Shown here one piece after another: positions 1 through 55,294 of a DNA stretch of 55,294 nucleotides (position 1 is its first letter; each line of letters begins with the position of its first letter). The DNA comes from a virus. Its lineage: Duplodnaviria; Caudoviricetes. A program made the translations under genes and the position numbers. The notes under the pieces are model-generated. The model saw only the letters and a list, made by a program, of their open reading frames with translations. It did not search any database and had not been told where the DNA came from. The stretch spans positions 1-55,294 of the IMG/VR virus record IMGVR_UViG_3300025658_000003, one strand, 5' to 3'.

Positions 1-650
1 CAGATACAAATACTCAACTTTCCGATGAACAGGTTGCTGCAATAGTTACAAAAGCTGGGTTTGTAAAAACAGATACTAACACCACATATACAGCAGATGG
101 AAACTATGGTATTACTTTAAGTGGAACTACGTTCCGTTTAGAAGATGATAGAAGAAGAAACTCAACTGCAACTGATGTTTATTCAGGTAATACACATGAT
201 TTCACTTGGTACGATGCAGATGTAGGTATTAGATGGTACACTGCTGGTGGTGAGGATATGAGATTGTTAGATAATGGTACATTACACGTTGATGGTGATG
301 TTGTAGCATATTCTTCAACAATATCAGATGAAAGACTTAAAGATAACATTAAAACAATTGAAAATCCATTAGATAAAATCAAAGCACTTAGAGGTGTTGA
401 GTATGATTGGAATAATGGTAATAGAAAAGGTAAACATGATTTAGGGCTTATAGCACAAGAAGTTGAATCGGTTATTCCTGATATAGTACATGAACACACA
501 CTACCATATGTAGAAGGTGAGGAAGATACACTATATAAGACTGTAGATTATGAAAAAATGGTAGCAGTTCTAATTGAAGGTATGAAAGAACAACAAACTC
601 AGATAGATTCGTTAAAATCGGAACTAACTGAAATCAAAGGGAAGTTGTAA
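1..650 (+). CDS. C-terminal part of tail fibre/spike with peptidase S74 intramolecular chaperone domain (5' truncated)
   Basis: Frame is open from position 3 to the stop at 650; SDERLKDNI...GLIAQEVESVIP...VDYEKMVAVLIEGMKEQQ is the S74 signature followed by a coiled coil. Confidence 0.9.
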   Translation, partial: DTNTQLSDEQVAAIVTKAGFVKTDTNTTYTADGNYGITLSGTTFRLEDDRRRNSTATDVYSGNTHDFTWYDADVGIRWYTAGGEDMRLLDNGTLHVDGDVVAYSSTISDERLKDNIKTIENPLDKIKALRGVEYDWNNGNRKGKHDLGLIAQEVESVIPDIVHEHTLPYVEGEEDTLYKTVDYEKMVAVLIEGMKEQQTQIDSLKSELTEIKGKL

Positions 651-1093
651 TGGCATTAGCAGCATCAGGTCAGATATCAATTAGTCAAATCAATACTGAG
701 TTGGGTAGAACATCTACCACAGCCAATACTTCATTAACACAATGTAGTGATGGGACTAATGGTACTATTAATACGGCAAATGCAGCCGCTGATAGACCAG
801 ATAGAACAGCACCTCATTCAATGAGTGAATTTTATTCATATAACCACACCTTATCAGCTTTAAAAGATTTTCTTGGTACTACCTTTTCTGAAAGAGGTGA
901 AGTTTGTGGTAATGAGCCTGAGACTAAATATTGGCACGATGGTTCAGGAGAATCCCCAGCAATAGGTGATTTGATATATACTGATTCAGCTGGTTCAACG
1001 GAACTTAGTGATGGGTGGATTGGCTTATCTACTACGACTGGATTACAATATGCTTCAGAGGTGAAAGAACTTTACCTATGTAGAAAAAAATAG
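650..1093 (+). CDS. Putative tail-fibre-associated/adhesin-like virion protein
   Basis: Overlaps the fibre stop codon; the N-terminus MALAASGQISISQINTELG resembles small fibre-tip proteins. Confidence 0.5.
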   Translation: MALAASGQISISQINTELGRTSTTANTSLTQCSDGTNGTINTANAAADRPDRTAPHSMSEFYSYNHTLSALKDFLGTTFSERGEVCGNEPETKYWHDGSGESPAIGDLIYTDSAGSTELSDGWIGLSTTTGLQYASEVKELYLCRKK

Positions 1094-1158
1094 ATAACTA
1101 TCTGATTATCAGATAGCTATGATAGTGATAGTGAAAAGTACTGAGTATCAATAAGTTA
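1094..1158. repeat. 27-bp imperfect palindrome plus IHF-consensus site; related copy at 47842-47877
   Basis: ataactatctgattatcagatagctat has one mismatched pair; tatcaataagtta (1146-1158) fits WATCAANNNNTTR; gctatgatagtg is shared with 47866-47877. Confidence 0.6.
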
Positions 1159-1187
1159 TGAATCTAAGTGATTCTTAAAGATTCTCA

Positions 1188-1195
1188 TATTTATA
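1188..1195 (+). promoter_or_regulatory. Putative late promoter motif TATTTATA (also at 3735, 4109, 6625, 7248, 8422, 22327, 44612)
   Basis: Recurs in six intergenic gaps upstream of structural-module genes and at two other gene starts. Confidence 0.65.
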
Positions 1196-1217
1196 TAAAA
1201 GAATTAGGAGATTATAA

Positions 1218-2378
1218 ATGGCAGTAAACATTCCAATATGGCCGGGTTCATCATCATTTTCAGCTGGTAATACACCATTTGGACATTATGATACCGATTC
1301 AGAATTTCAATCATCAGTTGATAAGACAGCTGAATGGTGCGCAAAACGATTAGGTTATCCTATAGTTGATATAGAACTGCAGGATATAAACTTCTATGCT
1401 TGTTTCGAAGAAGCAACTACAGAATACTCATCTCAAGTTAATCAATTTAATATTAGAGAAAATTTACTTAATCTAAAAGGACACCCTACATCATCTAATG
1501 TATCTCAAACTCAACTTGATGCAAACTTAGGTGGTTTAGTAACATTAGCTAAAGATTATGGTACAGAAGCTGGTAGTGGTGGTAGTGTAACATATTATAC
1601 TGGTTCATTTGAAGCTAAAAAAGGACAGCAAGTTTACGATTTAAAAGATGTATCTAATTCAGGCGCATCTTTAGAAGTAGGTACTATAGGAGTTGATGAA
1701 TTTGAAATCAAAAAGATGATGCATAACGCACCACCTGCGATGGTAAGATACTTTGACCCATTTGTAGGAACTGGTTTAGGTTCACAACAAATGATGGATA
1801 CTTTTGGATGGGGTAATTACTCACCAGGTGTTTCATTTATGATGCAACCACTTTATGATGATTTATTAAGGTTACAAGCAATTGAACTTAATGATATGGT
1901 TCGTAAATCTCAATATGGATTTGATATTCAGAATAACAGAGTTAGATTATTCCCAATACCTGAAACACCATATACAGTACACTTCCATTATGTATTATTA
2001 TCAGAAAGAAATAATCCAATAGTGGCTACTTCTGTAGTATCTGATTATTCTAATGTAAGATACGATAGAATTGAGTATAGTAAGATTAATCACGTTGGAA
2101 AACGATGGATTGAAAAATATACATTAGCATTAGCTAAAGAAATGTTAGGTGCAGTAAGAGCTAAGTTTAGTTCAGTACCAATTCCTAACTCAGAAATAAC
2201 ATTAGATGGTGCAGATTTAAGAAGCGAAGCTGCTACTGAAAAAGAAATCTTAATTACAGAATTAAGAGAGAATTTAGAAGCTACTTCTAGAAAAGCATTA
2301 CTTCAAGCACAGCAAGAAGAATCAGAAGCAATGGAATCTACATTAAATAGAGTACCTAGGGCAATTTATATAGGGTAA
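1218..2378 (+). CDS. Neck protein (T4 gp13-like)
   Basis: KRLGYPIVDIEL and WIEKYTLALAKEMLG...ITLDGADL motifs; position before the tail genes. Confidence 0.75.
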   Translation: MAVNIPIWPGSSSFSAGNTPFGHYDTDSEFQSSVDKTAEWCAKRLGYPIVDIELQDINFYACFEEATTEYSSQVNQFNIRENLLNLKGHPTSSNVSQTQLDANLGGLVTLAKDYGTEAGSGGSVTYYTGSFEAKKGQQVYDLKDVSNSGASLEVGTIGVDEFEIKKMMHNAPPAMVRYFDPFVGTGLGSQQMMDTFGWGNYSPGVSFMMQPLYDDLLRLQAIELNDMVRKSQYGFDIQNNRVRLFPIPETPYTVHFHYVLLSERNNPIVATSVVSDYSNVRYDRIEYSKINHVGKRWIEKYTLALAKEMLGAVRAKFSSVPIPNSEITLDGADLRSEAATEKEILITELRENLEATSRKALLQAQQEESEAMESTLNRVPRAIYIG

Positions 2379-2381
2379 ATT

Positions 2382-2909
2382 ATGGCATTATTCGGTGGAC
2401 AAAGAGATATGGCTCTGTTTAGTAAAATAAACAAAGAGTTAATTACAGATATCATAGATACTGAAGTGTATTACTATAAGGTCATCATAGAAGATACAAA
2501 ACAAAACTTATATGGTGAAGGTAAAAATAAGGTATATTACAATCCTGTAAAAATACCAACATTAGTTGATAGAACAAATGCTGAAGCTGTATTCGATGAA
2601 TTTGGTTCATCTTATACTAGAAGTGTAAACTTTTACTTCCTAAGAGATATTTTAAAAGAGAAAAACATACTTCCTGCAATTGGTGATGTAATAGAATGGA
2701 ATGATGAACAACATATTGTAGATGTAACATTCCAAAATCAATTCGTTGCTGGTAAAAACCCAACTACTTGGGATGGTGGTGATGAGCATGGGTATAGTGT
2801 ATCTATTATATGTGAAACGCATGTAGCTAGAAGAAGTCAACTAAAATTAAAAGATGATTTTAGAGTAGGTGTTAATAAAGATAATAATGATTTACCAATA
2901 GGAATCTAA
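2382..2909 (+). CDS. Neck/head-closure protein (gp14-like)
   Basis: NLYGE and PAIGDVIEW motifs; synteny after the gp13-like gene. Confidence 0.6.
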   Translation: MALFGGQRDMALFSKINKELITDIIDTEVYYYKVIIEDTKQNLYGEGKNKVYYNPVKIPTLVDRTNAEAVFDEFGSSYTRSVNFYFLRDILKEKNILPAIGDVIEWNDEQHIVDVTFQNQFVAGKNPTTWDGGDEHGYSVSIICETHVARRSQLKLKDDFRVGVNKDNNDLPIGI

Positions 2910-2910
2910 A

Positions 2911-3714
2911 ATGGCACAACGATACAGAACACATAGAGATGATAAGATAGATTTGAAAAGAACTCAGAATTCTTTTTCAGATGACCCTATGTTAGATAAA
3001 TCTAAACAGATATCTCGTAGAAACGATGATGTAAAAAATGTATCTGTTGGGATATATGATATAGATTTAGCATTTAAAAGTTTTTTAGAAACTGATGTTA
3101 AACCTATTATAGAAGAGAATGGAAAGTTTATTCCTGTTCCTGTAATGTATGCAAATGCAGAAAATTGGTCATCAGCACAGAGAGATGGGTTTCTAAAAGA
3201 TAACAATGGTAAAGTACAAACACCTCTTATTTCATTTAAAAGAAACGCATTAGATGTGAATACTGAAATATCTAAACTAAAAGTTAGAACTGATTTAGAT
3301 TCTTCACAAGCGTTTGTTAAAACATATTCAAAAGAAAATAGATACGATTCATTCTCACAACTTACAGACCAACAACCTGTAACAGAACATTATATAGTAG
3401 ACAGACCTGATTATGTAAATTTAACATACGATGTTATAATATGGTGTGATTTTATGGAAGATTTGAATAAGTTAGTAGAGCAAATCATATACTTTCAAGG
3501 TGGTACATTTGGTGAACGATATAAATTCCAAATAAAAGGTGAATCATATTCATTTGATACAACTAATGGGGTAGGTGAAGAGAGAATAGTAAAAGCTAAT
3601 GTATCTCTTACAGCCAAAGCATATATAGTGCCAGAACAGACTGGATTGAAGATAAATACTTCAAAAGCATTTGGTTCTTCAAAGGTTGTTTGGAAATTAA
3701 ACCCAAAAATTTAA
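2911..3714 (+). CDS. Tail terminator/sheath stabiliser (gp15-like)
   Basis: VPVMYANAENW, TPLISFKR and LVEQII motifs; synteny. Confidence 0.6.
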   Translation: MAQRYRTHRDDKIDLKRTQNSFSDDPMLDKSKQISRRNDDVKNVSVGIYDIDLAFKSFLETDVKPIIEENGKFIPVPVMYANAENWSSAQRDGFLKDNNGKVQTPLISFKRNALDVNTEISKLKVRTDLDSSQAFVKTYSKENRYDSFSQLTDQQPVTEHYIVDRPDYVNLTYDVIIWCDFMEDLNKLVEQIIYFQGGTFGERYKFQIKGESYSFDTTNGVGEERIVKANVSLTAKAYIVPEQTGLKINTSKAFGSSKVVWKLNPKI

Positions 3715-3782
3715 TCTTTACAAAAATAATTTCATATTTATATACACATAAAGTATAATAATTAAATTTAAAAACAAAAGTT

Positions 3783-4082
3783 ATGGCAGAAGTAAACACA
3801 ATCAAAGAAAAAGAAGTTATCAATATCGATGAAAAAGATATTGCTAAAGTTAAAGAATTCAGAACCGAGTTTGCTGAGGTTACAGCAAGAATTGGTGAGA
3901 TAGAGGTAGAACGTTTGAATGCAGTAATGATATTAGAAAATATTACAGCTGCACAATCAAATTTATCTGACAAGTTTAGGTCTTTAAGAAGTGGAGAGCG
4001 TGAAATCACCGAAGAATTTCAAAAGAAATATGGTGAAGGAGAGTTTAACATAGAAGAAGGTACTTTTACACCTATCTCATAA
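3783..4082 (+). CDS. Hypothetical coiled-coil protein
   Basis: 99-aa ORF preceded by TATTTATA; heptad pattern ending KYGEGEFNIEEGTF. Confidence 0.7.
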   Translation: MAEVNTIKEKEVINIDEKDIAKVKEFRTEFAEVTARIGEIEVERLNAVMILENITAAQSNLSDKFRSLRSGEREITEEFQKKYGEGEFNIEEGTFTPIS

Positions 4083-4155
4083 ATATAATCGTTTTGAGTT
4101 TTTTGATGTATTTATAGATATAATAAAAACCAAAAGAAATTAATAGGAGAATAAA

Positions 4156-6558
4156 ATGGCAGAAAGAATAGTAAGTCCTGGAGTATTTACAAGAGAAAAG
4201 GACTTGTCATTTCTACCTCAAGGGATTGGCGAAATTGGAGCAGCATTAGTAGGTTCAACATTAAAAGGACCAGCATTCGTTCCAACAACAGTATCATCAT
4301 TTTCAGAGTTTCAGCAAGTATTCGGTGGATTGACTTTAGATTCATATTTACCATATACGGCTCAAACTTACTTAGAAGATGCTGGAACAGCAACAATCGT
4401 TAGAGTATTAGGAAAAGACGGGTACACTCTGGAAAACCCAATAGCATTGAAAGTATCATCATCACTTGGTGAGAAAGTAGTAGCAGTACTACACCCAACA
4501 CATGAAATTGTATCAGATGTAGATGTATTTGATGATTCAGCAATTGCTGACCATTTCGGTAGTACACCAGTATCAGCATCTTTGTTTACATTAACTGTAA
4601 ATGGTTCTGAAGCTGTATCAACAGATTACTCAGCATCATTAAACCCAACAAGCGATAACTATTTCACAAAATCATTTGGATTTTCTCCAAAAGGTTCTGA
4701 AGAAGCTTATGTTTTATCAAACTTTAAAAACTTCCAATCAGATGTATTTGCATTAGATGGGGAGATTCCTGTAGTAACATTGGATGTTTTAAAAGATGTA
4801 GATTACACAAAAGCTTATACTGAAGCATCTACTCCGTGGATTACTTCACAAAAAGTAGGTGGTAACACAACTAACTTAATTAAATTCCATACACTATCTC
4901 ATGGTACGGCAACTAACTACGAATTTAAAATCGGTATTCAAGATGTTAAAGTAGCTGGTTCAGTTCCTGGTTCTGAGTATGGTTCATTTACTGTAGTAGT
5001 ACGAAGAGTAGACCAAGATAAGATTGCTGGTTCACCATTCGTAGGTATAGTTGATTCAGATATCAGACCAAACTTAGTTGAACAATTTCAAGGTGTTAAC
5101 TTAGATCCTGATTCACCAAACTTTATCGTAAGAGTAATTGGTGATAAGTATATTACTGTAGATGATGATGGTAAATTATCAACAAATGGTGATTACGCTA
5201 ACAATTCAGCAAATATTAGAGTTGAAGCTTCACCAGCAGTAATGAACAAAGCAATTGATGAAACTTTAGTACCTTTCGGATTTGGAGCATTACAAAATCC
5301 ATTCGGAACTAAATTCGATTTACCTGCACCAACTATGGTATCTAACCAACAAATCAATCAATCATATAATCCTAAGAAATTCTACGGATTAGATTTTGAT
5401 TTCGCAGTTAACGATAATAGAAACTTCCTATCACCAACTCCTGATTCGGCAACGGCAGTAGTAGGTACGGCATTCTATTTAGGTGATTATAACCAAGAAG
5501 CTGGAGCTAACTACCCATCATCAGCATCACCAAATACTGATAAAATATCATTAGATAACGCTAAAACTACGATTAACTCTCGTAAGTTCTTAGTACCATT
5601 TCAAGGTGGATTTGATGGATTCAAACCTTCTAGAGTTGTATCTTTAGGAAACGATATTGTTTCTGGAAATACGCAAGGATGGGATTGTTCATCAAACACA
5701 GCAGCTGGTACATTAGCATATAGAAAAGCAATTAACGCTGTATCTAATCCTGATGAATTTGATATCAATATGTTAGTAATTCCTGGTCTTATCCACAGAT
5801 TACATTCTTCAGTAACAACATTTGCTAAAGATATGTGTGAAGATAGACAAGATACATTCTTTATTATGGATGCATCAGCATGGGGTGATTCAATTTCAAC
5901 GGCAGTTAACGCTGTTCAACCATTTGATTCAAACTATGTAGCATCTTACTACCCTTGGGTTAAGATACTGAATACTGACAAAAACAAACCTGTTTGGGTT
6001 CCGCCATCTGTAGTACTTCCGGGTGTTATAGCATTTAATGACCAAGTTGCAGCCGAATGGTTCGCACCTGCTGGTTTAAATAGAGGTGGATTAACTTCAG
6101 TAATTGAAGCTAAGACAAGATTGACTAGAGTTGAGAGAGATGCACTTTACGAAGGTAGATTGAATCCTATCGCAACATTCCCTGGTCAGGGTGTAACTGT
6201 ATTTGGACAGAAAACATTACAAGCAAAACCATCGGCATTGGATAGAATCAATGTAAGAAGATTGTTAATCGCAGTGAAGAAATTCATCGCATCATCTACT
6301 CGTTACTTAGTGTTCGAAAACAACACAGCAGCTACGAGAAATAGATTCCTATCAATCGTTAATCCTTACTTAGAATCAATTCAACAAAGACAAGGTTTAT
6401 ACGCATTTAGAGTGAAGATGGATGAAACCAACAACACACCAGATGTAATCGATAGAAATATAATGGTGGGTGAGATATTCTTACAACCAGCAAAAACAGC
6501 AGAATTTATAGTTCTTGACTTCAACGTACTACCAACTGGAGCAGCATTTCCAGAATAG
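4156..6558 (+). CDS. Tail sheath protein (gp18-like)
   Basis: SPGVFTREKDLS start; WFAPAGLNRG, GQKTLQ, RINVRRL and AEFIVLDF motifs. Confidence 0.95.
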   Translation: MAERIVSPGVFTREKDLSFLPQGIGEIGAALVGSTLKGPAFVPTTVSSFSEFQQVFGGLTLDSYLPYTAQTYLEDAGTATIVRVLGKDGYTLENPIALKVSSSLGEKVVAVLHPTHEIVSDVDVFDDSAIADHFGSTPVSASLFTLTVNGSEAVSTDYSASLNPTSDNYFTKSFGFSPKGSEEAYVLSNFKNFQSDVFALDGEIPVVTLDVLKDVDYTKAYTEASTPWITSQKVGGNTTNLIKFHTLSHGTATNYEFKIGIQDVKVAGSVPGSEYGSFTVVVRRVDQDKIAGSPFVGIVDSDIRPNLVEQFQGVNLDPDSPNFIVRVIGDKYITVDDDGKLSTNGDYANNSANIRVEASPAVMNKAIDETLVPFGFGALQNPFGTKFDLPAPTMVSNQQINQSYNPKKFYGLDFDFAVNDNRNFLSPTPDSATAVVGTAFYLGDYNQEAGANYPSSASPNTDKISLDNAKTTINSRKFLVPFQGGFDGFKPSRVVSLGNDIVSGNTQGWDCSSNTAAGTLAYRKAINAVSNPDEFDINMLVIPGLIHRLHSSVTTFAKDMCEDRQDTFFIMDASAWGDSISTAVNAVQPFDSNYVASYYPWVKILNTDKNKPVWVPPSVVLPGVIAFNDQVAAEWFAPAGLNRGGLTSVIEAKTRLTRVERDALYEGRLNPIATFPGQGVTVFGQKTLQAKPSALDRINVRRLLIAVKKFIASSTRYLVFENNTAATRNRFLSIVNPYLESIQQRQGLYAFRVKMDETNNTPDVIDRNIMVGEIFLQPAKTAEFIVLDFNVLPTGAAFPE

Positions 6559-6573
6559 TATATAAATAATATC

Positions 6574-6613
6574 TTAGTTCCCCTAATATTTTTAGGGGGA
6601 CTAACTATTTTTT
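6574..6613 (+). terminator. Rho-independent terminator after the sheath gene
   Basis: ttagttcccctaa/ttagggggactaa stem followed by a T-run. Confidence 0.75.
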
Positions 6614-6662
6614 AAAAAGAACTATATTTATATTAAAGAATTAGAAACAGAGGAAAACAAAA

Positions 6663-7151
6663 ATGGCACAATTATTAGACCCAACAGAAGTAATGTTTAC
6701 ATCATTCGAACCGAAGATGTCAAACAGATTCATTATGTACATAGAAGGAATTCCAGCGTACTTAGTGAAAGCCGCCAACAGACCAGAAATAGCAAATGGT
6801 AAAGTTACCATAGACCATATTAATGTTAGAAGATATGTAAAAGGTAGAAGTGAGTGGAGTAGTTTAACTATATCATTATATGACCCGGTAGTTCCATCAG
6901 CAGCACAAGCAGCAATGGAATGGGTAAGATTACACCACGAATCAGTAACAGGCCGTGATGGTTACTCTGATTTCTACAAAAAAGATATCACATTTAACAG
7001 TTTGGGTCCTGTAGGTGATAAAGTAGAAGAGTGGACATTAAAAGGAGCATTTATTGAAACAGCAAAGTTCTCAGATATGGACTATACTGGTGAAGATATC
7101 GCAACTGTAGATTTAACACTAGCATACGATTACGCAATATTACAATACTAA
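6663..7151 (+). CDS. Tail tube protein (gp19-like)
   Basis: FEPKMSNRF...EEWTLKGAF...LTLAYDYA; follows the sheath gene. Confidence 0.9.
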   Translation: MAQLLDPTEVMFTSFEPKMSNRFIMYIEGIPAYLVKAANRPEIANGKVTIDHINVRRYVKGRSEWSSLTISLYDPVVPSAAQAAMEWVRLHHESVTGRDGYSDFYKKDITFNSLGPVGDKVEEWTLKGAFIETAKFSDMDYTGEDIATVDLTLAYDYAILQY

Positions 7152-7183
7152 TTATCAAATTATACTAAGTATTACAAATTTAG

Positions 7184-7216
7184 AAACCCTTACTATTAAT
7201 TTAGTAGGGGTTTTTT
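7184..7216 (+). terminator. Rho-independent terminator after the tube gene
   Basis: aaacccttacta/tagtaggggttt stem plus T-run. Confidence 0.8.
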
Positions 7217-7298
7217 CGTTTAATTAGTTTAATTAATATTATTTGTATATTTATATAAGGTTAACCAACATTAAATAAGTTTTAAAACGAGAAACGTT

Positions 7299-8183
7299 AT
7301 GAGCAAAGAAAAATTACAAGATGATTACAAAAACCCAGTATCCGCAGCGGATATGGTTGAGCTCGCTAAACAGCAGTATGAGCAAAAAAAGGTTTCTGAT
7401 TACAAATTCCCAACAGAAATCGTAGATTTACCATCAAAAGGATTAGTTTATCCAAAAGATAACGCCCTTTCAAGTGGTAAAGTGGAAATGAAGTATATGA
7501 CAGCTAAAGAAGAGGATATACTTACTACACAATCTTACATAAAAGATGGTTCAGTATTAGATAGATTGTTTCAATCATTGATTATATCAAATGGTGATGG
7601 AGCTCCTGTAAAATACATAGATATCACATTAGGTGATAAAAACGCAATTATGATTGCGGCTAGAATCTTAGGATATGGTAAAGATTATGAAGTAGAGATT
7701 GATGACCCAACACAACCAGGTACGATGCAGAAAGAAGTTATTGATTTAACTCAATTTGAATCTACAGATTATGATGGTTCAGGTCAAACAGAACTACATA
7801 AAAACGAATATGAGTTTGAATTACCACAATCTAAAAGGAAAGTAACCTTTCAAGCATTAACTGAAAGTAAGGAAAGAAAAATCAAACATCAATTAGAAGC
7901 ACAAAAGAAAGCATCTAGAAAGTTGAATGATAAGACTGATAAACAACTTACTATCAGATTAAAAAATACAATAGTATCAGTAGATGGTGATACAGACCAA
8001 ACTACAATCAATCACTTCGTAGAAAACGAATTATTTGCGGCCGATTCAAGGGCTCTCAGAACGCATATAAACAAAGTCGTACCAGATGTTGATTTAACTT
8101 ATGAATTTATATCTGATGAGACCGGGGAAGGGAGAGATATGCTACTGCCTATGGGGCTTGGCTTTTTTTGGCCTCAATCTTAG
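7299..8183 (+). CDS. Tail assembly chaperone / baseplate hub assembly protein (gp26-like)
   Basis: VDLPSKGLVY, MTAKEEDIL, ARILGYG and a FFWP C-terminus; lies between tube and tape measure genes. Confidence 0.7.
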   Translation: MSKEKLQDDYKNPVSAADMVELAKQQYEQKKVSDYKFPTEIVDLPSKGLVYPKDNALSSGKVEMKYMTAKEEDILTTQSYIKDGSVLDRLFQSLIISNGDGAPVKYIDITLGDKNAIMIAARILGYGKDYEVEIDDPTQPGTMQKEVIDLTQFESTDYDGSGQTELHKNEYEFELPQSKRKVTFQALTESKERKIKHQLEAQKKASRKLNDKTDKQLTIRLKNTIVSVDGDTDQTTINHFVENELFAADSRALRTHINKVVPDVDLTYEFISDETGEGRDMLLPMGLGFFWPQS

Positions 8184-8376
8184 TTATAGGAAGCATTTAC
8201 ACTCTCACATTTTTGATTTGATATTCCACGGAAATGGTGGATTCAACTTTACTGATGTTTACAATATGCCTGTTTGGGCAAGAAAATTCTATATAGGTAA
8301 AATTGTAGAATTTAGACAAGAAGAACAGAAAGCACATGATAAAGAAATGAAGAAAGCTAAATCAAGAAGAAGATAA
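8164..8376 (+). CDS. Probable frameshift extension of the chaperone (+1 frame), or a short gene starting at 8266
   Basis: T7 run at 8163-8169; the +1 frame reads FFGLNLSYRKHLHSHIFDLIFHGNGGF...NMPVW, and the first ATG after the run is at 8266. Confidence 0.6.
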   Translation, partial: FFGLNLSYRKHLHSHIFDLIFHGNGGFNFTDVYNMPVWARKFYIGKIVEFRQEEQKAHDKEMKKAKSRRR

Positions 8377-8380
8377 TATT

Positions 8381-8420
8381 AATACCCAATGAATTTTTTG
8401 ATGATTTGTTGGGTATTTCT
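8381..8420 (+). terminator. Possible hairpin/terminator
   Basis: aatacccaa/ttgggtatt inverted repeat followed by tct; large loop and weak U-tract. Confidence 0.4.
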
Positions 8421-8458
8421 ATATTTATATACAACTAACAAATAAGGGATACATTAAC

Positions 8459-8650
8459 ATGGCCAAAATAACCAAATCAAAACTTACAGAGATGTTGAAA
8501 TCAAAGGGTCTCTCTGAAGGGTTCTTATCTAACTTTTTTAAGAAAATTAAACTTGCTAAAGCAGAAAAAGAATACCAACAACTAACAAATGACCCTAGAT
8601 ATCAAGAACTACTTAAAAAATATAATATTAAACCAGTAGACTGGAAATAA
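8459..8650 (+). CDS. Hypothetical protein
   Basis: 63-aa ORF preceded by TATTTATA. Confidence 0.65.
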   Translation: MAKITKSKLTEMLKSKGLSEGFLSNFFKKIKLAKAEKEYQQLTNDPRYQELLKKYNIKPVDWK

Positions 8651-8665
8651 TAGTATAGTAGCTAT

Positions 8666-11581
8666 ATGGCTAAGAAAAAAGAAAATATCCAAAAGAAGAT
8701 AGCTGAAGAGAATGCAAAAAATCTCAAAGCTCTTAGAGCTGAAGAATCACTTCAGACAAACATATCTGCCATATTGTTAAAGAGAGTCCAAGGACAAAAG
8801 AAATTAAATCAAAGCCAAAAGGACTTACTCACCGACATACAAGGTGAAACTGATTTAGCAAGTAAACTTACCAAAATACAAGACGCCAAACAAGCAATAT
8901 TATTAAAACAAGCAAAAACTGGCAAAGATATAGGAAAAGCTCTACTAACCCAATTAGATGATTTGGATGAAATTGTTAGACGAGAGGGAAAACGGCAAGA
9001 ATCAGCAGAACACTATCAAGAACTTCTTGATGACAGAAAGAAAACTCTTCAAAACATATTAGGGATAGATGATGATATAACTGCGGCAGTAGCTAAGGGT
9101 GGTGTAGCCGCTCTTGCTATGAATAAAGCATTTGAAAATGTTGGAGCATCACTAACCGCTCATGTAGATACATTGAGAGATATGGTTACTCAACAGGGGC
9201 TAAGTGGTGGAGAAGCCGTAATACTTAAAGGTAATATCGATGCAGCATCATTTAGTTTAACTGGAATGATGTATGGTTCAGAAGCATTAGCATCATCTGC
9301 ATCAGCAATCGCTGAAAAGTTTGGTAATGTAAACGCAGCAACATCAGATATGATAAAGGGTGTTACTGAAGTAGCATCACTTACAGGAGATGCAGCATCG
9401 GCAACTGATTTAGTAAGTACCTTCCAAAATGCAGGAATGGAAGCTGGTGAAGTTGGTGACCATATAAAAGAATTAGCAGAAAAGCATGGTGTAAACGCCA
9501 AAAAGATGATGGAAGGTATGGGTTCTCAGATGTCTAAGCTGAGAGGTAAAACTCAAGAACAACTGGATGTTATATTAGAAGGTAACGCAGCTTTAATTAA
9601 GCAGGGTACTAATATGGAAGAAATTCAAAACATAGCAAATAATGTTTTGGATATCGAAGGTAATATGAAAGCAGCTGCTAAAGCTAGAGTGATGTTAGGT
9701 AGAGATGTTAATGCTAACGCTGTAAGAAGTGCCGCATTATCTCTGGAATCTGCTCGTACTGATGAAGAAAGAATAGCAGCTCAAGAAAGATTATCTGCAG
9801 AAATATTAAAAGGTGTGGGTGGACAAGAAGAGTTCGCTCAAATGACTGAAAAAGAAAAAGCAGCAACCGCAGCCGCAATGGGAATGGATAAAGAACAATT
9901 ATCCGTTATGATGGACAAAAAAAGAGTTCAAGACGAACTTACAGAAAAATATGGAGCCGCAGCACCAGCAATTGAGATGTTAAAAGGTGGATTCTTTTCA
10001 GCTGTTAAAGGAGCTGGTAGTTTACTTATGGAGATGGGTAAGGTTATAGCGAAAACAACTATAATGAACCTAATGATGAATGGAAAGACTGGTCTAGGTG
10101 GTATGTTCACAGGAGCAGCTAACTCAGCAAAAGATTTAGGTAGTAAAATAAAAGGTGTTTTCTCAAAAGGTGGTGGTGGGGCTAAACCTGATTTGCCAGG
10201 TTTAGATAAAACACAGGATATGGGACCTAAAGTAGATAAAGGTGGTTCTAAAAGTGGTGGTGGGTTAAAATCATTAGCCGATGGTTTAAAAGAGATGGGT
10301 GATTCTAAAGTATTCGCAGGTATAGGTGCAGTTGCATTGGCAGGACCTGCATTTATAATAGCACTTCCATCAATTCCATTCTTATTATTTATGGGATTAA
10401 CTCCATTAAAACAATTAGAAACTAACTTTAGTGGATTAGCAACAGGTCTTAATAGTATGGCATCCACATTTATGGGTTCATTGGCTGTAGCCGCATTCGG
10501 AATCGCAGCAATTCCATCTATACTATCAATTCCATTCTTATTATTTATGGGATTAACACCATTAGCACAATTAGGACCTAATTTCACATCATTATCAGTA
10601 GGATTGACCGCTATGGCATCCTCATTTATGGGTTCACTCGCATTAGGAGCATTCGCATTAGCAGCTGGGTTAGCAATAGCATCTATTCCATTCTTAATCG
10701 CTATATCATTATTAGGAATACCAGCATCAGCTGGATTAGGTGCATTAGGTGTTGGATTAACTGCGTTAGGAACGGCAGCCGCTAGTGGATTACCATTCTT
10801 AGGAATCGCATTAATAGGGGCATTAGGATTGGCTATGATTCCATTCGCAATCGCATTAAATATAGCAACACCAGCAATTGAAGCATTTGGTGGTGTAATA
10901 GTTGGGGTAATGGGAGCAATCCCACCAATCATTAGTGCAATAGCAGATGGGTTCGTAACTATGATGGGTGCATTATCTTTAGAAAATATTGGAGCATTAA
11001 TGTTATTAGGACCGGCATTGATGTTAGCATCAGTTGGTATGGTTGCATTTGGAATTTCAATGGCAGTTGCATCAGCAGCATCATTCTTTGGTGGTGGTAT
11101 TATAGATGATATAAGTGAATTAGCTATGATAGGACCTCAATTAGAACAAGCAGGTAGTGGGTTAGCATCAATTACACAAAATTTAGGTGAAGTAAGTGGT
11201 GTAATAGCAACATTATCAGAATCATTAAGTACAATGGGTTCAGTAACAACACCATTATATGGAGTTGCAGGTGGATTAATGAGTATAGCGGGTGGTTTAG
11301 TAACTATGGCTGGTGCTGGATTGTTAGCACTACCAATATTTGCAGCAATAGGTGGTTTAGCAGCTATCGCTCCTGTATTAGATGGATTAGGTTCGTTATT
11401 TGGTGGTGGTGGTGAATCCGAATCCACATCAGATAGTGGTGGTTCTGATATGATAGATTACGAAAGATTAGCATCAGTTTTACAATCACAACCAATAGTA
11501 TTATCAATAGATGGTAAGGCAGTACAAAAGATAACGGCAGTACAACGTAGACAAGGTAAAAACGCAAGGGGATTTAGCTAA
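8666..11581 (+). CDS. Tape measure protein
   Basis: 971 aa, Ala/Gly-rich and helical, long hydrophobic C-terminal part with an internal 52-aa repeat; canonical position. Confidence 0.85.
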   Translation: MAKKKENIQKKIAEENAKNLKALRAEESLQTNISAILLKRVQGQKKLNQSQKDLLTDIQGETDLASKLTKIQDAKQAILLKQAKTGKDIGKALLTQLDDLDEIVRREGKRQESAEHYQELLDDRKKTLQNILGIDDDITAAVAKGGVAALAMNKAFENVGASLTAHVDTLRDMVTQQGLSGGEAVILKGNIDAASFSLTGMMYGSEALASSASAIAEKFGNVNAATSDMIKGVTEVASLTGDAASATDLVSTFQNAGMEAGEVGDHIKELAEKHGVNAKKMMEGMGSQMSKLRGKTQEQLDVILEGNAALIKQGTNMEEIQNIANNVLDIEGNMKAAAKARVMLGRDVNANAVRSAALSLESARTDEERIAAQERLSAEILKGVGGQEEFAQMTEKEKAATAAAMGMDKEQLSVMMDKKRVQDELTEKYGAAAPAIEMLKGGFFSAVKGAGSLLMEMGKVIAKTTIMNLMMNGKTGLGGMFTGAANSAKDLGSKIKGVFSKGGGGAKPDLPGLDKTQDMGPKVDKGGSKSGGGLKSLADGLKEMGDSKVFAGIGAVALAGPAFIIALPSIPFLLFMGLTPLKQLETNFSGLATGLNSMASTFMGSLAVAAFGIAAIPSILSIPFLLFMGLTPLAQLGPNFTSLSVGLTAMASSFMGSLALGAFALAAGLAIASIPFLIAISLLGIPASAGLGALGVGLTALGTAAASGLPFLGIALIGALGLAMIPFAIALNIATPAIEAFGGVIVGVMGAIPPIISAIADGFVTMMGALSLENIGALMLLGPALMLASVGMVAFGISMAVASAASFFGGGIIDDISELAMIGPQLEQAGSGLASITQNLGEVSGVIATLSESLSTMGSVTTPLYGVAGGLMSIAGGLVTMAGAGLLALPIFAAIGGLAAIAPVLDGLGSLFGGGGESESTSDSGGSDMIDYERLASVLQSQPIVLSIDGKAVQKITAVQRRQGKNARGFS

Positions 11582-14500
11582 TGGCACTTAAAGATATGAA
11601 ATCAGATTTATCAAAGTTTAGAGTTCCTAAAACAACACCTTTGGATTCTAAACCAACAGTTGAGGTTAATAAAAACTTAAACAAAACACCTCTTAGTGGG
11701 TTAGTAAAATCTGCTCCTGTAAAAGCAACGATTTCACCAACAGAAAAATCTGGAGTAAATCCTCAAAAGATAAATCAAACTGAAAAGTTTAAAGGTGAAA
11801 CTACTCCTAAGCCAATGGATAACTCAGAAAAGTTTAAGGGTGAAACTACTCCTAAGCCAATGAGTTTAGAAGAACGATATTTAGGACAAACCGACCCTAA
11901 GTTGGTAAATCAAACTGAAAAGTTTAAAGGTGAAACAAATCCTAAAGAAATGGATAACTCATCTAAATTCTTAGGTGAAACAAATCCTACTGAATCTGAT
12001 AAGAGCTCTAAGTTCATAGGTGAGACAACACCAAAAGAAGCAAATAATCAATCACAATTCTTAGGTGAGACAACACCAAAGGAAATGGATAACAAAACTA
12101 AATTCTTAGGTGAAACAACTCCTAAAGAGGCAAATAACCAATCAAAATTCTTAGGTGAAACTACTCCTAAAGAAGCAAATAATAAAACTCAGTTCTTAGG
12201 TGAAACTACTCCTAAAGAAGCTGATAAGAGTTCTAAGTTTTTAGGTGAGACAACACCAAAAGAAGCAAATAATAAAACTCAGTTCTTAGGAGAAACTACT
12301 CCAAAGGAATCTGATAAGAGTTCTAAGTTCTTAGGTGAAACATCACCAAAACCAATGAGTTTAGAAGAAAGATATTTAGGACAGACAACACCTAATGAAT
12401 CTGATAAGAGTTCTAAATTCTTAGGAGAAACTACTCCAACCGAATCCGATAGGAGTTCTAAGTTCTTAGGAGAAACTACTCCAAAGGAATCTGATAAAAG
12501 CTCTAAGTTTTTGGGTGAAACTACTCCACTATCATCAGATAGGAGTTCTAAGTTCTTAGGTGAAACATCACCAACTCCAATGAATATTCCAAATGGTGAA
12601 AGGGGTTTAGGTGAAACAACACCAACTGATTTTTCATTTAAAAAGAAATTGGAAAGTGAAGGAAAAGATTTTAAAGAAGTAAACAATCTTTCAGATATTC
12701 ACTCAACTGGATTTAATTCTAAATTTGGTGGAGTAGAGGCAACTAGATTTGTGGGTGTAAATCCTAACAATACTGTATTTGATGGGGCTAGTTCATTATT
12801 TTCTAATACATCTGATAATACCTTTACTTTAGGTAAAACTTATGGTAAATCATTCAATGATGCCGGTGGTATGAATTCAGGAGAAGAAGGATTTGGAATT
12901 GGTAAGGGGCAAGCTAAGCGTAAATCTCCATCATTCTTAGATGAGCAATATAATAAGTTTAATTTAAGAGATGATGCATTCAATTTAGGAACATCCGCAT
13001 TTGCACATCCATTAATCCTAAGAGGTATTCAAAGAAAAGGATTAACCAAAGGTGAACCACAAAAGTGGGGATTTGGATTTCCTATAGATGATGGTTTAGT
13101 TAGGGGTGGTATCGTAACCGCAGTTGATAGAGCAGTTGTTGATGTAGTGCGTTTAGGTAAGTGGATGATTTCAGTAAAAGGTTTATTGTGGGGTGTAAAG
13201 AACTTAGGTTTACAAGCATCCAACCCTAATGTAGAAACCATTACTGGAAAACGATTAACGAAGGTTTGGACTCCTATAAATACAATCGCTTCAACACTTG
13301 GTGGGTTTGCAGGATTACACCCACGCAGACATGGTATATTACCATTACCAGAAGCTGCTAATCCTGAAAAATATGAAACTGTACAAAAGGTTAAAAAAGT
13401 AGCTCAAGTAGATGATATAACATTAGGTATTGCGGGTACGGGTAATAGATTAGTTGGATTATACAATGAATCATTCCTTACAATTGGTGGTACAACAACA
13501 TCTTCTACTTTTAAAGGTGCACCATTTTTAAGATTGCAAGGATTGGGTGGACCAAACTCCCTTTATGGTTTAATTCCAGGTGGTAGAGTTCCACATAGAG
13601 ATGAAGATACTAGATTTGATGTATTCGATGGATTCACTATTCAAAATCAATATAGTGTAGTAGGAACAGACCCTTCAACGGGGCCAACAGCAGCTCAAAA
13701 TCTAAACTTTTTACCATTTGATAGAGATAAAACACCATTAGGAAAAGAAGTAAAACCATATACTGAATTTAATAAGTATCCTGATAGAGAACCAACTTCA
13801 GACCCTAACGATACTACTAATAAAAAAGCTGGTATAACTCACAATGATGAGTTTACATATGGTGAAAATAGAAGTTCAGACTTAGAAGGTAGTGATTACG
13901 AAGGTACTGATTTAGGTCTTGCATGGGAATCGTATTCAACTGAGGGTAGACCATCTGATGGGGCATTGAATAGAGGTGTTACACACACCTCAAAGGAAAA
14001 TCCATTCGAAAAAGTAAAAAATACAAATGGAACATCTCATAATATAGAAGTATTAACATCATCAGAACTTATCAAAGGATATGAAACTATAGCATATGGA
14101 AATATGCCTGATAGAGTAGCTAATGATATTGAAGTAACTGATTTTAGAAGTTTGTTAACAGGTGATGAATCCAAAAGAGCTACAAAAGCTGCATACACCG
14201 ATAAATCACTACAAACTAGGTTTAAATTTACAAATCCTGGTAAAGTTGGAGCAGATAGAACAGATTATACTACATCTCATGCCGCTGACCCAATTCAAAC
14301 ATCGGGTATAAACGCAGCAGAGCAGGATGATTTAGTTAAACTAATATTTGATAAACATGGTGGTGGTTCTAAATTACAATTCAGAGCAACTGTTACTGGT
14401 ATAACAGAAACATTCTCACCATCTTGGGATGGGATGAAATATAATGGTAGAGCTGACCAGGCGTTTAAATACGGAACATTTGAAAGAAGTATGAGTTTTA

Positions 14501-14814
14501 ACTTCAAAGTATATCCAACATCTAAAGCGGAACTAATCCCATTGTATAAAAAATTAGAAAGATTATCCACAATGACAATGCCTAACTATGGTACAAATGG
14601 ATATGAGGGTATTCTGTTAGATTTTACTTTAGGTAAATTATGGGTAAACCAATTATCATTCATAGATTCGTTATCATACTCATTTTCAGATGATGTACCT
14701 TGGGATATTGATGAACAGGCATCTATGGGTATAGATGTATCAATAGGATTAAAATTATTAATGAACGAATTACCAAAATACCAATCAACTGTTTATAATT
14801 TAGATGGGATGTAA
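11581..14814 (+). CDS. Baseplate/tube-initiator-like protein with an N-terminal 15-aa repeat array
   Basis: C-terminal FRATVTGITETFSPSW...GRADQAFKY...FERSMSFNFKVY resembles tube-initiator domains; located after the tape measure gene. Confidence 0.6.
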   Translation: MALKDMKSDLSKFRVPKTTPLDSKPTVEVNKNLNKTPLSGLVKSAPVKATISPTEKSGVNPQKINQTEKFKGETTPKPMDNSEKFKGETTPKPMSLEERYLGQTDPKLVNQTEKFKGETNPKEMDNSSKFLGETNPTESDKSSKFIGETTPKEANNQSQFLGETTPKEMDNKTKFLGETTPKEANNQSKFLGETTPKEANNKTQFLGETTPKEADKSSKFLGETTPKEANNKTQFLGETTPKESDKSSKFLGETSPKPMSLEERYLGQTTPNESDKSSKFLGETTPTESDRSSKFLGETTPKESDKSSKFLGETTPLSSDRSSKFLGETSPTPMNIPNGERGLGETTPTDFSFKKKLESEGKDFKEVNNLSDIHSTGFNSKFGGVEATRFVGVNPNNTVFDGASSLFSNTSDNTFTLGKTYGKSFNDAGGMNSGEEGFGIGKGQAKRKSPSFLDEQYNKFNLRDDAFNLGTSAFAHPLILRGIQRKGLTKGEPQKWGFGFPIDDGLVRGGIVTAVDRAVVDVVRLGKWMISVKGLLWGVKNLGLQASNPNVETITGKRLTKVWTPINTIASTLGGFAGLHPRRHGILPLPEAANPEKYETVQKVKKVAQVDDITLGIAGTGNRLVGLYNESFLTIGGTTTSSTFKGAPFLRLQGLGGPNSLYGLIPGGRVPHRDEDTRFDVFDGFTIQNQYSVVGTDPSTGPTAAQNLNFLPFDRDKTPLGKEVKPYTEFNKYPDREPTSDPNDTTNKKAGITHNDEFTYGENRSSDLEGSDYEGTDLGLAWESYSTEGRPSDGALNRGVTHTSKENPFEKVKNTNGTSHNIEVLTSSELIKGYETIAYGNMPDRVANDIEVTDFRSLLTGDESKRATKAAYTDKSLQTRFKFTNPGKVGADRTDYTTSHAADPIQTSGINAAEQDDLVKLIFDKHGGGSKLQFRATVTGITETFSPSWDGMKYNGRADQAFKYGTFERSMSFNFKVYPTSKAELIPLYKKLERLSTMTMPNYGTNGYEGILLDFTLGKLWVNQLSFIDSLSYSFSDDVPWDIDEQASMGIDVSIGLKLLMNELPKYQSTVYNLDGM
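11776..12625 (+). repeat. In-frame 45-bp (15-aa) tandem repeat, 18 units plus one degenerate unit
   Basis: (F/Y)(L/K/I)G(E/Q)TxP core counted 19 times, with 8-aa variable linkers. Confidence 0.95.
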
Positions 14815-14817
14815 AAT

Positions 14818-15117
14818 ATGGCAAATAGATACGAAAATATAGAACTATTAAGAACCGAATTGGGTAAACGTTTTAAAAAAACCATTAGATACCCAAAGAT
14901 GGAAAAAAATCAAAATGATACATACATCATTTCTATACAAGGTGATAGATTAGATAATATGGCTTATAAATATTATGAAGATTCACGATTATGGTGGATT
15001 ATTGCAAGAGCTAATTATTTAGGTAAGGGTGATTTAGAAATACCAATTGGTACTCAACTAAGAATACCATATGATTATCTAGGTATTTACAAAGAATATG
15101 TTCAACTAAATAAATAA
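14818..15117 (+). CDS. LysM/gpX-like baseplate protein
   Basis: QGDRLDNMAYKYYEDSRLWWIIARAN...GTQLRIP. Confidence 0.85.
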   Translation: MANRYENIELLRTELGKRFKKTIRYPKMEKNQNDTYIISIQGDRLDNMAYKYYEDSRLWWIIARANYLGKGDLEIPIGTQLRIPYDYLGIYKEYVQLNK

Positions 15118-15129
15118 AAAAGTAAAGTT

Positions 15130-17034
15130 ATGAGTGGATTTGACCAAGGATTTGATGGTAATGTAAAAGCAGAGTTAGATAGGCGTGGTGATGCGTTAGA
15201 ATCTCATGGTAAAGCGTGGAATTATGATAAATACGCATACATCACCATAAGGTCAACAGGTAAATCAGAAACTGTTATACAATCTGTAAAAGGATTTACA
15301 ATAGGTGATGGTGCATCTCACAATCAAGGACCTCACATTGGATTATACACATCGGAAGATGGTATTCGTAAATTTAAACCTCTACTAAAATCATGTAAAA
15401 TAACAAATGAAGGTGGTGGTGATTATACCGATTCATATCTATATAATATAGAATTCTCTTTTACAGTATTTACAATGGCTGACTTAAATGCAGCTGAAGC
15501 ATCTGTTATGAGAGTAGGTGGTGAAATTGAAGTAAATTTCGGTTGGAAAGGATACGCTAGTGGTGTTAATACTGGTACAGTAACTGCTAATGTTTTCAAT
15601 TATGATTTTAGCATGAATGAAGATGGTTCATTTGATTGTAACGTAAAAGCAATGTCAGCAGCAGGATTATGGGGTGGTGATGATTTAAGTGGAACTGCAG
15701 AAACCGATGATGGCGGAGAAACGAAAGAAGGAAATTTCTTATATGATTTAGAATGTGCGTGTAGAGATGCATTTGGATTAGCTAGTGATGATGGTCCTGA
15801 TTCTGTTTCCGATTTGGGTGATAACAAACTTATAATAAAGCAGGGTGCTGTAAAAGGAATGCCAATAAAAGGAACATTTGGAGCAGCTGAATTAATTGTT
15901 GAGCCAGGATTCTTTAACGATGAGGAAACTTACTTATTTTTCACTACGTTAGGTACACTTATTAGATACATAAATAAAATGGGTGATGAAGAGGGTAACA
16001 AATATAAAATATCCTCAGATGCAGAACTCAACACATGGCCTGACATTAAAGAAATAGGTTCTTCAGACCCGAAAGATTGTTTTTTACCAGGTCCTCAAGG
16101 AAGTTATGGAGACCCTTCAGATGGTAGTAACGCTGCAAACTTTGCAAAATGGGGTACAACATTAAAAGAGAATGCTACTTCTGATGATTCAACAGATTTA
16201 GATAAAATAGCGTTATCATTTGATTATTTAACCAAAACATATAAGAGTATGGCTGATTCATCTAAAAGTGTTGGTGGATTTAAAAGTCCTGTAAAAATAG
16301 CAGAATACTTAAAAGCTATATTTGCGAGAATAGATGTTTTAACGGGTGGGTTAATCACATTAGCAGCAATACCAATGAAAGCTGGACAACCATTGCAACC
16401 TGATAATCAGAAACCACCATTTGATATTAACATAGTAAATAAAAAATTAGTTAGTGATGGTTCAAAAGGATTAACCACTTATACATTCGAAACATTATCA
16501 AAAAGGTCAATAACTAAATCAGTATCATTGAGTAGTGAATTTGATTCAGATTACGTTTTGATGGCAACTAAATCCAATATAGAAAAAGGTACATCTAATG
16601 GACATTATTTAACCAAAAGTAATGGCGGCCCATTTCCAGATAATCCCGATAGTGGAAAAGTTGTAGCAGGAAAAAAGACAGGCCTCGTTGATTTAGATGG
16701 TTTATTGAAATTACGAAATGAAATTGGAGATAAAGGAGCATCCCCACAAAAATTAACAGCATATGGTGATGCGTGTAGGGGTTGGATACAAAGAGAAGCA
16801 AAGGGTAATGCGAAGTTACAAAAGGGTAGATATAGTGAGATACAATATACATTAAATCTAAGTGTTACTATAGATGGTGTTTGGGGAATTAAATTTCTAT
16901 CACCAATTAAGATAGATAGATTACCAGCTGTCTTTGCAGACCCTAAAGTAATGTTTAGTGTAACGGCAGTAAATCACTCATTCGATGGACAGGGTGGATG
17001 GGATACTTCATTAGAAACTGTAATGAGGATATAA
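15130..17034 (+). CDS. Putative baseplate hub protein
   Basis: Follows the LysM gene; VNFGW, FDCNVKAMS and a terminal VTAVNHSFDGQGGWDTSLE are typical of hub-like proteins. Confidence 0.55.
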   Translation: MSGFDQGFDGNVKAELDRRGDALESHGKAWNYDKYAYITIRSTGKSETVIQSVKGFTIGDGASHNQGPHIGLYTSEDGIRKFKPLLKSCKITNEGGGDYTDSYLYNIEFSFTVFTMADLNAAEASVMRVGGEIEVNFGWKGYASGVNTGTVTANVFNYDFSMNEDGSFDCNVKAMSAAGLWGGDDLSGTAETDDGGETKEGNFLYDLECACRDAFGLASDDGPDSVSDLGDNKLIIKQGAVKGMPIKGTFGAAELIVEPGFFNDEETYLFFTTLGTLIRYINKMGDEEGNKYKISSDAELNTWPDIKEIGSSDPKDCFLPGPQGSYGDPSDGSNAANFAKWGTTLKENATSDDSTDLDKIALSFDYLTKTYKSMADSSKSVGGFKSPVKIAEYLKAIFARIDVLTGGLITLAAIPMKAGQPLQPDNQKPPFDINIVNKKLVSDGSKGLTTYTFETLSKRSITKSVSLSSEFDSDYVLMATKSNIEKGTSNGHYLTKSNGGPFPDNPDSGKVVAGKKTGLVDLDGLLKLRNEIGDKGASPQKLTAYGDACRGWIQREAKGNAKLQKGRYSEIQYTLNLSVTIDGVWGIKFLSPIKIDRLPAVFADPKVMFSVTAVNHSFDGQGGWDTSLETVMRI

Positions 17035-17036
17035 TT

Positions 17037-17672
17037 ATGGCTAACGAATTCAAACGAAAAAGAATATATTATACAAAAGCACAGATAACCACTGGATTAA
17101 TAACTAAGGGTGAAGAGTGGATGTTTGTAGATACTACAGAGTACATAGGGCAATATCACAGATATACTACAGGTGAAGTATTTTCAAAAGCAACATTTGT
17201 CGATGGTATATCAAGAGTTCTGATACCATATGTAAATATCAAAGCTATTGGTTTAGAAAACTCCGATGGTGTAAATTTAGCTAAATCATTTATATATGAT
17301 AATGTAAAAACTTTAGATATTAAAAAAATGATGTTACCAAACCCAGATATTGAACCTGTTACAGATGATGATATGAAGAATGGATTTATGGAACGATACT
17401 TTGGATATAGATATGATAATAATTGTATCGAACTTAATAAAAAAAAGTTTAACCAAATTGGTTCAGAAGATGGGTTATCTGATGTACTCTATCTAAAGGT
17501 AAAACTTAAATGGAAAATTGGTGGACCGGTATATGATAAAAAAGATGAAAGAGGTAACATATTAGAAGCCGGTGTATATGATACAAACAAACGAACAGTA
17601 GCACTATATTCAGAAAAATACCCATTGATAAAATATAAACTAATGGATTATTTAGAATTCTATCAACCATAA
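17037..17672 (+). CDS. Hypothetical virion-associated protein
   Basis: ATG 17037 follows the preceding stop by 2 nt, so it is preferred to 16998; YIGQYH and ERYF motifs. Confidence 0.6.
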   Translation: MANEFKRKRIYYTKAQITTGLITKGEEWMFVDTTEYIGQYHRYTTGEVFSKATFVDGISRVLIPYVNIKAIGLENSDGVNLAKSFIYDNVKTLDIKKMMLPNPDIEPVTDDDMKNGFMERYFGYRYDNNCIELNKKKFNQIGSEDGLSDVLYLKVKLKWKIGGPVYDKKDERGNILEAGVYDTNKRTVALYSEKYPLIKYKLMDYLEFYQP

Positions 17673-17676
17673 CCCT

Positions 17677-17754
17677 ATGAATCATAAAAAAGATATCAGT
17701 ACACTCGTATATATTCTATTAATGGTAACGTTTTTTATCTTTGGTATTTGTTAA
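17677..17754 (+). CDS. Putative 25-aa single-pass membrane peptide (not in ORF track)
   Basis: MNHKKDISTLVYILLMVTFFIFGIC; starts 4 nt after the preceding stop. Confidence 0.4.
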   Translation: MNHKKDISTLVYILLMVTFFIFGIC

Positions 17755-17770
17755 TAACTTTAACAAAGAT

Positions 17771-17837
17771 TTAACAATTTCTTAACATTAAAATTTGGTA
17801 AATCCAGTAAAAAGTCGTATATTAGTAGTGTAATAAG
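17771..17837 (+). repeat. 67-bp promoter-containing direct repeat, copy 1 (copy 2 at 42685-42751)
   Basis: Manual alignment gives 4 mismatches in 67 bp. Confidence 0.9.
17794..17825 (+). promoter_or_regulatory. Early/middle promoter TTTG-N20-TATATTAG
   Basis: Fits the 11-copy motif with an exact 20-nt spacer. Confidence 0.8.
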
Positions 17838-17870
17838 GGTTGAGAGTTTAACCCCACTAATAATTAAAAA

Positions 17871-18137
17871 ATGACAAAAATAGAAAAGTTCGAAAAATCA
17901 ATTGAGGGTGTTAAGTTCACTCCAGCTCAAAAAAAGATTGTTAATCTAATCCTCAAAGGATGGGAAATCACAGTTGTTAATAAACACCATATGAGTGGTG
18001 GACAAATGATGTGGAAAGTTCCAAATTCAGATTACTTAGAGCATGCTGGTAAAGTTTACAAAGCATTCTTCAACGTTTTCTACCAAATCAAAAAACAAAA
18101 AGGAATCGAAGTTCCTACTAACCTATTTTGTAGTTAA
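17871..18137 (+). CDS. Hypothetical early protein
   Basis: 88-aa ORF downstream of a promoter and a leader hairpin. Confidence 0.75.
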   Translation: MTKIEKFEKSIEGVKFTPAQKKIVNLILKGWEITVVNKHHMSGGQMMWKVPNSDYLEHAGKVYKAFFNVFYQIKKQKGIEVPTNLFCS

Positions 18138-18140
18138 GAT

Positions 18141-18317
18141 ATGAGTAGTTTAGATAATATGTTTGGGGGAAACCCAATAGAAGAAATAAACACAATTTTA
18201 GATGAAATGCTAATATTCGCTAAAACGGCGGGTAAGGTTACTGAGTGTGGAGTTTGCAAAAACACAAAAGTATATTTAGAAAAAGAATGTAAGGTTTGTT
18301 TGGATAACTCAAAATAA
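18141..18317 (+). CDS. 58-aa protein with two CxxC pairs (not in ORF track)
   Basis: MSSLDNMFGG...ECGVCKNTKVYLEKECKVCLDNSK fills the gap between neighbouring genes. Confidence 0.6.
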   Translation: MSSLDNMFGGNPIEEINTILDEMLIFAKTAGKVTECGVCKNTKVYLEKECKVCLDNSK

Positions 18318-18330
18318 ATTCGTATATTTA
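18299..18330 (+). promoter_or_regulatory. Promoter TTTG-N20-TATATTTA
   Basis: Same motif and spacer. Confidence 0.75.
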
Positions 18331-18333
18331 CAT

Positions 18334-19593
18334 ATGGTTAAATTTCTAAGTAGTGGTAATATCACAATGGATAAGGTCTACATTCACCCTATATGGGAGA
18401 GTGAGGCTATACACCCTTGTATAGATGGGTTATCTATGTTATACATATACGACATAACCAACGATACAGAGCTTGTAATCAACTTAAAAAATATAGACAA
18501 CCATACAACCACATTAGATGAGTTTACCTTTAAATTCAACGAATCTTACGTTTACGATAATAAATCATTCTTAAACATTCTTCAGATAGATAACTCAGTT
18601 GATGCAGGATTAATAAAATATTTACAATCGAATTCCCAACTCAAATCTTCCCCAACACCAACACATACGTTCTACCATCGTAGATTCGGTGAGTTCAAAG
18701 GAGTTAACAATCTTATTCCAATATCTAAACATATAGAAATGGTAAGAGATGTGAGAAATGAGTTCCTTCAATATTACGATTTGGGTTGGGATTCGGATTG
18801 TGTGAAGAAATTTGAAAATTTCTATATTAAGCCGCTAAACTTAGTGGAACGAAATGGGATACATACTACAAATGGGTTAGAGTGGACTCAGTATCATCCA
18901 TATACAACAACTTCTCGTCCTTCAAACAATTATGGTGGTGTAAACTACGCTGCACTTAATAAAGATGATGGTAGTAGGGATAGATTTGTTAGTAGGTTCG
19001 ATGGGGGTAAATTAGTACAATTCGATTACGATGCTTATCACCCACGTATTATTGGTAAGATGGTAGGTGAACCAATTCCAATGGATGTGAGTGGACACCA
19101 AACCTTAGCAGATATGTATGGGGTTTCTTATGGTGAATCAAAAGGAATAACGTTTAGACAATTATATGGGGGAGTGCAAGAGGAATATCTACATATTCCT
19201 TTGTTCTCAAAAGTTTCACACAAAATAGATAAGATGTGGATGGAATTTAATCGTAGAGGTTATATAGAAACACCATTAGGTAGAAAACTATCAAAAGAGA
19301 ACCTAAACGATATGAACGCTAACAAACTATTTAATTATATGTTACAGGCAACTGAAACAGAGTTAAATATGAAGATTTTAAGTAAAGTAATGGAGTTTTT
19401 AGAAGATAAACGCTCAAAAATGGTTTTATATACTTATGATTCATATTTATTAGATATGCATTCTGATGAATTTGATAGTTTACAGAATTTAAAGATACTT
19501 ATAGAGGGGAACGGATTCCCTACAAAGATAGAACTCGGAGATAGTTATTCTAAAATGAATTCTATCGATATAGAAACAACGGATATAATATGA
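18334..19593 (+). CDS. Divergent family A DNA polymerase-like protein (start may be 18367)
   Basis: TTTSRPS, motif A FDYDAYHPR, motif B SKGITFRQLYG, NYMLQATE, motif C YTYDSYL. Confidence 0.8.
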   Translation: MVKFLSSGNITMDKVYIHPIWESEAIHPCIDGLSMLYIYDITNDTELVINLKNIDNHTTTLDEFTFKFNESYVYDNKSFLNILQIDNSVDAGLIKYLQSNSQLKSSPTPTHTFYHRRFGEFKGVNNLIPISKHIEMVRDVRNEFLQYYDLGWDSDCVKKFENFYIKPLNLVERNGIHTTNGLEWTQYHPYTTTSRPSNNYGGVNYAALNKDDGSRDRFVSRFDGGKLVQFDYDAYHPRIIGKMVGEPIPMDVSGHQTLADMYGVSYGESKGITFRQLYGGVQEEYLHIPLFSKVSHKIDKMWMEFNRRGYIETPLGRKLSKENLNDMNANKLFNYMLQATETELNMKILSKVMEFLEDKRSKMVLYTYDSYLLDMHSDEFDSLQNLKILIEGNGFPTKIELGDSYSKMNSIDIETTDII

Positions 19594-21914
19594 AAGAATT
19601 TCTTAACGAACTAGCTAGGTTATGGTGGGTTGAGGTTGGAACAAACCTTACAGACCCGTTATCAGAAGATTCCATAGCAGGTTTACGAAAAATATTAAAA
19701 GAAGAATACGATTTCGATTCAGAAGTAATCGAATACATCGTAGAATCTGCAGTTAAAACTCCTTCTAATTTTCATTTAGGTGGAAATAGAGAATCAGGAA
19801 TGCAGGTTGGAACAAATGATACAGCAGTATCGGCACATTTACATAGTGATGAAGATGATGATTTAGATGGTGCTATTGATTACGATGAACCCTTAGAAGA
19901 GGAAGAAACTGATGAAAAAGAAGATTCAGAAGATGAAGAACGACCTGATGGTGGCAATGATAAAGAAAAAGCTACAACAGACATTGAACAAAACGCTCTC
20001 ACTACTTACGAAAAAGAAAAGTTAAAAGAGATTGATGATAAGTTACTAAAAACTAAACTTACCAATCCAACTACAGGAAACAAAAACCAAGTTAGTACAT
20101 TATTAGGTAAAAAGAAATCAGACCCTGCTGCATATAAGGTAGGTAAAAACTTTTTAGGTGATAAGGGTGTATCGGATGATGAGATTGAAAAACAATCGGA
20201 TACATCTATGGATACGCCAAAACCACAATCAGCTGATGAATCATACGAATCGGCAAAACAGAAAGTAAAAGAACTATATGGTGATGATGGCAAACTACTC
20301 CAAAACTCAGAAACTTCAGATGCAGCATTAAATAATGGGTATCAAGAAGGAGCTGATTGGATAGCACCAGGAAATGCTGGTTCAAACTTTAATGAGAATA
20401 TGTCTAATGAGGCATCTCTAATCATTGAAAAATATCCTGATATCAATGAATCTGAATTAGCATCTATTATCTTTGAAAAGAGTAGAAATACTAAATTAGG
20501 TAAACAACAAAAATCTACAACGGTTGAATCCCCATCTCAAAAAGATAGAGGTGAAATACCATCAGATATACCAACATCTGAAAGAGATTTATACAGAGCA
20601 TCTATTATAGCAGCCCGTTCAGGTGTAACAAAATCAAAAAGAGCAACTGATGGTACTAAATTAGCACAAGAAAAAGTTGGGTTTGGTAAAGAAACGAAAA
20701 CATCATCATTTGGTGGTACTACTAAAGATTTAGAAAATCTAAAAAACAAAATCGATTCAGCTGAAAAGATATATGTTACAGATGCTGGAAAAGTAATAGA
20801 AGTACCTAAAGATGTAATGCAAGAATGGGTAGCTGGTTCAGGTGGTGGTGAAAACGCATCCGATACGGCAGTTATTACTGAAGATGAAAATGGAAACCTT
20901 ATCTATGATGGTTGGAGTGATAAAAAAGGATTTAATGATATTCAAGGTAATTCTACGTTGAATGATGATTACACAAAACAAACCAAAAACATCAATTCAT
21001 TAGAAAAAAGTGGTAGGGTTAGTAAAGAAGATGCAGCAAAAGCAAAATCCATCGTAGATACTTCTCAAAAACGAAGTGCCGAAATTGAAAAGAACTATAA
21101 TAAGGCATCTTTTCAAGAAGGTAAGTTTTTAGGAACTTATAAGGGTGAAGATAAGGCCAGATTGGTTGATGAACTTAAAAAGCAAGAAGGTGGTTATAAA
21201 TCAGCTGGTACAAAAAATCACATCGCTGATGCTATGAAAAAATATGGCGTTGAATCTCACGAAGAACTATTAGATAAACTTACGGAAGAAGTGGGAAGTG
21301 GTAAATCATCAGCAAATAGATTGAAAGTTATTTCTAGGTTAGCGGTGGCTGAAAAGAAGTTCCAAAAGGATAATGGTAATGAAGTTCCTGATGGGTTAGA
21401 TACTAATAAGATAATATCTAAAGCTAGAGAAGAAGCATTATCACTTCAAATAGAAACTTTTGATAAACTAAATGAGATAACGGGAAAAACATCAACTGGT
21501 AAAGAGAAGCCATTGGGTGATATTGTAGGTTTCCAAGAAACAATAGATTTCTTACACTTAGATAAAATTAAAGAAGCCGATGAGGGTGATTTTAAACAAG
21601 TTTTAAAAAGAAATACTCAGTTAGTAATGGCAGGTAAGGATGTTCCACCGGAATCAATAAAAAAATGTTTAGGTGTAGATAATCTAAAAGATGCAGAAGA
21701 TAACTTTAGTGTTGTTACTGATGAAAAAATAATTAAGAATAGAGAAAAAACAGTTACTACTGGTAAAGTTGTTTACATATATGCAGTTGACCAGAAAGAT
21801 GGTAGTAGAAAGTTTATTGGTGAAAAAAGATATCGTTCAAAATCAGGTATAACGGGTAAAACTTCAAATACAATACAATGGTCGCCTGATATGCAGAAAT
21901 GTTTTGATAAATAA
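19590..21914 (+). CDS. Large hypothetical protein with an acidic low-complexity segment
   Basis: 774-aa ORF coupled to the upstream gene by an ATGA-type overlap; no family recognised. Confidence 0.75.
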   Translation: MKEFLNELARLWWVEVGTNLTDPLSEDSIAGLRKILKEEYDFDSEVIEYIVESAVKTPSNFHLGGNRESGMQVGTNDTAVSAHLHSDEDDDLDGAIDYDEPLEEEETDEKEDSEDEERPDGGNDKEKATTDIEQNALTTYEKEKLKEIDDKLLKTKLTNPTTGNKNQVSTLLGKKKSDPAAYKVGKNFLGDKGVSDDEIEKQSDTSMDTPKPQSADESYESAKQKVKELYGDDGKLLQNSETSDAALNNGYQEGADWIAPGNAGSNFNENMSNEASLIIEKYPDINESELASIIFEKSRNTKLGKQQKSTTVESPSQKDRGEIPSDIPTSERDLYRASIIAARSGVTKSKRATDGTKLAQEKVGFGKETKTSSFGGTTKDLENLKNKIDSAEKIYVTDAGKVIEVPKDVMQEWVAGSGGGENASDTAVITEDENGNLIYDGWSDKKGFNDIQGNSTLNDDYTKQTKNINSLEKSGRVSKEDAAKAKSIVDTSQKRSAEIEKNYNKASFQEGKFLGTYKGEDKARLVDELKKQEGGYKSAGTKNHIADAMKKYGVESHEELLDKLTEEVGSGKSSANRLKVISRLAVAEKKFQKDNGNEVPDGLDTNKIISKAREEALSLQIETFDKLNEITGKTSTGKEKPLGDIVGFQETIDFLHLDKIKEADEGDFKQVLKRNTQLVMAGKDVPPESIKKCLGVDNLKDAEDNFSVVTDEKIIKNREKTVTTGKVVYIYAVDQKDGSRKFIGEKRYRSKSGITGKTSNTIQWSPDMQKCFDK

Positions 21915-21926
21915 CGGAGAGAATGA

Positions 21927-22316
21927 GTGAGAACGCAATTATTATGTACGTTTACAACAGAATCTTCGTTTGAAGATTTATTAACTAAAATATTCGATGG
22001 GCATGAATTATTCAGTAGAAAGATATTCGTACTGAAATTAGAACCATCTAATGAATTAGTGATTAGTTATAATATTATACCAAATAGGGAAAATAAATTC
22101 TTACCTAATAGCATAATGGTACACCGAAAAAAAGAATCCAATACAATTTACACAATTAACGCTTTAAACCGATTAATTAAAGAATTGAATGGTGGTACGG
22201 AAGATAAATCGTATCAAGTAGAATGGGCAAACTATCGCAACTCAATCATCCTTACAGATGGTGATGGTTACAAAACAATGAAAACAAAATTGTTCAGAAT
22301 AGTTGATGTTAATTAA
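21927..22316 (+). CDS. Hypothetical phage protein
   Basis: GTG start preceded by GGAG; LLCTF and HRKKESNTIYTINALN motifs. Confidence 0.75.
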   Translation: MRTQLLCTFTTESSFEDLLTKIFDGHELFSRKIFVLKLEPSNELVISYNIIPNRENKFLPNSIMVHRKKESNTIYTINALNRLIKELNGGTEDKSYQVEWANYRNSIILTDGDGYKTMKTKLFRIVDVN

Positions 22317-22338
22317 AAAAGTTTAATATTTATAGTAT

Positions 22339-22434
22339 ATGAAAGAATGTACCTGTAACCAATGTTTATGTGAATCAAAAGAAGAGTGTAGCTCATCTTG
22401 TGGTTCAAACAATCAATGTACTTGTTGTAAATAA
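22339..22434 (+). CDS. Metallothionein-like 31-aa peptide (not in ORF track)
   Basis: MKECTCNQCLCESKEECSSSCGSNNQCTCCK has 9 Cys and no aromatic residues; directly follows TATTTATA. Confidence 0.65.
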   Translation: MKECTCNQCLCESKEECSSSCGSNNQCTCCK

Positions 22435-22445
22435 ACAACAAAACA

Positions 22446-22477
22446 TTTGGTAGTGTGGAATTTATTTCGTATATTAG
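22446..22477 (+). promoter_or_regulatory. Promoter TTTG-N20-TATATTAG driving a non-coding segment
   Basis: Same motif and spacer. Confidence 0.75.
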
Positions 22478-22481
22478 TAGT

Positions 22482-22615
22482 ATATTTAATGGTTATCTAT
22501 GATTAGCGTAAAGTTCGCTCTTAGTAAAGTAGATACTCGGTGGTTTTAAATCCACTATAAAAAATTAAGACCAAGTCAACGTGTGGGTTTAAATTAACGT
22601 TGAAAAATAAAAAGT
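22482..22615 (+). ncRNA. Putative structured RNA or 5' leader containing a preQ1-I-like pseudoknot (22539-22570)
   Basis: No sizeable ORF; stems tatctat/gtagata, agcg/cgct, ggtgg/ccact, ttttaa/ttaaga and tcaacgt/acgttga. Confidence 0.5.
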
Positions 22616-22623
22616 AAATATAA

Positions 22624-22655
22624 TTAGGAAGTTACAAATAAATTTCGTATATTTA
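22624..22655 (+). promoter_or_regulatory. Promoter TTAG-N20-TATATTTA upstream of SSB
   Basis: Same motif and spacer. Confidence 0.7.
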
Positions 22656-22694
22656 CATAAGTAATAATTAATAATAACTAAAAAAAGTAAAATT

Positions 22695-23480
22695 ATGGCA
22701 ATTGACTTAAATGCAATCCGAAACCGTCTGGACAGTTTACAGACGAAAACTACAAAAACTGATAATCTATGGAAGCCAAAACCTGGTAAGCAACAAGTAA
22801 GAATAGTACCTTACGTTCACAATCCATCAAATCCTTTTATCGAATTATTTTTCCACTACAACTTTGGTGGTAAGAATATTCTCTCACCTCAAACACATGG
22901 TGAAGCAGACCCATTAATGGAGTTCGCTGACCAATTGAAATCAACTGGTGATAGAAATGATTGGAATCTTTCAAAGCAATTAACACCTAAGATGAGAACT
23001 TACGTTCCTGTATTGGTTCGTGGTGAAGAATCTGAAGGAGTTAAATTTTGGGGATTTGGTAAAACTGTGTATCAAGAACTACTTGCTTTCTTCGCAGACC
23101 CAGATTATGGTGATTTAACAGACCCAACAAATGGTAGAGATATCACTGTTGAGTTTAAAACCGCAAAAGAGTTAGGTAAGAACTATCCTGAAACTTATAT
23201 CAGAGTTAAACCAAACCAAACTCCAATTACAGAAGATAAAAACGTTTTAGAAACTGTAAAAGACCAAATTGAATTACCAGGTATGTTTAAGAAATATACT
23301 TATGATGATATGAAAGGTTTATTGGAAACTTGGATGGAAACTGGTCAAGTAGGGGATGATTCTAAAGAAGAAGAATCTACACCAACTAATAACTCTACTC
23401 AATCAGCACCAGCAGCAGCTGTGAGTAACTCAACCAACACAGATGTAAAAGACGCATTTGAGGATTTATTCAATAACTAA
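22695..23480 (+). CDS. Single-stranded DNA-binding protein (gp32-like)
   Basis: LWKPKPGKQQVRIVP, VKFWGFGKTVY, TDPTNGRDI and an acidic tail DAFEDLFNN. Confidence 0.8.
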   Translation: MAIDLNAIRNRLDSLQTKTTKTDNLWKPKPGKQQVRIVPYVHNPSNPFIELFFHYNFGGKNILSPQTHGEADPLMEFADQLKSTGDRNDWNLSKQLTPKMRTYVPVLVRGEESEGVKFWGFGKTVYQELLAFFADPDYGDLTDPTNGRDITVEFKTAKELGKNYPETYIRVKPNQTPITEDKNVLETVKDQIELPGMFKKYTYDDMKGLLETWMETGQVGDDSKEEESTPTNNSTQSAPAAAVSNSTNTDVKDAFEDLFNN

Positions 23481-23491
23481 AAACATTAAGA

Positions 23492-24616
23492 ATGGCTAAA
23501 ACAAATCGTGATGAATTATCATCGCTATTAGCTGATAACCTTAATAAGAAGTTCAAAGGACAAGCAAAAGTAGCTTACTTTCTTGATGGCTCCGAACAGA
23601 CACCCACCGACTTAACCGAGTGGGTGTCTACAGGAGATGATATGTTAGATTTAGCTATATCAAATCGACCTAATGGTGGATTTCCTGTTGGACGAATTGT
23701 AGAGGTTACTGGTTTAGAAGCGAGTGGCAAATCTCTGTTATCAGCACATACATTAGCAAACACTCAGAAGAAGGGTGGTTTGGCAGTGTATATTGATACA
23801 GAGAACGCAATTAACCAAGAATTCTTAGAAGCATTAGGTGTTGATACTCAGAAGTTACTTTATGTACCTTTGGAAGCAGTAGAAGATATCTTTGATGCTA
23901 TGGATTCAATTATCGAATCAATTAGAAAATCCGATAATAACAAATTGGTAACAATAGTAGTTGATTCTGTTGCGGCAGCAACTACTAAAGTAGAGATGGC
24001 AGCTGATTATGACCAAGCTGGTTATGCTACTCAAAAAGCAATCATTATCTCAAAAGCAATGAGAAAGATTACAAATCTTATTGGTAGAGAGAGAATATTG
24101 GTTGTATTTACAAATCAACTTAGAGTTAGATTAGGAGTATCTTTTGGAGACCCTTACACTACATCAGGTGGGAAAGCATTAGGTTTTCACGCTAGTTGTA
24201 GATTGAGAATGAAACAAATGGGTAAACTCAATTCTAAAGTTGGGGGTGTTGAACAAACTGTTGGTATTAAGACTAGAGTACAAGTTATTAAGAACAGAAT
24301 GGGACCACCACTAAGAGCAGTTGATTTTGAAATCTACTTTGATAGGGGTATTGATAGATATGGTTCGTGGTTGAATACTATGAAAACATATAAGTTGATA
24401 CAGATAAGTGGAGCTTGGTATACTTGGGTTGATGAATCAACTGGAGAAGAGATTAAATTCCAAGCTAAGAACTTCACTAACATCTTAGAAGAAAGACCAG
24501 AGGTAAAGGAACAAATGTATAAACAAATCTGTGATGCATATATCTTAGGATACAAAGAAGCATCCGAAGCAGCAAACACAGACACAACAAAACTCGATGA
24601 AGGACACGAAATCTAA
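23492..24616 (+). CDS. uvsX: RecA/UvsX recombinase
   Basis: Walker A GLEASGKS, YIDTENA, VVDSVAA, TSGGKALGFHAS. Confidence 0.95.
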   Translation: MAKTNRDELSSLLADNLNKKFKGQAKVAYFLDGSEQTPTDLTEWVSTGDDMLDLAISNRPNGGFPVGRIVEVTGLEASGKSLLSAHTLANTQKKGGLAVYIDTENAINQEFLEALGVDTQKLLYVPLEAVEDIFDAMDSIIESIRKSDNNKLVTIVVDSVAAATTKVEMAADYDQAGYATQKAIIISKAMRKITNLIGRERILVVFTNQLRVRLGVSFGDPYTTSGGKALGFHASCRLRMKQMGKLNSKVGGVEQTVGIKTRVQVIKNRMGPPLRAVDFEIYFDRGIDRYGSWLNTMKTYKLIQISGAWYTWVDESTGEEIKFQAKNFTNILEERPEVKEQMYKQICDAYILGYKEASEAANTDTTKLDEGHEI

Positions 24617-25637
24617 TTACAAAGAAATGTTTAATAAGCTATCAGAAACTCCCAAAAGGAACGTTAATGATAAAGTTATGATTGTAGATGGATTGAATTT
24701 GTTCATCAGATGTTTTGGCGCAGTTCCAACTCTGAATGATGATGGAGAGCACGTCGGTGGGGTAACAGGTTGTCTGTTATCCCTCGGCGCTCTTATTCGT
24801 AAGAACAAACCAACTAGAGTGTTGGTAGTTTTTGATGGTAAGGGTGGTTCTCAACGTAGAAAAAAGATGTATAAGGGATACAAAGAAGGTAGAACAGGAT
24901 TAACCAAAGTTAATAGATTGGTTGGTTACGAAGATTTAGAAGACCAAGCAGAATCTATGAAACGTAACTTTAACGCTTTAATCAAATACTTAGAGTTATT
25001 ACCTGTTGATTTGTGTTATATTGATTACATCGAAGCAGATGATATTATGGCATACGCTGCCAGACATATATTTAAAAAAGAAGTTTTGATAATTTCCTCT
25101 GATAAGGATTTCTTACAATTAGTTGATGATAGAATTTCAGTATATCTACCAACTAAGAAGAAGATGATGTTCAAAGAGGATGTAAAAGAGTTATATGGAG
25201 TTCCATCAAAGAATTTAGTATATTATAGAATTTTTGATGGTGATAAATCCGATAATATTCCTGGCGTAAGGGGAATCGGACCTAAAACACTAATAAATAA
25301 ATTAGATTTCCTTCAATCGGATGGATTAACATTGGATACCCTATTAGAAAAGGTATCTCAAATGGATGATGAGAAACTGAAAAACAAAATATTGGAACAT
25401 ACCGATACTTTGAAATTAAACTATGATTTAATGCAGTTATCAGAACCAATAATGGGTTCAGCGATTACATCAAATGTACGAAATATCATTGATACACCAA
25501 TCAACGGATTAAATTCTTTTGAATTCAAAAAAGAGTTTATGGTTGATAAACTATATACTGCATTTAAGAATGTAGAAACATGGTTAGTGAACACTTGGGG
25601 TGATTTGGATAAATATTCAAAACAAACCCGAAAATAA
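24597..25637 (+). CDS. 5'-3' exonuclease / flap endonuclease (T4 RNase H-like)
   Basis: IVDGLN, VFDG, EADD, SSDKDFLQL, GDKSDNIPGVRGIGPKT. Confidence 0.92.
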   Translation: MKDTKSNYKEMFNKLSETPKRNVNDKVMIVDGLNLFIRCFGAVPTLNDDGEHVGGVTGCLLSLGALIRKNKPTRVLVVFDGKGGSQRRKKMYKGYKEGRTGLTKVNRLVGYEDLEDQAESMKRNFNALIKYLELLPVDLCYIDYIEADDIMAYAARHIFKKEVLIISSDKDFLQLVDDRISVYLPTKKKMMFKEDVKELYGVPSKNLVYYRIFDGDKSDNIPGVRGIGPKTLINKLDFLQSDGLTLDTLLEKVSQMDDEKLKNKILEHTDTLKLNYDLMQLSEPIMGSAITSNVRNIIDTPINGLNSFEFKKEFMVDKLYTAFKNVETWLVNTWGDLDKYSKQTRK

Positions 25638-25669
25638 TTTGGTAGTTACAATAATAAATCGTATATTGG
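25638..25669 (+). promoter_or_regulatory. Promoter TTTG-N20-TATATTGG
   Basis: Same motif and spacer. Confidence 0.7.
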
Positions 25670-25675
25670 TACAAT

Positions 25676-27034
25676 ATGGATAAATTCGGAAACAAATTTG
25701 GTACGTCATTTCAGATAAAGATACTTTCATCTCTATTATCAGATAGGATATTCTTACAACAGATGTATGATATTCTTAAACCTGAGATGTTTGATTCAGA
25801 TGCTAATGAATGGATAGTAACGAAAACATTAAATCATTTTGATACGTTTTCACAACTACCCACATTGGATGTCTTTAAAAACGAAGTAGATAAGGTTGAG
25901 AGAGATGTTCTCAAATCATCTATAGTAGATAACCTAAAGCAAGTTTGGAACGGCTTAGAATCGGATGATTTAGAGTACGTTAAAGAACAATCTTTAGAAT
26001 TCTGTAAGAATCAAACCTTTAAGAACGCAATCTTAGAATCTGTAGATTTACTAAGTGATGGTAAATTCGATATAATTAAATCGAAGATTGATAACGCTAT
26101 GAAAGCGGGACAGGATACTGATATCGGACATGAGTACAAAGAAAACATCATTGAAAGATACGAATCAACTGTTAGAGATGTAGTTCCTTGTGGTTGGCCT
26201 GTTATCGATGAATTAGTAGATGGTGGTTTTGGTAAAGGTGAGTTGATAATATTTGCAGCTCCACCGGGTATTGGTAAATCTTGGGCATTGGTGAATGTTG
26301 GTATGGCAGCTGCTAAAGCTGGTAAGACTGTAGTTCATTATACATTAGAACTTAACGAAGGATATGTAGGGCAGAGATACGATTCAGTATTAACTGGAAT
26401 ACCCGTACCTAAACTTAAATTTGAAATAGATGAAGTACGAAAGCAGGTAGAAAAACTAAGTGGTGATATCGTTGTAAAACATTGGCCTACTAAATCTGCT
26501 GGATTGAATACTATGAGAGCATCATTAGATAAATTGAAGTTGCAAGGTAAATCTCCTGATTTGATTATATGTGATTACGCTGATTTATTAAAGGGTAATA
26601 GTAGAAAAGAAAGACACGAAGAGTTAGAAGAGATTGTTGAGGGATTAAGAGGTATTGCGGGTGAATACGAAGTTCCATTATTTACAGCATCTCAGATAAA
26701 TCGTAGTGGAGCAGAGCAAGATGTTATTACTGGTACTTCTATAGCTGGTTCATTCTCAAAACTGATGACTGCAGATTTTGTAGTATCATTAAGTAGGAAG
26801 ATTGAGGATAAATTAGCAGGTACAGGTAGATGGCACGTAATAAAAAATAGATTTGGACCAGATGGGATGACTTTACCTTCAAAAGCTAATATGAGTACAG
26901 GTAGGATTGATATCTACAACGATGATTCCATTGATGGTAAAAAAACCCAAAAGGATATGAACACTGGGGGTGAGTTAGTGAGAAAGAATTTGTTACAAAA
27001 ATATAACGAAATGAATAAAGATATTGATTTCTAA
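25676..27034 (+). CDS. DnaB-like replicative helicase (gp41-like)
   Basis: APPGIGKS, YTLEL, DYADLL, TASQINR, KNRFG. Confidence 0.93.
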   Translation: MDKFGNKFGTSFQIKILSSLLSDRIFLQQMYDILKPEMFDSDANEWIVTKTLNHFDTFSQLPTLDVFKNEVDKVERDVLKSSIVDNLKQVWNGLESDDLEYVKEQSLEFCKNQTFKNAILESVDLLSDGKFDIIKSKIDNAMKAGQDTDIGHEYKENIIERYESTVRDVVPCGWPVIDELVDGGFGKGELIIFAAPPGIGKSWALVNVGMAAAKAGKTVVHYTLELNEGYVGQRYDSVLTGIPVPKLKFEIDEVRKQVEKLSGDIVVKHWPTKSAGLNTMRASLDKLKLQGKSPDLIICDYADLLKGNSRKERHEELEEIVEGLRGIAGEYEVPLFTASQINRSGAEQDVITGTSIAGSFSKLMTADFVVSLSRKIEDKLAGTGRWHVIKNRFGPDGMTLPSKANMSTGRIDIYNDDSIDGKKTQKDMNTGGELVRKNLLQKYNEMNKDIDF

Positions 27035-27088
27035 TCCATATATATTATAACCCACAACAACGAAATTAAAACAATAGAAGATAAAAAT

Positions 27089-28084
27089 ATGACACAATTA
27101 TTTACAGAAAGAGTACCATTCAAACCATTTGAATATCCAATTTATTACACCGAAGGGTGGTTAAAACAAGCACAAGCATTTTGGTTACATACTGAAATAC
27201 CAATGCAAGGTGATTTGAAAGATTGGAACGAAAATCTGAATAAATCGGAAAAGCATTTGGTTGGAAATATCCTTTTAGGATTTGCTCAAACTGAATGTGC
27301 CGTATCCGATTATTGGACAACAATGGTAACCAAATGGTTTCCTAAACATGAAATCAAACAAATGGCGATGATGTTTGGTTCACAAGAAACAATACACGCT
27401 ACAGCTTACTCCTATCTAAACGAATCATTAGGTTTAGAAGATTTTGAGGCTTTCCTACACGAACCTGCGATTGCAGAAAAATTTGAATTCCTAACCGCTA
27501 CCTCTGCTGATTGGACTCACGAGGATTTACAGAAGAATCCTACGGCGAGAAAAGAAGTAGCCCGTTCATTAGCGATATTCTCAGCATTTGCAGAAGGTGT
27601 ATCTTTATATAGTAGTTTTGCAGTCCTGTATTCTTTTCAGATGAGAAATCTTCTGAAAGGAATTGGGCAGCAAATGAAATGGAGTGTAAGAGATGAATCA
27701 CTTCATTCTAAAATGGGATGTCAATTATTTAGAGAGATGTGTAATGAATATCCAGAACTTCATAGTGAGGTTAAAGATGATGTACATCAAGCAGCAAAGT
27801 ATATGATTGAGATGGAACATAAGTTCATTGATATGATATTTGAGCAAGGTGATTTAGAAAACCTATCCTCAGATGATTTAAAAGAATTTATCTCTAAAAG
27901 AGGTAATGAGAAGTTAAAAGAATTGGGTTACGAACCTACATTTAAGTTTGATGATACTAAAGCATCTAATTTAGATTGGTTCTACCATTTAACTGGTGGA
28001 ACAACACATACAGATTTCTTCGCAGTAAGACCTACGGATTACTCTAAGGCAAACGAAGGTGAAGATTTCAACGATATTTGGTAA
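27089..28084 (+). CDS. nrdB: Class I ribonucleotide reductase beta subunit
   Basis: ETIHATAY, AEGVSLYSSF, RDESLH, DFFAVRPTDY. Confidence 0.95.
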   Translation: MTQLFTERVPFKPFEYPIYYTEGWLKQAQAFWLHTEIPMQGDLKDWNENLNKSEKHLVGNILLGFAQTECAVSDYWTTMVTKWFPKHEIKQMAMMFGSQETIHATAYSYLNESLGLEDFEAFLHEPAIAEKFEFLTATSADWTHEDLQKNPTARKEVARSLAIFSAFAEGVSLYSSFAVLYSFQMRNLLKGIGQQMKWSVRDESLHSKMGCQLFREMCNEYPELHSEVKDDVHQAAKYMIEMEHKFIDMIFEQGDLENLSSDDLKEFISKRGNEKLKELGYEPTFKFDDTKASNLDWFYHLTGGTTHTDFFAVRPTDYSKANEGEDFNDIW

Positions 28085-28106
28085 AATAATAATAAAAAAA
28101 TAAGTT

Positions 28107-28409
28107 ATGAATGATTTTGATAAATTGATTACAAACGTAATCGGATGGGCAGATGATAAAGGTATCTTAGTAAAAGATAACGCCCCCAAACAGATGTTAA
28201 AAGTTTTGGAAGAAGTCGGTGAAACCGCCGGAGCTCTCCTTAAAAATGATAAAGCTGAGATAGTAGATGGAATCGGAGATTCTTTCGTTACATTAATTAT
28301 CTTATCAATGCAATTAGGATTACATCCTTCAGAATGCTTAGAAGCAGCTTGGAATGAAATAAAAGATAGAAAAGGGAAAACTGAAAATGGAGTGTTTATA
28401 AAAGAATGA
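28107..28409 (+). CDS. MazG-like NTP pyrophosphatase
   Basis: KVLEEVGE...DGIGD...AWNEIKDRKG. Confidence 0.85.
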   Translation: MNDFDKLITNVIGWADDKGILVKDNAPKQMLKVLEEVGETAGALLKNDKAEIVDGIGDSFVTLIILSMQLGLHPSECLEAAWNEIKDRKGKTENGVFIKE

Positions 28410-30178
28410 AAAACTTTGGAGCTGAATTTGATTGGGAAATAGACGTAGATTTTCCATCTTGGGCAAACACAGAAATCTACGTTAAGACAATATCAAAGGG
28501 ATACTTACTAAGTGGTGAAAAACCAAAAGATGCTTATTGGAGAGTTGCAACAACAGCTGCTCGAAGATTGGGTAAACCTCAAATGGCAACAAAGTTCTTC
28601 GATTACATTTGGAAGGGTTGGTTGAACCTAGCAACACCTGTTTTATCAAATACAGGTACAGATAGAGGATTACCAATCAGTTGTTTTGGAATCGATGTAG
28701 CTGATTCAATTCAGGATATCGGTACTAAGAACTTAGAGATGATGTTACTCGCTAAACATGGTGGTGGAGTAGGTGTTGGTATTAATATGATTAGACCAGC
28801 TGGTGCAAAAATTACACAAAACGGAACATCCGATGGTGTTGTACCATTCTGTAAAATATACGATTCAACAATTCTTGCAACCAATCAAGGTTCAGTAAGA
28901 AGAGGGGCGGCATCTGTTAACCTAAACATAGAACATGAAGATTTTGATGAGTGGATTGAAATCAGAGAACCTAAAGGTGATGTAAACCGACAAGCATTAA
29001 ATCTACATCAATGTGTAGTTGTTGGTGATAAGTTTATGAGAAGATTAGAAGATGGTGATTCTGAAGCTAGAAGAAAATGGGGTAAAGTACTTCAGAAACG
29101 TAAAGCAACTGGTGAACCATATGTAATGTACAAAGGTAATGTTAACAAACAGAATCCTGATATGTACAAAAACAATGGATTGAAAGTTCATATGACAAAT
29201 ATATGTTCTGAGATTACATTACATACAGATGAGAATCATTCATTCGTATGTTGTTTATCTTCTCTTAACCTTTCAAAATACGATGAGTGGAAAGATACAG
29301 ATTTAATTTATACGGCAACTTGGTTCTTAGATGGTATTCTATCAGAGTTCTTACAAAGAGCTAAGAATATGAGAGGGTTTGAAAACTCAGTACGTTCTGC
29401 AGAAAAAGGTAGAGCATTAGGATTGGGTGTATTAGGATGGCATACATACTTACAACAAAAAGGTATTCCATTTGATTCACTTCCAGCTCAGTTTGAAACG
29501 AGAAAGATATTCTCACAATTAAAGATTGAATCTGAAAGAGCAAGTAGAGATATGGGTAGTGAGTTAGGTGAACCTTTATGGTGTAGAGATAGTGGTATGA
29601 GAAATACTCACCTAAGAGCAGTTGCTCCAACTGTATCCAATTCAAAGTTAGCAGGTAACGTATCACCAGGTATCGAACCTTGGGCGGCAAACGTATTTAC
29701 GGAACAAACTTCAAAAGGTACGTTCATTAGAAAAAACAGAGAATTAGAAAAAGTACTTAGAAAAGTAGGTATCAACACTAAAGCAACTTGGGATAAGATA
29801 TTAGCAGATGGTGGTTCTATACAAGATATCAAAGAATTGGATAGTTGGGTATTTTGCGATGGTAAACTAACACAATTAGATAGTGATATTGATACTACTA
29901 AGTGTGATAAGGTAAAAGATGTATTTAAAACATTCAAAGAGATTAACCAATTAGAGTTAGTTAGACAAGCTGGTGTTAGACAACAATACATCGACCAATC
30001 AGTATCGTTGAACCTAGCATTCCCATCAGAGGCAACTCCTAAGTGGATGAACACAGTTCACTTTGAAGCATGGAAGCAGGGTGTAAAAACTTTATACTAC
30101 ACTCGAACCGAATCAGTATTAAGGGGTGATATTGCTCAACAAGCGATGGACCCAGATTGTTTAAGTTGTGATGGGTAA
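28406..30178 (+). CDS. nrdA: Class I ribonucleotide reductase alpha subunit (no ATP cone evident)
   Basis: PISCF, TNICSEI, VCCLSSLNL, VAPTVS, KTLYY and C-terminal CLSCDG. Confidence 0.95.
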   Translation: MKNFGAEFDWEIDVDFPSWANTEIYVKTISKGYLLSGEKPKDAYWRVATTAARRLGKPQMATKFFDYIWKGWLNLATPVLSNTGTDRGLPISCFGIDVADSIQDIGTKNLEMMLLAKHGGGVGVGINMIRPAGAKITQNGTSDGVVPFCKIYDSTILATNQGSVRRGAASVNLNIEHEDFDEWIEIREPKGDVNRQALNLHQCVVVGDKFMRRLEDGDSEARRKWGKVLQKRKATGEPYVMYKGNVNKQNPDMYKNNGLKVHMTNICSEITLHTDENHSFVCCLSSLNLSKYDEWKDTDLIYTATWFLDGILSEFLQRAKNMRGFENSVRSAEKGRALGLGVLGWHTYLQQKGIPFDSLPAQFETRKIFSQLKIESERASRDMGSELGEPLWCRDSGMRNTHLRAVAPTVSNSKLAGNVSPGIEPWAANVFTEQTSKGTFIRKNRELEKVLRKVGINTKATWDKILADGGSIQDIKELDSWVFCDGKLTQLDSDIDTTKCDKVKDVFKTFKEINQLELVRQAGVRQQYIDQSVSLNLAFPSEATPKWMNTVHFEAWKQGVKTLYYTRTESVLRGDIAQQAMDPDCLSCDG

Positions 30179-30281
30179 ATTTAAAAAAATATGTAAACGT
30201 TGTGGAAAGGAAATTCCAATATGTTTACCACTCACAGAAAGTTGTATAGATTGTTTAACTAAAAGAAGGAAAAAAGAATGA
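30171..30281 (+). CDS. 36-aa C4 zinc-finger peptide (not in ORF track)
   Basis: MGKFKKICKRCGKEIPICLPLTESCIDCLTKRRKKE overlaps both the nrdA stop and the thioredoxin start. Confidence 0.55.
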   Translation: MGKFKKICKRCGKEIPICLPLTESCIDCLTKRRKKE

Positions 30282-30517
30282 AATATTTATATTTTTCAGC
30301 ACAATGGTGTGGCCCTTGTAAGAGCTTATCACCAATAATGAATGAAGTATCATCTCATGTTGAAGTAGAAAAAATTGATGTAGATTTAGATTATGAAAAA
30401 GCACAAAAATATGGAGTTAGGAATATCCCAACTGTAATATTAGTAGATGGTGTTACAGAAGTTAAACGGTTCATTGGTGTTCAGCCAAAACAAAATTACA
30501 TTAATGCAGTAAAATAA
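30278..30517 (+). CDS. trxA: Thioredoxin
   Basis: WCGPCK active site; GVRNIPT. Confidence 0.93.
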   Translation: MKYLYFSAQWCGPCKSLSPIMNEVSSHVEVEKIDVDLDYEKAQKYGVRNIPTVILVDGVTEVKRFIGVQPKQNYINAVK

Positions 30518-30518
30518 A

Positions 30519-30550
30519 TTTGGATAATTGAAAAAAAAGTTGTATATTAG
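30519..30550 (+). promoter_or_regulatory. Promoter TTTG-N20-TATATTAG upstream of the HTH-mom-mom genes
   Basis: Same motif and spacer; implies a start at 30576. Confidence 0.75.
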
Positions 30551-30575
30551 TAATAAGTTACGAAAACGTAAGCGT

Positions 30576-30779
30576 ATGGCATTAAGAGGGGAATCACACC
30601 CAGCACATAAATTAACTGAAAAACAAGTTAAGAGTATCCGAAACCTATGGAAAGTGGGACACAGAAATGTTAGAGTATTAGCTCAAAACAATGGTGTATC
30701 TCCTGCTAACATCCGTAGAATTGTTAGGAACGAAACTTGGGTACATCTTTTAGTTGGAGAATTTGATAAATATCAGTAA
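30576..30779 (+). CDS. Small HTH DNA-binding protein
   Basis: RGESHPAHKLTEKQVKSIR...LAQNNGVSPANIRRIVRNETW resembles the stand-alone DNA-binding tail of HNH homing endonucleases. Confidence 0.7.
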   Translation: MALRGESHPAHKLTEKQVKSIRNLWKVGHRNVRVLAQNNGVSPANIRRIVRNETWVHLLVGEFDKYQ

Positions 30780-31537
30780 TGAAAGAAGAGGGAAAGAATT
30801 ATTGTGATGTATCAAAACTAACAGTAAGGAAGATTTCCAAATCCGTAGCTAAAGATATAATTGTAAAAAATCATTATTCACATCTATGGACTAAGGTATC
30901 TTACGCTATAGGTTTGTATATAGAAGATGATTCACATCAATTCTTCAATTCATCAGATAAGTTAATAGGTGTTGCGTGTTATGGTGACCCGATTGGTAGA
31001 TTAAGTGGGCAATCAATCACACCTTTATTAGATAGAACGGAAGTTTTAGAATTAGTAAGGGTATTTGTATTTGATGATTATGGTTCTAACATAGAGAGTT
31101 GGTTCTTAGGACAAACATTCCAATGGTTAAGAACAAATGTACCACAAATAAAAGGATTGATATCTTACTCAGACCCAAAAGAGGGTCATAACGGAACTAT
31201 CTACCAAGCAACTAATTGGCTGTATCAGGGTGATAAGTTAAGATTCAACGATAGTTGGAGTTTTAAGTTTAGTGAAGATGGTGAGTGGCAGCATGGTAGA
31301 ACGATATTTCCATATTATGGAACTAACAATCCTACTAAGATACAAGAACAGATTGATAAACCATTTTGGATTCGTAAAGAACCCCGTAAACATAGATACG
31401 TTTACATTCTTTCGAAGGGTGGTGAAAGAAGGAAGTTACTGAAAAGTTTAAAACATCCTATCTTAGAATATCCAAAAAGTGAAAACGAAATAGAATTAGA
31501 AATTAGAAAATTAGAACCAATTGAAAGAAGAGGGTAA
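30779..31537 (+). CDS. Mom-like (GNAT-fold) DNA modification protein 1
   Basis: KNHYSH, LELVRV, ESWFL, SYSDPKEGHNGTIYQATNWLYQG, KHRYVY. Confidence 0.82.
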   Translation: MKEEGKNYCDVSKLTVRKISKSVAKDIIVKNHYSHLWTKVSYAIGLYIEDDSHQFFNSSDKLIGVACYGDPIGRLSGQSITPLLDRTEVLELVRVFVFDDYGSNIESWFLGQTFQWLRTNVPQIKGLISYSDPKEGHNGTIYQATNWLYQGDKLRFNDSWSFKFSEDGEWQHGRTIFPYYGTNNPTKIQEQIDKPFWIRKEPRKHRYVYILSKGGERRKLLKSLKHPILEYPKSENEIELEIRKLEPIERRG

Positions 31538-32324
31538 ACATTATTGTGATTCCACTAAAGTTAGTGTAGCACCAATAGCTAAATCAATAGCAAAAGATAT
31601 AATCGTTAAGAAACATTATACTCACGCATGGACATCTTGTCGATACGCATTGGGTGTATATTATCAAACTGATGAAGTTGATATGTTTGGTAATTCTCAG
31701 AAACTAATTGGTGTAGCAATCTACGGATTCCCAGTCGGAGCAAAAGCACCCACATCAGTATGTGATGGATTAACAAAAGATAATATATTAGAATTAACTC
31801 GTTTATACTTAGATGATGGTTATGGTTCTAATATAGAAAGTTGTGCGTTGGGTAAAACATTCCAATGGATAAAAGATAACGATAAAAACATTAAAGTTCT
31901 ATTATCATACGCTGATAATGGACAAGGACACGTTGGTGGTATCTATAAAGCAACCAATTGGATATATCAGGGGTTATCAACGGATATAGCACTTATGCCT
32001 AATTGGGGTATATCACTATCTAAAGACCCGTATGGGTGGATTCATAGTAGAAGTGTTTATAACCTTTGGGGTAGTGGTAACTTAGAACATCTTCGTAGAG
32101 AGATAGGTAAAGATGGTTACACCGAATTTTGGAGAAGAGAAGAACCACCTAAACATAGGTACATTCAGATACTTGCTACCAATAAAAAAGAAAAGAAGGA
32201 TTTACATAAAAGATTAAAACATCCAACTAAACCTTATCCTAAAACGGCATCTGATTATAATACAGATATTATACATCATACAACATATGCACCAGAAGAA
32301 TCTAATGATATCAATTTTTGGTAA
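31521..32324 (+). CDS. Mom-like (GNAT-fold) DNA modification protein 2
   Basis: TTG start; KKHYTH, LELTRL, SYADNGQGHVGGIYKATNWIYQG, KHRYI. Confidence 0.82.
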   Translation: MKEEGKHYCDSTKVSVAPIAKSIAKDIIVKKHYTHAWTSCRYALGVYYQTDEVDMFGNSQKLIGVAIYGFPVGAKAPTSVCDGLTKDNILELTRLYLDDGYGSNIESCALGKTFQWIKDNDKNIKVLLSYADNGQGHVGGIYKATNWIYQGLSTDIALMPNWGISLSKDPYGWIHSRSVYNLWGSGNLEHLRREIGKDGYTEFWRREEPPKHRYIQILATNKKEKKDLHKRLKHPTKPYPKTASDYNTDIIHHTTYAPEESNDINFW

Positions 32325-32358
32325 TTGTTAATAACTTTCTAAAAAAAGTGCAAAAAAG

Positions 32359-32390
32359 TTTGGTGAATACAATAAATTGTTGTATATTTA
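32359..32390 (+). promoter_or_regulatory. Promoter TTTG-N20-TATATTTA, with TGTTAATAAC upstream (32326-32335)
   Basis: Same motif and spacer. Confidence 0.75.
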
Positions 32391-32399
32391 CATAGTAAA

Positions 32400-32472
32400 A
32401 GAGTTGATATCACTCTATAACGATATCAGAATTATAACTATGGGGTACAGGTATCACCCCAATAACGATACC
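32400..32472 (+). ncRNA. Two tandem putative H-type RNA pseudoknots in a 5' leader
   Basis: AGAGT-T-GATATC-ACTCT-ATAAC-GATATC and TGGGGT-ACA-GGTATC-ACCCCA-ATAAC-GATACC, with compensatory changes in both stems. Confidence 0.65.
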
Positions 32473-32492
32473 AAAACTTAAAACAAATAACA

Positions 32493-34010
32493 ATGGCATT
32501 TAAAAAATCAATCGATGCATCAGTTGGCGCAATGAAACTAAACCAACTTAGAAAATTATTTCCCTACATTCACGTAGACACAAACACATTACAAAGGTTA
32601 TTAGATGAATGGCCAGACCAAGTAAAAGCCGAACATATGAGGGCTGTATTTGAAGGACATTCCAATATTTACACAATTGTTCTAATTAGTATAGATGGTT
32701 GTTTAAATTATTGTAATAGTATTATAAATGAATATGAAAAAGATGATACTGAATATTCAGCAGTAGCTGAAACTATTGAGTACTTATCGAAGTTGAAATC
32801 AACAGGTAAACGTTACCTAAACATAGATGGTCAGCATAGAGTAAAAACTTATGAAGATTTTCTAAAATCTAAATTTACAATAGAAGCTTCGGTATTTGAT
32901 TATGTTGATAATGGTGATGGTGCACCAATAGCTTTTCAACTAAAGGGTGTTAAGTTCAAAGATATGCCTGAGCAGACCCAACAAACTATATTGGATACAC
33001 CACTTACATTGGTTATGATAAATAAAGCTACCTTACAGGATATGGTGGATGTAACTATTTACACTAACATTGGAGAACCTTGGAACAATCACGAACGAAG
33101 AATAATTATCCCATCTAAGTTTAATAGATTTCTGATTAATTATATGAATGATAATCCCTTAATGGAAGCGATGTTCAATAACACAAAAAACCTAGCAGGT
33201 AAATATTCTATTGTAAAGAAGGGTGATGCCTTAATGGTGGCTGAATGGGTTGGGTATCATTATAATAGTTTAAAAGGTGAAATATATAAATGGCCAGATG
33301 ATATTCAATTAAATACACAATCATCGGTTATTGGATTAGATGGGCATTCTACTTCTAAACTAAATAAATCAACATCACTTATTTCTAAATTGGTAGAGAT
33401 TGTAAACACAGCAAGTTCTGTAAAGTTTGAAAGAACTCTTTTGGATAATTTATTTATACTACTTACGGCATTAGATTCATCATCACATCCACTAAATTCA
33501 TTTCAGAAGAAAGTTAAGATTTCAAGTCCATCTAAATTTTTAGATTGGTTCTTAAAAATGGAATCAACACTTAGAGAACGTGATTTTTATATGAAGGATA
33601 AGGATGGTAATATCTATATTGATGACTTTGGTAATAAATCTACGAATTCGGAATCATTCAAAAGAAAGTGTGGAGCTAAGAAAGTTGATGATATTGAGAA
33701 GAGAAGTACTTTAATGATTCAGGAATTTAATAATGATTACAATGACTTATTTGCATCTGGTGTTGTATCTTTGGTAGACACAAACAATTTCACCAAAGCC
33801 GATAAATTAGAAGTAGCCATTGAAAATGACTTTAAAGATGCTAGTGGTAACGAATTTACTTTTGAAGAACTTATGGGTTCTAATTCTATAATAGAAGGAG
33901 ACCACCAAGAAGCTAGAGATGGTGGTAATTCTACATCTAAAGAAAACCTAACTCTTAGAACTAAGAGAGCAAATATTAGAAAATCTAACAAAAAAATGAT
34001 AAGTATATGA
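32493..34010 (+). CDS. DUF262/ParB-like plus C-terminal HNH-like protein (GmrSD-like architecture)
   Basis: NIDGQHR, TNIGEPW and C-terminal EGDHQEARDGGNSTSKENL...ANIRKSNK. Confidence 0.7.
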   Translation: MAFKKSIDASVGAMKLNQLRKLFPYIHVDTNTLQRLLDEWPDQVKAEHMRAVFEGHSNIYTIVLISIDGCLNYCNSIINEYEKDDTEYSAVAETIEYLSKLKSTGKRYLNIDGQHRVKTYEDFLKSKFTIEASVFDYVDNGDGAPIAFQLKGVKFKDMPEQTQQTILDTPLTLVMINKATLQDMVDVTIYTNIGEPWNNHERRIIIPSKFNRFLINYMNDNPLMEAMFNNTKNLAGKYSIVKKGDALMVAEWVGYHYNSLKGEIYKWPDDIQLNTQSSVIGLDGHSTSKLNKSTSLISKLVEIVNTASSVKFERTLLDNLFILLTALDSSSHPLNSFQKKVKISSPSKFLDWFLKMESTLRERDFYMKDKDGNIYIDDFGNKSTNSESFKRKCGAKKVDDIEKRSTLMIQEFNNDYNDLFASGVVSLVDTNNFTKADKLEVAIENDFKDASGNEFTFEELMGSNSIIEGDHQEARDGGNSTSKENLTLRTKRANIRKSNKKMISI

Positions 34011-35128
34011 AAGTATTAGTAATACCAAATTATACTAACTTTGGACAAGTAAAGGACATCAATAGGGATTCATTCCTATTGGTGTTCAAATCGTTCTTAG
34101 ATAATACCAAAATAGGAAAAGAATGGGAATGGATTTTACCATATCCTGGCGGACACCATAACCATCCGGGTATTATCAACCAGTTCGATTACCCAAATGT
34201 TAGTTTACGAAAGATGGATACAATAGAACCATTCCCACCTAAAATGAGGGTGGATTATCCATATAGGTTTTTTGATAAACTTATAGAAAAAGAAGAATCA
34301 AATTTCAATCTTATTTGGAGTCATCTTCCTGAGTGGACAAACAATTATGTAATCACTAGGATATATAATAAGAATCAACCGATTATTGGTTATTGCCATT
34401 GGAGTGAAATACCTGATAATGGAGCAAGAACTGATAACTCATTTTGGAATAATCTCAGAGGTATATTACAGATGAAAGTTTGTGGTGTAAATTCAAACTA
34501 TCAGAAAGGTGTTATCCTTAAAAACGCAGCTAAAGATTTTAAACCACATATCGTTGAGAAGTTGGATAAGATTATTCAACCTTGGTATTTAGGGTGTGAT
34601 TCAGCTACTCCATCAAATGGGTATGATGAGAAAACTATCGTATTCAATCATAGAGAAGGTGTTTATACTGGTTCTAAATGGTTCTTTGAAACTATGGATG
34701 AATTATGGAAAGAGCGACAAGATTTTAAAGTTTACATTACTCTAAAAGAAATGGATAAACCATATACAAAATACATTGGACACGCTGATAGGGATGTATA
34801 TCTTAATCAGTTAGCAAAATCACATTTTGGTGTTGGGTGTTTCGAAGGTTATTCAGCATGGAGTATGAGTGCTACTGATGGGTTGAGTAGAGGTGTACCA
34901 TATCTACTTCCAGATGGGTATTGTTATCCTGAAATGGTAGGTGATGATTATCCGTTATTATATAATGGTAGAACAGAATTCAAAGAAAAAGTAATTAAAC
35001 TATTAGATGGGGATATAAAAAGACCCGATGTAACAGGTATTGCAGAATCACTATTATGGGAGAGTCAACTTAAAAAGTGGGATATCGAAAATAATTTCGT
35101 GAAAAACGTTAGGATATTTGAAGAATAA
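34007..35128 (+). CDS. GT-B glycosyltransferase, possibly DNA-directed
   Basis: IVFNHR, WSMSATDGLSRGVPYLLP, YPEM; overlaps the DUF262-HNH stop and lies upstream of PolB. Confidence 0.65.
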   Translation: MKVLVIPNYTNFGQVKDINRDSFLLVFKSFLDNTKIGKEWEWILPYPGGHHNHPGIINQFDYPNVSLRKMDTIEPFPPKMRVDYPYRFFDKLIEKEESNFNLIWSHLPEWTNNYVITRIYNKNQPIIGYCHWSEIPDNGARTDNSFWNNLRGILQMKVCGVNSNYQKGVILKNAAKDFKPHIVEKLDKIIQPWYLGCDSATPSNGYDEKTIVFNHREGVYTGSKWFFETMDELWKERQDFKVYITLKEMDKPYTKYIGHADRDVYLNQLAKSHFGVGCFEGYSAWSMSATDGLSRGVPYLLPDGYCYPEMVGDDYPLLYNGRTEFKEKVIKLLDGDIKRPDVTGIAESLLWESQLKKWDIENNFVKNVRIFEE

Positions 35129-35140
35129 TTCGTATATTGT
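35109..35140 (+). promoter_or_regulatory. Promoter TTAG-N20-TATATTGT
   Basis: Same spacer; variant -7 element. Confidence 0.6.
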
Positions 35141-35333
35141 GGTAACATTCAGTTTTAAAGGTAAAGAGTATCAAATAGTACCAGAGGAATCTAAGGTACT
35201 AACCGAACCTGTAAGACCTGCTGAAAGTTTACTTAGAGATTTTGAATATTGTAAAGAGGTTGGTGATTACCAAACAATAAAGAATAGAATAACAAACGGA
35301 CTCCATTGGGGTTGGATTAAAGAACTTAAATAA
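35139..35333 (+). CDS. Hypothetical protein (start uncertain: GTG 35139 or TTG 35118)
   Basis: Fills the gap before PolB. Confidence 0.55.
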   Translation: MVTFSFKGKEYQIVPEESKVLTEPVRPAESLLRDFEYCKEVGDYQTIKNRITNGLHWGWIKELK

Positions 35334-35339
35334 TAGTTA

Positions 35340-37856
35340 ATGTATCAAAACGTATATTATGAAAAAGAAGGTGGTATCATCCATTGTTGGGATGATAGAA
35401 AGGGATATTTCACATCCAAATACAGAAATTACGCATATGTAAAAGATGGTAATGGTTCATATGAATCAATACATGGTGAGAGGTTAAAGAAGATTAACTT
35501 TTGGAAGAAAGAGGATAATCTACAACTATTTGAATCAGATGTAAATGAAATGACTAGATTCCTAATAGATAACTATGGGGATTCGGATGAGGTATCAGAT
35601 GGGCATGTTACGTTAACTTTTGATATTGAGGTTGAAATGAACTCAGGTCTTCCTGATGTTATGGAAGCAGAGAACACAATGACTTCAGTAGCATTCCATG
35701 ATTCAGCAACGAATGATTATCACGTATATGTTCTGAGTGAGGGTGAAGAGATTAACAAAACTATCAAAGGAGCTAAAGTACGTTCATTCCGTAGTGAGGC
35801 TGATATGTTAGTAGCTTTTGTAAATGTTTGGGAAGAGATTTCACCAACTATTATAACTGGGTGGAATATTGATTTCTTTGATGTTACATATCTTTACAAT
35901 AGATTAAAAAGAGTATTAGGTACTAAGCAAGCAAACAGATTATCACCAATCGGTAAAGTTCATTGGAACAAATATCGTAAGAGATATCTAATCGCTGGAG
36001 TATCTGCATTGGATTACATCGCATTATTTAAGAACTTTAATTATACTGAATATCCAAATTATAGATTAGATACTATTGCTCGTATGACATTGGGTAGAGG
36101 TAAGATTGAGTATGAAGGAAACTTAGACCAATTGTTCAGAGATGATATTGAGAAGTTTTGTGAGTATAACTTAGTTGATGTTGAGTTAGTAGTGGATATG
36201 GATAAGAAACTACAATTTATTGATTTAGCTAGAGCAATCTGTCACGCAGGTCATGTGTTCTATGAGGATTTCTTATTTTCATCAAAGTATTTAGAAGGTG
36301 CAATACTTACATTCCTTAGAAGGGGTGGTAGAGTCGCTCCTAATAAACCACAACGTAAATTTAAAAACGATGATGGTTCAGAGGGTGAGGGTAAGTTCGT
36401 AGGAGCATATGTGAAACAACCAAAGCCAGGTCTTTACAAATGGGTTTATGATTTGGATTTAACATCACTATATCCTTCAATCATTATGAGTATCAATATC
36501 TCACCTGAAACTAAGATTGGTAAAGTAGAAGGATACACTGCTGAATCACATATGAAATCACAAATGGAATCTTATGTAATAGAGGATGATAAAGGAAAAC
36601 GATACCCACCAATGGATAAGGTTAAGTTTGAAGATTTCACTAAGAAGATGGATTTATCGATAGCATCGAATGGTGTATTATATACGCAAGATAAGGTTGG
36701 TATTATTCCTGAAATTCTTAATGTATGGTTTGACCAGAGGGTAGAGTACAAAGACCAAATGAAAAAGTTTGGACAAGCTGGTAATGATGAAAAGTATAAA
36801 TTCTTTGCTCAACGGCAGTTAGTACAAAAGATTATGTTGAATTCCCTTTATGGAGTATTGGGATTACCATCATTCAGATTCTATGATGTTGATAACGCAG
36901 AAGCAGTTACACTTACAGGTCAGACTGTAATTAAAACAACTGAGATGATTGCTAATCAATATTATAGTAAAACCATTGGAGAAGAAAAGGATTATAACAT
37001 CTATGTTGATACTGATTCAGTATTCTATGAAGCAGCACCATTAGTAAAAGCTCGTAATCCTAATATTGATGTTACATCAGATGAACAAATGATTCCAGCA
37101 ATTTTGGAAGTAGCACAAGAAGTAGAATCTCATATCAATAAAGTATATGATTCTATGGCATTAAAAATGTTCAATATTAATTCACATCGATTTGATATTA
37201 AGCAAGAAACTATTGCTAAGGGTGGGTTTTGGGTATCAAAGAAACGATACGCTCAATGGATTATCAACGATAACACTGTAGATTGTGATAAGTTAGATGT
37301 AAAAGGATTGGATGTAAAACGTTCATCATTCCCAACTTACTTCAAAGAAGTGATGAGTACTGTATTGATGGATATTCTGAAAGATGAGAATAAAGATAAG
37401 ATTGATGAATATATTTTGAGAAAGAAAGATGAGATGAAAACTACAAACTTCATTGATATCGCAAAGAACTCAGCAGTAAAACATATGAGTAAGTACACAT
37501 TTAAGAATCAAGCATTGGGAGAGTTTATGAAAGGAACACCAGCGCATGTTAAAGCAGCACTTACTTACAATCAACTATTAAAATATTTCAAAGCAGCTTA
37601 CAAATATGAACCAATGAAAGATGGTGATAAGATTAAGTGGGTGTATTTGAAACCTAATCCATTAGGATTAGAATCCGTTGGGTTAACGGGATATAACGAC
37701 CCGAAAGAGATTTTGGATTTGGTAGAACAGCATATAGATTATGAACTAATTTGGACAAAAGAATTAGAAAATAAGTTAGATGATTTCTATATAGCTATGA
37801 AATGGGAAAAGCCAAATCCGAATTTAGCGTTGGCATCACAATTTTTTGGGTTTTAA
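35340..37856 (+). CDS. Family B DNA polymerase (gp43-like)
   Basis: ExoI FDIE, GWNIDFFD, YNLVDV, DLTSLYPS, KIMLNSLYG, YVDTDS, KKRY. Confidence 0.96.
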   Translation: MYQNVYYEKEGGIIHCWDDRKGYFTSKYRNYAYVKDGNGSYESIHGERLKKINFWKKEDNLQLFESDVNEMTRFLIDNYGDSDEVSDGHVTLTFDIEVEMNSGLPDVMEAENTMTSVAFHDSATNDYHVYVLSEGEEINKTIKGAKVRSFRSEADMLVAFVNVWEEISPTIITGWNIDFFDVTYLYNRLKRVLGTKQANRLSPIGKVHWNKYRKRYLIAGVSALDYIALFKNFNYTEYPNYRLDTIARMTLGRGKIEYEGNLDQLFRDDIEKFCEYNLVDVELVVDMDKKLQFIDLARAICHAGHVFYEDFLFSSKYLEGAILTFLRRGGRVAPNKPQRKFKNDDGSEGEGKFVGAYVKQPKPGLYKWVYDLDLTSLYPSIIMSINISPETKIGKVEGYTAESHMKSQMESYVIEDDKGKRYPPMDKVKFEDFTKKMDLSIASNGVLYTQDKVGIIPEILNVWFDQRVEYKDQMKKFGQAGNDEKYKFFAQRQLVQKIMLNSLYGVLGLPSFRFYDVDNAEAVTLTGQTVIKTTEMIANQYYSKTIGEEKDYNIYVDTDSVFYEAAPLVKARNPNIDVTSDEQMIPAILEVAQEVESHINKVYDSMALKMFNINSHRFDIKQETIAKGGFWVSKKRYAQWIINDNTVDCDKLDVKGLDVKRSSFPTYFKEVMSTVLMDILKDENKDKIDEYILRKKDEMKTTNFIDIAKNSAVKHMSKYTFKNQALGEFMKGTPAHVKAALTYNQLLKYFKAAYKYEPMKDGDKIKWVYLKPNPLGLESVGLTGYNDPKEILDLVEQHIDYELIWTKELENKLDDFYIAMKWEKPNPNLALASQFFGF

Positions 37857-37888
37857 TTAGGATATTCCAAAAAGTTTTTGTATATTAG
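37857..37888 (+). promoter_or_regulatory. Promoter TTAG-N20-TATATTAG
   Basis: Same motif and spacer. Confidence 0.7.
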
Positions 37889-37917
37889 TAACAATAATAA
37901 TTAATAAAAGTAAATTT

Positions 37918-38613
37918 ATGAAGAAAGCAAGTCTTGAACAGTTCATTAACCGATATAATCTTGGTGGTGAAGTAGAATCGGTGAAGATTACATCATCTGA
38001 TTCAGAAATGAAGGTAAGTTTTATCTCAGATGATAAAACATTACTTGGGGAAGTAACTTCGAAAGAAGGGGAATTTCCAAATGGTGAGTTTGGTGTTTAT
38101 ACAACATCACAACTTAAAGCACTATTGGGTGTATTAGAATCATCAATGGATGTTGATTCAACAGAAAGTTATATTAAGTTTTCTGATAAGGGAACATCTG
38201 TAAATTATATGTTAGCAGATTTATCTGTTATTCCTGTAGTGCCAGATTTAAAAGCAGTTCCACCAATGAATGTACAAATCACATTAGATGATGATTTTAC
38301 ATCTAAGTTTATCAAATCAAAAGGTGCACTTAGTGAATCTGATACATTCACATTTGAGTGTAAAGGTGGTAAAGGAGAGATTATCTTAGGATACTCATCA
38401 ATCAACACAAATAGAATTTCTATGAAAGTAGAATGTAAATGTGATGGAGATGTTTCACCTATTTCATTCTCAGCTAAATATCTAAAAGAGATTCTAAATG
38501 CTAATAGAGGTTCTAAAGCAGCATCTCTACAGATTTCATCACAGGGATTAGCAAACATCCAATTTGAGAAAGATAATTTAACATCTAAGTATTACTTAGT
38601 AGAGATAAAGTAA
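37918..38613 (+). CDS. Sliding clamp (gp45/PCNA-like)
   Basis: 231 aa; FSAKYLKEIL...SKYYLVEIK is a PCNA-like C-terminus; lies between PolB and the clamp loader. Confidence 0.75.
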   Translation: MKKASLEQFINRYNLGGEVESVKITSSDSEMKVSFISDDKTLLGEVTSKEGEFPNGEFGVYTTSQLKALLGVLESSMDVDSTESYIKFSDKGTSVNYMLADLSVIPVVPDLKAVPPMNVQITLDDDFTSKFIKSKGALSESDTFTFECKGGKGEIILGYSSINTNRISMKVECKCDGDVSPISFSAKYLKEILNANRGSKAASLQISSQGLANIQFEKDNLTSKYYLVEIK

Positions 38614-38617
38614 GTAT

Positions 38618-39826
38618 ATGAATTTTTGGGACACAGAACCGGCTAAGCCAGTATTTGATTACGATATTCAGAGAAGAGAATTAATCGAAAATATGGATTA
38701 CCTTGCATCAATGACTGTTGAGGAACAAACCCTTTACAAAAAGTGGGTTGAGTTGCAAGAACCTAATATGATTAGAGATAAATCTTTGATATCTGAATTG
38801 TATGATACACAGTGGATGCCGAAGGATATTAATAATTTGGAACAAACTATCAAAGAGATTGAAGAGTTAGAACCTTATGTTGAAATCTTAGATGACCCCA
38901 AAGAATCTACTAAGTGGACTTATGTTAGAAAGATGATTCATACTATGGGATTTACCGCTAATCCTGGTCGTAACGTTAAGATTAATGTTAAGGATAGGAA
39001 GAGTGGTAAACTCTTAGGACAGATTTCATTAGCATCCGATGTAACATCTATGGCAGTTAGAGATAACTATATTGGGTGGAGTAAGGATAATAAGTTTAAA
39101 GATGGAAAACTGAATCATACTACAATAGCATCTACAATTGTATGTACTCAACCATTAGGGTATAATTTTTTAGGTGGGAAGTTGGTTGCTATGATGACTA
39201 CTGTTCCTGAAATTAGAAACCTTTGGAAAGAAAAGTATGGACAAACTCTAATCGCAGTTGGTACAACATCGTTATATGGAATACATTCTCAGTACAATGG
39301 TATTCCACATTTCAAAACACTCGGAGAATCCGCTGGTAAAATATCTTTGAAACCTGATGATAAGTTCTATGAACCTTGGCATCAATGGATTAAAGAAAAC
39401 AGAGCAGAGTGGTACGAAACTGCGATTACGAATGAAAGAATCCGTAATGGTAAGAGTATGGGTGTAGCAAGTGGGCCTGTGAGTGGTATCAAACAAAAGA
39501 TTCTTGGACAGATATTCAAAGAATGTGGTATCAAACAATCAGAGTATCATCATGGTTTTAAAAGAGGTGTATATCTCGCTATGATGTATGAGAATGGACC
39601 TGAGTATCTTCGTAAGGAGATTGAAGAGGATGAGTTGGTGATGAAAAAGAAGTTTACTGAAGGTGTTGATTACATCAATCGATGGTGGAAGAAGAAAGCT
39701 ATCAAACGATACACTAAACTACATTCAGAAGGTAGATTAAAACCAGAGCACTTATTTTACATCGATGCTATTGGTATGAATTGGGAACAAATGAAAGCTA
39801 AATATTTAAAAGAAGTCGGAAGATAA
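38618..39826 (+). CDS. DruA/DUF4338-like protein
   Basis: PGRN...GKLLGQISL...RDNYIGW, QPLGYNFLGGKLVA, TTSLYG..SQYN, LGESAG. Confidence 0.7.
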   Translation: MNFWDTEPAKPVFDYDIQRRELIENMDYLASMTVEEQTLYKKWVELQEPNMIRDKSLISELYDTQWMPKDINNLEQTIKEIEELEPYVEILDDPKESTKWTYVRKMIHTMGFTANPGRNVKINVKDRKSGKLLGQISLASDVTSMAVRDNYIGWSKDNKFKDGKLNHTTIASTIVCTQPLGYNFLGGKLVAMMTTVPEIRNLWKEKYGQTLIAVGTTSLYGIHSQYNGIPHFKTLGESAGKISLKPDDKFYEPWHQWIKENRAEWYETAITNERIRNGKSMGVASGPVSGIKQKILGQIFKECGIKQSEYHHGFKRGVYLAMMYENGPEYLRKEIEEDELVMKKKFTEGVDYINRWWKKKAIKRYTKLHSEGRLKPEHLFYIDAIGMNWEQMKAKYLKEVGR

Positions 39827-40758
39827 TGAATAATAATACAGAAAATACATTGTGGGTTGAGAAGTACAGACCCGATACATTAGAAGGGTATGTTGGTAAT
39901 GAACATATCTTACAGAAAGTAAAAATCTATATAGAGAATGAGGATGTACCTCATCTACTCTTATATGGACAAGCTGGTACGGGTAAAACCACATTGGCTA
40001 AAATCATTACAAACCAAATTGATTGTGATGTTATGTACATTAACGCATCTGATGAAAACTCAGTAGATGCAGTTAGGGATAAGATTAGAGGGTTCGCATC
40101 TTCTATGGGATTCCGTAAGTGGAAAGTGGTTATATTAGATGAATCTGATTACTTAACACCAAATGCACAGGCAGCACTTCGTAATCTGATGGAAACATTC
40201 TCAAAAACTACTAGGTTTATTTTGACTTGTAACTATGTAGAGAAAGTAATTGACCCAATTCAGAGTAGATGTCAAACATTTGGAATTACACCACCATCTA
40301 AGAAAGAGGTGGCTATGAGATTAAAGGATATCTTAGATGCTGAAGAAGTTAAATACGAAATGAGTGATTTAGCAATCTTAGTAAATAGTGGATATCCTGA
40401 TATTCGTAGAGTTCTAAATGCAGGACAACGACAGGTTATTAAGGGTGAACTAATGATTGATAAAGCATCAACGATTCAAGCAAACTATATGGATGAAGTA
40501 TTAACACTACTTAAATCCGATGGGGGTGTAAAGGATATCTTTACATCTGTTAGAAAAGTGATAGCTGATTCAAAGGTTAAAGATTTTACACCATTTTACA
40601 GATTTATGTATGATAATGTAGATGATTACGCAAATGGTAAAGTGGGTAATACAATACTGAAGATTGCAGATGGACAGTATAAAGATGCATCTGTAGTAGA
40701 TAAAGAGATTAATATTATGGCAATGATGCTAGAAATAATAATCGATATAAAACAATAA
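39826..40758 (+). CDS. Clamp loader large subunit (gp44/RFC-like)
   Basis: WVEKYRP, GQAGTGKT, INASDE, LDESD, QSRC. Confidence 0.95.
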   Translation: MNNNTENTLWVEKYRPDTLEGYVGNEHILQKVKIYIENEDVPHLLLYGQAGTGKTTLAKIITNQIDCDVMYINASDENSVDAVRDKIRGFASSMGFRKWKVVILDESDYLTPNAQAALRNLMETFSKTTRFILTCNYVEKVIDPIQSRCQTFGITPPSKKEVAMRLKDILDAEEVKYEMSDLAILVNSGYPDIRRVLNAGQRQVIKGELMIDKASTIQANYMDEVLTLLKSDGGVKDIFTSVRKVIADSKVKDFTPFYRFMYDNVDDYANGKVGNTILKIADGQYKDASVVDKEINIMAMMLEIIIDIKQ

Positions 40759-40781
40759 TTAATTTAAAAAAGGAAAACGTT

Positions 40782-40952
40782 ATGGCAACATCACAACAAT
40801 TATTCGAACAGATAAAAGATTTATTTGTAGAATTTGAAACAGAACACAATGGTACAACTAAAGCTGCTAAAGGTAGAGCAAGAAAAGCTATTGGAGAAAT
40901 CAAAAAGTTAGTAACTGATTACAGAAAAGTATCTGTAGAAGAAAGTAAGTAA
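40782..40952 (+). CDS. Histone H1-like Hc1-family protein (not in ORF track)
   Basis: 56 aa: MATSQQLFEQIKDLF...TKAAKGRARKAIGEIKKLVTDYRKVSVEESK. Confidence 0.75.
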   Translation: MATSQQLFEQIKDLFVEFETEHNGTTKAAKGRARKAIGEIKKLVTDYRKVSVEESK

Positions 40953-40955
40953 GAT

Positions 40956-41225
40956 ATGGGAAAAGGTAAAGGAAAAGTAATCGGTATGGGTGGTTCTAAA
41001 CAAGGACCACCACAAGCCCAAATGAAATTAGACCCAACAAAACTCCCAACAGTAACTTGTGAGAATTGTGATTCTATCTTTTGGGAAGAAGTAACAATGT
41101 TTAAAGAAGTTCCAGCGGTACAATCACCAAACGGACAGAAATCAATGTTACCTATTCCTGTAGTTAGATGTGCAGAGTGTGGGCATGTATCGGAGAAGTT
41201 TTTACCTAAAGAATTACTACCTTAA
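40956..41225 (+). CDS. Small zinc-ribbon protein
   Basis: CENC...CAECGH. Confidence 0.7.
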   Translation: MGKGKGKVIGMGGSKQGPPQAQMKLDPTKLPTVTCENCDSIFWEEVTMFKEVPAVQSPNGQKSMLPIPVVRCAECGHVSEKFLPKELLP

Positions 41226-41677
41226 TGGAGAAGAAATCAGAAAATACTGTGAAAGCTAAGACTATCTTTCAACATCTGAGTGGTATAAAGGAGAAGAAAG
41301 AATCTTGGGCATCTCTATCGGATATGGACAAGAAATCTTTCTCACCTTTTATCATTAATAGATGGTTGAGTATGAATTTAGATTTGTTACCTATTGTAAA
41401 TATATTACAAAAGTACACAATCGGATTCTTATCAGCTAGAGATGTTTATAAAGTATATTTAGATTTCTTACCAAAACAGAAAACGTTTGATAAGTACATC
41501 AAAGGTAGTAAATCGAGTAAGTATAACAAAGATGTATTGGAGTATCTATCAAAGTGGTATGGTGTATCTCAAAGAGAGGTGACTGATTATTTAGAGATAT
41601 TATCTAAAGATGATGTTATCAGCATACTAACTAAGTATGGGTTAACCGATAAAGAAGCTAAAAAATTATTAAAATAA
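41225..41677 (+). CDS. Clamp loader small subunit (gp62-like)
   Basis: FSPFIINRWLSM...YYGVS-like WYGVSQREV; near the gp44-like gene. Confidence 0.65.
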   Translation: MEKKSENTVKAKTIFQHLSGIKEKKESWASLSDMDKKSFSPFIINRWLSMNLDLLPIVNILQKYTIGFLSARDVYKVYLDFLPKQKTFDKYIKGSKSSKYNKDVLEYLSKWYGVSQREVTDYLEILSKDDVISILTKYGLTDKEAKKLLK

Positions 41678-41678
41678 C

Positions 41679-41951
41679 ATGGGAATACAATTAAAAATAC
41701 CGTTTGATGATGTAGATTATAATTCAAACGAAGATTTTGGATATTGGAATTATAGAATAATCAAAAGAGAACTACCAAATGGTGAAGTAACATATGGAAT
41801 ATATGAAGTTCACTATGACATGGAAGGTAATTTCAGAGCACATACTGAGAACCCAATGTGTGTTATCGGTGAAAGCATTGAAGATTTGAAATATGATATT
41901 GAAAACCTTAAAGAATCCTTATCCAAAGATATACTAACATACCAAAACTAA
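41679..41951 (+). CDS. Hypothetical phage protein
   Basis: WNYRIIKR...YGIYEVHYD. Confidence 0.65.
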   Translation: MGIQLKIPFDDVDYNSNEDFGYWNYRIIKRELPNGEVTYGIYEVHYDMEGNFRAHTENPMCVIGESIEDLKYDIENLKESLSKDILTYQN

Positions 41952-41954
41952 TAA

Positions 41955-42365
41955 ATGGCAGAAATATTAAAAGAAGCAAAAACAAAAGTAATTCACAGAG
42001 GTGAACGTACTATAAAAGAAACTAAAGAAGAAGATGCAATTCAGTATTGTGAAAGATTGTATCCTGAAACTACAAAGGAGTTCCAAAAGATATTAGATGA
42101 AATGTATGAAACGTTTTGTAAGAAGCAGCGTAACTACGGACCAGGTAACATCTCAGTTGGAACAAACTTAGAATCAGATGAGGATATAAAATTATCTTTA
42201 GTGGGGTTATGGTTTAGAATGAACGATAAAATTCAGAGATTAAAACAATTAGTTGTTTTAGGTCAACCTGATGAAGTAGGTGAAAACATCCAAGATACTT
42301 ATGAAGATTTAAGTGTTTATGGAGTGATTGCACAAATCGTTCAAAGAAAAAAGTGGGCTAAATAA
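41955..42365 (+). CDS. Nucleotide-modification-associated domain 1 (Nmad1/DUF1599-like) protein
   Basis: KKQRNYG...RMNDKIQRL...ENIQDTYEDLSVYGVIA. Confidence 0.75.
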   Translation: MAEILKEAKTKVIHRGERTIKETKEEDAIQYCERLYPETTKEFQKILDEMYETFCKKQRNYGPGNISVGTNLESDEDIKLSLVGLWFRMNDKIQRLKQLVVLGQPDEVGENIQDTYEDLSVYGVIAQIVQRKKWAK

Positions 42366-42670
42366 TGTCAACTTATCGGCCGCTACCACCACAATTAACA
42401 ATATCACAATCTGGAATAGAAGGTTTGGGTTTATTCGCAGTAGAAGATATCAAATCGGATACTGATTTAGGATTAACACATATAGTTGATGAAACAAAGC
42501 TAAATGGGTTCATTAGAACACCATTAGGTGGGTTTATCAATCATAGTGAAACTCCCAATCTACAAATACTCAAACAATCAAATGGTAATTACCATATAGG
42601 AACATTATCTGATATCAAAATAGGTGATGAGTTAACTTTAAAGTATAATTTATATACTCCAAAAGCTTAA
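42365..42670 (+). CDS. Minimal SET-domain methyltransferase
   Basis: GLGLFA, FINHSETPN, DIKIGDELTLKY. Confidence 0.85.
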   Translation: MSTYRPLPPQLTISQSGIEGLGLFAVEDIKSDTDLGLTHIVDETKLNGFIRTPLGGFINHSETPNLQILKQSNGNYHIGTLSDIKIGDELTLKYNLYTPKA

Positions 42671-42684
42671 CAATTGTTAATAAC

Positions 42685-42751
42685 TTAACAATTATTTAAT
42701 ATTAAAATTTGGTAAATCCAGTAAAAAGTCGTATATTAGTACTGTAATAAG
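42685..42751 (+). promoter_or_regulatory. 67-bp repeat copy 2, containing promoter TTTG-N20-TATATTAG (42708-42739)
   Basis: Near-identical to 17771-17837. Confidence 0.85.
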
Positions 42752-42766
42752 AAATGATATAACTCT

Positions 42767-43714
42767 ATGAAAGAATCAAAAATAAGTAACGTATTTACCT
42801 TTGGGGTAAAAGAACCTAACGATGGTGATGTTAAGGTATCGTACTCCCAATATACAATGTATGCGAATTGCCCACATCAATGGAAGTTGAATTATATGGA
42901 TGGTAATCGTTCATTTGACCCATCAATCCATTTGGTATTTGGTACTGCTATGCACGAAACTCTACAGAGTTGGTTGGATACGTTATACAATGATTCAATA
43001 GATGAGGCATCTAAAATCGATTTAGGTAAGATGTTATACGAATGTATGTTAGTAGAATACAAAAAGATGAGAGAACAGACTGGAGTAGAATTCAGTAACC
43101 CATCTCAGATGGAAGAGTTCTTAGAAGATGGTATAGCTATACTTAATGAAGTTACTAAGAATAGGGTTGATTACTTCAATACTCGTCATATGAATTTAGT
43201 GGCTATTGAATTACCAATATACTCCAAAGCATTAGATTCTCACAACGTGTATATGAGAGGATTCTTAGATTTAGTATTCGAAGATACATACGAAAACAAA
43301 CTACAGATTTGGGATATCAAAACATCTACCAATGGTTGGAACAAGTGGATGAAAGCTGATAAAACTAAAACAGCACAATTAGTGTTGTATAAGAAGTTCT
43401 TATCAGAACAATTTGGTTATCCATTAGATAGGATTAGTACAAAGTATTTTATTGTAAAACGTAAGTTAATGGAAGGTATGATGTTCGCTCAGAAGAGAGT
43501 TCAAACATTCGAACCAGCGAATGGTAAACCAACATTAAATAAGATTACTAAGAGTTTCGAAGATTTCGTTAGAAACTCATTCAATGAAGATGGTTCATAC
43601 AGAACCGAATCAGAGTATCCTGCTATGGCTGGTAAGAACAATAAGAATTGTAAGTGGTGTCCATTCAAAAATGATTTTGATAGTTGTCCCAAAGAAAATA
43701 GACATAAGGTATGA
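42767..43714 (+). CDS. PD-(D/E)xK nuclease (Cas4/AddB-like, probable Fe-S ligands)
   Basis: SYSQ...NCP, GTAMH, GFLD...WDIKT, QLVLY, CKWCPF...C. Confidence 0.85.
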   Translation: MKESKISNVFTFGVKEPNDGDVKVSYSQYTMYANCPHQWKLNYMDGNRSFDPSIHLVFGTAMHETLQSWLDTLYNDSIDEASKIDLGKMLYECMLVEYKKMREQTGVEFSNPSQMEEFLEDGIAILNEVTKNRVDYFNTRHMNLVAIELPIYSKALDSHNVYMRGFLDLVFEDTYENKLQIWDIKTSTNGWNKWMKADKTKTAQLVLYKKFLSEQFGYPLDRISTKYFIVKRKLMEGMMFAQKRVQTFEPANGKPTLNKITKSFEDFVRNSFNEDGSYRTESEYPAMAGKNNKNCKWCPFKNDFDSCPKENRHKV

Positions 43715-44244
43715 GAAATTTAATTTTATTATTAATACCCATTTCATTAGGAGTGGGTGGTAAAGAAGTACACATAAAACCGATTGAAAACTTAGAACCT
43801 ATAGAGTTAGAAGTTATATTGGTAGAACCTAAATTTGTAAAACCAACATATACCTTAGATGTTGAACCATTGATTCAAGCGATGATTATGGTTGAAAGTA
43901 GAGGTAATGATTCAGCATATCATAAAGGAGAGAAGGCAGCTGGATGTTTACAGATAAGACCTATAATGGTTAGAGAAGTAAATCGTATATTAAAGATTCA
44001 GAAATCTGAGTTAGAATATACGTTAGAAGATAGATGGAGTAGAGAAAAGTCAATAGAGATGTTTCACATCGTAAATAGTTATCACAATAAAAATAGTACA
44101 TATGAAGAAATCGCAAGAGCTTGGAATGGTGGTCCGAACTGGGCTGAAAAGAGTCTTACAAAAAGATATTGGAAACGGGTACAAAAGCAACTTAAAAAAC
44201 AACAAAAAGATGAACGTAGCAATACTGAGCTCACCGAAGTATGA
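43711..44244 (+). CDS. Lysozyme/lytic-transglycosylase-like protein with a hydrophobic N-terminus
   Basis: MIMVESRG...AAGCLQIRP...ARAWNGGP. Confidence 0.75.
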   Translation: MRNLILLLIPISLGVGGKEVHIKPIENLEPIELEVILVEPKFVKPTYTLDVEPLIQAMIMVESRGNDSAYHKGEKAAGCLQIRPIMVREVNRILKIQKSELEYTLEDRWSREKSIEMFHIVNSYHNKNSTYEEIARAWNGGPNWAEKSLTKRYWKRVQKQLKKQQKDERSNTELTEV

Positions 44245-44605
44245 TAACGTTAGAAAGTTAAGAGAGTTTCTTTTTACAATTAAACAAAAAATGGGAACTG
44301 ATGTTAACATCATAACTAGAGGTAACAAAGATGGTGGTGAAAAATATATAAGAAAATACGCAATAGAGTTTGGATTTAGATATACAGAATACAATCCAGC
44401 ATCAACTGTTAGAAACTTATATAGTGGTATGAGTGATGATTATTATTCAAAACCATATCACCCAACACAAAATTTACATCAATACGATTGTGTTGTTAAA
44501 CATGCAGATAAGTTCTTTTACTTTGGTGGTATAAAACCATCAGAACAAAAGCACTTTGAAAAGTTATTAAACAGATTTAACAAAAAAGTGAATTATATAA
44601 ATTAA
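44210..44605 (+). CDS. SLOG/YspA-like protein
   Basis: MNVAILSSPKY...IITRGNKDGGEKYIRKYA; start 44210 preferred to 44102. Confidence 0.55.
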   Translation: MNVAILSSPKYDNVRKLREFLFTIKQKMGTDVNIITRGNKDGGEKYIRKYAIEFGFRYTEYNPASTVRNLYSGMSDDYYSKPYHPTQNLHQYDCVVKHADKFFYFGGIKPSEQKHFEKLLNRFNKKVNYIN

Positions 44606-44638
44606 TTATAATATTTATACTAAAGAAGAAATATAGTT

Positions 44639-46024
44639 ATGGCAAAAAATAAAAAGAAACCTCTCATACTTTTGTTATCAGATGATATGAGATTACATAG
44701 TGGTATAGCCACAATGTCTAAGGAGATTGTACTTAATACATCCCACAAATATGATTTTATACAAGTCGGAGCAGCTGTTAAACACCCTGATGAGGGTAAG
44801 TTTTTCGATGTATCAGATTCAGTAAATCAAGAAGCTGGTATTGATAATGCAAATGTTAAAATAATTCCTCAAAGTGGATATGGAAACCAACAATTAATCA
44901 GAAATTTAATCTCTACTGAAAACGTAGATGCAATCCTACACTTTACAGACCCACGTTTTTGGGATTGGTTGTATGCTATGGAAGATGAGATTCGTAAACA
45001 CATCCCTATTATGTATTATAACATTTGGGATGATTTACCAGACCCACAATGGAACGCACCATTTTATGGAAGTTGTGATTTACTATTAGGTATATCTAAA
45101 CAAACCTATGGTATCAATAAAAGGGTAATGGATAAGTTTGATATGCCTATGGAAGATTGGCAAATCCAATATGTACCACATGGAGTTTCTGATAAGTTCA
45201 AACCTTTAGGTGAAACTGAAGAAGTATTGAAGATGAAAGAATCTTTAGGAATTGCTGATAAAACGTTTATACTATTTTGGAACAACCGAAATATTCGTAG
45301 GAAGAATCCAGGTGATGTGGTACTTGCCTACAAAGAGTTTTGTGATGGGTTATCAAAAGAAGAAGCTAAAGATGTAGTTTTACTGATGCATACAAATCCA
45401 GTTGATTCAAATGGTACTGATTTGCCAGAGGTAATTAAAAATATGTGTCCTGATTACGATGTATTATTTACAGGAAAAACCTTCAATACAGATGAGTTAA
45501 ACCTTATATATAATGTAGTTGATGTTACAATTAATATGGCATCTAACGAAGGGTTTGGATTAACAACATGTGAATCTGTAAATGCTGGAACACCTATAAT
45601 TGTAAACGTAACTGGTGGGATGCAAGACCAATGTAACTTTACTATTGATGGTAAGTACATTACACCCGAACAATATGTAGAAATAGGTTCACTATCCAAT
45701 AGGAAAGAATTACCACATAATTTAAGTTGGGGTAGTTGGGTAAATCCAATATGGCCAACTAATCGTTCACTACAAGGTTCTCCAGCAACACCATACATAT
45801 TTGATGACAGATGTTCTTTTGAAGATGCAGCTAAATCAATTAGACAGTGGTATGATACAGAACCACAACGTAGAAAAGAATGTGGAATGGAAGGTTCAGA
45901 GTGGATGAAAGGAAATGAAAGTAATATGACATCTAAGCGTATGGGTAATAGATTTATCGAATGTATTGATAGTTGTTTTAATAATTGGAAACCAAAAAAT
46001 GAGTTAGTATTATGGAAGATATAA
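44639..46024 (+). CDS. GT-B (GT4-like) glycosyltransferase
   Basis: SGIATMS, VPHG, NRNIRRK, NEGFGLTTCES..AGTP. Confidence 0.88.
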   Translation: MAKNKKKPLILLLSDDMRLHSGIATMSKEIVLNTSHKYDFIQVGAAVKHPDEGKFFDVSDSVNQEAGIDNANVKIIPQSGYGNQQLIRNLISTENVDAILHFTDPRFWDWLYAMEDEIRKHIPIMYYNIWDDLPDPQWNAPFYGSCDLLLGISKQTYGINKRVMDKFDMPMEDWQIQYVPHGVSDKFKPLGETEEVLKMKESLGIADKTFILFWNNRNIRRKNPGDVVLAYKEFCDGLSKEEAKDVVLLMHTNPVDSNGTDLPEVIKNMCPDYDVLFTGKTFNTDELNLIYNVVDVTINMASNEGFGLTTCESVNAGTPIIVNVTGGMQDQCNFTIDGKYITPEQYVEIGSLSNRKELPHNLSWGSWVNPIWPTNRSLQGSPATPYIFDDRCSFEDAAKSIRQWYDTEPQRRKECGMEGSEWMKGNESNMTSKRMGNRFIECIDSCFNNWKPKNELVLWKI

Positions 46025-47340
46025 AAAAGTTTTGTGTAGTTAGTTGCCCAATATCCACTAGGAGTGGTTATGGCGCTAGAAGTAGAGATTTCGTTAGAGC
46101 GTTAATTGAAGCTAGGCCTGATTGGGATGTAAAAATACTATCTCAACGTTGGGGGAATACTCCAATGGATGCGTTAGTAGTTGGAGTTGATGATGATTTA
46201 CTAAGTAGAATTGTTGTAGAAAAAACTGAAACAAAACCAAACGTTTGGATTCAGATTACAGTTCCGAATGAATTTCAACCTGTAGGTGATTATAACATTG
46301 GTGTAACTGCTGGTGTTGAAACTACTATTATGCCTCCTGAGTGTTTAGAGGGTATGAATCGTATGGATAAGGTTTTAATCTCATCCGAATTCGGTAAAGA
46401 AGTTTCATTGAAAAGTGTATATGATAAGAAGGAAGAGAAAACAGATAAACTTATTAGTAAGTTACAGTTAACAACTCCAATTGAAGTATTATTCGAAGGT
46501 ATAAACTTAGATGTATATGATAACAAAAAACCACCAGAGCCTCGAATTGATAAAATACTAGAAGATGTGAAAGAATCATTTTGTTTCTTATTTGTAGGAC
46601 ATTGGTTAAAGGGTAACTTTGAGCAGGATAGAAAGAATGTGGGTGGAATGATTAGAGTGTTTTTAGAAGCATTTAAAGGTAAGAAAAACCCACCAGCATT
46701 GATTTTAAAAACTAACAAAGGTAGTAGTTCATTAACAGATAGAGTTTATACTAGAAAAATGATACAAGCTATTAAAGATTCAGTAGATAGTAATAGATTA
46801 CCAAATATTTATCTACTAAACTCAGATTTAACTGATGCAGAAGTAAACGCATTATATAATCACTCAAAGGTAAAAGCTCATTTATCATTTACGAGAGGTG
46901 AGGGATTTGGTAGACCTTTATTGGAAGCTACAATTAGTGGTAAACCAATGGTTGTATCAGCTTGGAGTGGGCATGTTGATTTCTTAAATAAAGATATGAT
47001 TAATCTAATTCAAGGTGGATTAACAAAAGTACACCCATCTGCAGCAGATGAAAAGTTCTTATTAAAAGAAGCAAGTTGGTTTCAAATAGATTATTCGATA
47101 GCTGGTGGTACTATGAAGGATATTGTATCTAATTATAAACCATACTTAGAGAAATCTCGTAAACATAGACAATATACCAAAGATAACTTTACGTTTGAAC
47201 ATATGCGTGAACTATTAAGTAATTATCTGAAAGAGGCTGATGATGCTAAGGTATCACCAAAACAGGTTGGATTACAATTACCTAAGTTAAAAAAGAAAAC
47301 TCAAAGTATAGAGTTACCTAAATTAAAGAAAGTTAAATAG
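46012..47340 (+). CDS. GT-B glycosyltransferase
   Basis: SGYG, DRKN, GEGFGRPLLEA, WSGHVDF. Confidence 0.88.
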   Translation: MEDIKKFCVVSCPISTRSGYGARSRDFVRALIEARPDWDVKILSQRWGNTPMDALVVGVDDDLLSRIVVEKTETKPNVWIQITVPNEFQPVGDYNIGVTAGVETTIMPPECLEGMNRMDKVLISSEFGKEVSLKSVYDKKEEKTDKLISKLQLTTPIEVLFEGINLDVYDNKKPPEPRIDKILEDVKESFCFLFVGHWLKGNFEQDRKNVGGMIRVFLEAFKGKKNPPALILKTNKGSSSLTDRVYTRKMIQAIKDSVDSNRLPNIYLLNSDLTDAEVNALYNHSKVKAHLSFTRGEGFGRPLLEATISGKPMVVSAWSGHVDFLNKDMINLIQGGLTKVHPSAADEKFLLKEASWFQIDYSIAGGTMKDIVSNYKPYLEKSRKHRQYTKDNFTFEHMRELLSNYLKEADDAKVSPKQVGLQLPKLKKKTQSIELPKLKKVK

Positions 47341-47852
47341 TGGCATTTTACAATACACATCTAAGAAAAACATCAGACCCTACTCCAATTACGAAAAGTA
47401 AAATGGAGAGGGGTATGGTGGTTAAAGTAAAATATAAAGCACAAGGTAAAACACCTAAATTGTATTTGATATTGGTTCTTCAACCAAAATGGCCAAATTC
47501 AACCGAAGGTAAATTACATGGGTTATCATTAGATAACATACCACCACAAAAGTTTTTAGAGTTTGCAAAAGTGTACAAAGAAGTAATTTCTGAATCATCA
47601 AAGGTAAAGAAATTAGATTTAGCTAAGATTCAAATTACTGAAGCTTCTAAAGTATTTTATACATCAGAAATTAAAACATCTAAACAATTAAAAAGTTCAT
47701 ACAGAACATTCAATCTATTAGATATACAATCTATTCAATCAGTTAATTATGATTGGGGTAAATTTGATAAAGTAGCAGCTAGGGATGAGAGAAGAAAGCA
47801 GTTGGAAGAGGAAGCTAAGGAACGTAGAGATAATAACGATGTAACTAACTGA
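47340..47852 (+). CDS. Hypothetical protein (weak resemblance to gp2-like DNA end protectors)
   Basis: GTG start; LHGLSLDNIPP and SYRTF motifs. Confidence 0.5.
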   Translation: MAFYNTHLRKTSDPTPITKSKMERGMVVKVKYKAQGKTPKLYLILVLQPKWPNSTEGKLHGLSLDNIPPQKFLEFAKVYKEVISESSKVKKLDLAKIQITEASKVFYTSEIKTSKQLKSSYRTFNLLDIQSIQSVNYDWGKFDKVAARDERRKQLEEEAKERRDNNDVTN

Positions 47853-47877
47853 TAATCAACCAGTTGCTATGATAGTG
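47842..47877. repeat. Second copy of the palindromic IHF-like element
   Basis: taactaactgataatcaaccagttg followed by ctatgatagtg; aatcaaccagttg (47854-47866) fits WATCAANNNNTTR. Confidence 0.55.
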
Positions 47878-47928
47878 GGGGCAAATCACCAATAGTTATA
47901 ACTTTTAGTGAAAATAATCTCTATAATG

Positions 47929-47960
47929 TTTGTTTTTTAGAACATTTTTTTGTATATTAG
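47929..47960 (+). promoter_or_regulatory. Promoter TTTG-N20-TATATTAG
   Basis: Same motif and spacer. Confidence 0.7.
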
Positions 47961-47978
47961 TATCAATAATAAAACATT

Positions 47979-48605
47979 ATGAAAATAAGTTACGCTATAA
48001 CAGTATGTAATGAGTTTGTAGAAATACAAAAACTCATACCATTTCTTTTAGAACATAAAAGACATGAAGATGAAATCGTAGTTCTATACGATTCTAAAAA
48101 TGGTTCTAAATCCATAGAACAATACCTAAGAGCTAAATCCGTAAATGGTGAGTTTAGTTGGCATAAAGGAGAGTTCGATGGACACTTTGCTAATTGGAAA
48201 AACAAACTTACGGATTTATGTAGTGGTGATTGGATATTCCAAATCGATGCAGATGAGATTCCAAATGAGATACTTATAGAGAATTTACATGATATCTTAA
48301 CGAAGAACACTACAGTCGTTGATGTTGTATTAGTTCCAAGAGTAAATACAGTTGAAGGATTAACTGATGAACATATCAAAAAGTGGGGATGGAATGTAGA
48401 TGATAAAGGTTGGGTTAATTGGCCTGATTTTCAATATAGATTATATAAGAAATCACCAACCATCAGATGGAAGAATAATGTGCATGAGGTATTAGAAGGA
48501 TTCAATACAATATCACATCTACCAATAGATGAGGATTTATCACTATATCATCCAAAAGAAATTAAAAGACAAGAACAACAAAACAAATATTACGATACAT
48601 TATGA
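47979..48605 (+). CDS. GT2-like glycosyltransferase
   Basis: ISYAITVCNE, WIFQIDADE, WPDFQYRL, VHE. Confidence 0.85.
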   Translation: MKISYAITVCNEFVEIQKLIPFLLEHKRHEDEIVVLYDSKNGSKSIEQYLRAKSVNGEFSWHKGEFDGHFANWKNKLTDLCSGDWIFQIDADEIPNEILIENLHDILTKNTTVVDVVLVPRVNTVEGLTDEHIKKWGWNVDDKGWVNWPDFQYRLYKKSPTIRWKNNVHEVLEGFNTISHLPIDEDLSLYHPKEIKRQEQQNKYYDTL

Positions 48606-49666
48606 AAAAAACAGCATTAGTATTAGGTGGTGGTGGTTTCATCGGAGGCCACTTAGCAAAAAGATTAAAAGAAGATGGATATTGGGTAAGGGTTGTTGAT
48701 ATCAAATCAGAACATGAGTTTTGGAAACATACCGATATGTGTGATGATTATGTATCTGGTGATTTAAGAGACCCTCAAATAGTATCTAATGTTTTTAGAT
48801 TAGAACACCATAATGATATTATTCAACCATATTCATTCCATAAGCAACCATTTACTGAGATATCATCATTTGATGAGGTTTATCAATTAGCAGCAGATAT
48901 GGGTGGAGCTGGTTATATATTTACTGGAGATAATGATGCTAACATAATGCACAATTCAGCATTAGTAAACTTAAATACAGTGCTAGAAGCAAGTAATACT
49001 AAAGTTGGTAGAATATTCTACTCATCTTCAGCTTGTATGTATCCTGAAAGAAATCAATTAGATGCAGATAACCCAAATTGTGAAGAATCATCAGCATATC
49101 CTGCGAATCCTGATTCAGAGTATGGTTGGGAAAAGTTATTTAGTGAAAGATTATTCTTATCGTTTATGAGAAACTATGGATTAGATGTAAGGGTAGCTAG
49201 ATTTCATAATATATTCGGACCTATGGGAACTTGGGATGGTGGTAAAGAAAAAGCACCAGCGGCTATGTGTAGAAAAGTAGCACAATCTGATGATATGGTA
49301 GAAGTATGGGGTGATGGATTACAGACACGTTCATTTCTATATATAGATGATTGTGTTGAAGCTATGTTACGATTTATGAGGCAAGATGAATTCGTTGGAC
49401 CTGTAAACATTGGTTCTGAAGAAAAAGTTACTATTAATCAATTAGCTCAAATGGCTATTGATATATCTAAAAAAGATGTTAAACTATACAATATAGATGG
49501 TGATGATTTCATAGATGAATACGGATTCCCATGTCCAGTTGGTGTAAGAGGTAGAAATTCTGATAATAAACTTTACAAAGAAAAGATGGGGTGGGAAGTT
49601 TCAATGCCATTAATAGATGGTATGAAGAAAACATACGAATGGATTAACAAACAAGCAAATGGGTAA
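48602..49666 (+). CDS. NAD-dependent epimerase, GDP-mannose 3',5'-epimerase-like
   Basis: GGGGFIG, LAADMGG, SSSACMYPE, YGWEK, KEKAPAAMCRK, GVRGRNSDN. Confidence 0.88.
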   Translation: MKKTALVLGGGGFIGGHLAKRLKEDGYWVRVVDIKSEHEFWKHTDMCDDYVSGDLRDPQIVSNVFRLEHHNDIIQPYSFHKQPFTEISSFDEVYQLAADMGGAGYIFTGDNDANIMHNSALVNLNTVLEASNTKVGRIFYSSSACMYPERNQLDADNPNCEESSAYPANPDSEYGWEKLFSERLFLSFMRNYGLDVRVARFHNIFGPMGTWDGGKEKAPAAMCRKVAQSDDMVEVWGDGLQTRSFLYIDDCVEAMLRFMRQDEFVGPVNIGSEEKVTINQLAQMAIDISKKDVKLYNIDGDDFIDEYGFPCPVGVRGRNSDNKLYKEKMGWEVSMPLIDGMKKTYEWINKQANG

Positions 49667-50423
49667 GAAAACACTACTATTCACAACCATTGGTAAAATG
49701 AGTGAGGAATCTCATAGAATCTCTACAGAAGCATTCTCTTCTTGGAAGGGGTTCGATGTGGTGGTTTTTGGTGAAGAATTTCACGAATCATTATGTGAAG
49801 AGTATGGGTTCACATTAGATACGGATTATGAACGTAGTGAATTTGGGTTACCAATAGTTAGAGGGTTGTTTAAAGCGGCTGAGAGATATACTGGTTATGA
49901 TGTATATTGTTACTTAAATGCAGATATTAAATTTCCATCATCACCACAATACATAATTGATTTAATAGAAGATGATAACTTTCTATTAGTTGGGCAGAGA
50001 ATGGATACATATCCTGATGAGCGTGTTGATAAGTTACACGTAGCTGGTGGTATTGATTACTTCTTTTATACTCCTAATTTTTGGGATTTGAGTAAAATGC
50101 CGGATTTTAATAAAGCTAGGGGTAGATACGACCACTGGTTGATGGGGAATGCATATACAAATGGGAATGGGAATGTGATTGATTTAACAAATGAATGGAT
50201 ACCAATACACCAAGACCCAAAAGTAAGAACCGATGGTAATTTTGTGAATCTATTTAATTCAGGTACTCATTTGAGTAGAGCATACCAGACATTTAGAAAT
50301 AACTATTACTTTGCAAAAGCACGATTGCATGGGCAAACTGATATGGCTAAGTTCTATGTTGAAGATGGTATGGTTAAACAAAGAGTGAATGAAGTAAAAA
50401 ATGAGTTTGGTATAATATTTTAA
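49659..50423 (+). CDS. Putative GT-A glycosyltransferase-like protein
   Basis: GLPIV, YLNADI, GIDYF, GRYDHWL; cluster context. Confidence 0.55.
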   Translation: MGKKTLLFTTIGKMSEESHRISTEAFSSWKGFDVVVFGEEFHESLCEEYGFTLDTDYERSEFGLPIVRGLFKAAERYTGYDVYCYLNADIKFPSSPQYIIDLIEDDNFLLVGQRMDTYPDERVDKLHVAGGIDYFFYTPNFWDLSKMPDFNKARGRYDHWLMGNAYTNGNGNVIDLTNEWIPIHQDPKVRTDGNFVNLFNSGTHLSRAYQTFRNNYYFAKARLHGQTDMAKFYVEDGMVKQRVNEVKNEFGIIF

Positions 50424-50434
50424 TAACTAAAAAT

Positions 50435-51514
50435 ATGAATAACGATTTAAAAGTACTTTATATAAAACAAGCATATGATTCAACAGGACCATTCCAATCA
50501 TATGGGTGGGATGATGATATAACTCCATTAGATATGTTAAATGAGTTTTATGGTAAAACTTATCAATTTGAAACACTATTATATTATAAATGTGATTTTA
50601 TAATAATCCCATCTTCGGTAGTTTCACCTTGGTTACGAACTAAATTATCAATAGATGGTTATAAAGAACATATTGAACAGAACGTAAAAGTAGTAATAGA
50701 CCCCAAGCAAATCGATTATAGTAAGTATGATGTGGTTATAACTCATGACCCTATTCTACATCCACATATAATTGAATTAAAAAATCAGTATAAAAATACA
50801 TTATTTACTTATATAATAGCAGAACATACCAGTTGGCAAATGCATCAGCATGGGTTTGAATATGATTTATGGTTAGACCACACATTAAATTCAGTATGGG
50901 ATATTAGTAGATTACCACAAGCTATAAATTATATATTCCCAAGAACACCTGAGTTAGTACAATCTATGTTTAACGAAGAAAAAGAATCGATATTCATTGA
51001 TTATAGAAGTTACAGCCACTTTACATCAGCTGGTATTGGTGAATTGAATATGAATCACATCAATGAGTTTAATAAAAACTTTAATTTATCATTTCTTGAA
51101 TATGCAGATATACCAATAGAACTCATAAGTGAAACATCTCTAAAACCATATATGTTCGCAACTAACTCAGATGATTCAAATGAATACTATAAAAAATTGA
51201 ATCGTTCTAAATATTTTGTAACAATAGCAAATAGGGTTGGGCAAGCGGCATGTGATGCAGCTTCGATGGGGTGTTTAGTAATAGGTAATTCACAATCAAA
51301 GATTCATAAGCTCATATGTCATCCAGATTGTTTGATGGATGGTGATTTTACATATAAGGATGTTTTACAATTAATTGAAAAAATAGAATTAGATTCTGAT
51401 TACTATGATATGTTACTCTTAAATCAATCTAAGAATTTACAAAAGTATGGTGTAGATTATGATATGGATATGTTTAAAAAAGCAGTTGAACTAAAACGAA
51501 AGAACAATGAATAA
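50435..51514 (+). CDS. Putative GT-B-like protein
   Basis: YYKKLNRSKYF...GQAACDAASMGCLVI; cluster context. Confidence 0.5.
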   Translation: MNNDLKVLYIKQAYDSTGPFQSYGWDDDITPLDMLNEFYGKTYQFETLLYYKCDFIIIPSSVVSPWLRTKLSIDGYKEHIEQNVKVVIDPKQIDYSKYDVVITHDPILHPHIIELKNQYKNTLFTYIIAEHTSWQMHQHGFEYDLWLDHTLNSVWDISRLPQAINYIFPRTPELVQSMFNEEKESIFIDYRSYSHFTSAGIGELNMNHINEFNKNFNLSFLEYADIPIELISETSLKPYMFATNSDDSNEYYKKLNRSKYFVTIANRVGQAACDAASMGCLVIGNSQSKIHKLICHPDCLMDGDFTYKDVLQLIEKIELDSDYYDMLLLNQSKNLQKYGVDYDMDMFKKAVELKRKNNE

Positions 51515-52169
51515 AGTATTATTTACAAGTTACCTTTGTGATAAAGAAGATGTATTACTTCAGGAAATATTAAATGAGTGGAGAACACTTAATCCTGGTT
51601 ATGAAGTATTATACTTTTCAGATTCAGATGTAAACGAATTCTTCAAAGATACTCCACAATATAAAACATATAGTAAAATGAAAAATGGAGTAGCTATAGC
51701 AGATTTCTTTAGAATATGTTACATAAATAAATTTGGTGGATATTGGTTTGATTTAGATGTACAGCCAATCAGTTTAAATCTTCCCGAAAGTGGTGATGTA
51801 CATTTATTCGATGCTGGGTTCGGAAATATTAGTTATATGTTTATCGGTGGTAATCCAAATCAAAAACTATTCAATGAGGTAATTGGTATAGTAGAAAAAA
51901 ACATCAACGATAATATTCCAATCAAAAAAGGACATGTTATTGATATTACAGGCCCGAGAGTAATCCAAAACATAATTTGTGGGATGTTTGGTGTTAGAAA
52001 CCAAGATGGGTGGTTAATCGGTGATATGCACCCAAGAATTGGTTTTGAAGGCGAAGCTTATGAATTTGTTTATACAAAAGTACCATTTCCAAAATTAAAA
52101 ACAGATAAATACCAAAAATTACAACAAAAATATAAACGTGAAAATTATCAAGTTTATAACTATATTTAA
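51507..52169 (+). CDS. GT32-like DxD glycosyltransferase
   Basis: WRTLNPGY, ADFFRICYINKFGGYWFDLD, ITGP. Confidence 0.85.
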   Translation: MNKVLFTSYLCDKEDVLLQEILNEWRTLNPGYEVLYFSDSDVNEFFKDTPQYKTYSKMKNGVAIADFFRICYINKFGGYWFDLDVQPISLNLPESGDVHLFDAGFGNISYMFIGGNPNQKLFNEVIGIVEKNINDNIPIKKGHVIDITGPRVIQNIICGMFGVRNQDGWLIGDMHPRIGFEGEAYEFVYTKVPFPKLKTDKYQKLQQKYKRENYQVYNYI

Positions 52170-52174
52170 GAATT

Positions 52175-53383
52175 ATGATAAGTAAAAAAGATATAAGTTT
52201 CATTCAACCGAGTAGAAACAATTTAAAATACCTAAAGTGGTCTTACGATTCAATCAGAAAGAATGGTGGGCCCGAACCAACAATATGTGTTGCTGATGAT
52301 TTCAGTAATGATGGAACTTGGGAATGGTGTGAGGATATGATGGTAAAAGACCCAAACTTCAAAGCAATCAGAAACGAAGGACCTAAGAGATTAGGACATA
52401 CGATTCTATACGATGAGTTGGTTGAAATAGCAGATACTCCGATTGTAGGGATATATCATGCTGATATGTATCTTATGCCTGGCGCATTGGATTTTGTAGT
52501 AAAACATATAGCACCTCTAAGTGTGGTATCATTAACTAGAATAGAACCACCATTACATCCCGATGGGCCTGAGAAAATGTTGAAAGATTTTGGAATCGAA
52601 CCTGAAGAGTTCAAAGAAGAAGAATTGTTAGATTGGTTCAAAGATGTACAAATGCATCAAGCAACTAAATTAACTGAAGGTATCTTTGCTCCTTGGTTTA
52701 TGTTCAAAGAAGATTTTACATCAATCAATGGGCATGACCCGTTATTCGCACCACAATCAAAAGAAGATACAGATATCTTTAATAGATTCCATTTAAACGG
52801 ATATAAGTTTATTCAAACTTGGGGTGGTTGTGTATATCATATGACTTGTAGAGGTAGTAGATTTGCCGATGGAGCACAAAGAAATCCAAATGGTGAAGTG
52901 TTTATGAAGAATAGAGAAACTGATGAGTGGTTAACTCAGAATCAGCGTTCAACTCGTAACTTTCTTAGGAAGTGGGGACATATGTGTAAACATGATTCAT
53001 TGATGAAACCAATCGTACCACCAAAATACAACATTCAGTTTATAATAGAGAATGGGAATGCTCAATTATTAGAATTATTAGAACCTTGGTGTGATAATAT
53101 TAATATATCTATTCCACAAACTGAAATCGATGAATATATCAAAAAAGAACAACCTGATACTAAAATAGATTTGAAGGAAAGAATCAATCAAAATGTATCA
53201 AATGATATACAAATTGTATTCGATGGAAATAAATTTACACAAAATTCTTTCAATATAATTCAACAGATGTCTGCTATACTTGAGTCTAATGAAATTGAGA
53301 GAGGTGAGTTTGAATTGGATATATTCAGTATAAAAGTGAATAGTACAAAAACATACACTCATCAATTGATTTATAGAAAATAG
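52175..53383 (+). CDS. GT2 glycosyltransferase
   Basis: ADDFSNDGT, HADM, GHDPLF...EDTD, YHMTCRG. Confidence 0.85.
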   Translation: MISKKDISFIQPSRNNLKYLKWSYDSIRKNGGPEPTICVADDFSNDGTWEWCEDMMVKDPNFKAIRNEGPKRLGHTILYDELVEIADTPIVGIYHADMYLMPGALDFVVKHIAPLSVVSLTRIEPPLHPDGPEKMLKDFGIEPEEFKEEELLDWFKDVQMHQATKLTEGIFAPWFMFKEDFTSINGHDPLFAPQSKEDTDIFNRFHLNGYKFIQTWGGCVYHMTCRGSRFADGAQRNPNGEVFMKNRETDEWLTQNQRSTRNFLRKWGHMCKHDSLMKPIVPPKYNIQFIIENGNAQLLELLEPWCDNINISIPQTEIDEYIKKEQPDTKIDLKERINQNVSNDIQIVFDGNKFTQNSFNIIQQMSAILESNEIERGEFELDIFSIKVNSTKTYTHQLIYRK

Positions 53384-53399
53384 TATAGTTATATTCACT

Positions 53400-53639
53400 A
53401 TGATGTATTATATATTACTTCCTGATGACACCGAAGAGGGTGTACAATATTCAACAAATGTGTTAGGTGAATCCTCATTTAAAAACTTTTGGGCAGAACA
53501 AGGGTTTGAGATTTTAGAGAGATTAATAAACAAATATCCTGATACTTTAAATGAAGTAAAAATCAAAGATGAGAAATCAAAAGAATATACAGTAGAAGAA
53601 TTTCTTAAAAATATTGGAAAGTTAAACATAATTAAGTAA
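53400..53639 (+). CDS. Hypothetical protein
   Basis: 79-aa ORF in line with neighbouring genes. Confidence 0.65.
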   Translation: MMYYILLPDDTEEGVQYSTNVLGESSFKNFWAEQGFEILERLINKYPDTLNEVKIKDEKSKEYTVEEFLKNIGKLNIIK

Positions 53640-53647
53640 GGTAGCAA

Positions 53648-53872
53648 ATGAAAGTGGATATAAACACTTGGGATTCCTATGAGGATTTAGATGATATGTA
53701 CGATGAGATGAGACGTACAGAGTATAGTAGAAATAAAAAACAAAAGCGTGAAAAACAAAAACAGAACAAAGATGAAGAAAACCTTCAACAATCACAGAGG
53801 TTGCCTGCCGGTTGGAGAGAGGGTGATAGTCATATCGGAAAATCAAAAAAAGCAAGAAATTACGGTAACTGA
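53648..53872 (+). CDS. Hypothetical charged protein
   Basis: 74-aa ORF with an acidic then basic composition. Confidence 0.5.
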   Translation: MKVDINTWDSYEDLDDMYDEMRRTEYSRNKKQKREKQKQNKDEENLQQSQRLPAGWREGDSHIGKSKKARNYGN

Positions 53873-53924
53873 CCCATTCGGTACAGAGTGGATAGTACCA
53901 AAAGAGTTTGTTTTTGAAACTTAG
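53772..53924 (+). CDS. Possible 50-aa beta-rich protein overlapping the previous ORF (not in ORF track)
   Basis: MKKTFNNHRGCLPVGERVIVISEN...VTDPFGTEWIVPKEFV. Confidence 0.45.
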   Translation: MKKTFNNHRGCLPVGERVIVISENQKKQEITVTDPFGTEWIVPKEFVFET

Positions 53925-53954
53925 ATATACTTATTTTAAAACAGGAGAAACACA

Positions 53955-54836
53955 ATGTTATTAAAAGTAGGTTCAAGAGGAAAAGAAGTTAAGTTATTAC
54001 AGGAATTCTTAGAAGTAGGAGCAGATGGTATATTTGGTAAAGGAACTGAATTCGCAGTTAAAGAATTTCAAAAAATCAACGGCCTTACTGTTGATGGTCT
54101 TGTGGGTACTTCCACTTGGGATGCTATGGGTCTGGCTAGTACTGATGATTCTGAAAAAACGTATGAAACAGAAAACGGACTCATAATCAATAGACACTTC
54201 CTACCTGAAGGTGAGTATAAAAGTGGTATTACCAAAAAAGAATATTGTTTTTTACATCATACAGCAGGTTGGCAGAATCCTTACAGAACTGTAGACCATT
54301 GGGGTAGAGATAGTAGAGGTGCAGTAGCAACTGAATTCGTATTAGGTGGACAATCAATCAAAGGAAACGATGAAACTCACGATGGTGTTATGGTTCAAGC
54401 ATTTCCTGAAGGACATTATGGATGGCACTTAGGTAAGAATGGTTCTCAACACATGCATACACATTCAGTTGGTATCGAAGTAAACAACTTTGGATACTTA
54501 AAGAATGGAAAAACTTACGCTGGTACTACAGCACATGAATCACAAATCGTTACATTAGATAAACCATTCAGAGGATTCAAACACTGGCACAGGTATTCTG
54601 ATAAACAAATCGAAGCATTACGTTTATGGATACTTTATATAGCAGATAGAGATGGAATTGATGTAAGAAAAGGTTTAGTTGAAGAAATTAAAGCTAAAGG
54701 TGCAGATGGTTTCGAATTCAACGAAGATGCTTATTATGGTAGAGTAAAGGGTATGTGGACACACACAAATACTCGTAAAGATAAATTTGATATGTTCCCA
54801 CAAGCTGAATTATTGGATATGTTAGTAAGTTTATAA
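53955..54836 (+). CDS. Endolysin: peptidoglycan-binding domain plus N-acetylmuramoyl-L-alanine amidase
   Basis: DGIFGKGT...FQKINGLTVDGLVG; LHHTAG, SVGIEV, THTNTRKDKFD. Confidence 0.9.
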   Translation: MLLKVGSRGKEVKLLQEFLEVGADGIFGKGTEFAVKEFQKINGLTVDGLVGTSTWDAMGLASTDDSEKTYETENGLIINRHFLPEGEYKSGITKKEYCFLHHTAGWQNPYRTVDHWGRDSRGAVATEFVLGGQSIKGNDETHDGVMVQAFPEGHYGWHLGKNGSQHMHTHSVGIEVNNFGYLKNGKTYAGTTAHESQIVTLDKPFRGFKHWHRYSDKQIEALRLWILYIADRDGIDVRKGLVEEIKAKGADGFEFNEDAYYGRVKGMWTHTNTRKDKFDMFPQAELLDMLVSL

Positions 54837-54856
54837 TAAACTATATAGGTTGGTGT

Positions 54857-55294
54857 ATGAAAAATTTAATAAGATTTATCGTATTCTCTATTCTGTGCAC
54901 CAACGCATATGGACAATCCACAACTACAGTAAACTTACGTTCACTTAAAACTCACTATGGTGGAAGCCAATCAGGTCAGTACTATTCACAAAATGCTAAC
55001 AACCATACAGAATTTGATGCAATGGTTAATCTTGCTGATGGTGGTACTACACTTTATTTAGATACAACTGTAGATATAACAAGTTACGAAGGACCAAGAG
55101 GTGGTAATCATACTCCTCAACAACTATGGAATCCACCAAGATGGGGTGGAGCCGGTGCTGACAGATACGCAATTATCTATACAGGTTGGTTTAAACCTAA
55201 CAAAACAGGTACATACGGGTTCAGAACATTCACCGATGACTCACATGAGTTTATGATTAAAGGTATTGGTAAAACTAATGATATAGTTACTAAA
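54857..55294 (+). CDS. Secreted PA14-like domain protein (3' truncated; not in ORF track)
   Basis: Signal peptide MKNLIRFIVFSILCTNAYG|Q; YAIIYTGWFKPNKTGTYGFRTFTDD. Confidence 0.7.
   Translation, partial: MKNLIRFIVFSILCTNAYGQSTTTVNLRSLKTHYGGSQSGQYYSQNANNHTEFDAMVNLADGGTTLYLDTTVDITSYEGPRGGNHTPQQLWNPPRWGGAGADRYAIIYTGWFKPNKTGTYGFRTFTDDSHEFMIKGIGKTNDIVTK

Follow-up and report, generated by a model that had tools for sequence, protein, structure and literature searches.

A Mom-pair operon and an exchangeable nuclease-glycosyltransferase cassette in the replication region of an uncultured marine T4-like phage

Two promoter-delimited modules, P1-HTH67-MomA-MomB and P2-nuclease-GT, make up a locus among the replication genes of a T4-like myovirus that is marine and uncultured; the first is a conserved operon, and the nuclease gene of the second is, by comparison with relatives, a horizontally exchanged accessory. 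The window analysed is a stretch of 55,294 nucleotides (IMG/VR record IMGVR_UViG_3300025658_000003), and the locus lies at 30519-35128 on the + strand, where genes for a small HTH protein, a pair of Mom paralogues, a 505-residue ParB/DUF262-like protein with an HNH motif and a GT-B glycosyltransferase (GT) lie shortly before PolB. A tentative reading, which we place a little short of even, is that the Mom proteins modify adenine in the phage DNA and that the nuclease-GT cassette would be a phage-borne, restriction-modification-like poison-antidote pair, for which we infer the chemistry, the sugar acceptor and the polarity of the nuclease.

Layout and promoter-like motifs

The five open reading frames are all present as described in the initial annotation, and each of its domain calls (HTH, two Mom, DUF262-HNH-like, GT-B) is upheld, two of them by way of family or profile evidence only. 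The overlaps between HTH and MomA (1 nt), MomA and MomB (17 nt) and nuclease and GT (4 nt), together with the position just upstream of PolB, also agree with the ORF coordinates. RNR, MazG and Trx genes adjoin the locus, as part of a T4-like region for replication and nucleotide metabolism, the MazG-like assignment being confirmed by a PHROG match. The five genes do not form one fixed system as had been proposed, since HTH-MomA-MomB is a conserved operon and the ParB-HNH gene is swappable and missing from the closest relative. A separate sugar-enzyme cluster is located at 44639-53383 of the window.

The two promoters claimed earlier correspond to a specific motif at 30519 and 32359, although a generic sigma-70 scan of the window is not enriched (23 found against 30.3 expected). 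The motif, TT[TA]GG-N18-GTATATT, occurs in 10 copies, all on the + strand, against 0.125 expected from 200 Markov-1 simulations. P1 (30519-30548, +; TTTGG-N18-GTATATT, repeat families D4/D5) precedes the HTH-MomA-MomB operon, P2 (32359-32388, +), of the same motif family, precedes the nuclease gene, and P3 (35109-35138, +) lies before PolB and within the 3' end of the GT gene.

The HTH gene and the two Mom paralogues

The HTH gene was first read as 30528-30779 from a TTG at 30528, but translation probably begins at the ATG at 30576, because P1 covers the TTG and all 14 aligned relatives use the equivalent methionine. The resulting 67-residue protein (30576-30779, +) has 24 invariant columns across the 14 relatives, and its gene sits immediately upstream of the first Mom, overlapping its start by 1 nt here, in nearly all Mom-pair loci. 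A Pfam search with it gave no match. It does match PHROG 517 ('HTH DNA binding protein', 6.1e-6) as well as PHROGs 6156, 20467 and 59, which are C-termini of HNH or homing endonucleases, and by these profiles it is a stand-alone version of the C-terminal HTH of such phage enzymes.

MomA (30779-31537, +) is a Mom-family GNAT matching PF25680 at 154.3 bits and PHROG 1384 at 4.5e-52, and MomB (31521-32324, +; TTG start) matches PF25680 at 154.1 bits, the Pfam cut-off being 27.1 bits. The two are 46% identical, and both keep equivalents of Mu Mom H58, Y59, R111, S124, D149, Y159 and W181, which are seven of the eight important residues checked; at the eighth, R151, MomA has K and MomB has G. On the model of Mu Mom, MomA is a probable aminoacyl-tRNA-dependent adenine N6 DNA modification enzyme, and both genes plausibly modify phage DNA because they keep the needed Mu residues except R151, a residue described as essential in PMC13219725.

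Second-position Mom copies form a single clade (SH-aLRT 97; quick tree with 131 rows), and the duplication is by this evidence old, with both copies retained. Among cultured phage records, the Mom search gave 319 places in 319 records, hence one copy in each of these. The order Trx-HTH-MomA-MomB is conserved in a large clade of aquatic, as yet uncultured T4-like phages. Conservation of the neighbourhood in relatives extends to these four genes, whereas the linkage of GT to Mom is clade-limited and the nuclease is exchanged.

The nuclease-glycosyltransferase cassette

The 505-residue protein (32493-34010, +) is identified through a PADLOC model, invariant motifs and hhalign comparison with relatives. 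It has a ParB/DUF262-like NTPase-sensor domain at about residues 25-230 (QR..W at 34-40, DGQHR at 112-116), a helical middle and a C-terminal HNH motif at about 465-500 (D470, H471, N485, N494). No Pfam model matches it directly, including GmrSD_N and DndB, and the PADLOC NsnA model (ParB-DUF262 domain) matches residues 107-227 at 5.4e-9. Across its family alignment DGQHR is invariant and the C-terminal D-H...N...N is conserved, the HNH catalytic motif being kept in 18 of 19 sequences; Pfam matches among these 19 are to HNH_4 (four), HNH (three) and GmrSD_N (one). Alignment by hhalign to Pfam-positive GmrSD_N (DUF262)+HNH relatives, which occupy the same MomB-PolB slot, gives 97.3% probability and an E of 1.9e-11 over 358 columns. 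The weak solved-structure matches are HNH nucleases in six of six cases, and HNH and/or GmrSD_N domains occur in the closest protein-atlas clusters. That this protein is instead a cofactor, loading or regulating Mom or the GT on DNA as DndB or DpdB would and having no role as a weapon, is very improbable: DGQHR is the DndB-type variant of the motif, and ParB-like proteins appear among phage GT neighbours in a preprint on viral DNA glycosyltransferases (bioRxiv 10.1101/2023.12.21.572611), but DndB and DGQHR models give no match, the HNH motif is conserved as above, and the closest relative has both Moms and a GT yet lacks this gene, whose place is taken elsewhere by unrelated proteins.

The GT (34007-35128, +; 373 residues) is a divergent GT4-like GT-B enzyme, which itself matches no Pfam glycosyltransferase family and whose fold is assigned only through its family. 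The search found 227 relatives; Glycos_transf_1 is matched by 16 of 38 family members, and the family profile matches solved GT4 enzymes at 8.7e-7. The family has no match in 50,697 cultured phage records and only six in 185,579 species genomes. The six lie without exception on short MAG contigs (1.7-14.5 kb), and five of them have other genes of the same phage module beside the match; on these searches it is phage-only. Its linkage to Mom is confined to this clade, and in more distant phages the GT lies beside a DruA-type GNAT. The window has a DruA-like gene at 38618-39826 (+; PF14236 at 75.7 bits, PADLOC DruA at 2.2e-16), which bears out the earlier mention of one nearby; its domain, DUF4338, is described as GNAT in PMC10853773. 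Eight loci (L018-L020, L023, L066, L067, L095, L123) have a homologue directly beside the GT, L122 has one at a distance of 0.6 kb, and in L026 and L027 it precedes the nuclease-GT pair on the upstream side; the DruA-like protein is a probable partner of the GT. The Nmad1-like gene also mentioned is a weak call, as 41955-42365 matches PF07659 at 1.3e-4 but with 22.6 bits, under the cut-off of 25.

A hydroxymethyl-pyrimidine pathway was not seen in the complete relatives, where ThyA looks canonical in four of five, and the GT might therefore not act on DNA at all; Tet_JBP was matched in none of the five, in a search whose control also matched nowhere. The substrate would then be a protein or small molecule and the position mere replication-module synteny, which we regard as rather unlikely. 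The nearest solved enzymes, which use inositol phosphate, trehalose or lipid-linked sugars, and the separate sugar-enzyme cluster of the window are consistent with such a role. However, this phage-only family adjoins PolB, clamp and DruA-like GNAT genes in replication modules even at about 30% identity, and many members bear a C-terminal extension, one of which matches a winged-helix model.

Blastn comparisons with relatives delimit an exchangeable cassette at 32325-35312 (+) that includes P2, the nuclease, the GT and the doubtful orf71 (35118-35333, +), which has a TTG start within P3, no family match and no tblastn match across the 107 related loci mapped. The closest relative, L039, is collinear at 92% up to 32324 and resumes at 35313 with nothing matching between, lacking the ParB-HNH gene but keeping both Moms and a GT. 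The reverse is seen with L003, in which the backbone is 67-69% identical but 32340-35061 is 88.9% identical, and, between the two phages, identity is 96% for the nuclease protein against 57% for PolB. L041 and L046 have in common with the cassette just 33987/33994-35138, a block that stops at the end of P3, and contigs from runs X4 and X15 part from the window at 32325 and 32368. The cassette has been replaced in the closest relative and is common to a distant one.

The MomB-PolB interval is hypervariable, and elsewhere the position of the nuclease is empty or holds one of at least eight further families of large proteins. The interval is complete in 35 distinct Mom-anchored loci, of which four have ParB-HNH, two DUF262-HNH, 16 other large partners, seven the GT only and six no GT. 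The GT is usually retained, being present in all 22 loci with a large upstream partner and in 7 of the 13 without one (Fisher p = 0.001, ignoring kinship; the counts are not independent because the loci are related). From the nuclease side, the GT follows directly downstream in 22 of the 24 loci that could be evaluated. GT identity is not linked to the type of partner, as it is 90% alongside a C3 partner but 76-81% where the ParB-HNH partner is the same, which argues against tight co-evolution. The Mom, nuclease and GT genes are covered by contigs from two RNA libraries, each of a different study, and some of these contigs match without a difference; this is a weak hint of expression, which DNA carry-over may also explain.

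Such exchange could reflect a selfish, free-standing homing-type endonuclease that spreads from phage to related phage by cutting genomes lacking it and has no role in modification, although we consider this quite unlikely. The HNH motif, the patchy distribution with sharp junctions at gene ends, and the near-identity to the L003 protein across diverged backbones fit this, as does a GIY-YIG/NUMOD3 homing endonuclease in the same interval of L022. However, 505 residues with a conserved ParB-type NTPase domain are unlike known homing endonucleases, the family has stayed intact through long stretches of vertical descent (40-99% identity), and the gene has its own promoter-like motif and is coupled to the GT. 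Another occupant of the slot, C6, has a weak homing-endonuclease match, but most others have no such signature, and C16 has invariant ParB-like DG..GHTR and PD..EIK motifs.

The initial annotation had the phage marking its own DNA and carrying a discriminating nuclease. The most likely scenario for the marking is that MomA and MomB take an aminoacyl group from charged tRNA to the N6 of adenine in replicated phage DNA, as in Mu, that the paralogues probably serve different sequence contexts or donors, and that HTH67 acts as a regulator or DNA-binding helper. In the second module the phage-only GT-B is the constant part and the gene before it the variable one, here a GmrSD-like ParB/DUF262+HNH protein. 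The GT, probably with the DruA-type GNAT, would put a sugar-bearing mark on phage DNA, and the nuclease would sense DNA status and cut unmarked DNA, that is, the host chromosome or co-infecting phages. This logic gains support because a nuclease-type partner never occurs without a GT, while the GT occurs alone, and from the retained Mom residues. The nuclease-type signatures of the slot occupants C16 and C6 and the phage-only range of the GT family also count in its favour. Against it, the always-with-GT pattern could stem from recombination insertion sites instead of function, two distant ParB-HNH relatives (L029 and L030, 21-25% identity) lack an adjacent GT, and the R151 replacements fall at an essential Mu residue. 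Moreover, those GmrSD-type enzymes that have been characterised act on modified and not on unmodified DNA, a polarity opposite to the one assumed earlier.

That polarity is kept if the ParB-HNH protein is a Type IV-like weapon against foreign-modified DNA of phages competing in a co-infection, like GmrSD/BrxU, with the phage's own, differently modified DNA spared. On this reading, an unlikely one in our estimate, the slot would serve a lytic phage as a small defence island, and the GT beside it would be functionally independent. Homology of the architecture to DUF262+HNH proteins, the exchanged slot with its several ParB- or nuclease-type occupants and the failure of GT identity to co-vary with partner type all agree with it; yet it leaves unexplained the 22/22 pattern and the 4-nt overlap, with its translational coupling, and has no nameable target modification.

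Relationships to known systems

According to PMC13219725, Mu Mom, a GNAT, transfers glycine from Gly-tRNA(Gly) to adenine N6, giving N6-carbamoylmethyl-dA. MomA and MomB belong to the same Pfam family with full-length matches, have the HTH-like insertion region and likewise follow a small overlapping gene. They differ from Mu Mom in being two diverged tandem paralogues where the Mom search gave one place in each of 319 cultured phage records, in R151 and in the dimer residue W48, which is not kept, in having upstream an HTH protein and not the zinc-finger Com, and in their setting, which is among the replication genes of a T4-like lytic phage.

GmrSD, BrxU and SspE are presented in PMC12065111 as a ParB-DUF262 sensor joined to a His-Me nuclease in bacterial Type IV or modification-sensing defence. 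The 505-residue protein likewise joins in one chain a ParB-type domain at the N-terminus (QR..W, DG..R), a helical middle and a C-terminal His-Me nuclease. Unlike them, it is encoded by a lytic phage and coupled to a glycosyltransferase, has a classical HNH and not DUF1524, and DGQHR instead of DGQQR, and is not matched by the Pfam GmrSD_N model.

A preprint on virus-encoded DNA GTs of the 5hmC/5hmU pathways (bioRxiv 10.1101/2023.12.21.572611) lists DNA polymerase, clamp and ParB-like genes as neighbours; the GT-B described here has a like setting, but a TET or hydroxymethylase partner was not found. The DruA-like protein matches Pfam DruA (DUF4338) above cut-off as Druantia DruA does, but no DruB-E genes lie near it, and its homologues occur in pelagiphage and cyanophage replication modules and, in this phage group, beside the GT.

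T4 carries glucosyl-hmC in its own DNA and degrades unmodified host DNA with EndoII and EndoIV. The logic proposed here would be shared with T4, and the genes lie in a T4-like region for replication and nucleotide metabolism, but at the sequence level there is no relation to alpha-/beta-GT or denA/denB, no hydroxymethylase is seen in the complete relatives, and the nuclease gene can be swapped. In T4-type phages, hyperplastic regions, which Arbiol et al. reportedly described in 2010, are said to be flanked by promoter-stem-loop cassettes. Here too variable genes are swapped between core genes with junctions at repeated promoter-containing intergenic elements, although the promoter motif is a different one and the slot consists of one large nuclease-type gene together with a constant GT.

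Phage setting and promoter-like motifs

The 55,294-base IMG/VR record has an estimated completeness of about 28%, and every gene of the window lies on the + strand. Its products include tail proteins of T4-like type (sheath, tube and one resembling gp15) and a T4-like replication and nucleotide module composed of gp32, a RecA/UvsX-like protein, FEN, a DnaB-type helicase, RNR beta and alpha, MazG, thioredoxin, PolB, sliding clamp and clamp loader. No close cultured phage was found by DNA comparison with the window, the closest having 65% identity over 7% of the query, and near-identical DNA is present in 20 public sequencing runs, marine or estuarine, from 14 studies. GC content is 30-38% per 2-kb window. 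The nearest cultured Mom is that of a Polaribacter phage (47%), and the nearest cultured DruA-like genes are in Pelagibacter phages (31-32%).

Elsewhere in the window, a 1077-aa ORF contains at least 14 tandem 45-nt (15-aa) repeats at 11746-12600, and the preceding 971-aa ORF carries a tandem duplication of 156 nt (10369-10680); both are probably structural or fibre proteins. A 419-aa ORF at 18334-19593 has a sub-threshold DNA_pol_A match (1.5e-5, 24.5 bits against 34.3); a full PolB is encoded by the phage as well. Between the clamp-loader genes, a 56-aa ORF (40782-40952) matches the chlamydial histone H1-like protein Hc1 above the cut-off (PF07432, 2.8e-10, 40.4 bits), with a zinc-ribbon ORF after it at 40956-41225.

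All five ORFs of the locus at 30519-35128 are present as described in the initial annotation. The HTH ORF has matches to one HTH family of phages and to the C-termini of families of HNH or homing endonucleases. ATG 30576 is the better choice of start (67 aa), because TTG 30528 falls inside a promoter-like motif, and 14 relatives use the equivalent Met. This 30-nt motif, TT[TA]GG-N18-GTATATT, occurs ten times in the window, where 0.125 copies are expected, at 17794, 18299, 22446, 22624, 25638, 30519, 32359, 35109, 37857 and 42708; all copies are on the + strand and are intergenic or at gene starts. The copies at 30519, 32359 and 35109 precede the HTH gene, the nuclease gene and PolB respectively, and the first two therefore support, at motif level, the two promoters that had been proposed for the locus. 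Neither generic scan was enriched, with 23 sigma-70 candidates found against 30.3 expected, and 13 occurrences of the T4 late-promoter word TATAAATA against 12.8 expected.

The motif can alternatively be read as TTGGTA-N17-TATATT, which is sigma-70-like, and the copies at 17794, 32359 and 42708 have TTGTTAATAACTT 34-46 nt upstream. The junctions of the cassette between MomB and PolB fall at promoter-like motif elements. A small ORF, orf71 (35118-35333), starts inside the copy at 35109 and matched nothing in the related loci examined; it is doubtful that it is a real gene.

The Mom pair

The assignment of two Mom genes holds. MomA (30779-31537) and MomB (31521-32324) match PF25680 at 154.3 and 154.1 bits, against a cut-off of 27.1, and do so end to end (profile positions 2-202 of 202); they are 46% identical to each other. 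According to PMC13219725, Mu Mom, a dimeric GNAT enzyme that contains an HTH-like insertion, transfers glycine from Gly-tRNA(Gly) onto adenine N6 in double-stranded DNA, followed by rearrangement to carbamoylmethyl. Seven of the eight Mu residues checked by alignment (H58, Y59, R111, S124, D149, Y159 and W181) are present in both MomA and MomB, and the Mu dimer residue W48 is absent from both. R151 is reported in the same source to be essential in Mu Mom, whereas both window paralogues are substituted at this position (K in MomA, G in MomB), as is the closest cultured homologue, P12002L. Judged by these sequence features, MomA and MomB likely serve DNA marking.

Mom is found at 319 places in 319 cultured phage records, and is therefore present as a single copy in each. 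The Mom-anchored search returned 591 relatives, and among the best 80 loci, which were kept, the arrangement Trx-HTH-MomA-MomB is widely recurrent, with a single Mom in some loci and three Mom genes in a row in L085-L087. A quick tree built by maximum likelihood from 131 rows groups all second-position Moms in one clade (SH-aLRT 97) with the first-position copies outside it, from which we conclude that the duplication is old and that both copies have been retained. A literature search that was noisy and of limited coverage found no account of paired or tandem Moms; in PMC13219725, the word 'paralog' occurs nowhere and 'tandem' in the reference list only. For Mu, Mom-type DNA modification has been explained only recently (PMC13219725). 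The stable pairing of two diverged Moms in an abundant marine phage group (20 public runs, 14 studies) hints at specificities, for donor or sequence, that are yet to be explored.

The interval between MomB and PolB

A more variable relationship is seen immediately downstream of the Mom pair. The closest relative, L039, is at the protein level 99% identical to the window in RNR beta, 95% in MomB, 91% in PolB and 99% in the DruA-like protein, and is collinear with it at 92% up to 32324, the last base of MomB, resuming at 35313. The intervening 3 kb is replaced in L039, which lacks the nuclease there and encodes a glycosyltransferase of 447 aa with just 30% identity to the window enzyme. The converse is seen in L003, in which the backbone is only 67-69% identical to the window, and the PolB protein 57%, while window positions 32340-35061 are matched at 88.9% and the nuclease protein at 96%. 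Two further loci (L041 and L046) share the glycosyltransferase with the window (86-90%) and not the nuclease, and in two runs there are environmental contigs that part from the window sequence precisely at 32325 and 32368. The PolB proteins of this clade fall into two divergent types, one with 76-91% and the other with 53-58% identity to the window PolB, and the backbone is thus itself mosaic.

Two joints in this region are weak: one in run X7 that connects 32388 to 34004 has only 26 letters on one side, and one that connects 30549 to 35333 has only 30 letters. The summed depth of the nuclease gene is below that of its flanks in two DNA runs, and contig depth of this kind cannot rank genes.

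Complete MomB-to-PolB intervals were obtained for 42 Mom-anchored loci, corresponding to 35 distinct loci at 97% nucleotide identity. Four of these carry the window's ParB-HNH family, two carry a second, Pfam-positive DUF262-HNH family (C4), 16 carry other large proteins of 404-682 aa that fall into seven BLAST clusters, seven have a glycosyltransferase only, and six lack a glycosyltransferase. Families C3 and C5 are mutually related (hhalign 97.8%), and the other slot families show no hhalign relation to the window's ParB-HNH family. Searches of Pfam and PADLOC gave no matches for families C3, C5, C12, C13, C15 and C16, a structure profile search gave none for C16, and C3 had no usable protein-atlas match; nuclease-like motifs in these database-negative families were read by eye or from invariant columns only. 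In C16, DG..GHTR and PD...EIK are invariant, which at motif level suggests a ParB-like domain with a PD-(D/E)XK nuclease. The N-terminus of C6 is GIY-YIG-like by eye, with a weak homing-endonuclease match that likewise stands at motif level. A GIY-YIG/NUMOD3 homing endonuclease is encoded between MomB and the ParB-HNH gene in one related locus (L022:1075-1965).

Trx-HTH-MomA-MomB recurs in relatives, but the nuclease is not a fixed partner of Mom and is missing in L039. The nuclease is a mobile accessory in a hypervariable slot.

A glycosyltransferase of the same family lies directly beside the large partner gene in 22 of 22 loci; of the 13 loci that lack a partner, 7 have one (Fisher p = 0.001). 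This count is not a clean test because the loci are related. Among nuclease-anchored loci, the glycosyltransferase is directly downstream in 22 of 24 that could be evaluated; the two others encode nuclease relatives of only 21-25% identity, and one of them (L029) is in a cyanophage-like context. A glycosyltransferase was not found elsewhere on the contigs without one, but these records are only 20-36% complete, and the result is hence uninformative. A modification enzyme that occurs alone and a nuclease that never does is the pattern of restriction-modification pairs. The presence of a partner never without the glycosyltransferase is the main new support for the combination of modification and nuclease put forward in the initial annotation, but the identity of the glycosyltransferase does not follow partner type, which speaks against tight coupling of the two.

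The cassette is a natural experiment in which the glycosyltransferase is constant and at least nine upstream protein families are swapped, several bearing ParB, HNH, PD-ExK or GIY-YIG signatures. This combination suggests that weapons of a modular kind, akin to restriction-modification, are carried by lytic phages themselves, and the slot supplies a set of uncharacterised nuclease and sensor families.

Glycosyltransferase, nuclease and comparison with known systems

The 373-aa window glycosyltransferase (34007-35128) has no Pfam match by itself, and its assignment as a GT-B/GT4 enzyme comes through its family of 227 relatives. PF00534 (Glycos_transf_1) is matched by 16 of 38 family members (best 1.3e-14), and the family profile matches solved GT4 enzymes at 8.7e-7 (7qsg), with 15 further chains at E up to 1; 15 of the 16 listed chains are glycosyltransferases. 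No family member was found in 50,697 cultured phage records, and the six matches in 185,579 species genomes are all on short MAG contigs, five of which carry other genes of the phage module alongside. In many members the C-terminus is extended by about 80 aa, a segment missing from the window enzyme, and one of 38 matches a winged-helix model.

Four of five complete relatives (146-271 kb) encode a ThyA that has the appearance of an ordinary thymidylate synthase, and Tet/JBP was found in none of the five, but the control for that search matched nowhere; no hydroxymethyl-pyrimidine acceptor is thus in sight. The acceptor could be a group installed by a GNAT enzyme, or the glycosyltransferase may act on something other than DNA. 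At 44639-53383 the window also has a cluster of sugar enzymes, with two GT4-type proteins (one also 'GT4-conflict'), two GT2 proteins, an NAD-dependent epimerase/dehydratase and Gly_transf_sug, interspersed with several ORFs of unknown function; it may build a glycan for DNA, the virion or the host surface.

Of the nearby genes previously taken to fit DNA modification, MazG is confirmed by its family match and the DruA-like gene (38618-39826) by PF14236 at 75.7 bits and a PADLOC DruA match; the Nmad1-like gene does have a match at 41955-42365, but a weak one (22.6 bits against a cut-off of 25). Immediately after this sub-cut-off Nmad1/DUF1599 match, within 41955-42670, comes a SET-domain protein of 101 aa (1e-8), and a PD-(D/E)XK nuclease is next at 42767-43714; this stretch may be another module for the modification of nucleic acids or proteins.

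The DruA-like gene immediately adjoins the glycosyltransferase gene in L123, L018-L020, L023, L066, L067 and L095, lies 0.6 kb from it in L122 and about 3 kb in L120, and is upstream of the nuclease-glycosyltransferase pair in L026 and L027. DUF4338 is a GNAT domain according to PMC10853773; a GNAT fold common to Mom and the DruA-like protein thus comes from the literature only, and comparison of the two by hhalign with shallow alignments was not significant (probability 3%). A noisy literature search of limited coverage on DUF4338 and Mom gave no account of the present locus. The recurrent pairing of glycosyltransferase and DruA-type GNAT is a testable lead on DruA function. DruA-like (DUF4338) genes are common in marine T4-like replication modules, including those of the window, L033 and L034, and occur in 31 cultured records, among them the Pelagibacter phages HTVC008M and Mosig and many Synechococcus phages; in S-SCSM2R the homologue, which bears the annotation 'methylcarbamoylase mom', is flanked by clamp-loader subunits.

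The 505-aa nuclease (32493-34010) has no direct match in Pfam, NCBIfam or, by profile search, solved structures, and its assignment comes from other lines. The PADLOC NsnA model, a ParB-DUF262 domain according to the Menshen paper (PMC12065111), matches residues 107-227 at 5.4e-9. DGQHR is invariant in 19 family members, with D-H...N...N at the C-terminus, and HNH_4 and HNH are matched by four and three of the 19, respectively. All six weak matches of a wider nuclease profile to solved structures are HNH nucleases. The family aligns with Pfam-positive slot proteins over 358 columns (hhalign 97.3%, E 1.9e-11), and the slot protein of one related locus (L072) matches HNH (9.3e-11) and, with 33.3 bits, just reaches the GmrSD_N cut-off of 33.2. 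PF03235 (GmrSD_N) itself is matched weakly by one of the 19 members (0.013) and has no match to the window nuclease at E up to 10. The ParB/DUF262 plus HNH call is supported by these data; in sequence terms the nuclease is real and its architecture GmrSD-like. The ParB-HNH gene of L012 (984-2503) is split into ORFs of 346 and 156 aa, by either a frameshift or an assembly error.

The overall interpretation in the initial annotation is partly supported: DNA marking by Mom is likely and the nuclease is GmrSD-like in architecture, whereas we infer the polarity of the nuclease and the role of the glycosyltransferase. A single scenario, which we consider improbable, would join all of these elements, such that the phages make an undescribed composite adenine hypermodification. 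Mom and/or the DruA-type GNAT would place an amino-acid-derived group on DNA, which the phage-only GT-B enzyme would then glycosylate, possibly by N-glycosylation of the carbamoylmethyl amide, chemically akin to asparagine N-glycosylation. The interchangeable ParB-type nucleases would supply the poison in a restriction-modification cassette borne by the phage, and would destroy any DNA without the glyco-adduct. If this is true, phage DruA homologues provide a first handle on the role of DruA in Druantia.

Several known systems resemble parts of this locus. Relative to GmrSD-type proteins (DUF262 plus DUF1524), the C-terminus of the window nuclease is instead a classical HNH, and DUF1524 has no match in it or its family members. 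Only the DGQHR pentapeptide is common to the window nuclease and the DndB/DGQHR family; the DndB model TIGR03187 scores 13.1 bits against a cut-off of 58.85, and the DGQHR-domain model PF14072 has no match at E up to 10. A free-standing homing endonuclease would fit the sporadic presence of the gene between conserved genes, but a 505-aa protein with a ParB-type domain is atypical of one, and NUMOD has no match in the nuclease or its family members. The DruB-E operon context of Druantia is absent, and the neighbours of the window DruA-like gene are the clamp and clamp loader. In Menshen, according to PMC12065111, the NsnB ABC-ATPase and then the NsnC effector come after NsnA, whereas the window nuclease gene is followed by the glycosyltransferase and then PolB.

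Follow-up and report, generated by a model that had tools for sequence, protein, structure and literature searches.

The leader studied here lies on the plus strand of a stretch of phage DNA of 55,294 nucleotides (the window), between a pair of Mom-family genes and a gene for a 505-aa protein. The two Mom-family genes (30779-31537 and 31521-32324, both +) matched Pfam PF25680 with E values of 4.4e-45 and 4.9e-45, and they stand directly 5' of a promoter-like site; the same pair was found to be syntenic in related loci. At its stop, the 505-aa gene (32493..34010, +) overlaps the start of a 373-aa gene (34007..35128, +), and this order was found in related loci too. A family-B DNA polymerase gene (35340-37856) is located two genes 3' of the 505-aa gene. 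For the 373-aa gene no Pfam family was found above the curated cut-off. The feature neighbours of its product in the ESM Atlas belonged to the GT4/GT1 families, and it is described here as glycosyltransferase-like as a lead only.

The promoter-like site, TTTGG..N..GTATATTT (32359..32390, +), was recognised by the recurrence of its pattern and by its upstream conservation in homologues. The + strand of the window contained 8 copies of the pattern TTTG-N(17-22)-TATATTW and the opposite strand none, compared with 3.67 ± 1.75 copies in shuffled windows, and 8 copies were reached by 3 of 100 shuffles. These counts support the promoter call that had been made at 32359-32390 in an earlier reading of the sequence alone (the sequence-only reading). 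The site was also kept 5' of homologous leaders and, at locus L125, ahead of a different gene. Judging from its position, transcription is expected to begin a few bases 5' of the first pseudoknot.

Two H-type pseudoknots follow. Unit 1 (32400..32427, +), assigned from the sequence letters and from covariation in homologues, is composed of S1 (32400-32404/32412-32416), L1 (32405), S2 (32406-32411/32422-32427) and L3 (32417-32421). An A/U-rich spacer (32428..32440, +), which is about 10–15 nt long in homologues by the unit positions in alignment A3, separates it from unit 2 (32441..32472, +), composed of S1 (32441-32446/32456-32461), L1 (32447-32449), S2 (32450-32455/32467-32472) and L3 (32462-32466), the last closing with an invariant AAC. 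Both units fit the H-type topology with S1 of 5–6 bp, L1 of 1–3 nt, S2 of 6 bp, no L2 and L3 of 5 nt. The letters of both units were as the sequence-only reading had given them, except that unit 1 had been drawn to 32428, which is one base too long.

The stretch from unit 2 to the start codon (ATG at 32493) is an A/U-rich translation initiation region (32473..32492, +), which is unstructured, carries no Shine-Dalgarno sequence and was unpaired in the minimum-energy fold. In the window, an SD-like 4-mer was found before only 8 of 45 genes. No terminator-like site was found between 32390 and 32493, in agreement with the earlier claim that no terminator separates the units from the gene. Two other explanations of the region were rejected. 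An upstream reading frame of 13 codons begins at ATG 32440 and runs across unit 2, but in homologues the corresponding frame stops after 2 codons or has no ATG. A readthrough or frameshift signal for the second Mom-family gene (Mom2) was also considered; the Mom2 stop at 32324 is 76 nt 5' of the units and is too distant.

The 505-aa protein

The protein appears to contain a ParB/DUF262-like N-terminal domain, a helical middle part and a C-terminal DH..N..N (HNH-like) motif. The DGQHR motif at residues 112–116 (D112, G113, Q114, H115 and R116) was invariant in 18 of 18 sequences. In the C-terminal motif, N485 and N494 were invariant and D470 and H471 were conserved in at least 90% of the sequences, with one homologue carrying D in place of H471. 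PADLOC assigned the protein to NsnA (E of 5.4e-9), while the Pfam GmrSD_N (E of 0.048) and TIGR03187 (E of 0.059) matches were both below cut-off, and there was no Pfam match over residues 430–505. The predicted structure had a pLDDT of 80.1 overall, which fell to 63–66 at residues 461–490 and to <50 beyond residue 490. Fold comparison gave weak matches to SspE (Z of 7.0, rmsd of 4.5, 154 residues aligned within residues 3–196) and BrxU (Z of 7.0, rmsd of 14.7, 291 residues aligned). Foldseek returned nothing from the PDB at E ≤ 0.001, SspE being the best match at 1.1e-2, and no homologue was found among PDB sequences.

The DGQHR motif, the SspE and BrxU fold matches and the NsnA match suggest a likeness of the protein to GmrSD, SspE and BrxU, in which DUF262 is combined with a His-Me nuclease; it differs from them in that GmrSD_N stayed below cut-off and the C-terminal motif had no Pfam match. 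Of the ParB-fold/HNH nuclease proposed by the sequence-only reading, the ParB/DUF262-like N-terminal part with its DGQHR motif gained support, whereas the HNH part is motif-only, in a region empty in Pfam and modelled with low confidence. The protein is not ToxN-like, as had been noted earlier: no Pfam family of that kind was matched, and the fold resembles ParB, SspE and BrxU. No homologues were found in 50,697 cultured phage records or in 185,579 species genomes, and the family (50 protein clusters) was found in uncultured phage and metagenome contigs only.

Pairing in homologous leaders

Judged from this sequence alone, the twin pseudoknots are near chance level. A loose pseudoknot descriptor gave 100 (+) and 93 (–) candidates over the whole window. 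A strict descriptor (S1 ≥ 5, S2 = 6, L2 = 0) gave 50 (+) and 46 (–), compared with 39 ± 5 in a background of 20 Markov simulations, and adjacent candidate pairs under this descriptor numbered 6 (+) and 5 (–) against 0–3 in the simulations. The word ATAACGATAYC, with one mismatch allowed, had 6 matches in the window against 2.34 expected, the exact matches being the two units only. Nested folding of the leader gave z values of –1.71 (sense) and –1.51 (antisense), which are uninformative for pseudoknots. Since the candidates in the window were so close to chance, the comparison of one unit with the other inside a single leader, on which the sequence-only reading had based selection on RNA structure, is weak evidence. 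The claim of selection itself was upheld by the orthologous leaders.

The 21 distinct homologous leaders were aligned on sequence only (alignment A3), which provided 23 pairs and 483 pair cells. A MAFFT alignment of single units (A2) put units 1 and 2 out of register and was left out of the counts. It was found that 97.3% of the 483 cells held standard pairs, compared with 83.2 ± 1.0% after shuffling (0 of 500 shuffles as high) and 29–48% in slid controls, although the 21 leaders represent few clades, so that the shuffle statistics overstate independence. Two-sided changes were observed in 11 of the 23 pairs, all four helices covaried, and the covariation score was 0.396 against 0.130. In unit 1, helices 1 and 2 were 97.1% and 100% paired, with three two-sided-change pairs each; in unit 2, helices 3 and 4 were 92.9% and 99.2% paired, with two and three such pairs, respectively. 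The alignment pair 54-71 of unit 2 occurred as five pair types, and several two-sided changes lay inside the closest clade (L034, L037, pair 54-71). The one-sided changes were G-U or U-G pairs, which would be C-A mismatches on the opposite strand. By comparison of the aligned leaders, both stems of both units were shown to be selected for pairing on the sense strand. A covarying element, which the sequence-only reading had suggested should be sought upstream of homologues, is therefore present, and its compensating changes across many related uncultured phages mark the pseudoknots as a real RNA element.

The geometry in homologues allows the two stems to coexist, with L1 of 1–3 nt over a 6-bp S2, L3 of 5–6 nt over an S1 of 5–6 bp and no L2. 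The helical junction was conserved: the last two bases of the 5' arm of S1 are GU, the continuous strand is UC-AC across the junction, and the 3' arm of S2 begins with GA. L3 of unit 2 terminated in UAAC or CAAC in each of the 21 leaders. The junction and the AAC of L3 were invariant in sequence across proteins of 48–99% identity. L1 was poorly conserved and varied in both length and sequence.

Occurrence, unit number and linkage to the gene

The covariance model R1 matched unit 2 with 59.3 bits (E of 1.2e-14). When three whole phage records (131–271 kb) were searched, R1 gave one strong match per record, all others having E ≥ 0.29. A descriptor that included the junction gave 92 matches in 639,297 bases on both strands, 87 of which were in these leaders and 5 elsewhere. 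A pattern based on S2 retrieved 56 stretches from IMG/VR, consisting of family members and of unrelated coding matches without S1, while the unit-2 pattern had only 7 chance-like, GC-rich coding matches in the 185,579 species genomes, none of them with S1.

The motif was carried by 44 leaders, 37 of them with two units and 7 from a four-unit clade, and in every one the final pseudoknot lay 15–20 nt before the start codon, ending at –16 to –21. The distance from promoter to units was more variable than that from units to AUG, and L031 contained about 27 extra nt on the 5' side. The number of units was two or, in one clade, four, made up of three hairpins in which S2 was degenerate and one pseudoknot. 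In the pseudoknot of this clade, L3 is just 2 nt long over an S1 of 5, which would be sterically tight unless S1 is shorter.

At L125 and L127, where the flanking genes were 92–98% identical, the promoter was kept ahead of an unrelated 658-aa ORF whose 25-nt leader lacks a pseudoknot. At L125 the break in homology is located 3' of the promoter, and the pseudoknots are part of the gene-side cassette. The gene slot was empty at L126 and at L136-L142. In 27 loci without the 505-aa gene, R1 found nothing below E of 0.08. The leader was also absent at L040, which encodes a protein of 59% identity, and at 14 loci of more distant homologues. Comparison of these loci has shown that it is the 505-aa gene, and neither the promoter nor the downstream operon, with which the leader is inherited, and the leader probably controls this one downstream gene.

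Another reading is that the element acts as DNA, in the form of interleaved inverted repeats serving as protein operators or of the recombination edge of a variable slot. The site does border a slot with gene exchange between near-identical phages, and its 6-bp inverted repeats at 10–11 bp spacing resemble dimer operators. The arms, however, change freely while remaining complementary, units 1 and 2 have different arms within a single leader, the G-T 'pairs' are confined to one strand, and the repeats lie on the gene side of the L125 break, which together leave a DNA-level role very improbable.

The Rfam check that had been suggested earlier gave no family matching the motif, either in the window or in six homologous loci. 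At gathering score, Rfam 15 had no family in the window; at E ≤ 10, positions 32250-32600 gave no riboswitch, the only matches being ToxI and a human lncRNA fragment, and the six loci gave only sub-threshold matches in coding regions and no riboswitch at E ≤ 10. No description of the leader RNA was found in the literature at title/abstract level. It is well supported that the leader is a structured RNA family absent from Rfam 15.

The arrangement is reminiscent of the type III antitoxins (ToxI, CptI and TenpI), in that small repeated pseudoknots, with both stems of both units covarying, stand just 5' of a potentially toxic gene on one transcript. By analogy, the pseudoknots might bind and inhibit the nuclease-like protein or act as its cofactor, which would constitute a type III-like system with a new toxin class. 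The co-inheritance of repeats and gene and the unit number of 2 to 4 are in line with this. Unlike ToxIN, CptIN and TenpIN, the locus has no near-identical tandem repeats: TRF found no array at 32300-32560 with a score ≥ 30, and the units share only a 15-nt partial repeat of 87% identity. It also lacks an intrinsic terminator and a ToxN/AbiQ-type endoribonuclease domain. The ToxI match in Rfam reached 14.5 bits, below the gathering score of 50, and lay over the promoter, off the units. With L040 and the 14 distant homologue loci doing without the RNA, we regard such a partnership as improbable.

A possible translational operator

The sequence-only reading had left the choice between antitoxin, operator and riboswitch. 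The operator was found to fit best, whereas the antitoxin failed in the three features above and the riboswitch lacked both an expression platform and well conserved loops. We tentatively suggest, at a likelihood somewhat short of even, that the twin pseudoknots form a cis-acting, protein-bound translational operator specific to the 505-aa gene. A protein would recognise the YAAC that closes L3 as well as the conserved junction between the helices; bound to unit 2 and cooperatively to unit 1, it would block or modulate 30S access to the adjoining initiation region. Candidate binders are the 505-aa product itself, the phage family-B DNA polymerase and the gp32-like protein; of these, the gene's own product, acting by autoregulation, would most simply account for the strict linkage of leader and gene. 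The combination of variable L1 and unit number with a conserved junction would be easier to reconcile with protein sites than with an aptamer pocket.

The operator of T4 gene 32 consists of a pseudoknot with an unstructured A/U-rich stretch on its 3' side, and in the gp43 operators of T4 and RB69 the UAAC loop is the key determinant, CAAC being a SELEX variant (PMC3014915). The leader resembles the T4/T2/RB69 gene 32 operator in its coaxially stackable H-type pseudoknot, after which an A/U-rich stretch with UUAAA-like runs leads to the start codon, and in its setting in a phage with a T4-like type of replication module. It differs in having two (or four) units 15–20 nt from the AUG, compared with about 40 nt, and in preceding a ParB/GmrSD-like gene, not an SSB gene; there is no sequence similarity, and the binder here is only a candidate. 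With the gene 43 operator hairpin it shares the UAAC/CAAC end of L3 of unit 2 and a nearby polymerase gene. In contrast to that hairpin, it precedes another gene, is a pseudoknot and has only 4 nt in common; phages that retain the polymerase without the 505-aa gene do not carry the element. The phage's gp32-like gene (22695-23480) gave no match to the motif, no comparable element was found in the region upstream of the polymerase gene, and PHROGs gave no RegA-like repressor among ten neighbouring ORFs.

Several points weigh against the operator. The families to which the 505-aa product belongs (ParB/GmrSD/SspE) act on DNA and are not known to bind RNA, and the UAAC/CAAC likeness to the gp43 operators, a 4-mer in an A-rich loop, may be due to chance. 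The loci that keep a homologue without the leader (L040 and the 14 distant ones) imply that operator control would be dispensable.

Tandem exonuclease-resistant structures are known to protect RNA from decay. The units lie near the predicted 5' end of the transcript, at a constant distance from the AUG, in a phage that seldom uses SD sequences, and their L1 is poorly conserved, all of which would suit a structural element that needs no factor, either a standby site or enhancer for the 30S subunit on SD-less mRNA or a shield of the mRNA against 5'-end-dependent or 5'-3' exonuclease decay. Nevertheless, one gene in the genome carries the units, though most genes share SD-less starts; the extra nucleotides before unit 1 in L031 indicate that a terminal position is not required; and the invariance of the junction and of the L3 AAC suggests recognition over mere stability. 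We therefore consider this explanation unlikely, though not negligible.

H-type aptamers of about 30 nt exist, the preQ1-I class combining a P1 of 5–6 bp with an A-rich 3' loop, and aptamers including preQ1-I sometimes occur in tandem. The units resemble preQ1-I in size, topology and tandem arrangement, the element is cis, gene-linked and conserved, and the junction with the AAC could make a pocket. A tandem riboswitch of minimal preQ1-I-like aptamers would tune translation by ligand-stabilised folding beside the start region, the ligand being a small molecule linked with either the ParB-like NTPase or the Mom/glycosyltransferase DNA-modification pathway. The units differ from preQ1-I (RF00522), however, in having an S2 of 6 bp instead of 3–4 bp, no L2 and an L1 variable in length and sequence, in addition to the absence of any Rfam riboswitch match at E ≤ 10 in the window leader and the six loci. 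Neither a terminator nor anti-start pairing provides an expression platform, a leader may have between 2 and 4 units, S2 being degenerate in three units of one clade, and only the 7 chance-like coding matches were found in species genomes. This reading appears quite unlikely to us. A 7-deazaguanine connection was rejected, as no TGT family match, and hence no TGT gene, was found in the record, which is 28% complete.

A bolder version would be a new, minimal class of tandem riboswitch, or an RNA directly gating a ParB/HNH nuclease, which in either case senses a nucleotide or an intermediate of an undescribed Mom/glycosyltransferase/DruA DNA hypermodification pathway. We consider it unlikely; if true, the phage would activate the nuclease-like protein only once modification of the phage DNA had occurred or was possible.

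The leader would single out one accessory gene, located in a Mom/glycosyltransferase/DruA DNA-modification cassette, as a gene that requires separate post-transcriptional control. Within the searches made, the leader family was confined to abundant uncultured aquatic T4-like phages. At about 30 nt per unit and with clear compensatory pairs, the motif is easy to test, and finding the binder would give a handle on a protein family without a characterised member.

The leader was covered by contigs of four RNA-library runs, among them X1 (32326-32611, no differences) and X3 (32408-32656), low-depth contigs that cannot show start, end, strand, or an RNA rather than a DNA source. Parts of the stretch were present in 20 sequencing runs from 12 studies.

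Covarying pseudoknots in the leader

Two H-type pseudoknots could be fitted to the leader of the 505-aa gene (32493–34010, + strand), between a promoter-like site (32359–32390, +) and the ATG at 32493. With S1 and S2 denoting the stems and L1–L3 the loops, unit 1 (32400–32427, +) has a 5-bp S1, a 1-nt L1, a 6-bp S2 and a 5-nt L3, and unit 2 (32441–32472, +) has a 6-bp S1, a 3-nt L1, a 6-bp S2 and a 5-nt L3. L2 is absent from both, and their L3 sequences are identical. The sequence-only reading gave correct coordinates apart from the end of unit 1, which lies at 32427. The promoter which it had proposed was also supported, as the pattern TTTG-N(17–22)-TATATTW occurs in eight copies in the window, all on the coding strand.

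In the window (33% G+C), a loose pseudoknot descriptor gave 100 candidates on one strand and 93 on the other, and a strict one gave 50 and 46 versus 39 ± 5 in simulated sequence. Nested folding of the leader was unremarkable. The window sequence alone did not set the pseudoknots apart from chance; their support came from relatives. The 505-aa product had 50 homologous protein clusters (40–99% identity), and 58 homologue loci were taken from viral and metagenome collections, some contigs being present in both. Together with the window, 37 loci carried two pseudoknots, seven carried three hairpins followed by one pseudoknot, and 15 carried none. In all, pseudoknots were present at 44 of 59 loci.

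Twenty-one distinct two-unit leaders were aligned by sequence only. Standard pairs filled 97.3% of 483 pair cells, compared with 83.2 ± 1.0% after shuffling (0 of 500 shuffles reached the observed value), and the covariation score was 0.396 versus 0.130, although the shuffle counts overstate independence because the leaders form few clades. Most of the unpaired cells within helix 1 arose because MAFFT misplaced the unit 1 row of one leader (L010) by one column. When partners were slid by 1–3 columns, pairing dropped to 29–48%. Both-side changes were found in 11 of 23 pairs, with two to three such pairs in each of the four helices and five pair types at pair 54–71, and they were also observed within the closest clade (L034, L037). 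One stem per unit, S2 in unit 1 and S1 in unit 2, was recovered by RNAalifold, a program unable to draw pseudoknots. Loop lengths were those needed for stacked stems (1–3 nt over a 6-bp S2, 5–6 nt over a 5–6-bp S1). The earlier claim of selection on RNA structure was thus upheld, as all four helices covary across the 21 leaders. A site acting at the DNA level was considered very improbable; the G-U pairs were compatible with the sense strand only. These results demonstrated that the leader element is a sense-strand RNA structure.

The helical junction was conserved in sequence: GU closes the S1 5′ arm, GA opens the S2 3′ arm, and on the continuous strand UC at the end of the S2 5′ arm is directly joined to AC of the S1 3′ arm. 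At the end of L3 in unit 2, AAC was invariant, as UAAC or CAAC in all 21 leaders; 20 of 21 had a C immediately before S2 in unit 1. L1 varied in both length and sequence. Relative to the start codon, the last pseudoknot ended between −16 and −21 in 44/44 motif-bearing leaders. The distance from the promoter was looser, with ∼27 extra 5′ nt between promoter and unit 1 in one locus (L031:666–704). This extra stretch was observed to hold a GGGGAGAUAA-type segment, similar to the loops of the hairpins in the four-unit clade (L018, L019, L041 and L042). In that clade, three hairpins with AGAnnn loops, ..AAUC tails and S2 reduced to 2–3 bp precede one pseudoknot with a 2-nt L3. In unit 2, AUCACC was noticed on the continuous strand, which is conserved (32452–32458 and equivalents in homologues), and GAGGU in the S1 5′ arm of 9 of the 21 aligned leaders, an arm not conserved across clades; we take these to resemble the 16S rRNA 3′ end and the Shine-Dalgarno core, respectively.

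Linkage to a single gene

The check by covariance model proposed in the sequence-only reading was carried through: a model of unit 2 recovered units across homologues, and no family of Rfam 15 matched the leader. In 36 sources (237,691 bases), the model recovered unit 2 in 20 copies (E ≤ 1.9e-9) and unit 1 in 12 (E 1.5e-4 to 0.035), with nothing beyond these better than E 0.074. Whole phage records of 131, 147 and 271 kb each gave one strong match. A descriptor including the junction gave 92 matches in 639,297 bases on both strands, 87 of them in leaders, and exact patterns occurred in no other context in IMG/VR or 185,579 species genomes. The element is unique per genome and linked to one gene. 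As a structured RNA family it is new, and it belongs to a general kind already known, the cis-regulatory leader pseudoknot of phage mRNA; no description of it was found in the literature at the level of listings and abstracts.

The usual gene order is thioredoxin, a small HTH protein, Mom (1–2 copies; 30779–31537 and 31521–32324 in the window), promoter, leader and 505-aa gene, followed by a 373-aa glycosyltransferase-like gene (34007–35128), sometimes a DruA-like gene, and PolB. Twenty-seven loci located via the 373-aa gene were compared for slot content; the 505-aa gene was present only in L150 (same contig as L018). In L125 and L127, whose flanking genes are 92–98% identical, the same promoter leads, after a leader of 25 nt, into a 658-aa ORF that is unrelated. 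The slot, which lies between Mom2 and the 373-aa gene, was empty in L126 and L136–L142. Other loci held a 614–659-aa ORF with a PLOD-type glycosyltransferase. Where this variable slot is filled by such an unrelated ORF in near-identical phages (L125:1936–4000; L130:890–4000; L146:1023–3994), no Pfam family matched it, and the glycosyltransferase accompanied it only in some cases. Neither the covariance model nor the junction descriptor found pseudoknots in slot loci with another gene or none; therefore, the leader is part of the 505-aa gene, not of the promoter or the polymerase operon. The gene in L040 (59% identical protein) and those of ∼40% identical homologues were joined directly to the upstream ORF, without a leader.

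Within this neighbourhood, a small basic HTH-like ORF (30528–30779), syntenic in most loci, overlaps the Mom1 start by one base; it showed weak PHROG matches to HTH/HNH families and no zinc-finger motif. The overlap is, we presume, reminiscent of the com-mom arrangement of phage Mu. A DruA-family gene (PF14236, E 4.5e-21) at 38618–39826 is flanked by the genes for sliding clamp and clamp loader; its place in other relatives is directly ahead of PolB or of the 505-aa gene.

The encoded protein and the role of the leader

The claim of a DUF262-HNH nuclease-like gene held in part: the DGQHR motif was invariant, and the HNH nuclease assignment drew support from the conserved C-terminal DH..N..N residues alone. 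Matches to PADLOC NsnA (E 5.4e-9), Pfam GmrSD_N (E 0.048) and TIGR03187 (E 0.059) were weak. The folds closest to the AlphaFold model (pLDDT 80.1) were SspE (Z 7.0, 154 residues) and BrxU (Z 7.0, 291 residues), followed by ParB/sulfiredoxin folds (Z about 5); because Z values of 5–7 may be common, the label GmrSD/SspE-like is reasonable but unproven.

The distance between the units and an A/U-rich start region is short and constant, and our tentative preference is that the leader would serve as a protein-bound translational operator. A structural element acting without any trans factor appeared unlikely. The T4 review PMC3014915 describes two precedents: gp32 uses a 5′ pseudoknot as its nucleation site and extends from there along an A/U-rich stretch, and the gp43 operators have UAAC in their loop, CAAC being the SELEX variant. 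The latter 4-mers are those ending L3 here, a lead rather than a test. A tandem riboswitch was judged more doubtful still; the variable unit number, loose L1, sequence-fixed junction and lack of terminator or start-region pairing fit protein sites better than an aptamer. As the sequence-only reading had stated, no terminator-like site was found 3′ of the units, and a type III-like RNA partner of the protein seemed improbable even beside the riboswitch. For the operator, the simplest candidate binder would be the 505-aa product itself, but relatives of this protein act on DNA.

The phage and other promoter-like sites

The record covers part of an uncultured phage genome (28% complete), and its replication module is T4-like, comprising a gp32-like protein, RecA/UvsX, an RNase H-like protein, a DnaB-like helicase, RNR, a family-B polymerase, a clamp and a clamp loader. 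The closest cultured polymerase was that of Microcystis phage Mel-JY01 (48% identity). An SD-like 4-mer was observed upstream of only 8 of 45 window genes, so the phage rarely uses Shine-Dalgarno sequences, and leaders were A-rich; this suggests a host in which most translation starts do not depend on Shine-Dalgarno pairing.

At 22446–22476, the phage promoter motif recurs at the head of ∼150 nt without an ORF listed at ≥ 90 aa; next come another promoter-like site and, from 22695, the gp32-like gene. This region (22446–22694) gave no tRNA or Rfam match and a fold z-score of only −1.35, and may represent either a small RNA or a long leader. Another promoter-like box, TTCGTATATT, was observed at 35118–35140, inside the end of the 373-aa gene and ahead of a 71-aa ORF and PolB, so the polymerase may have a promoter of its own.
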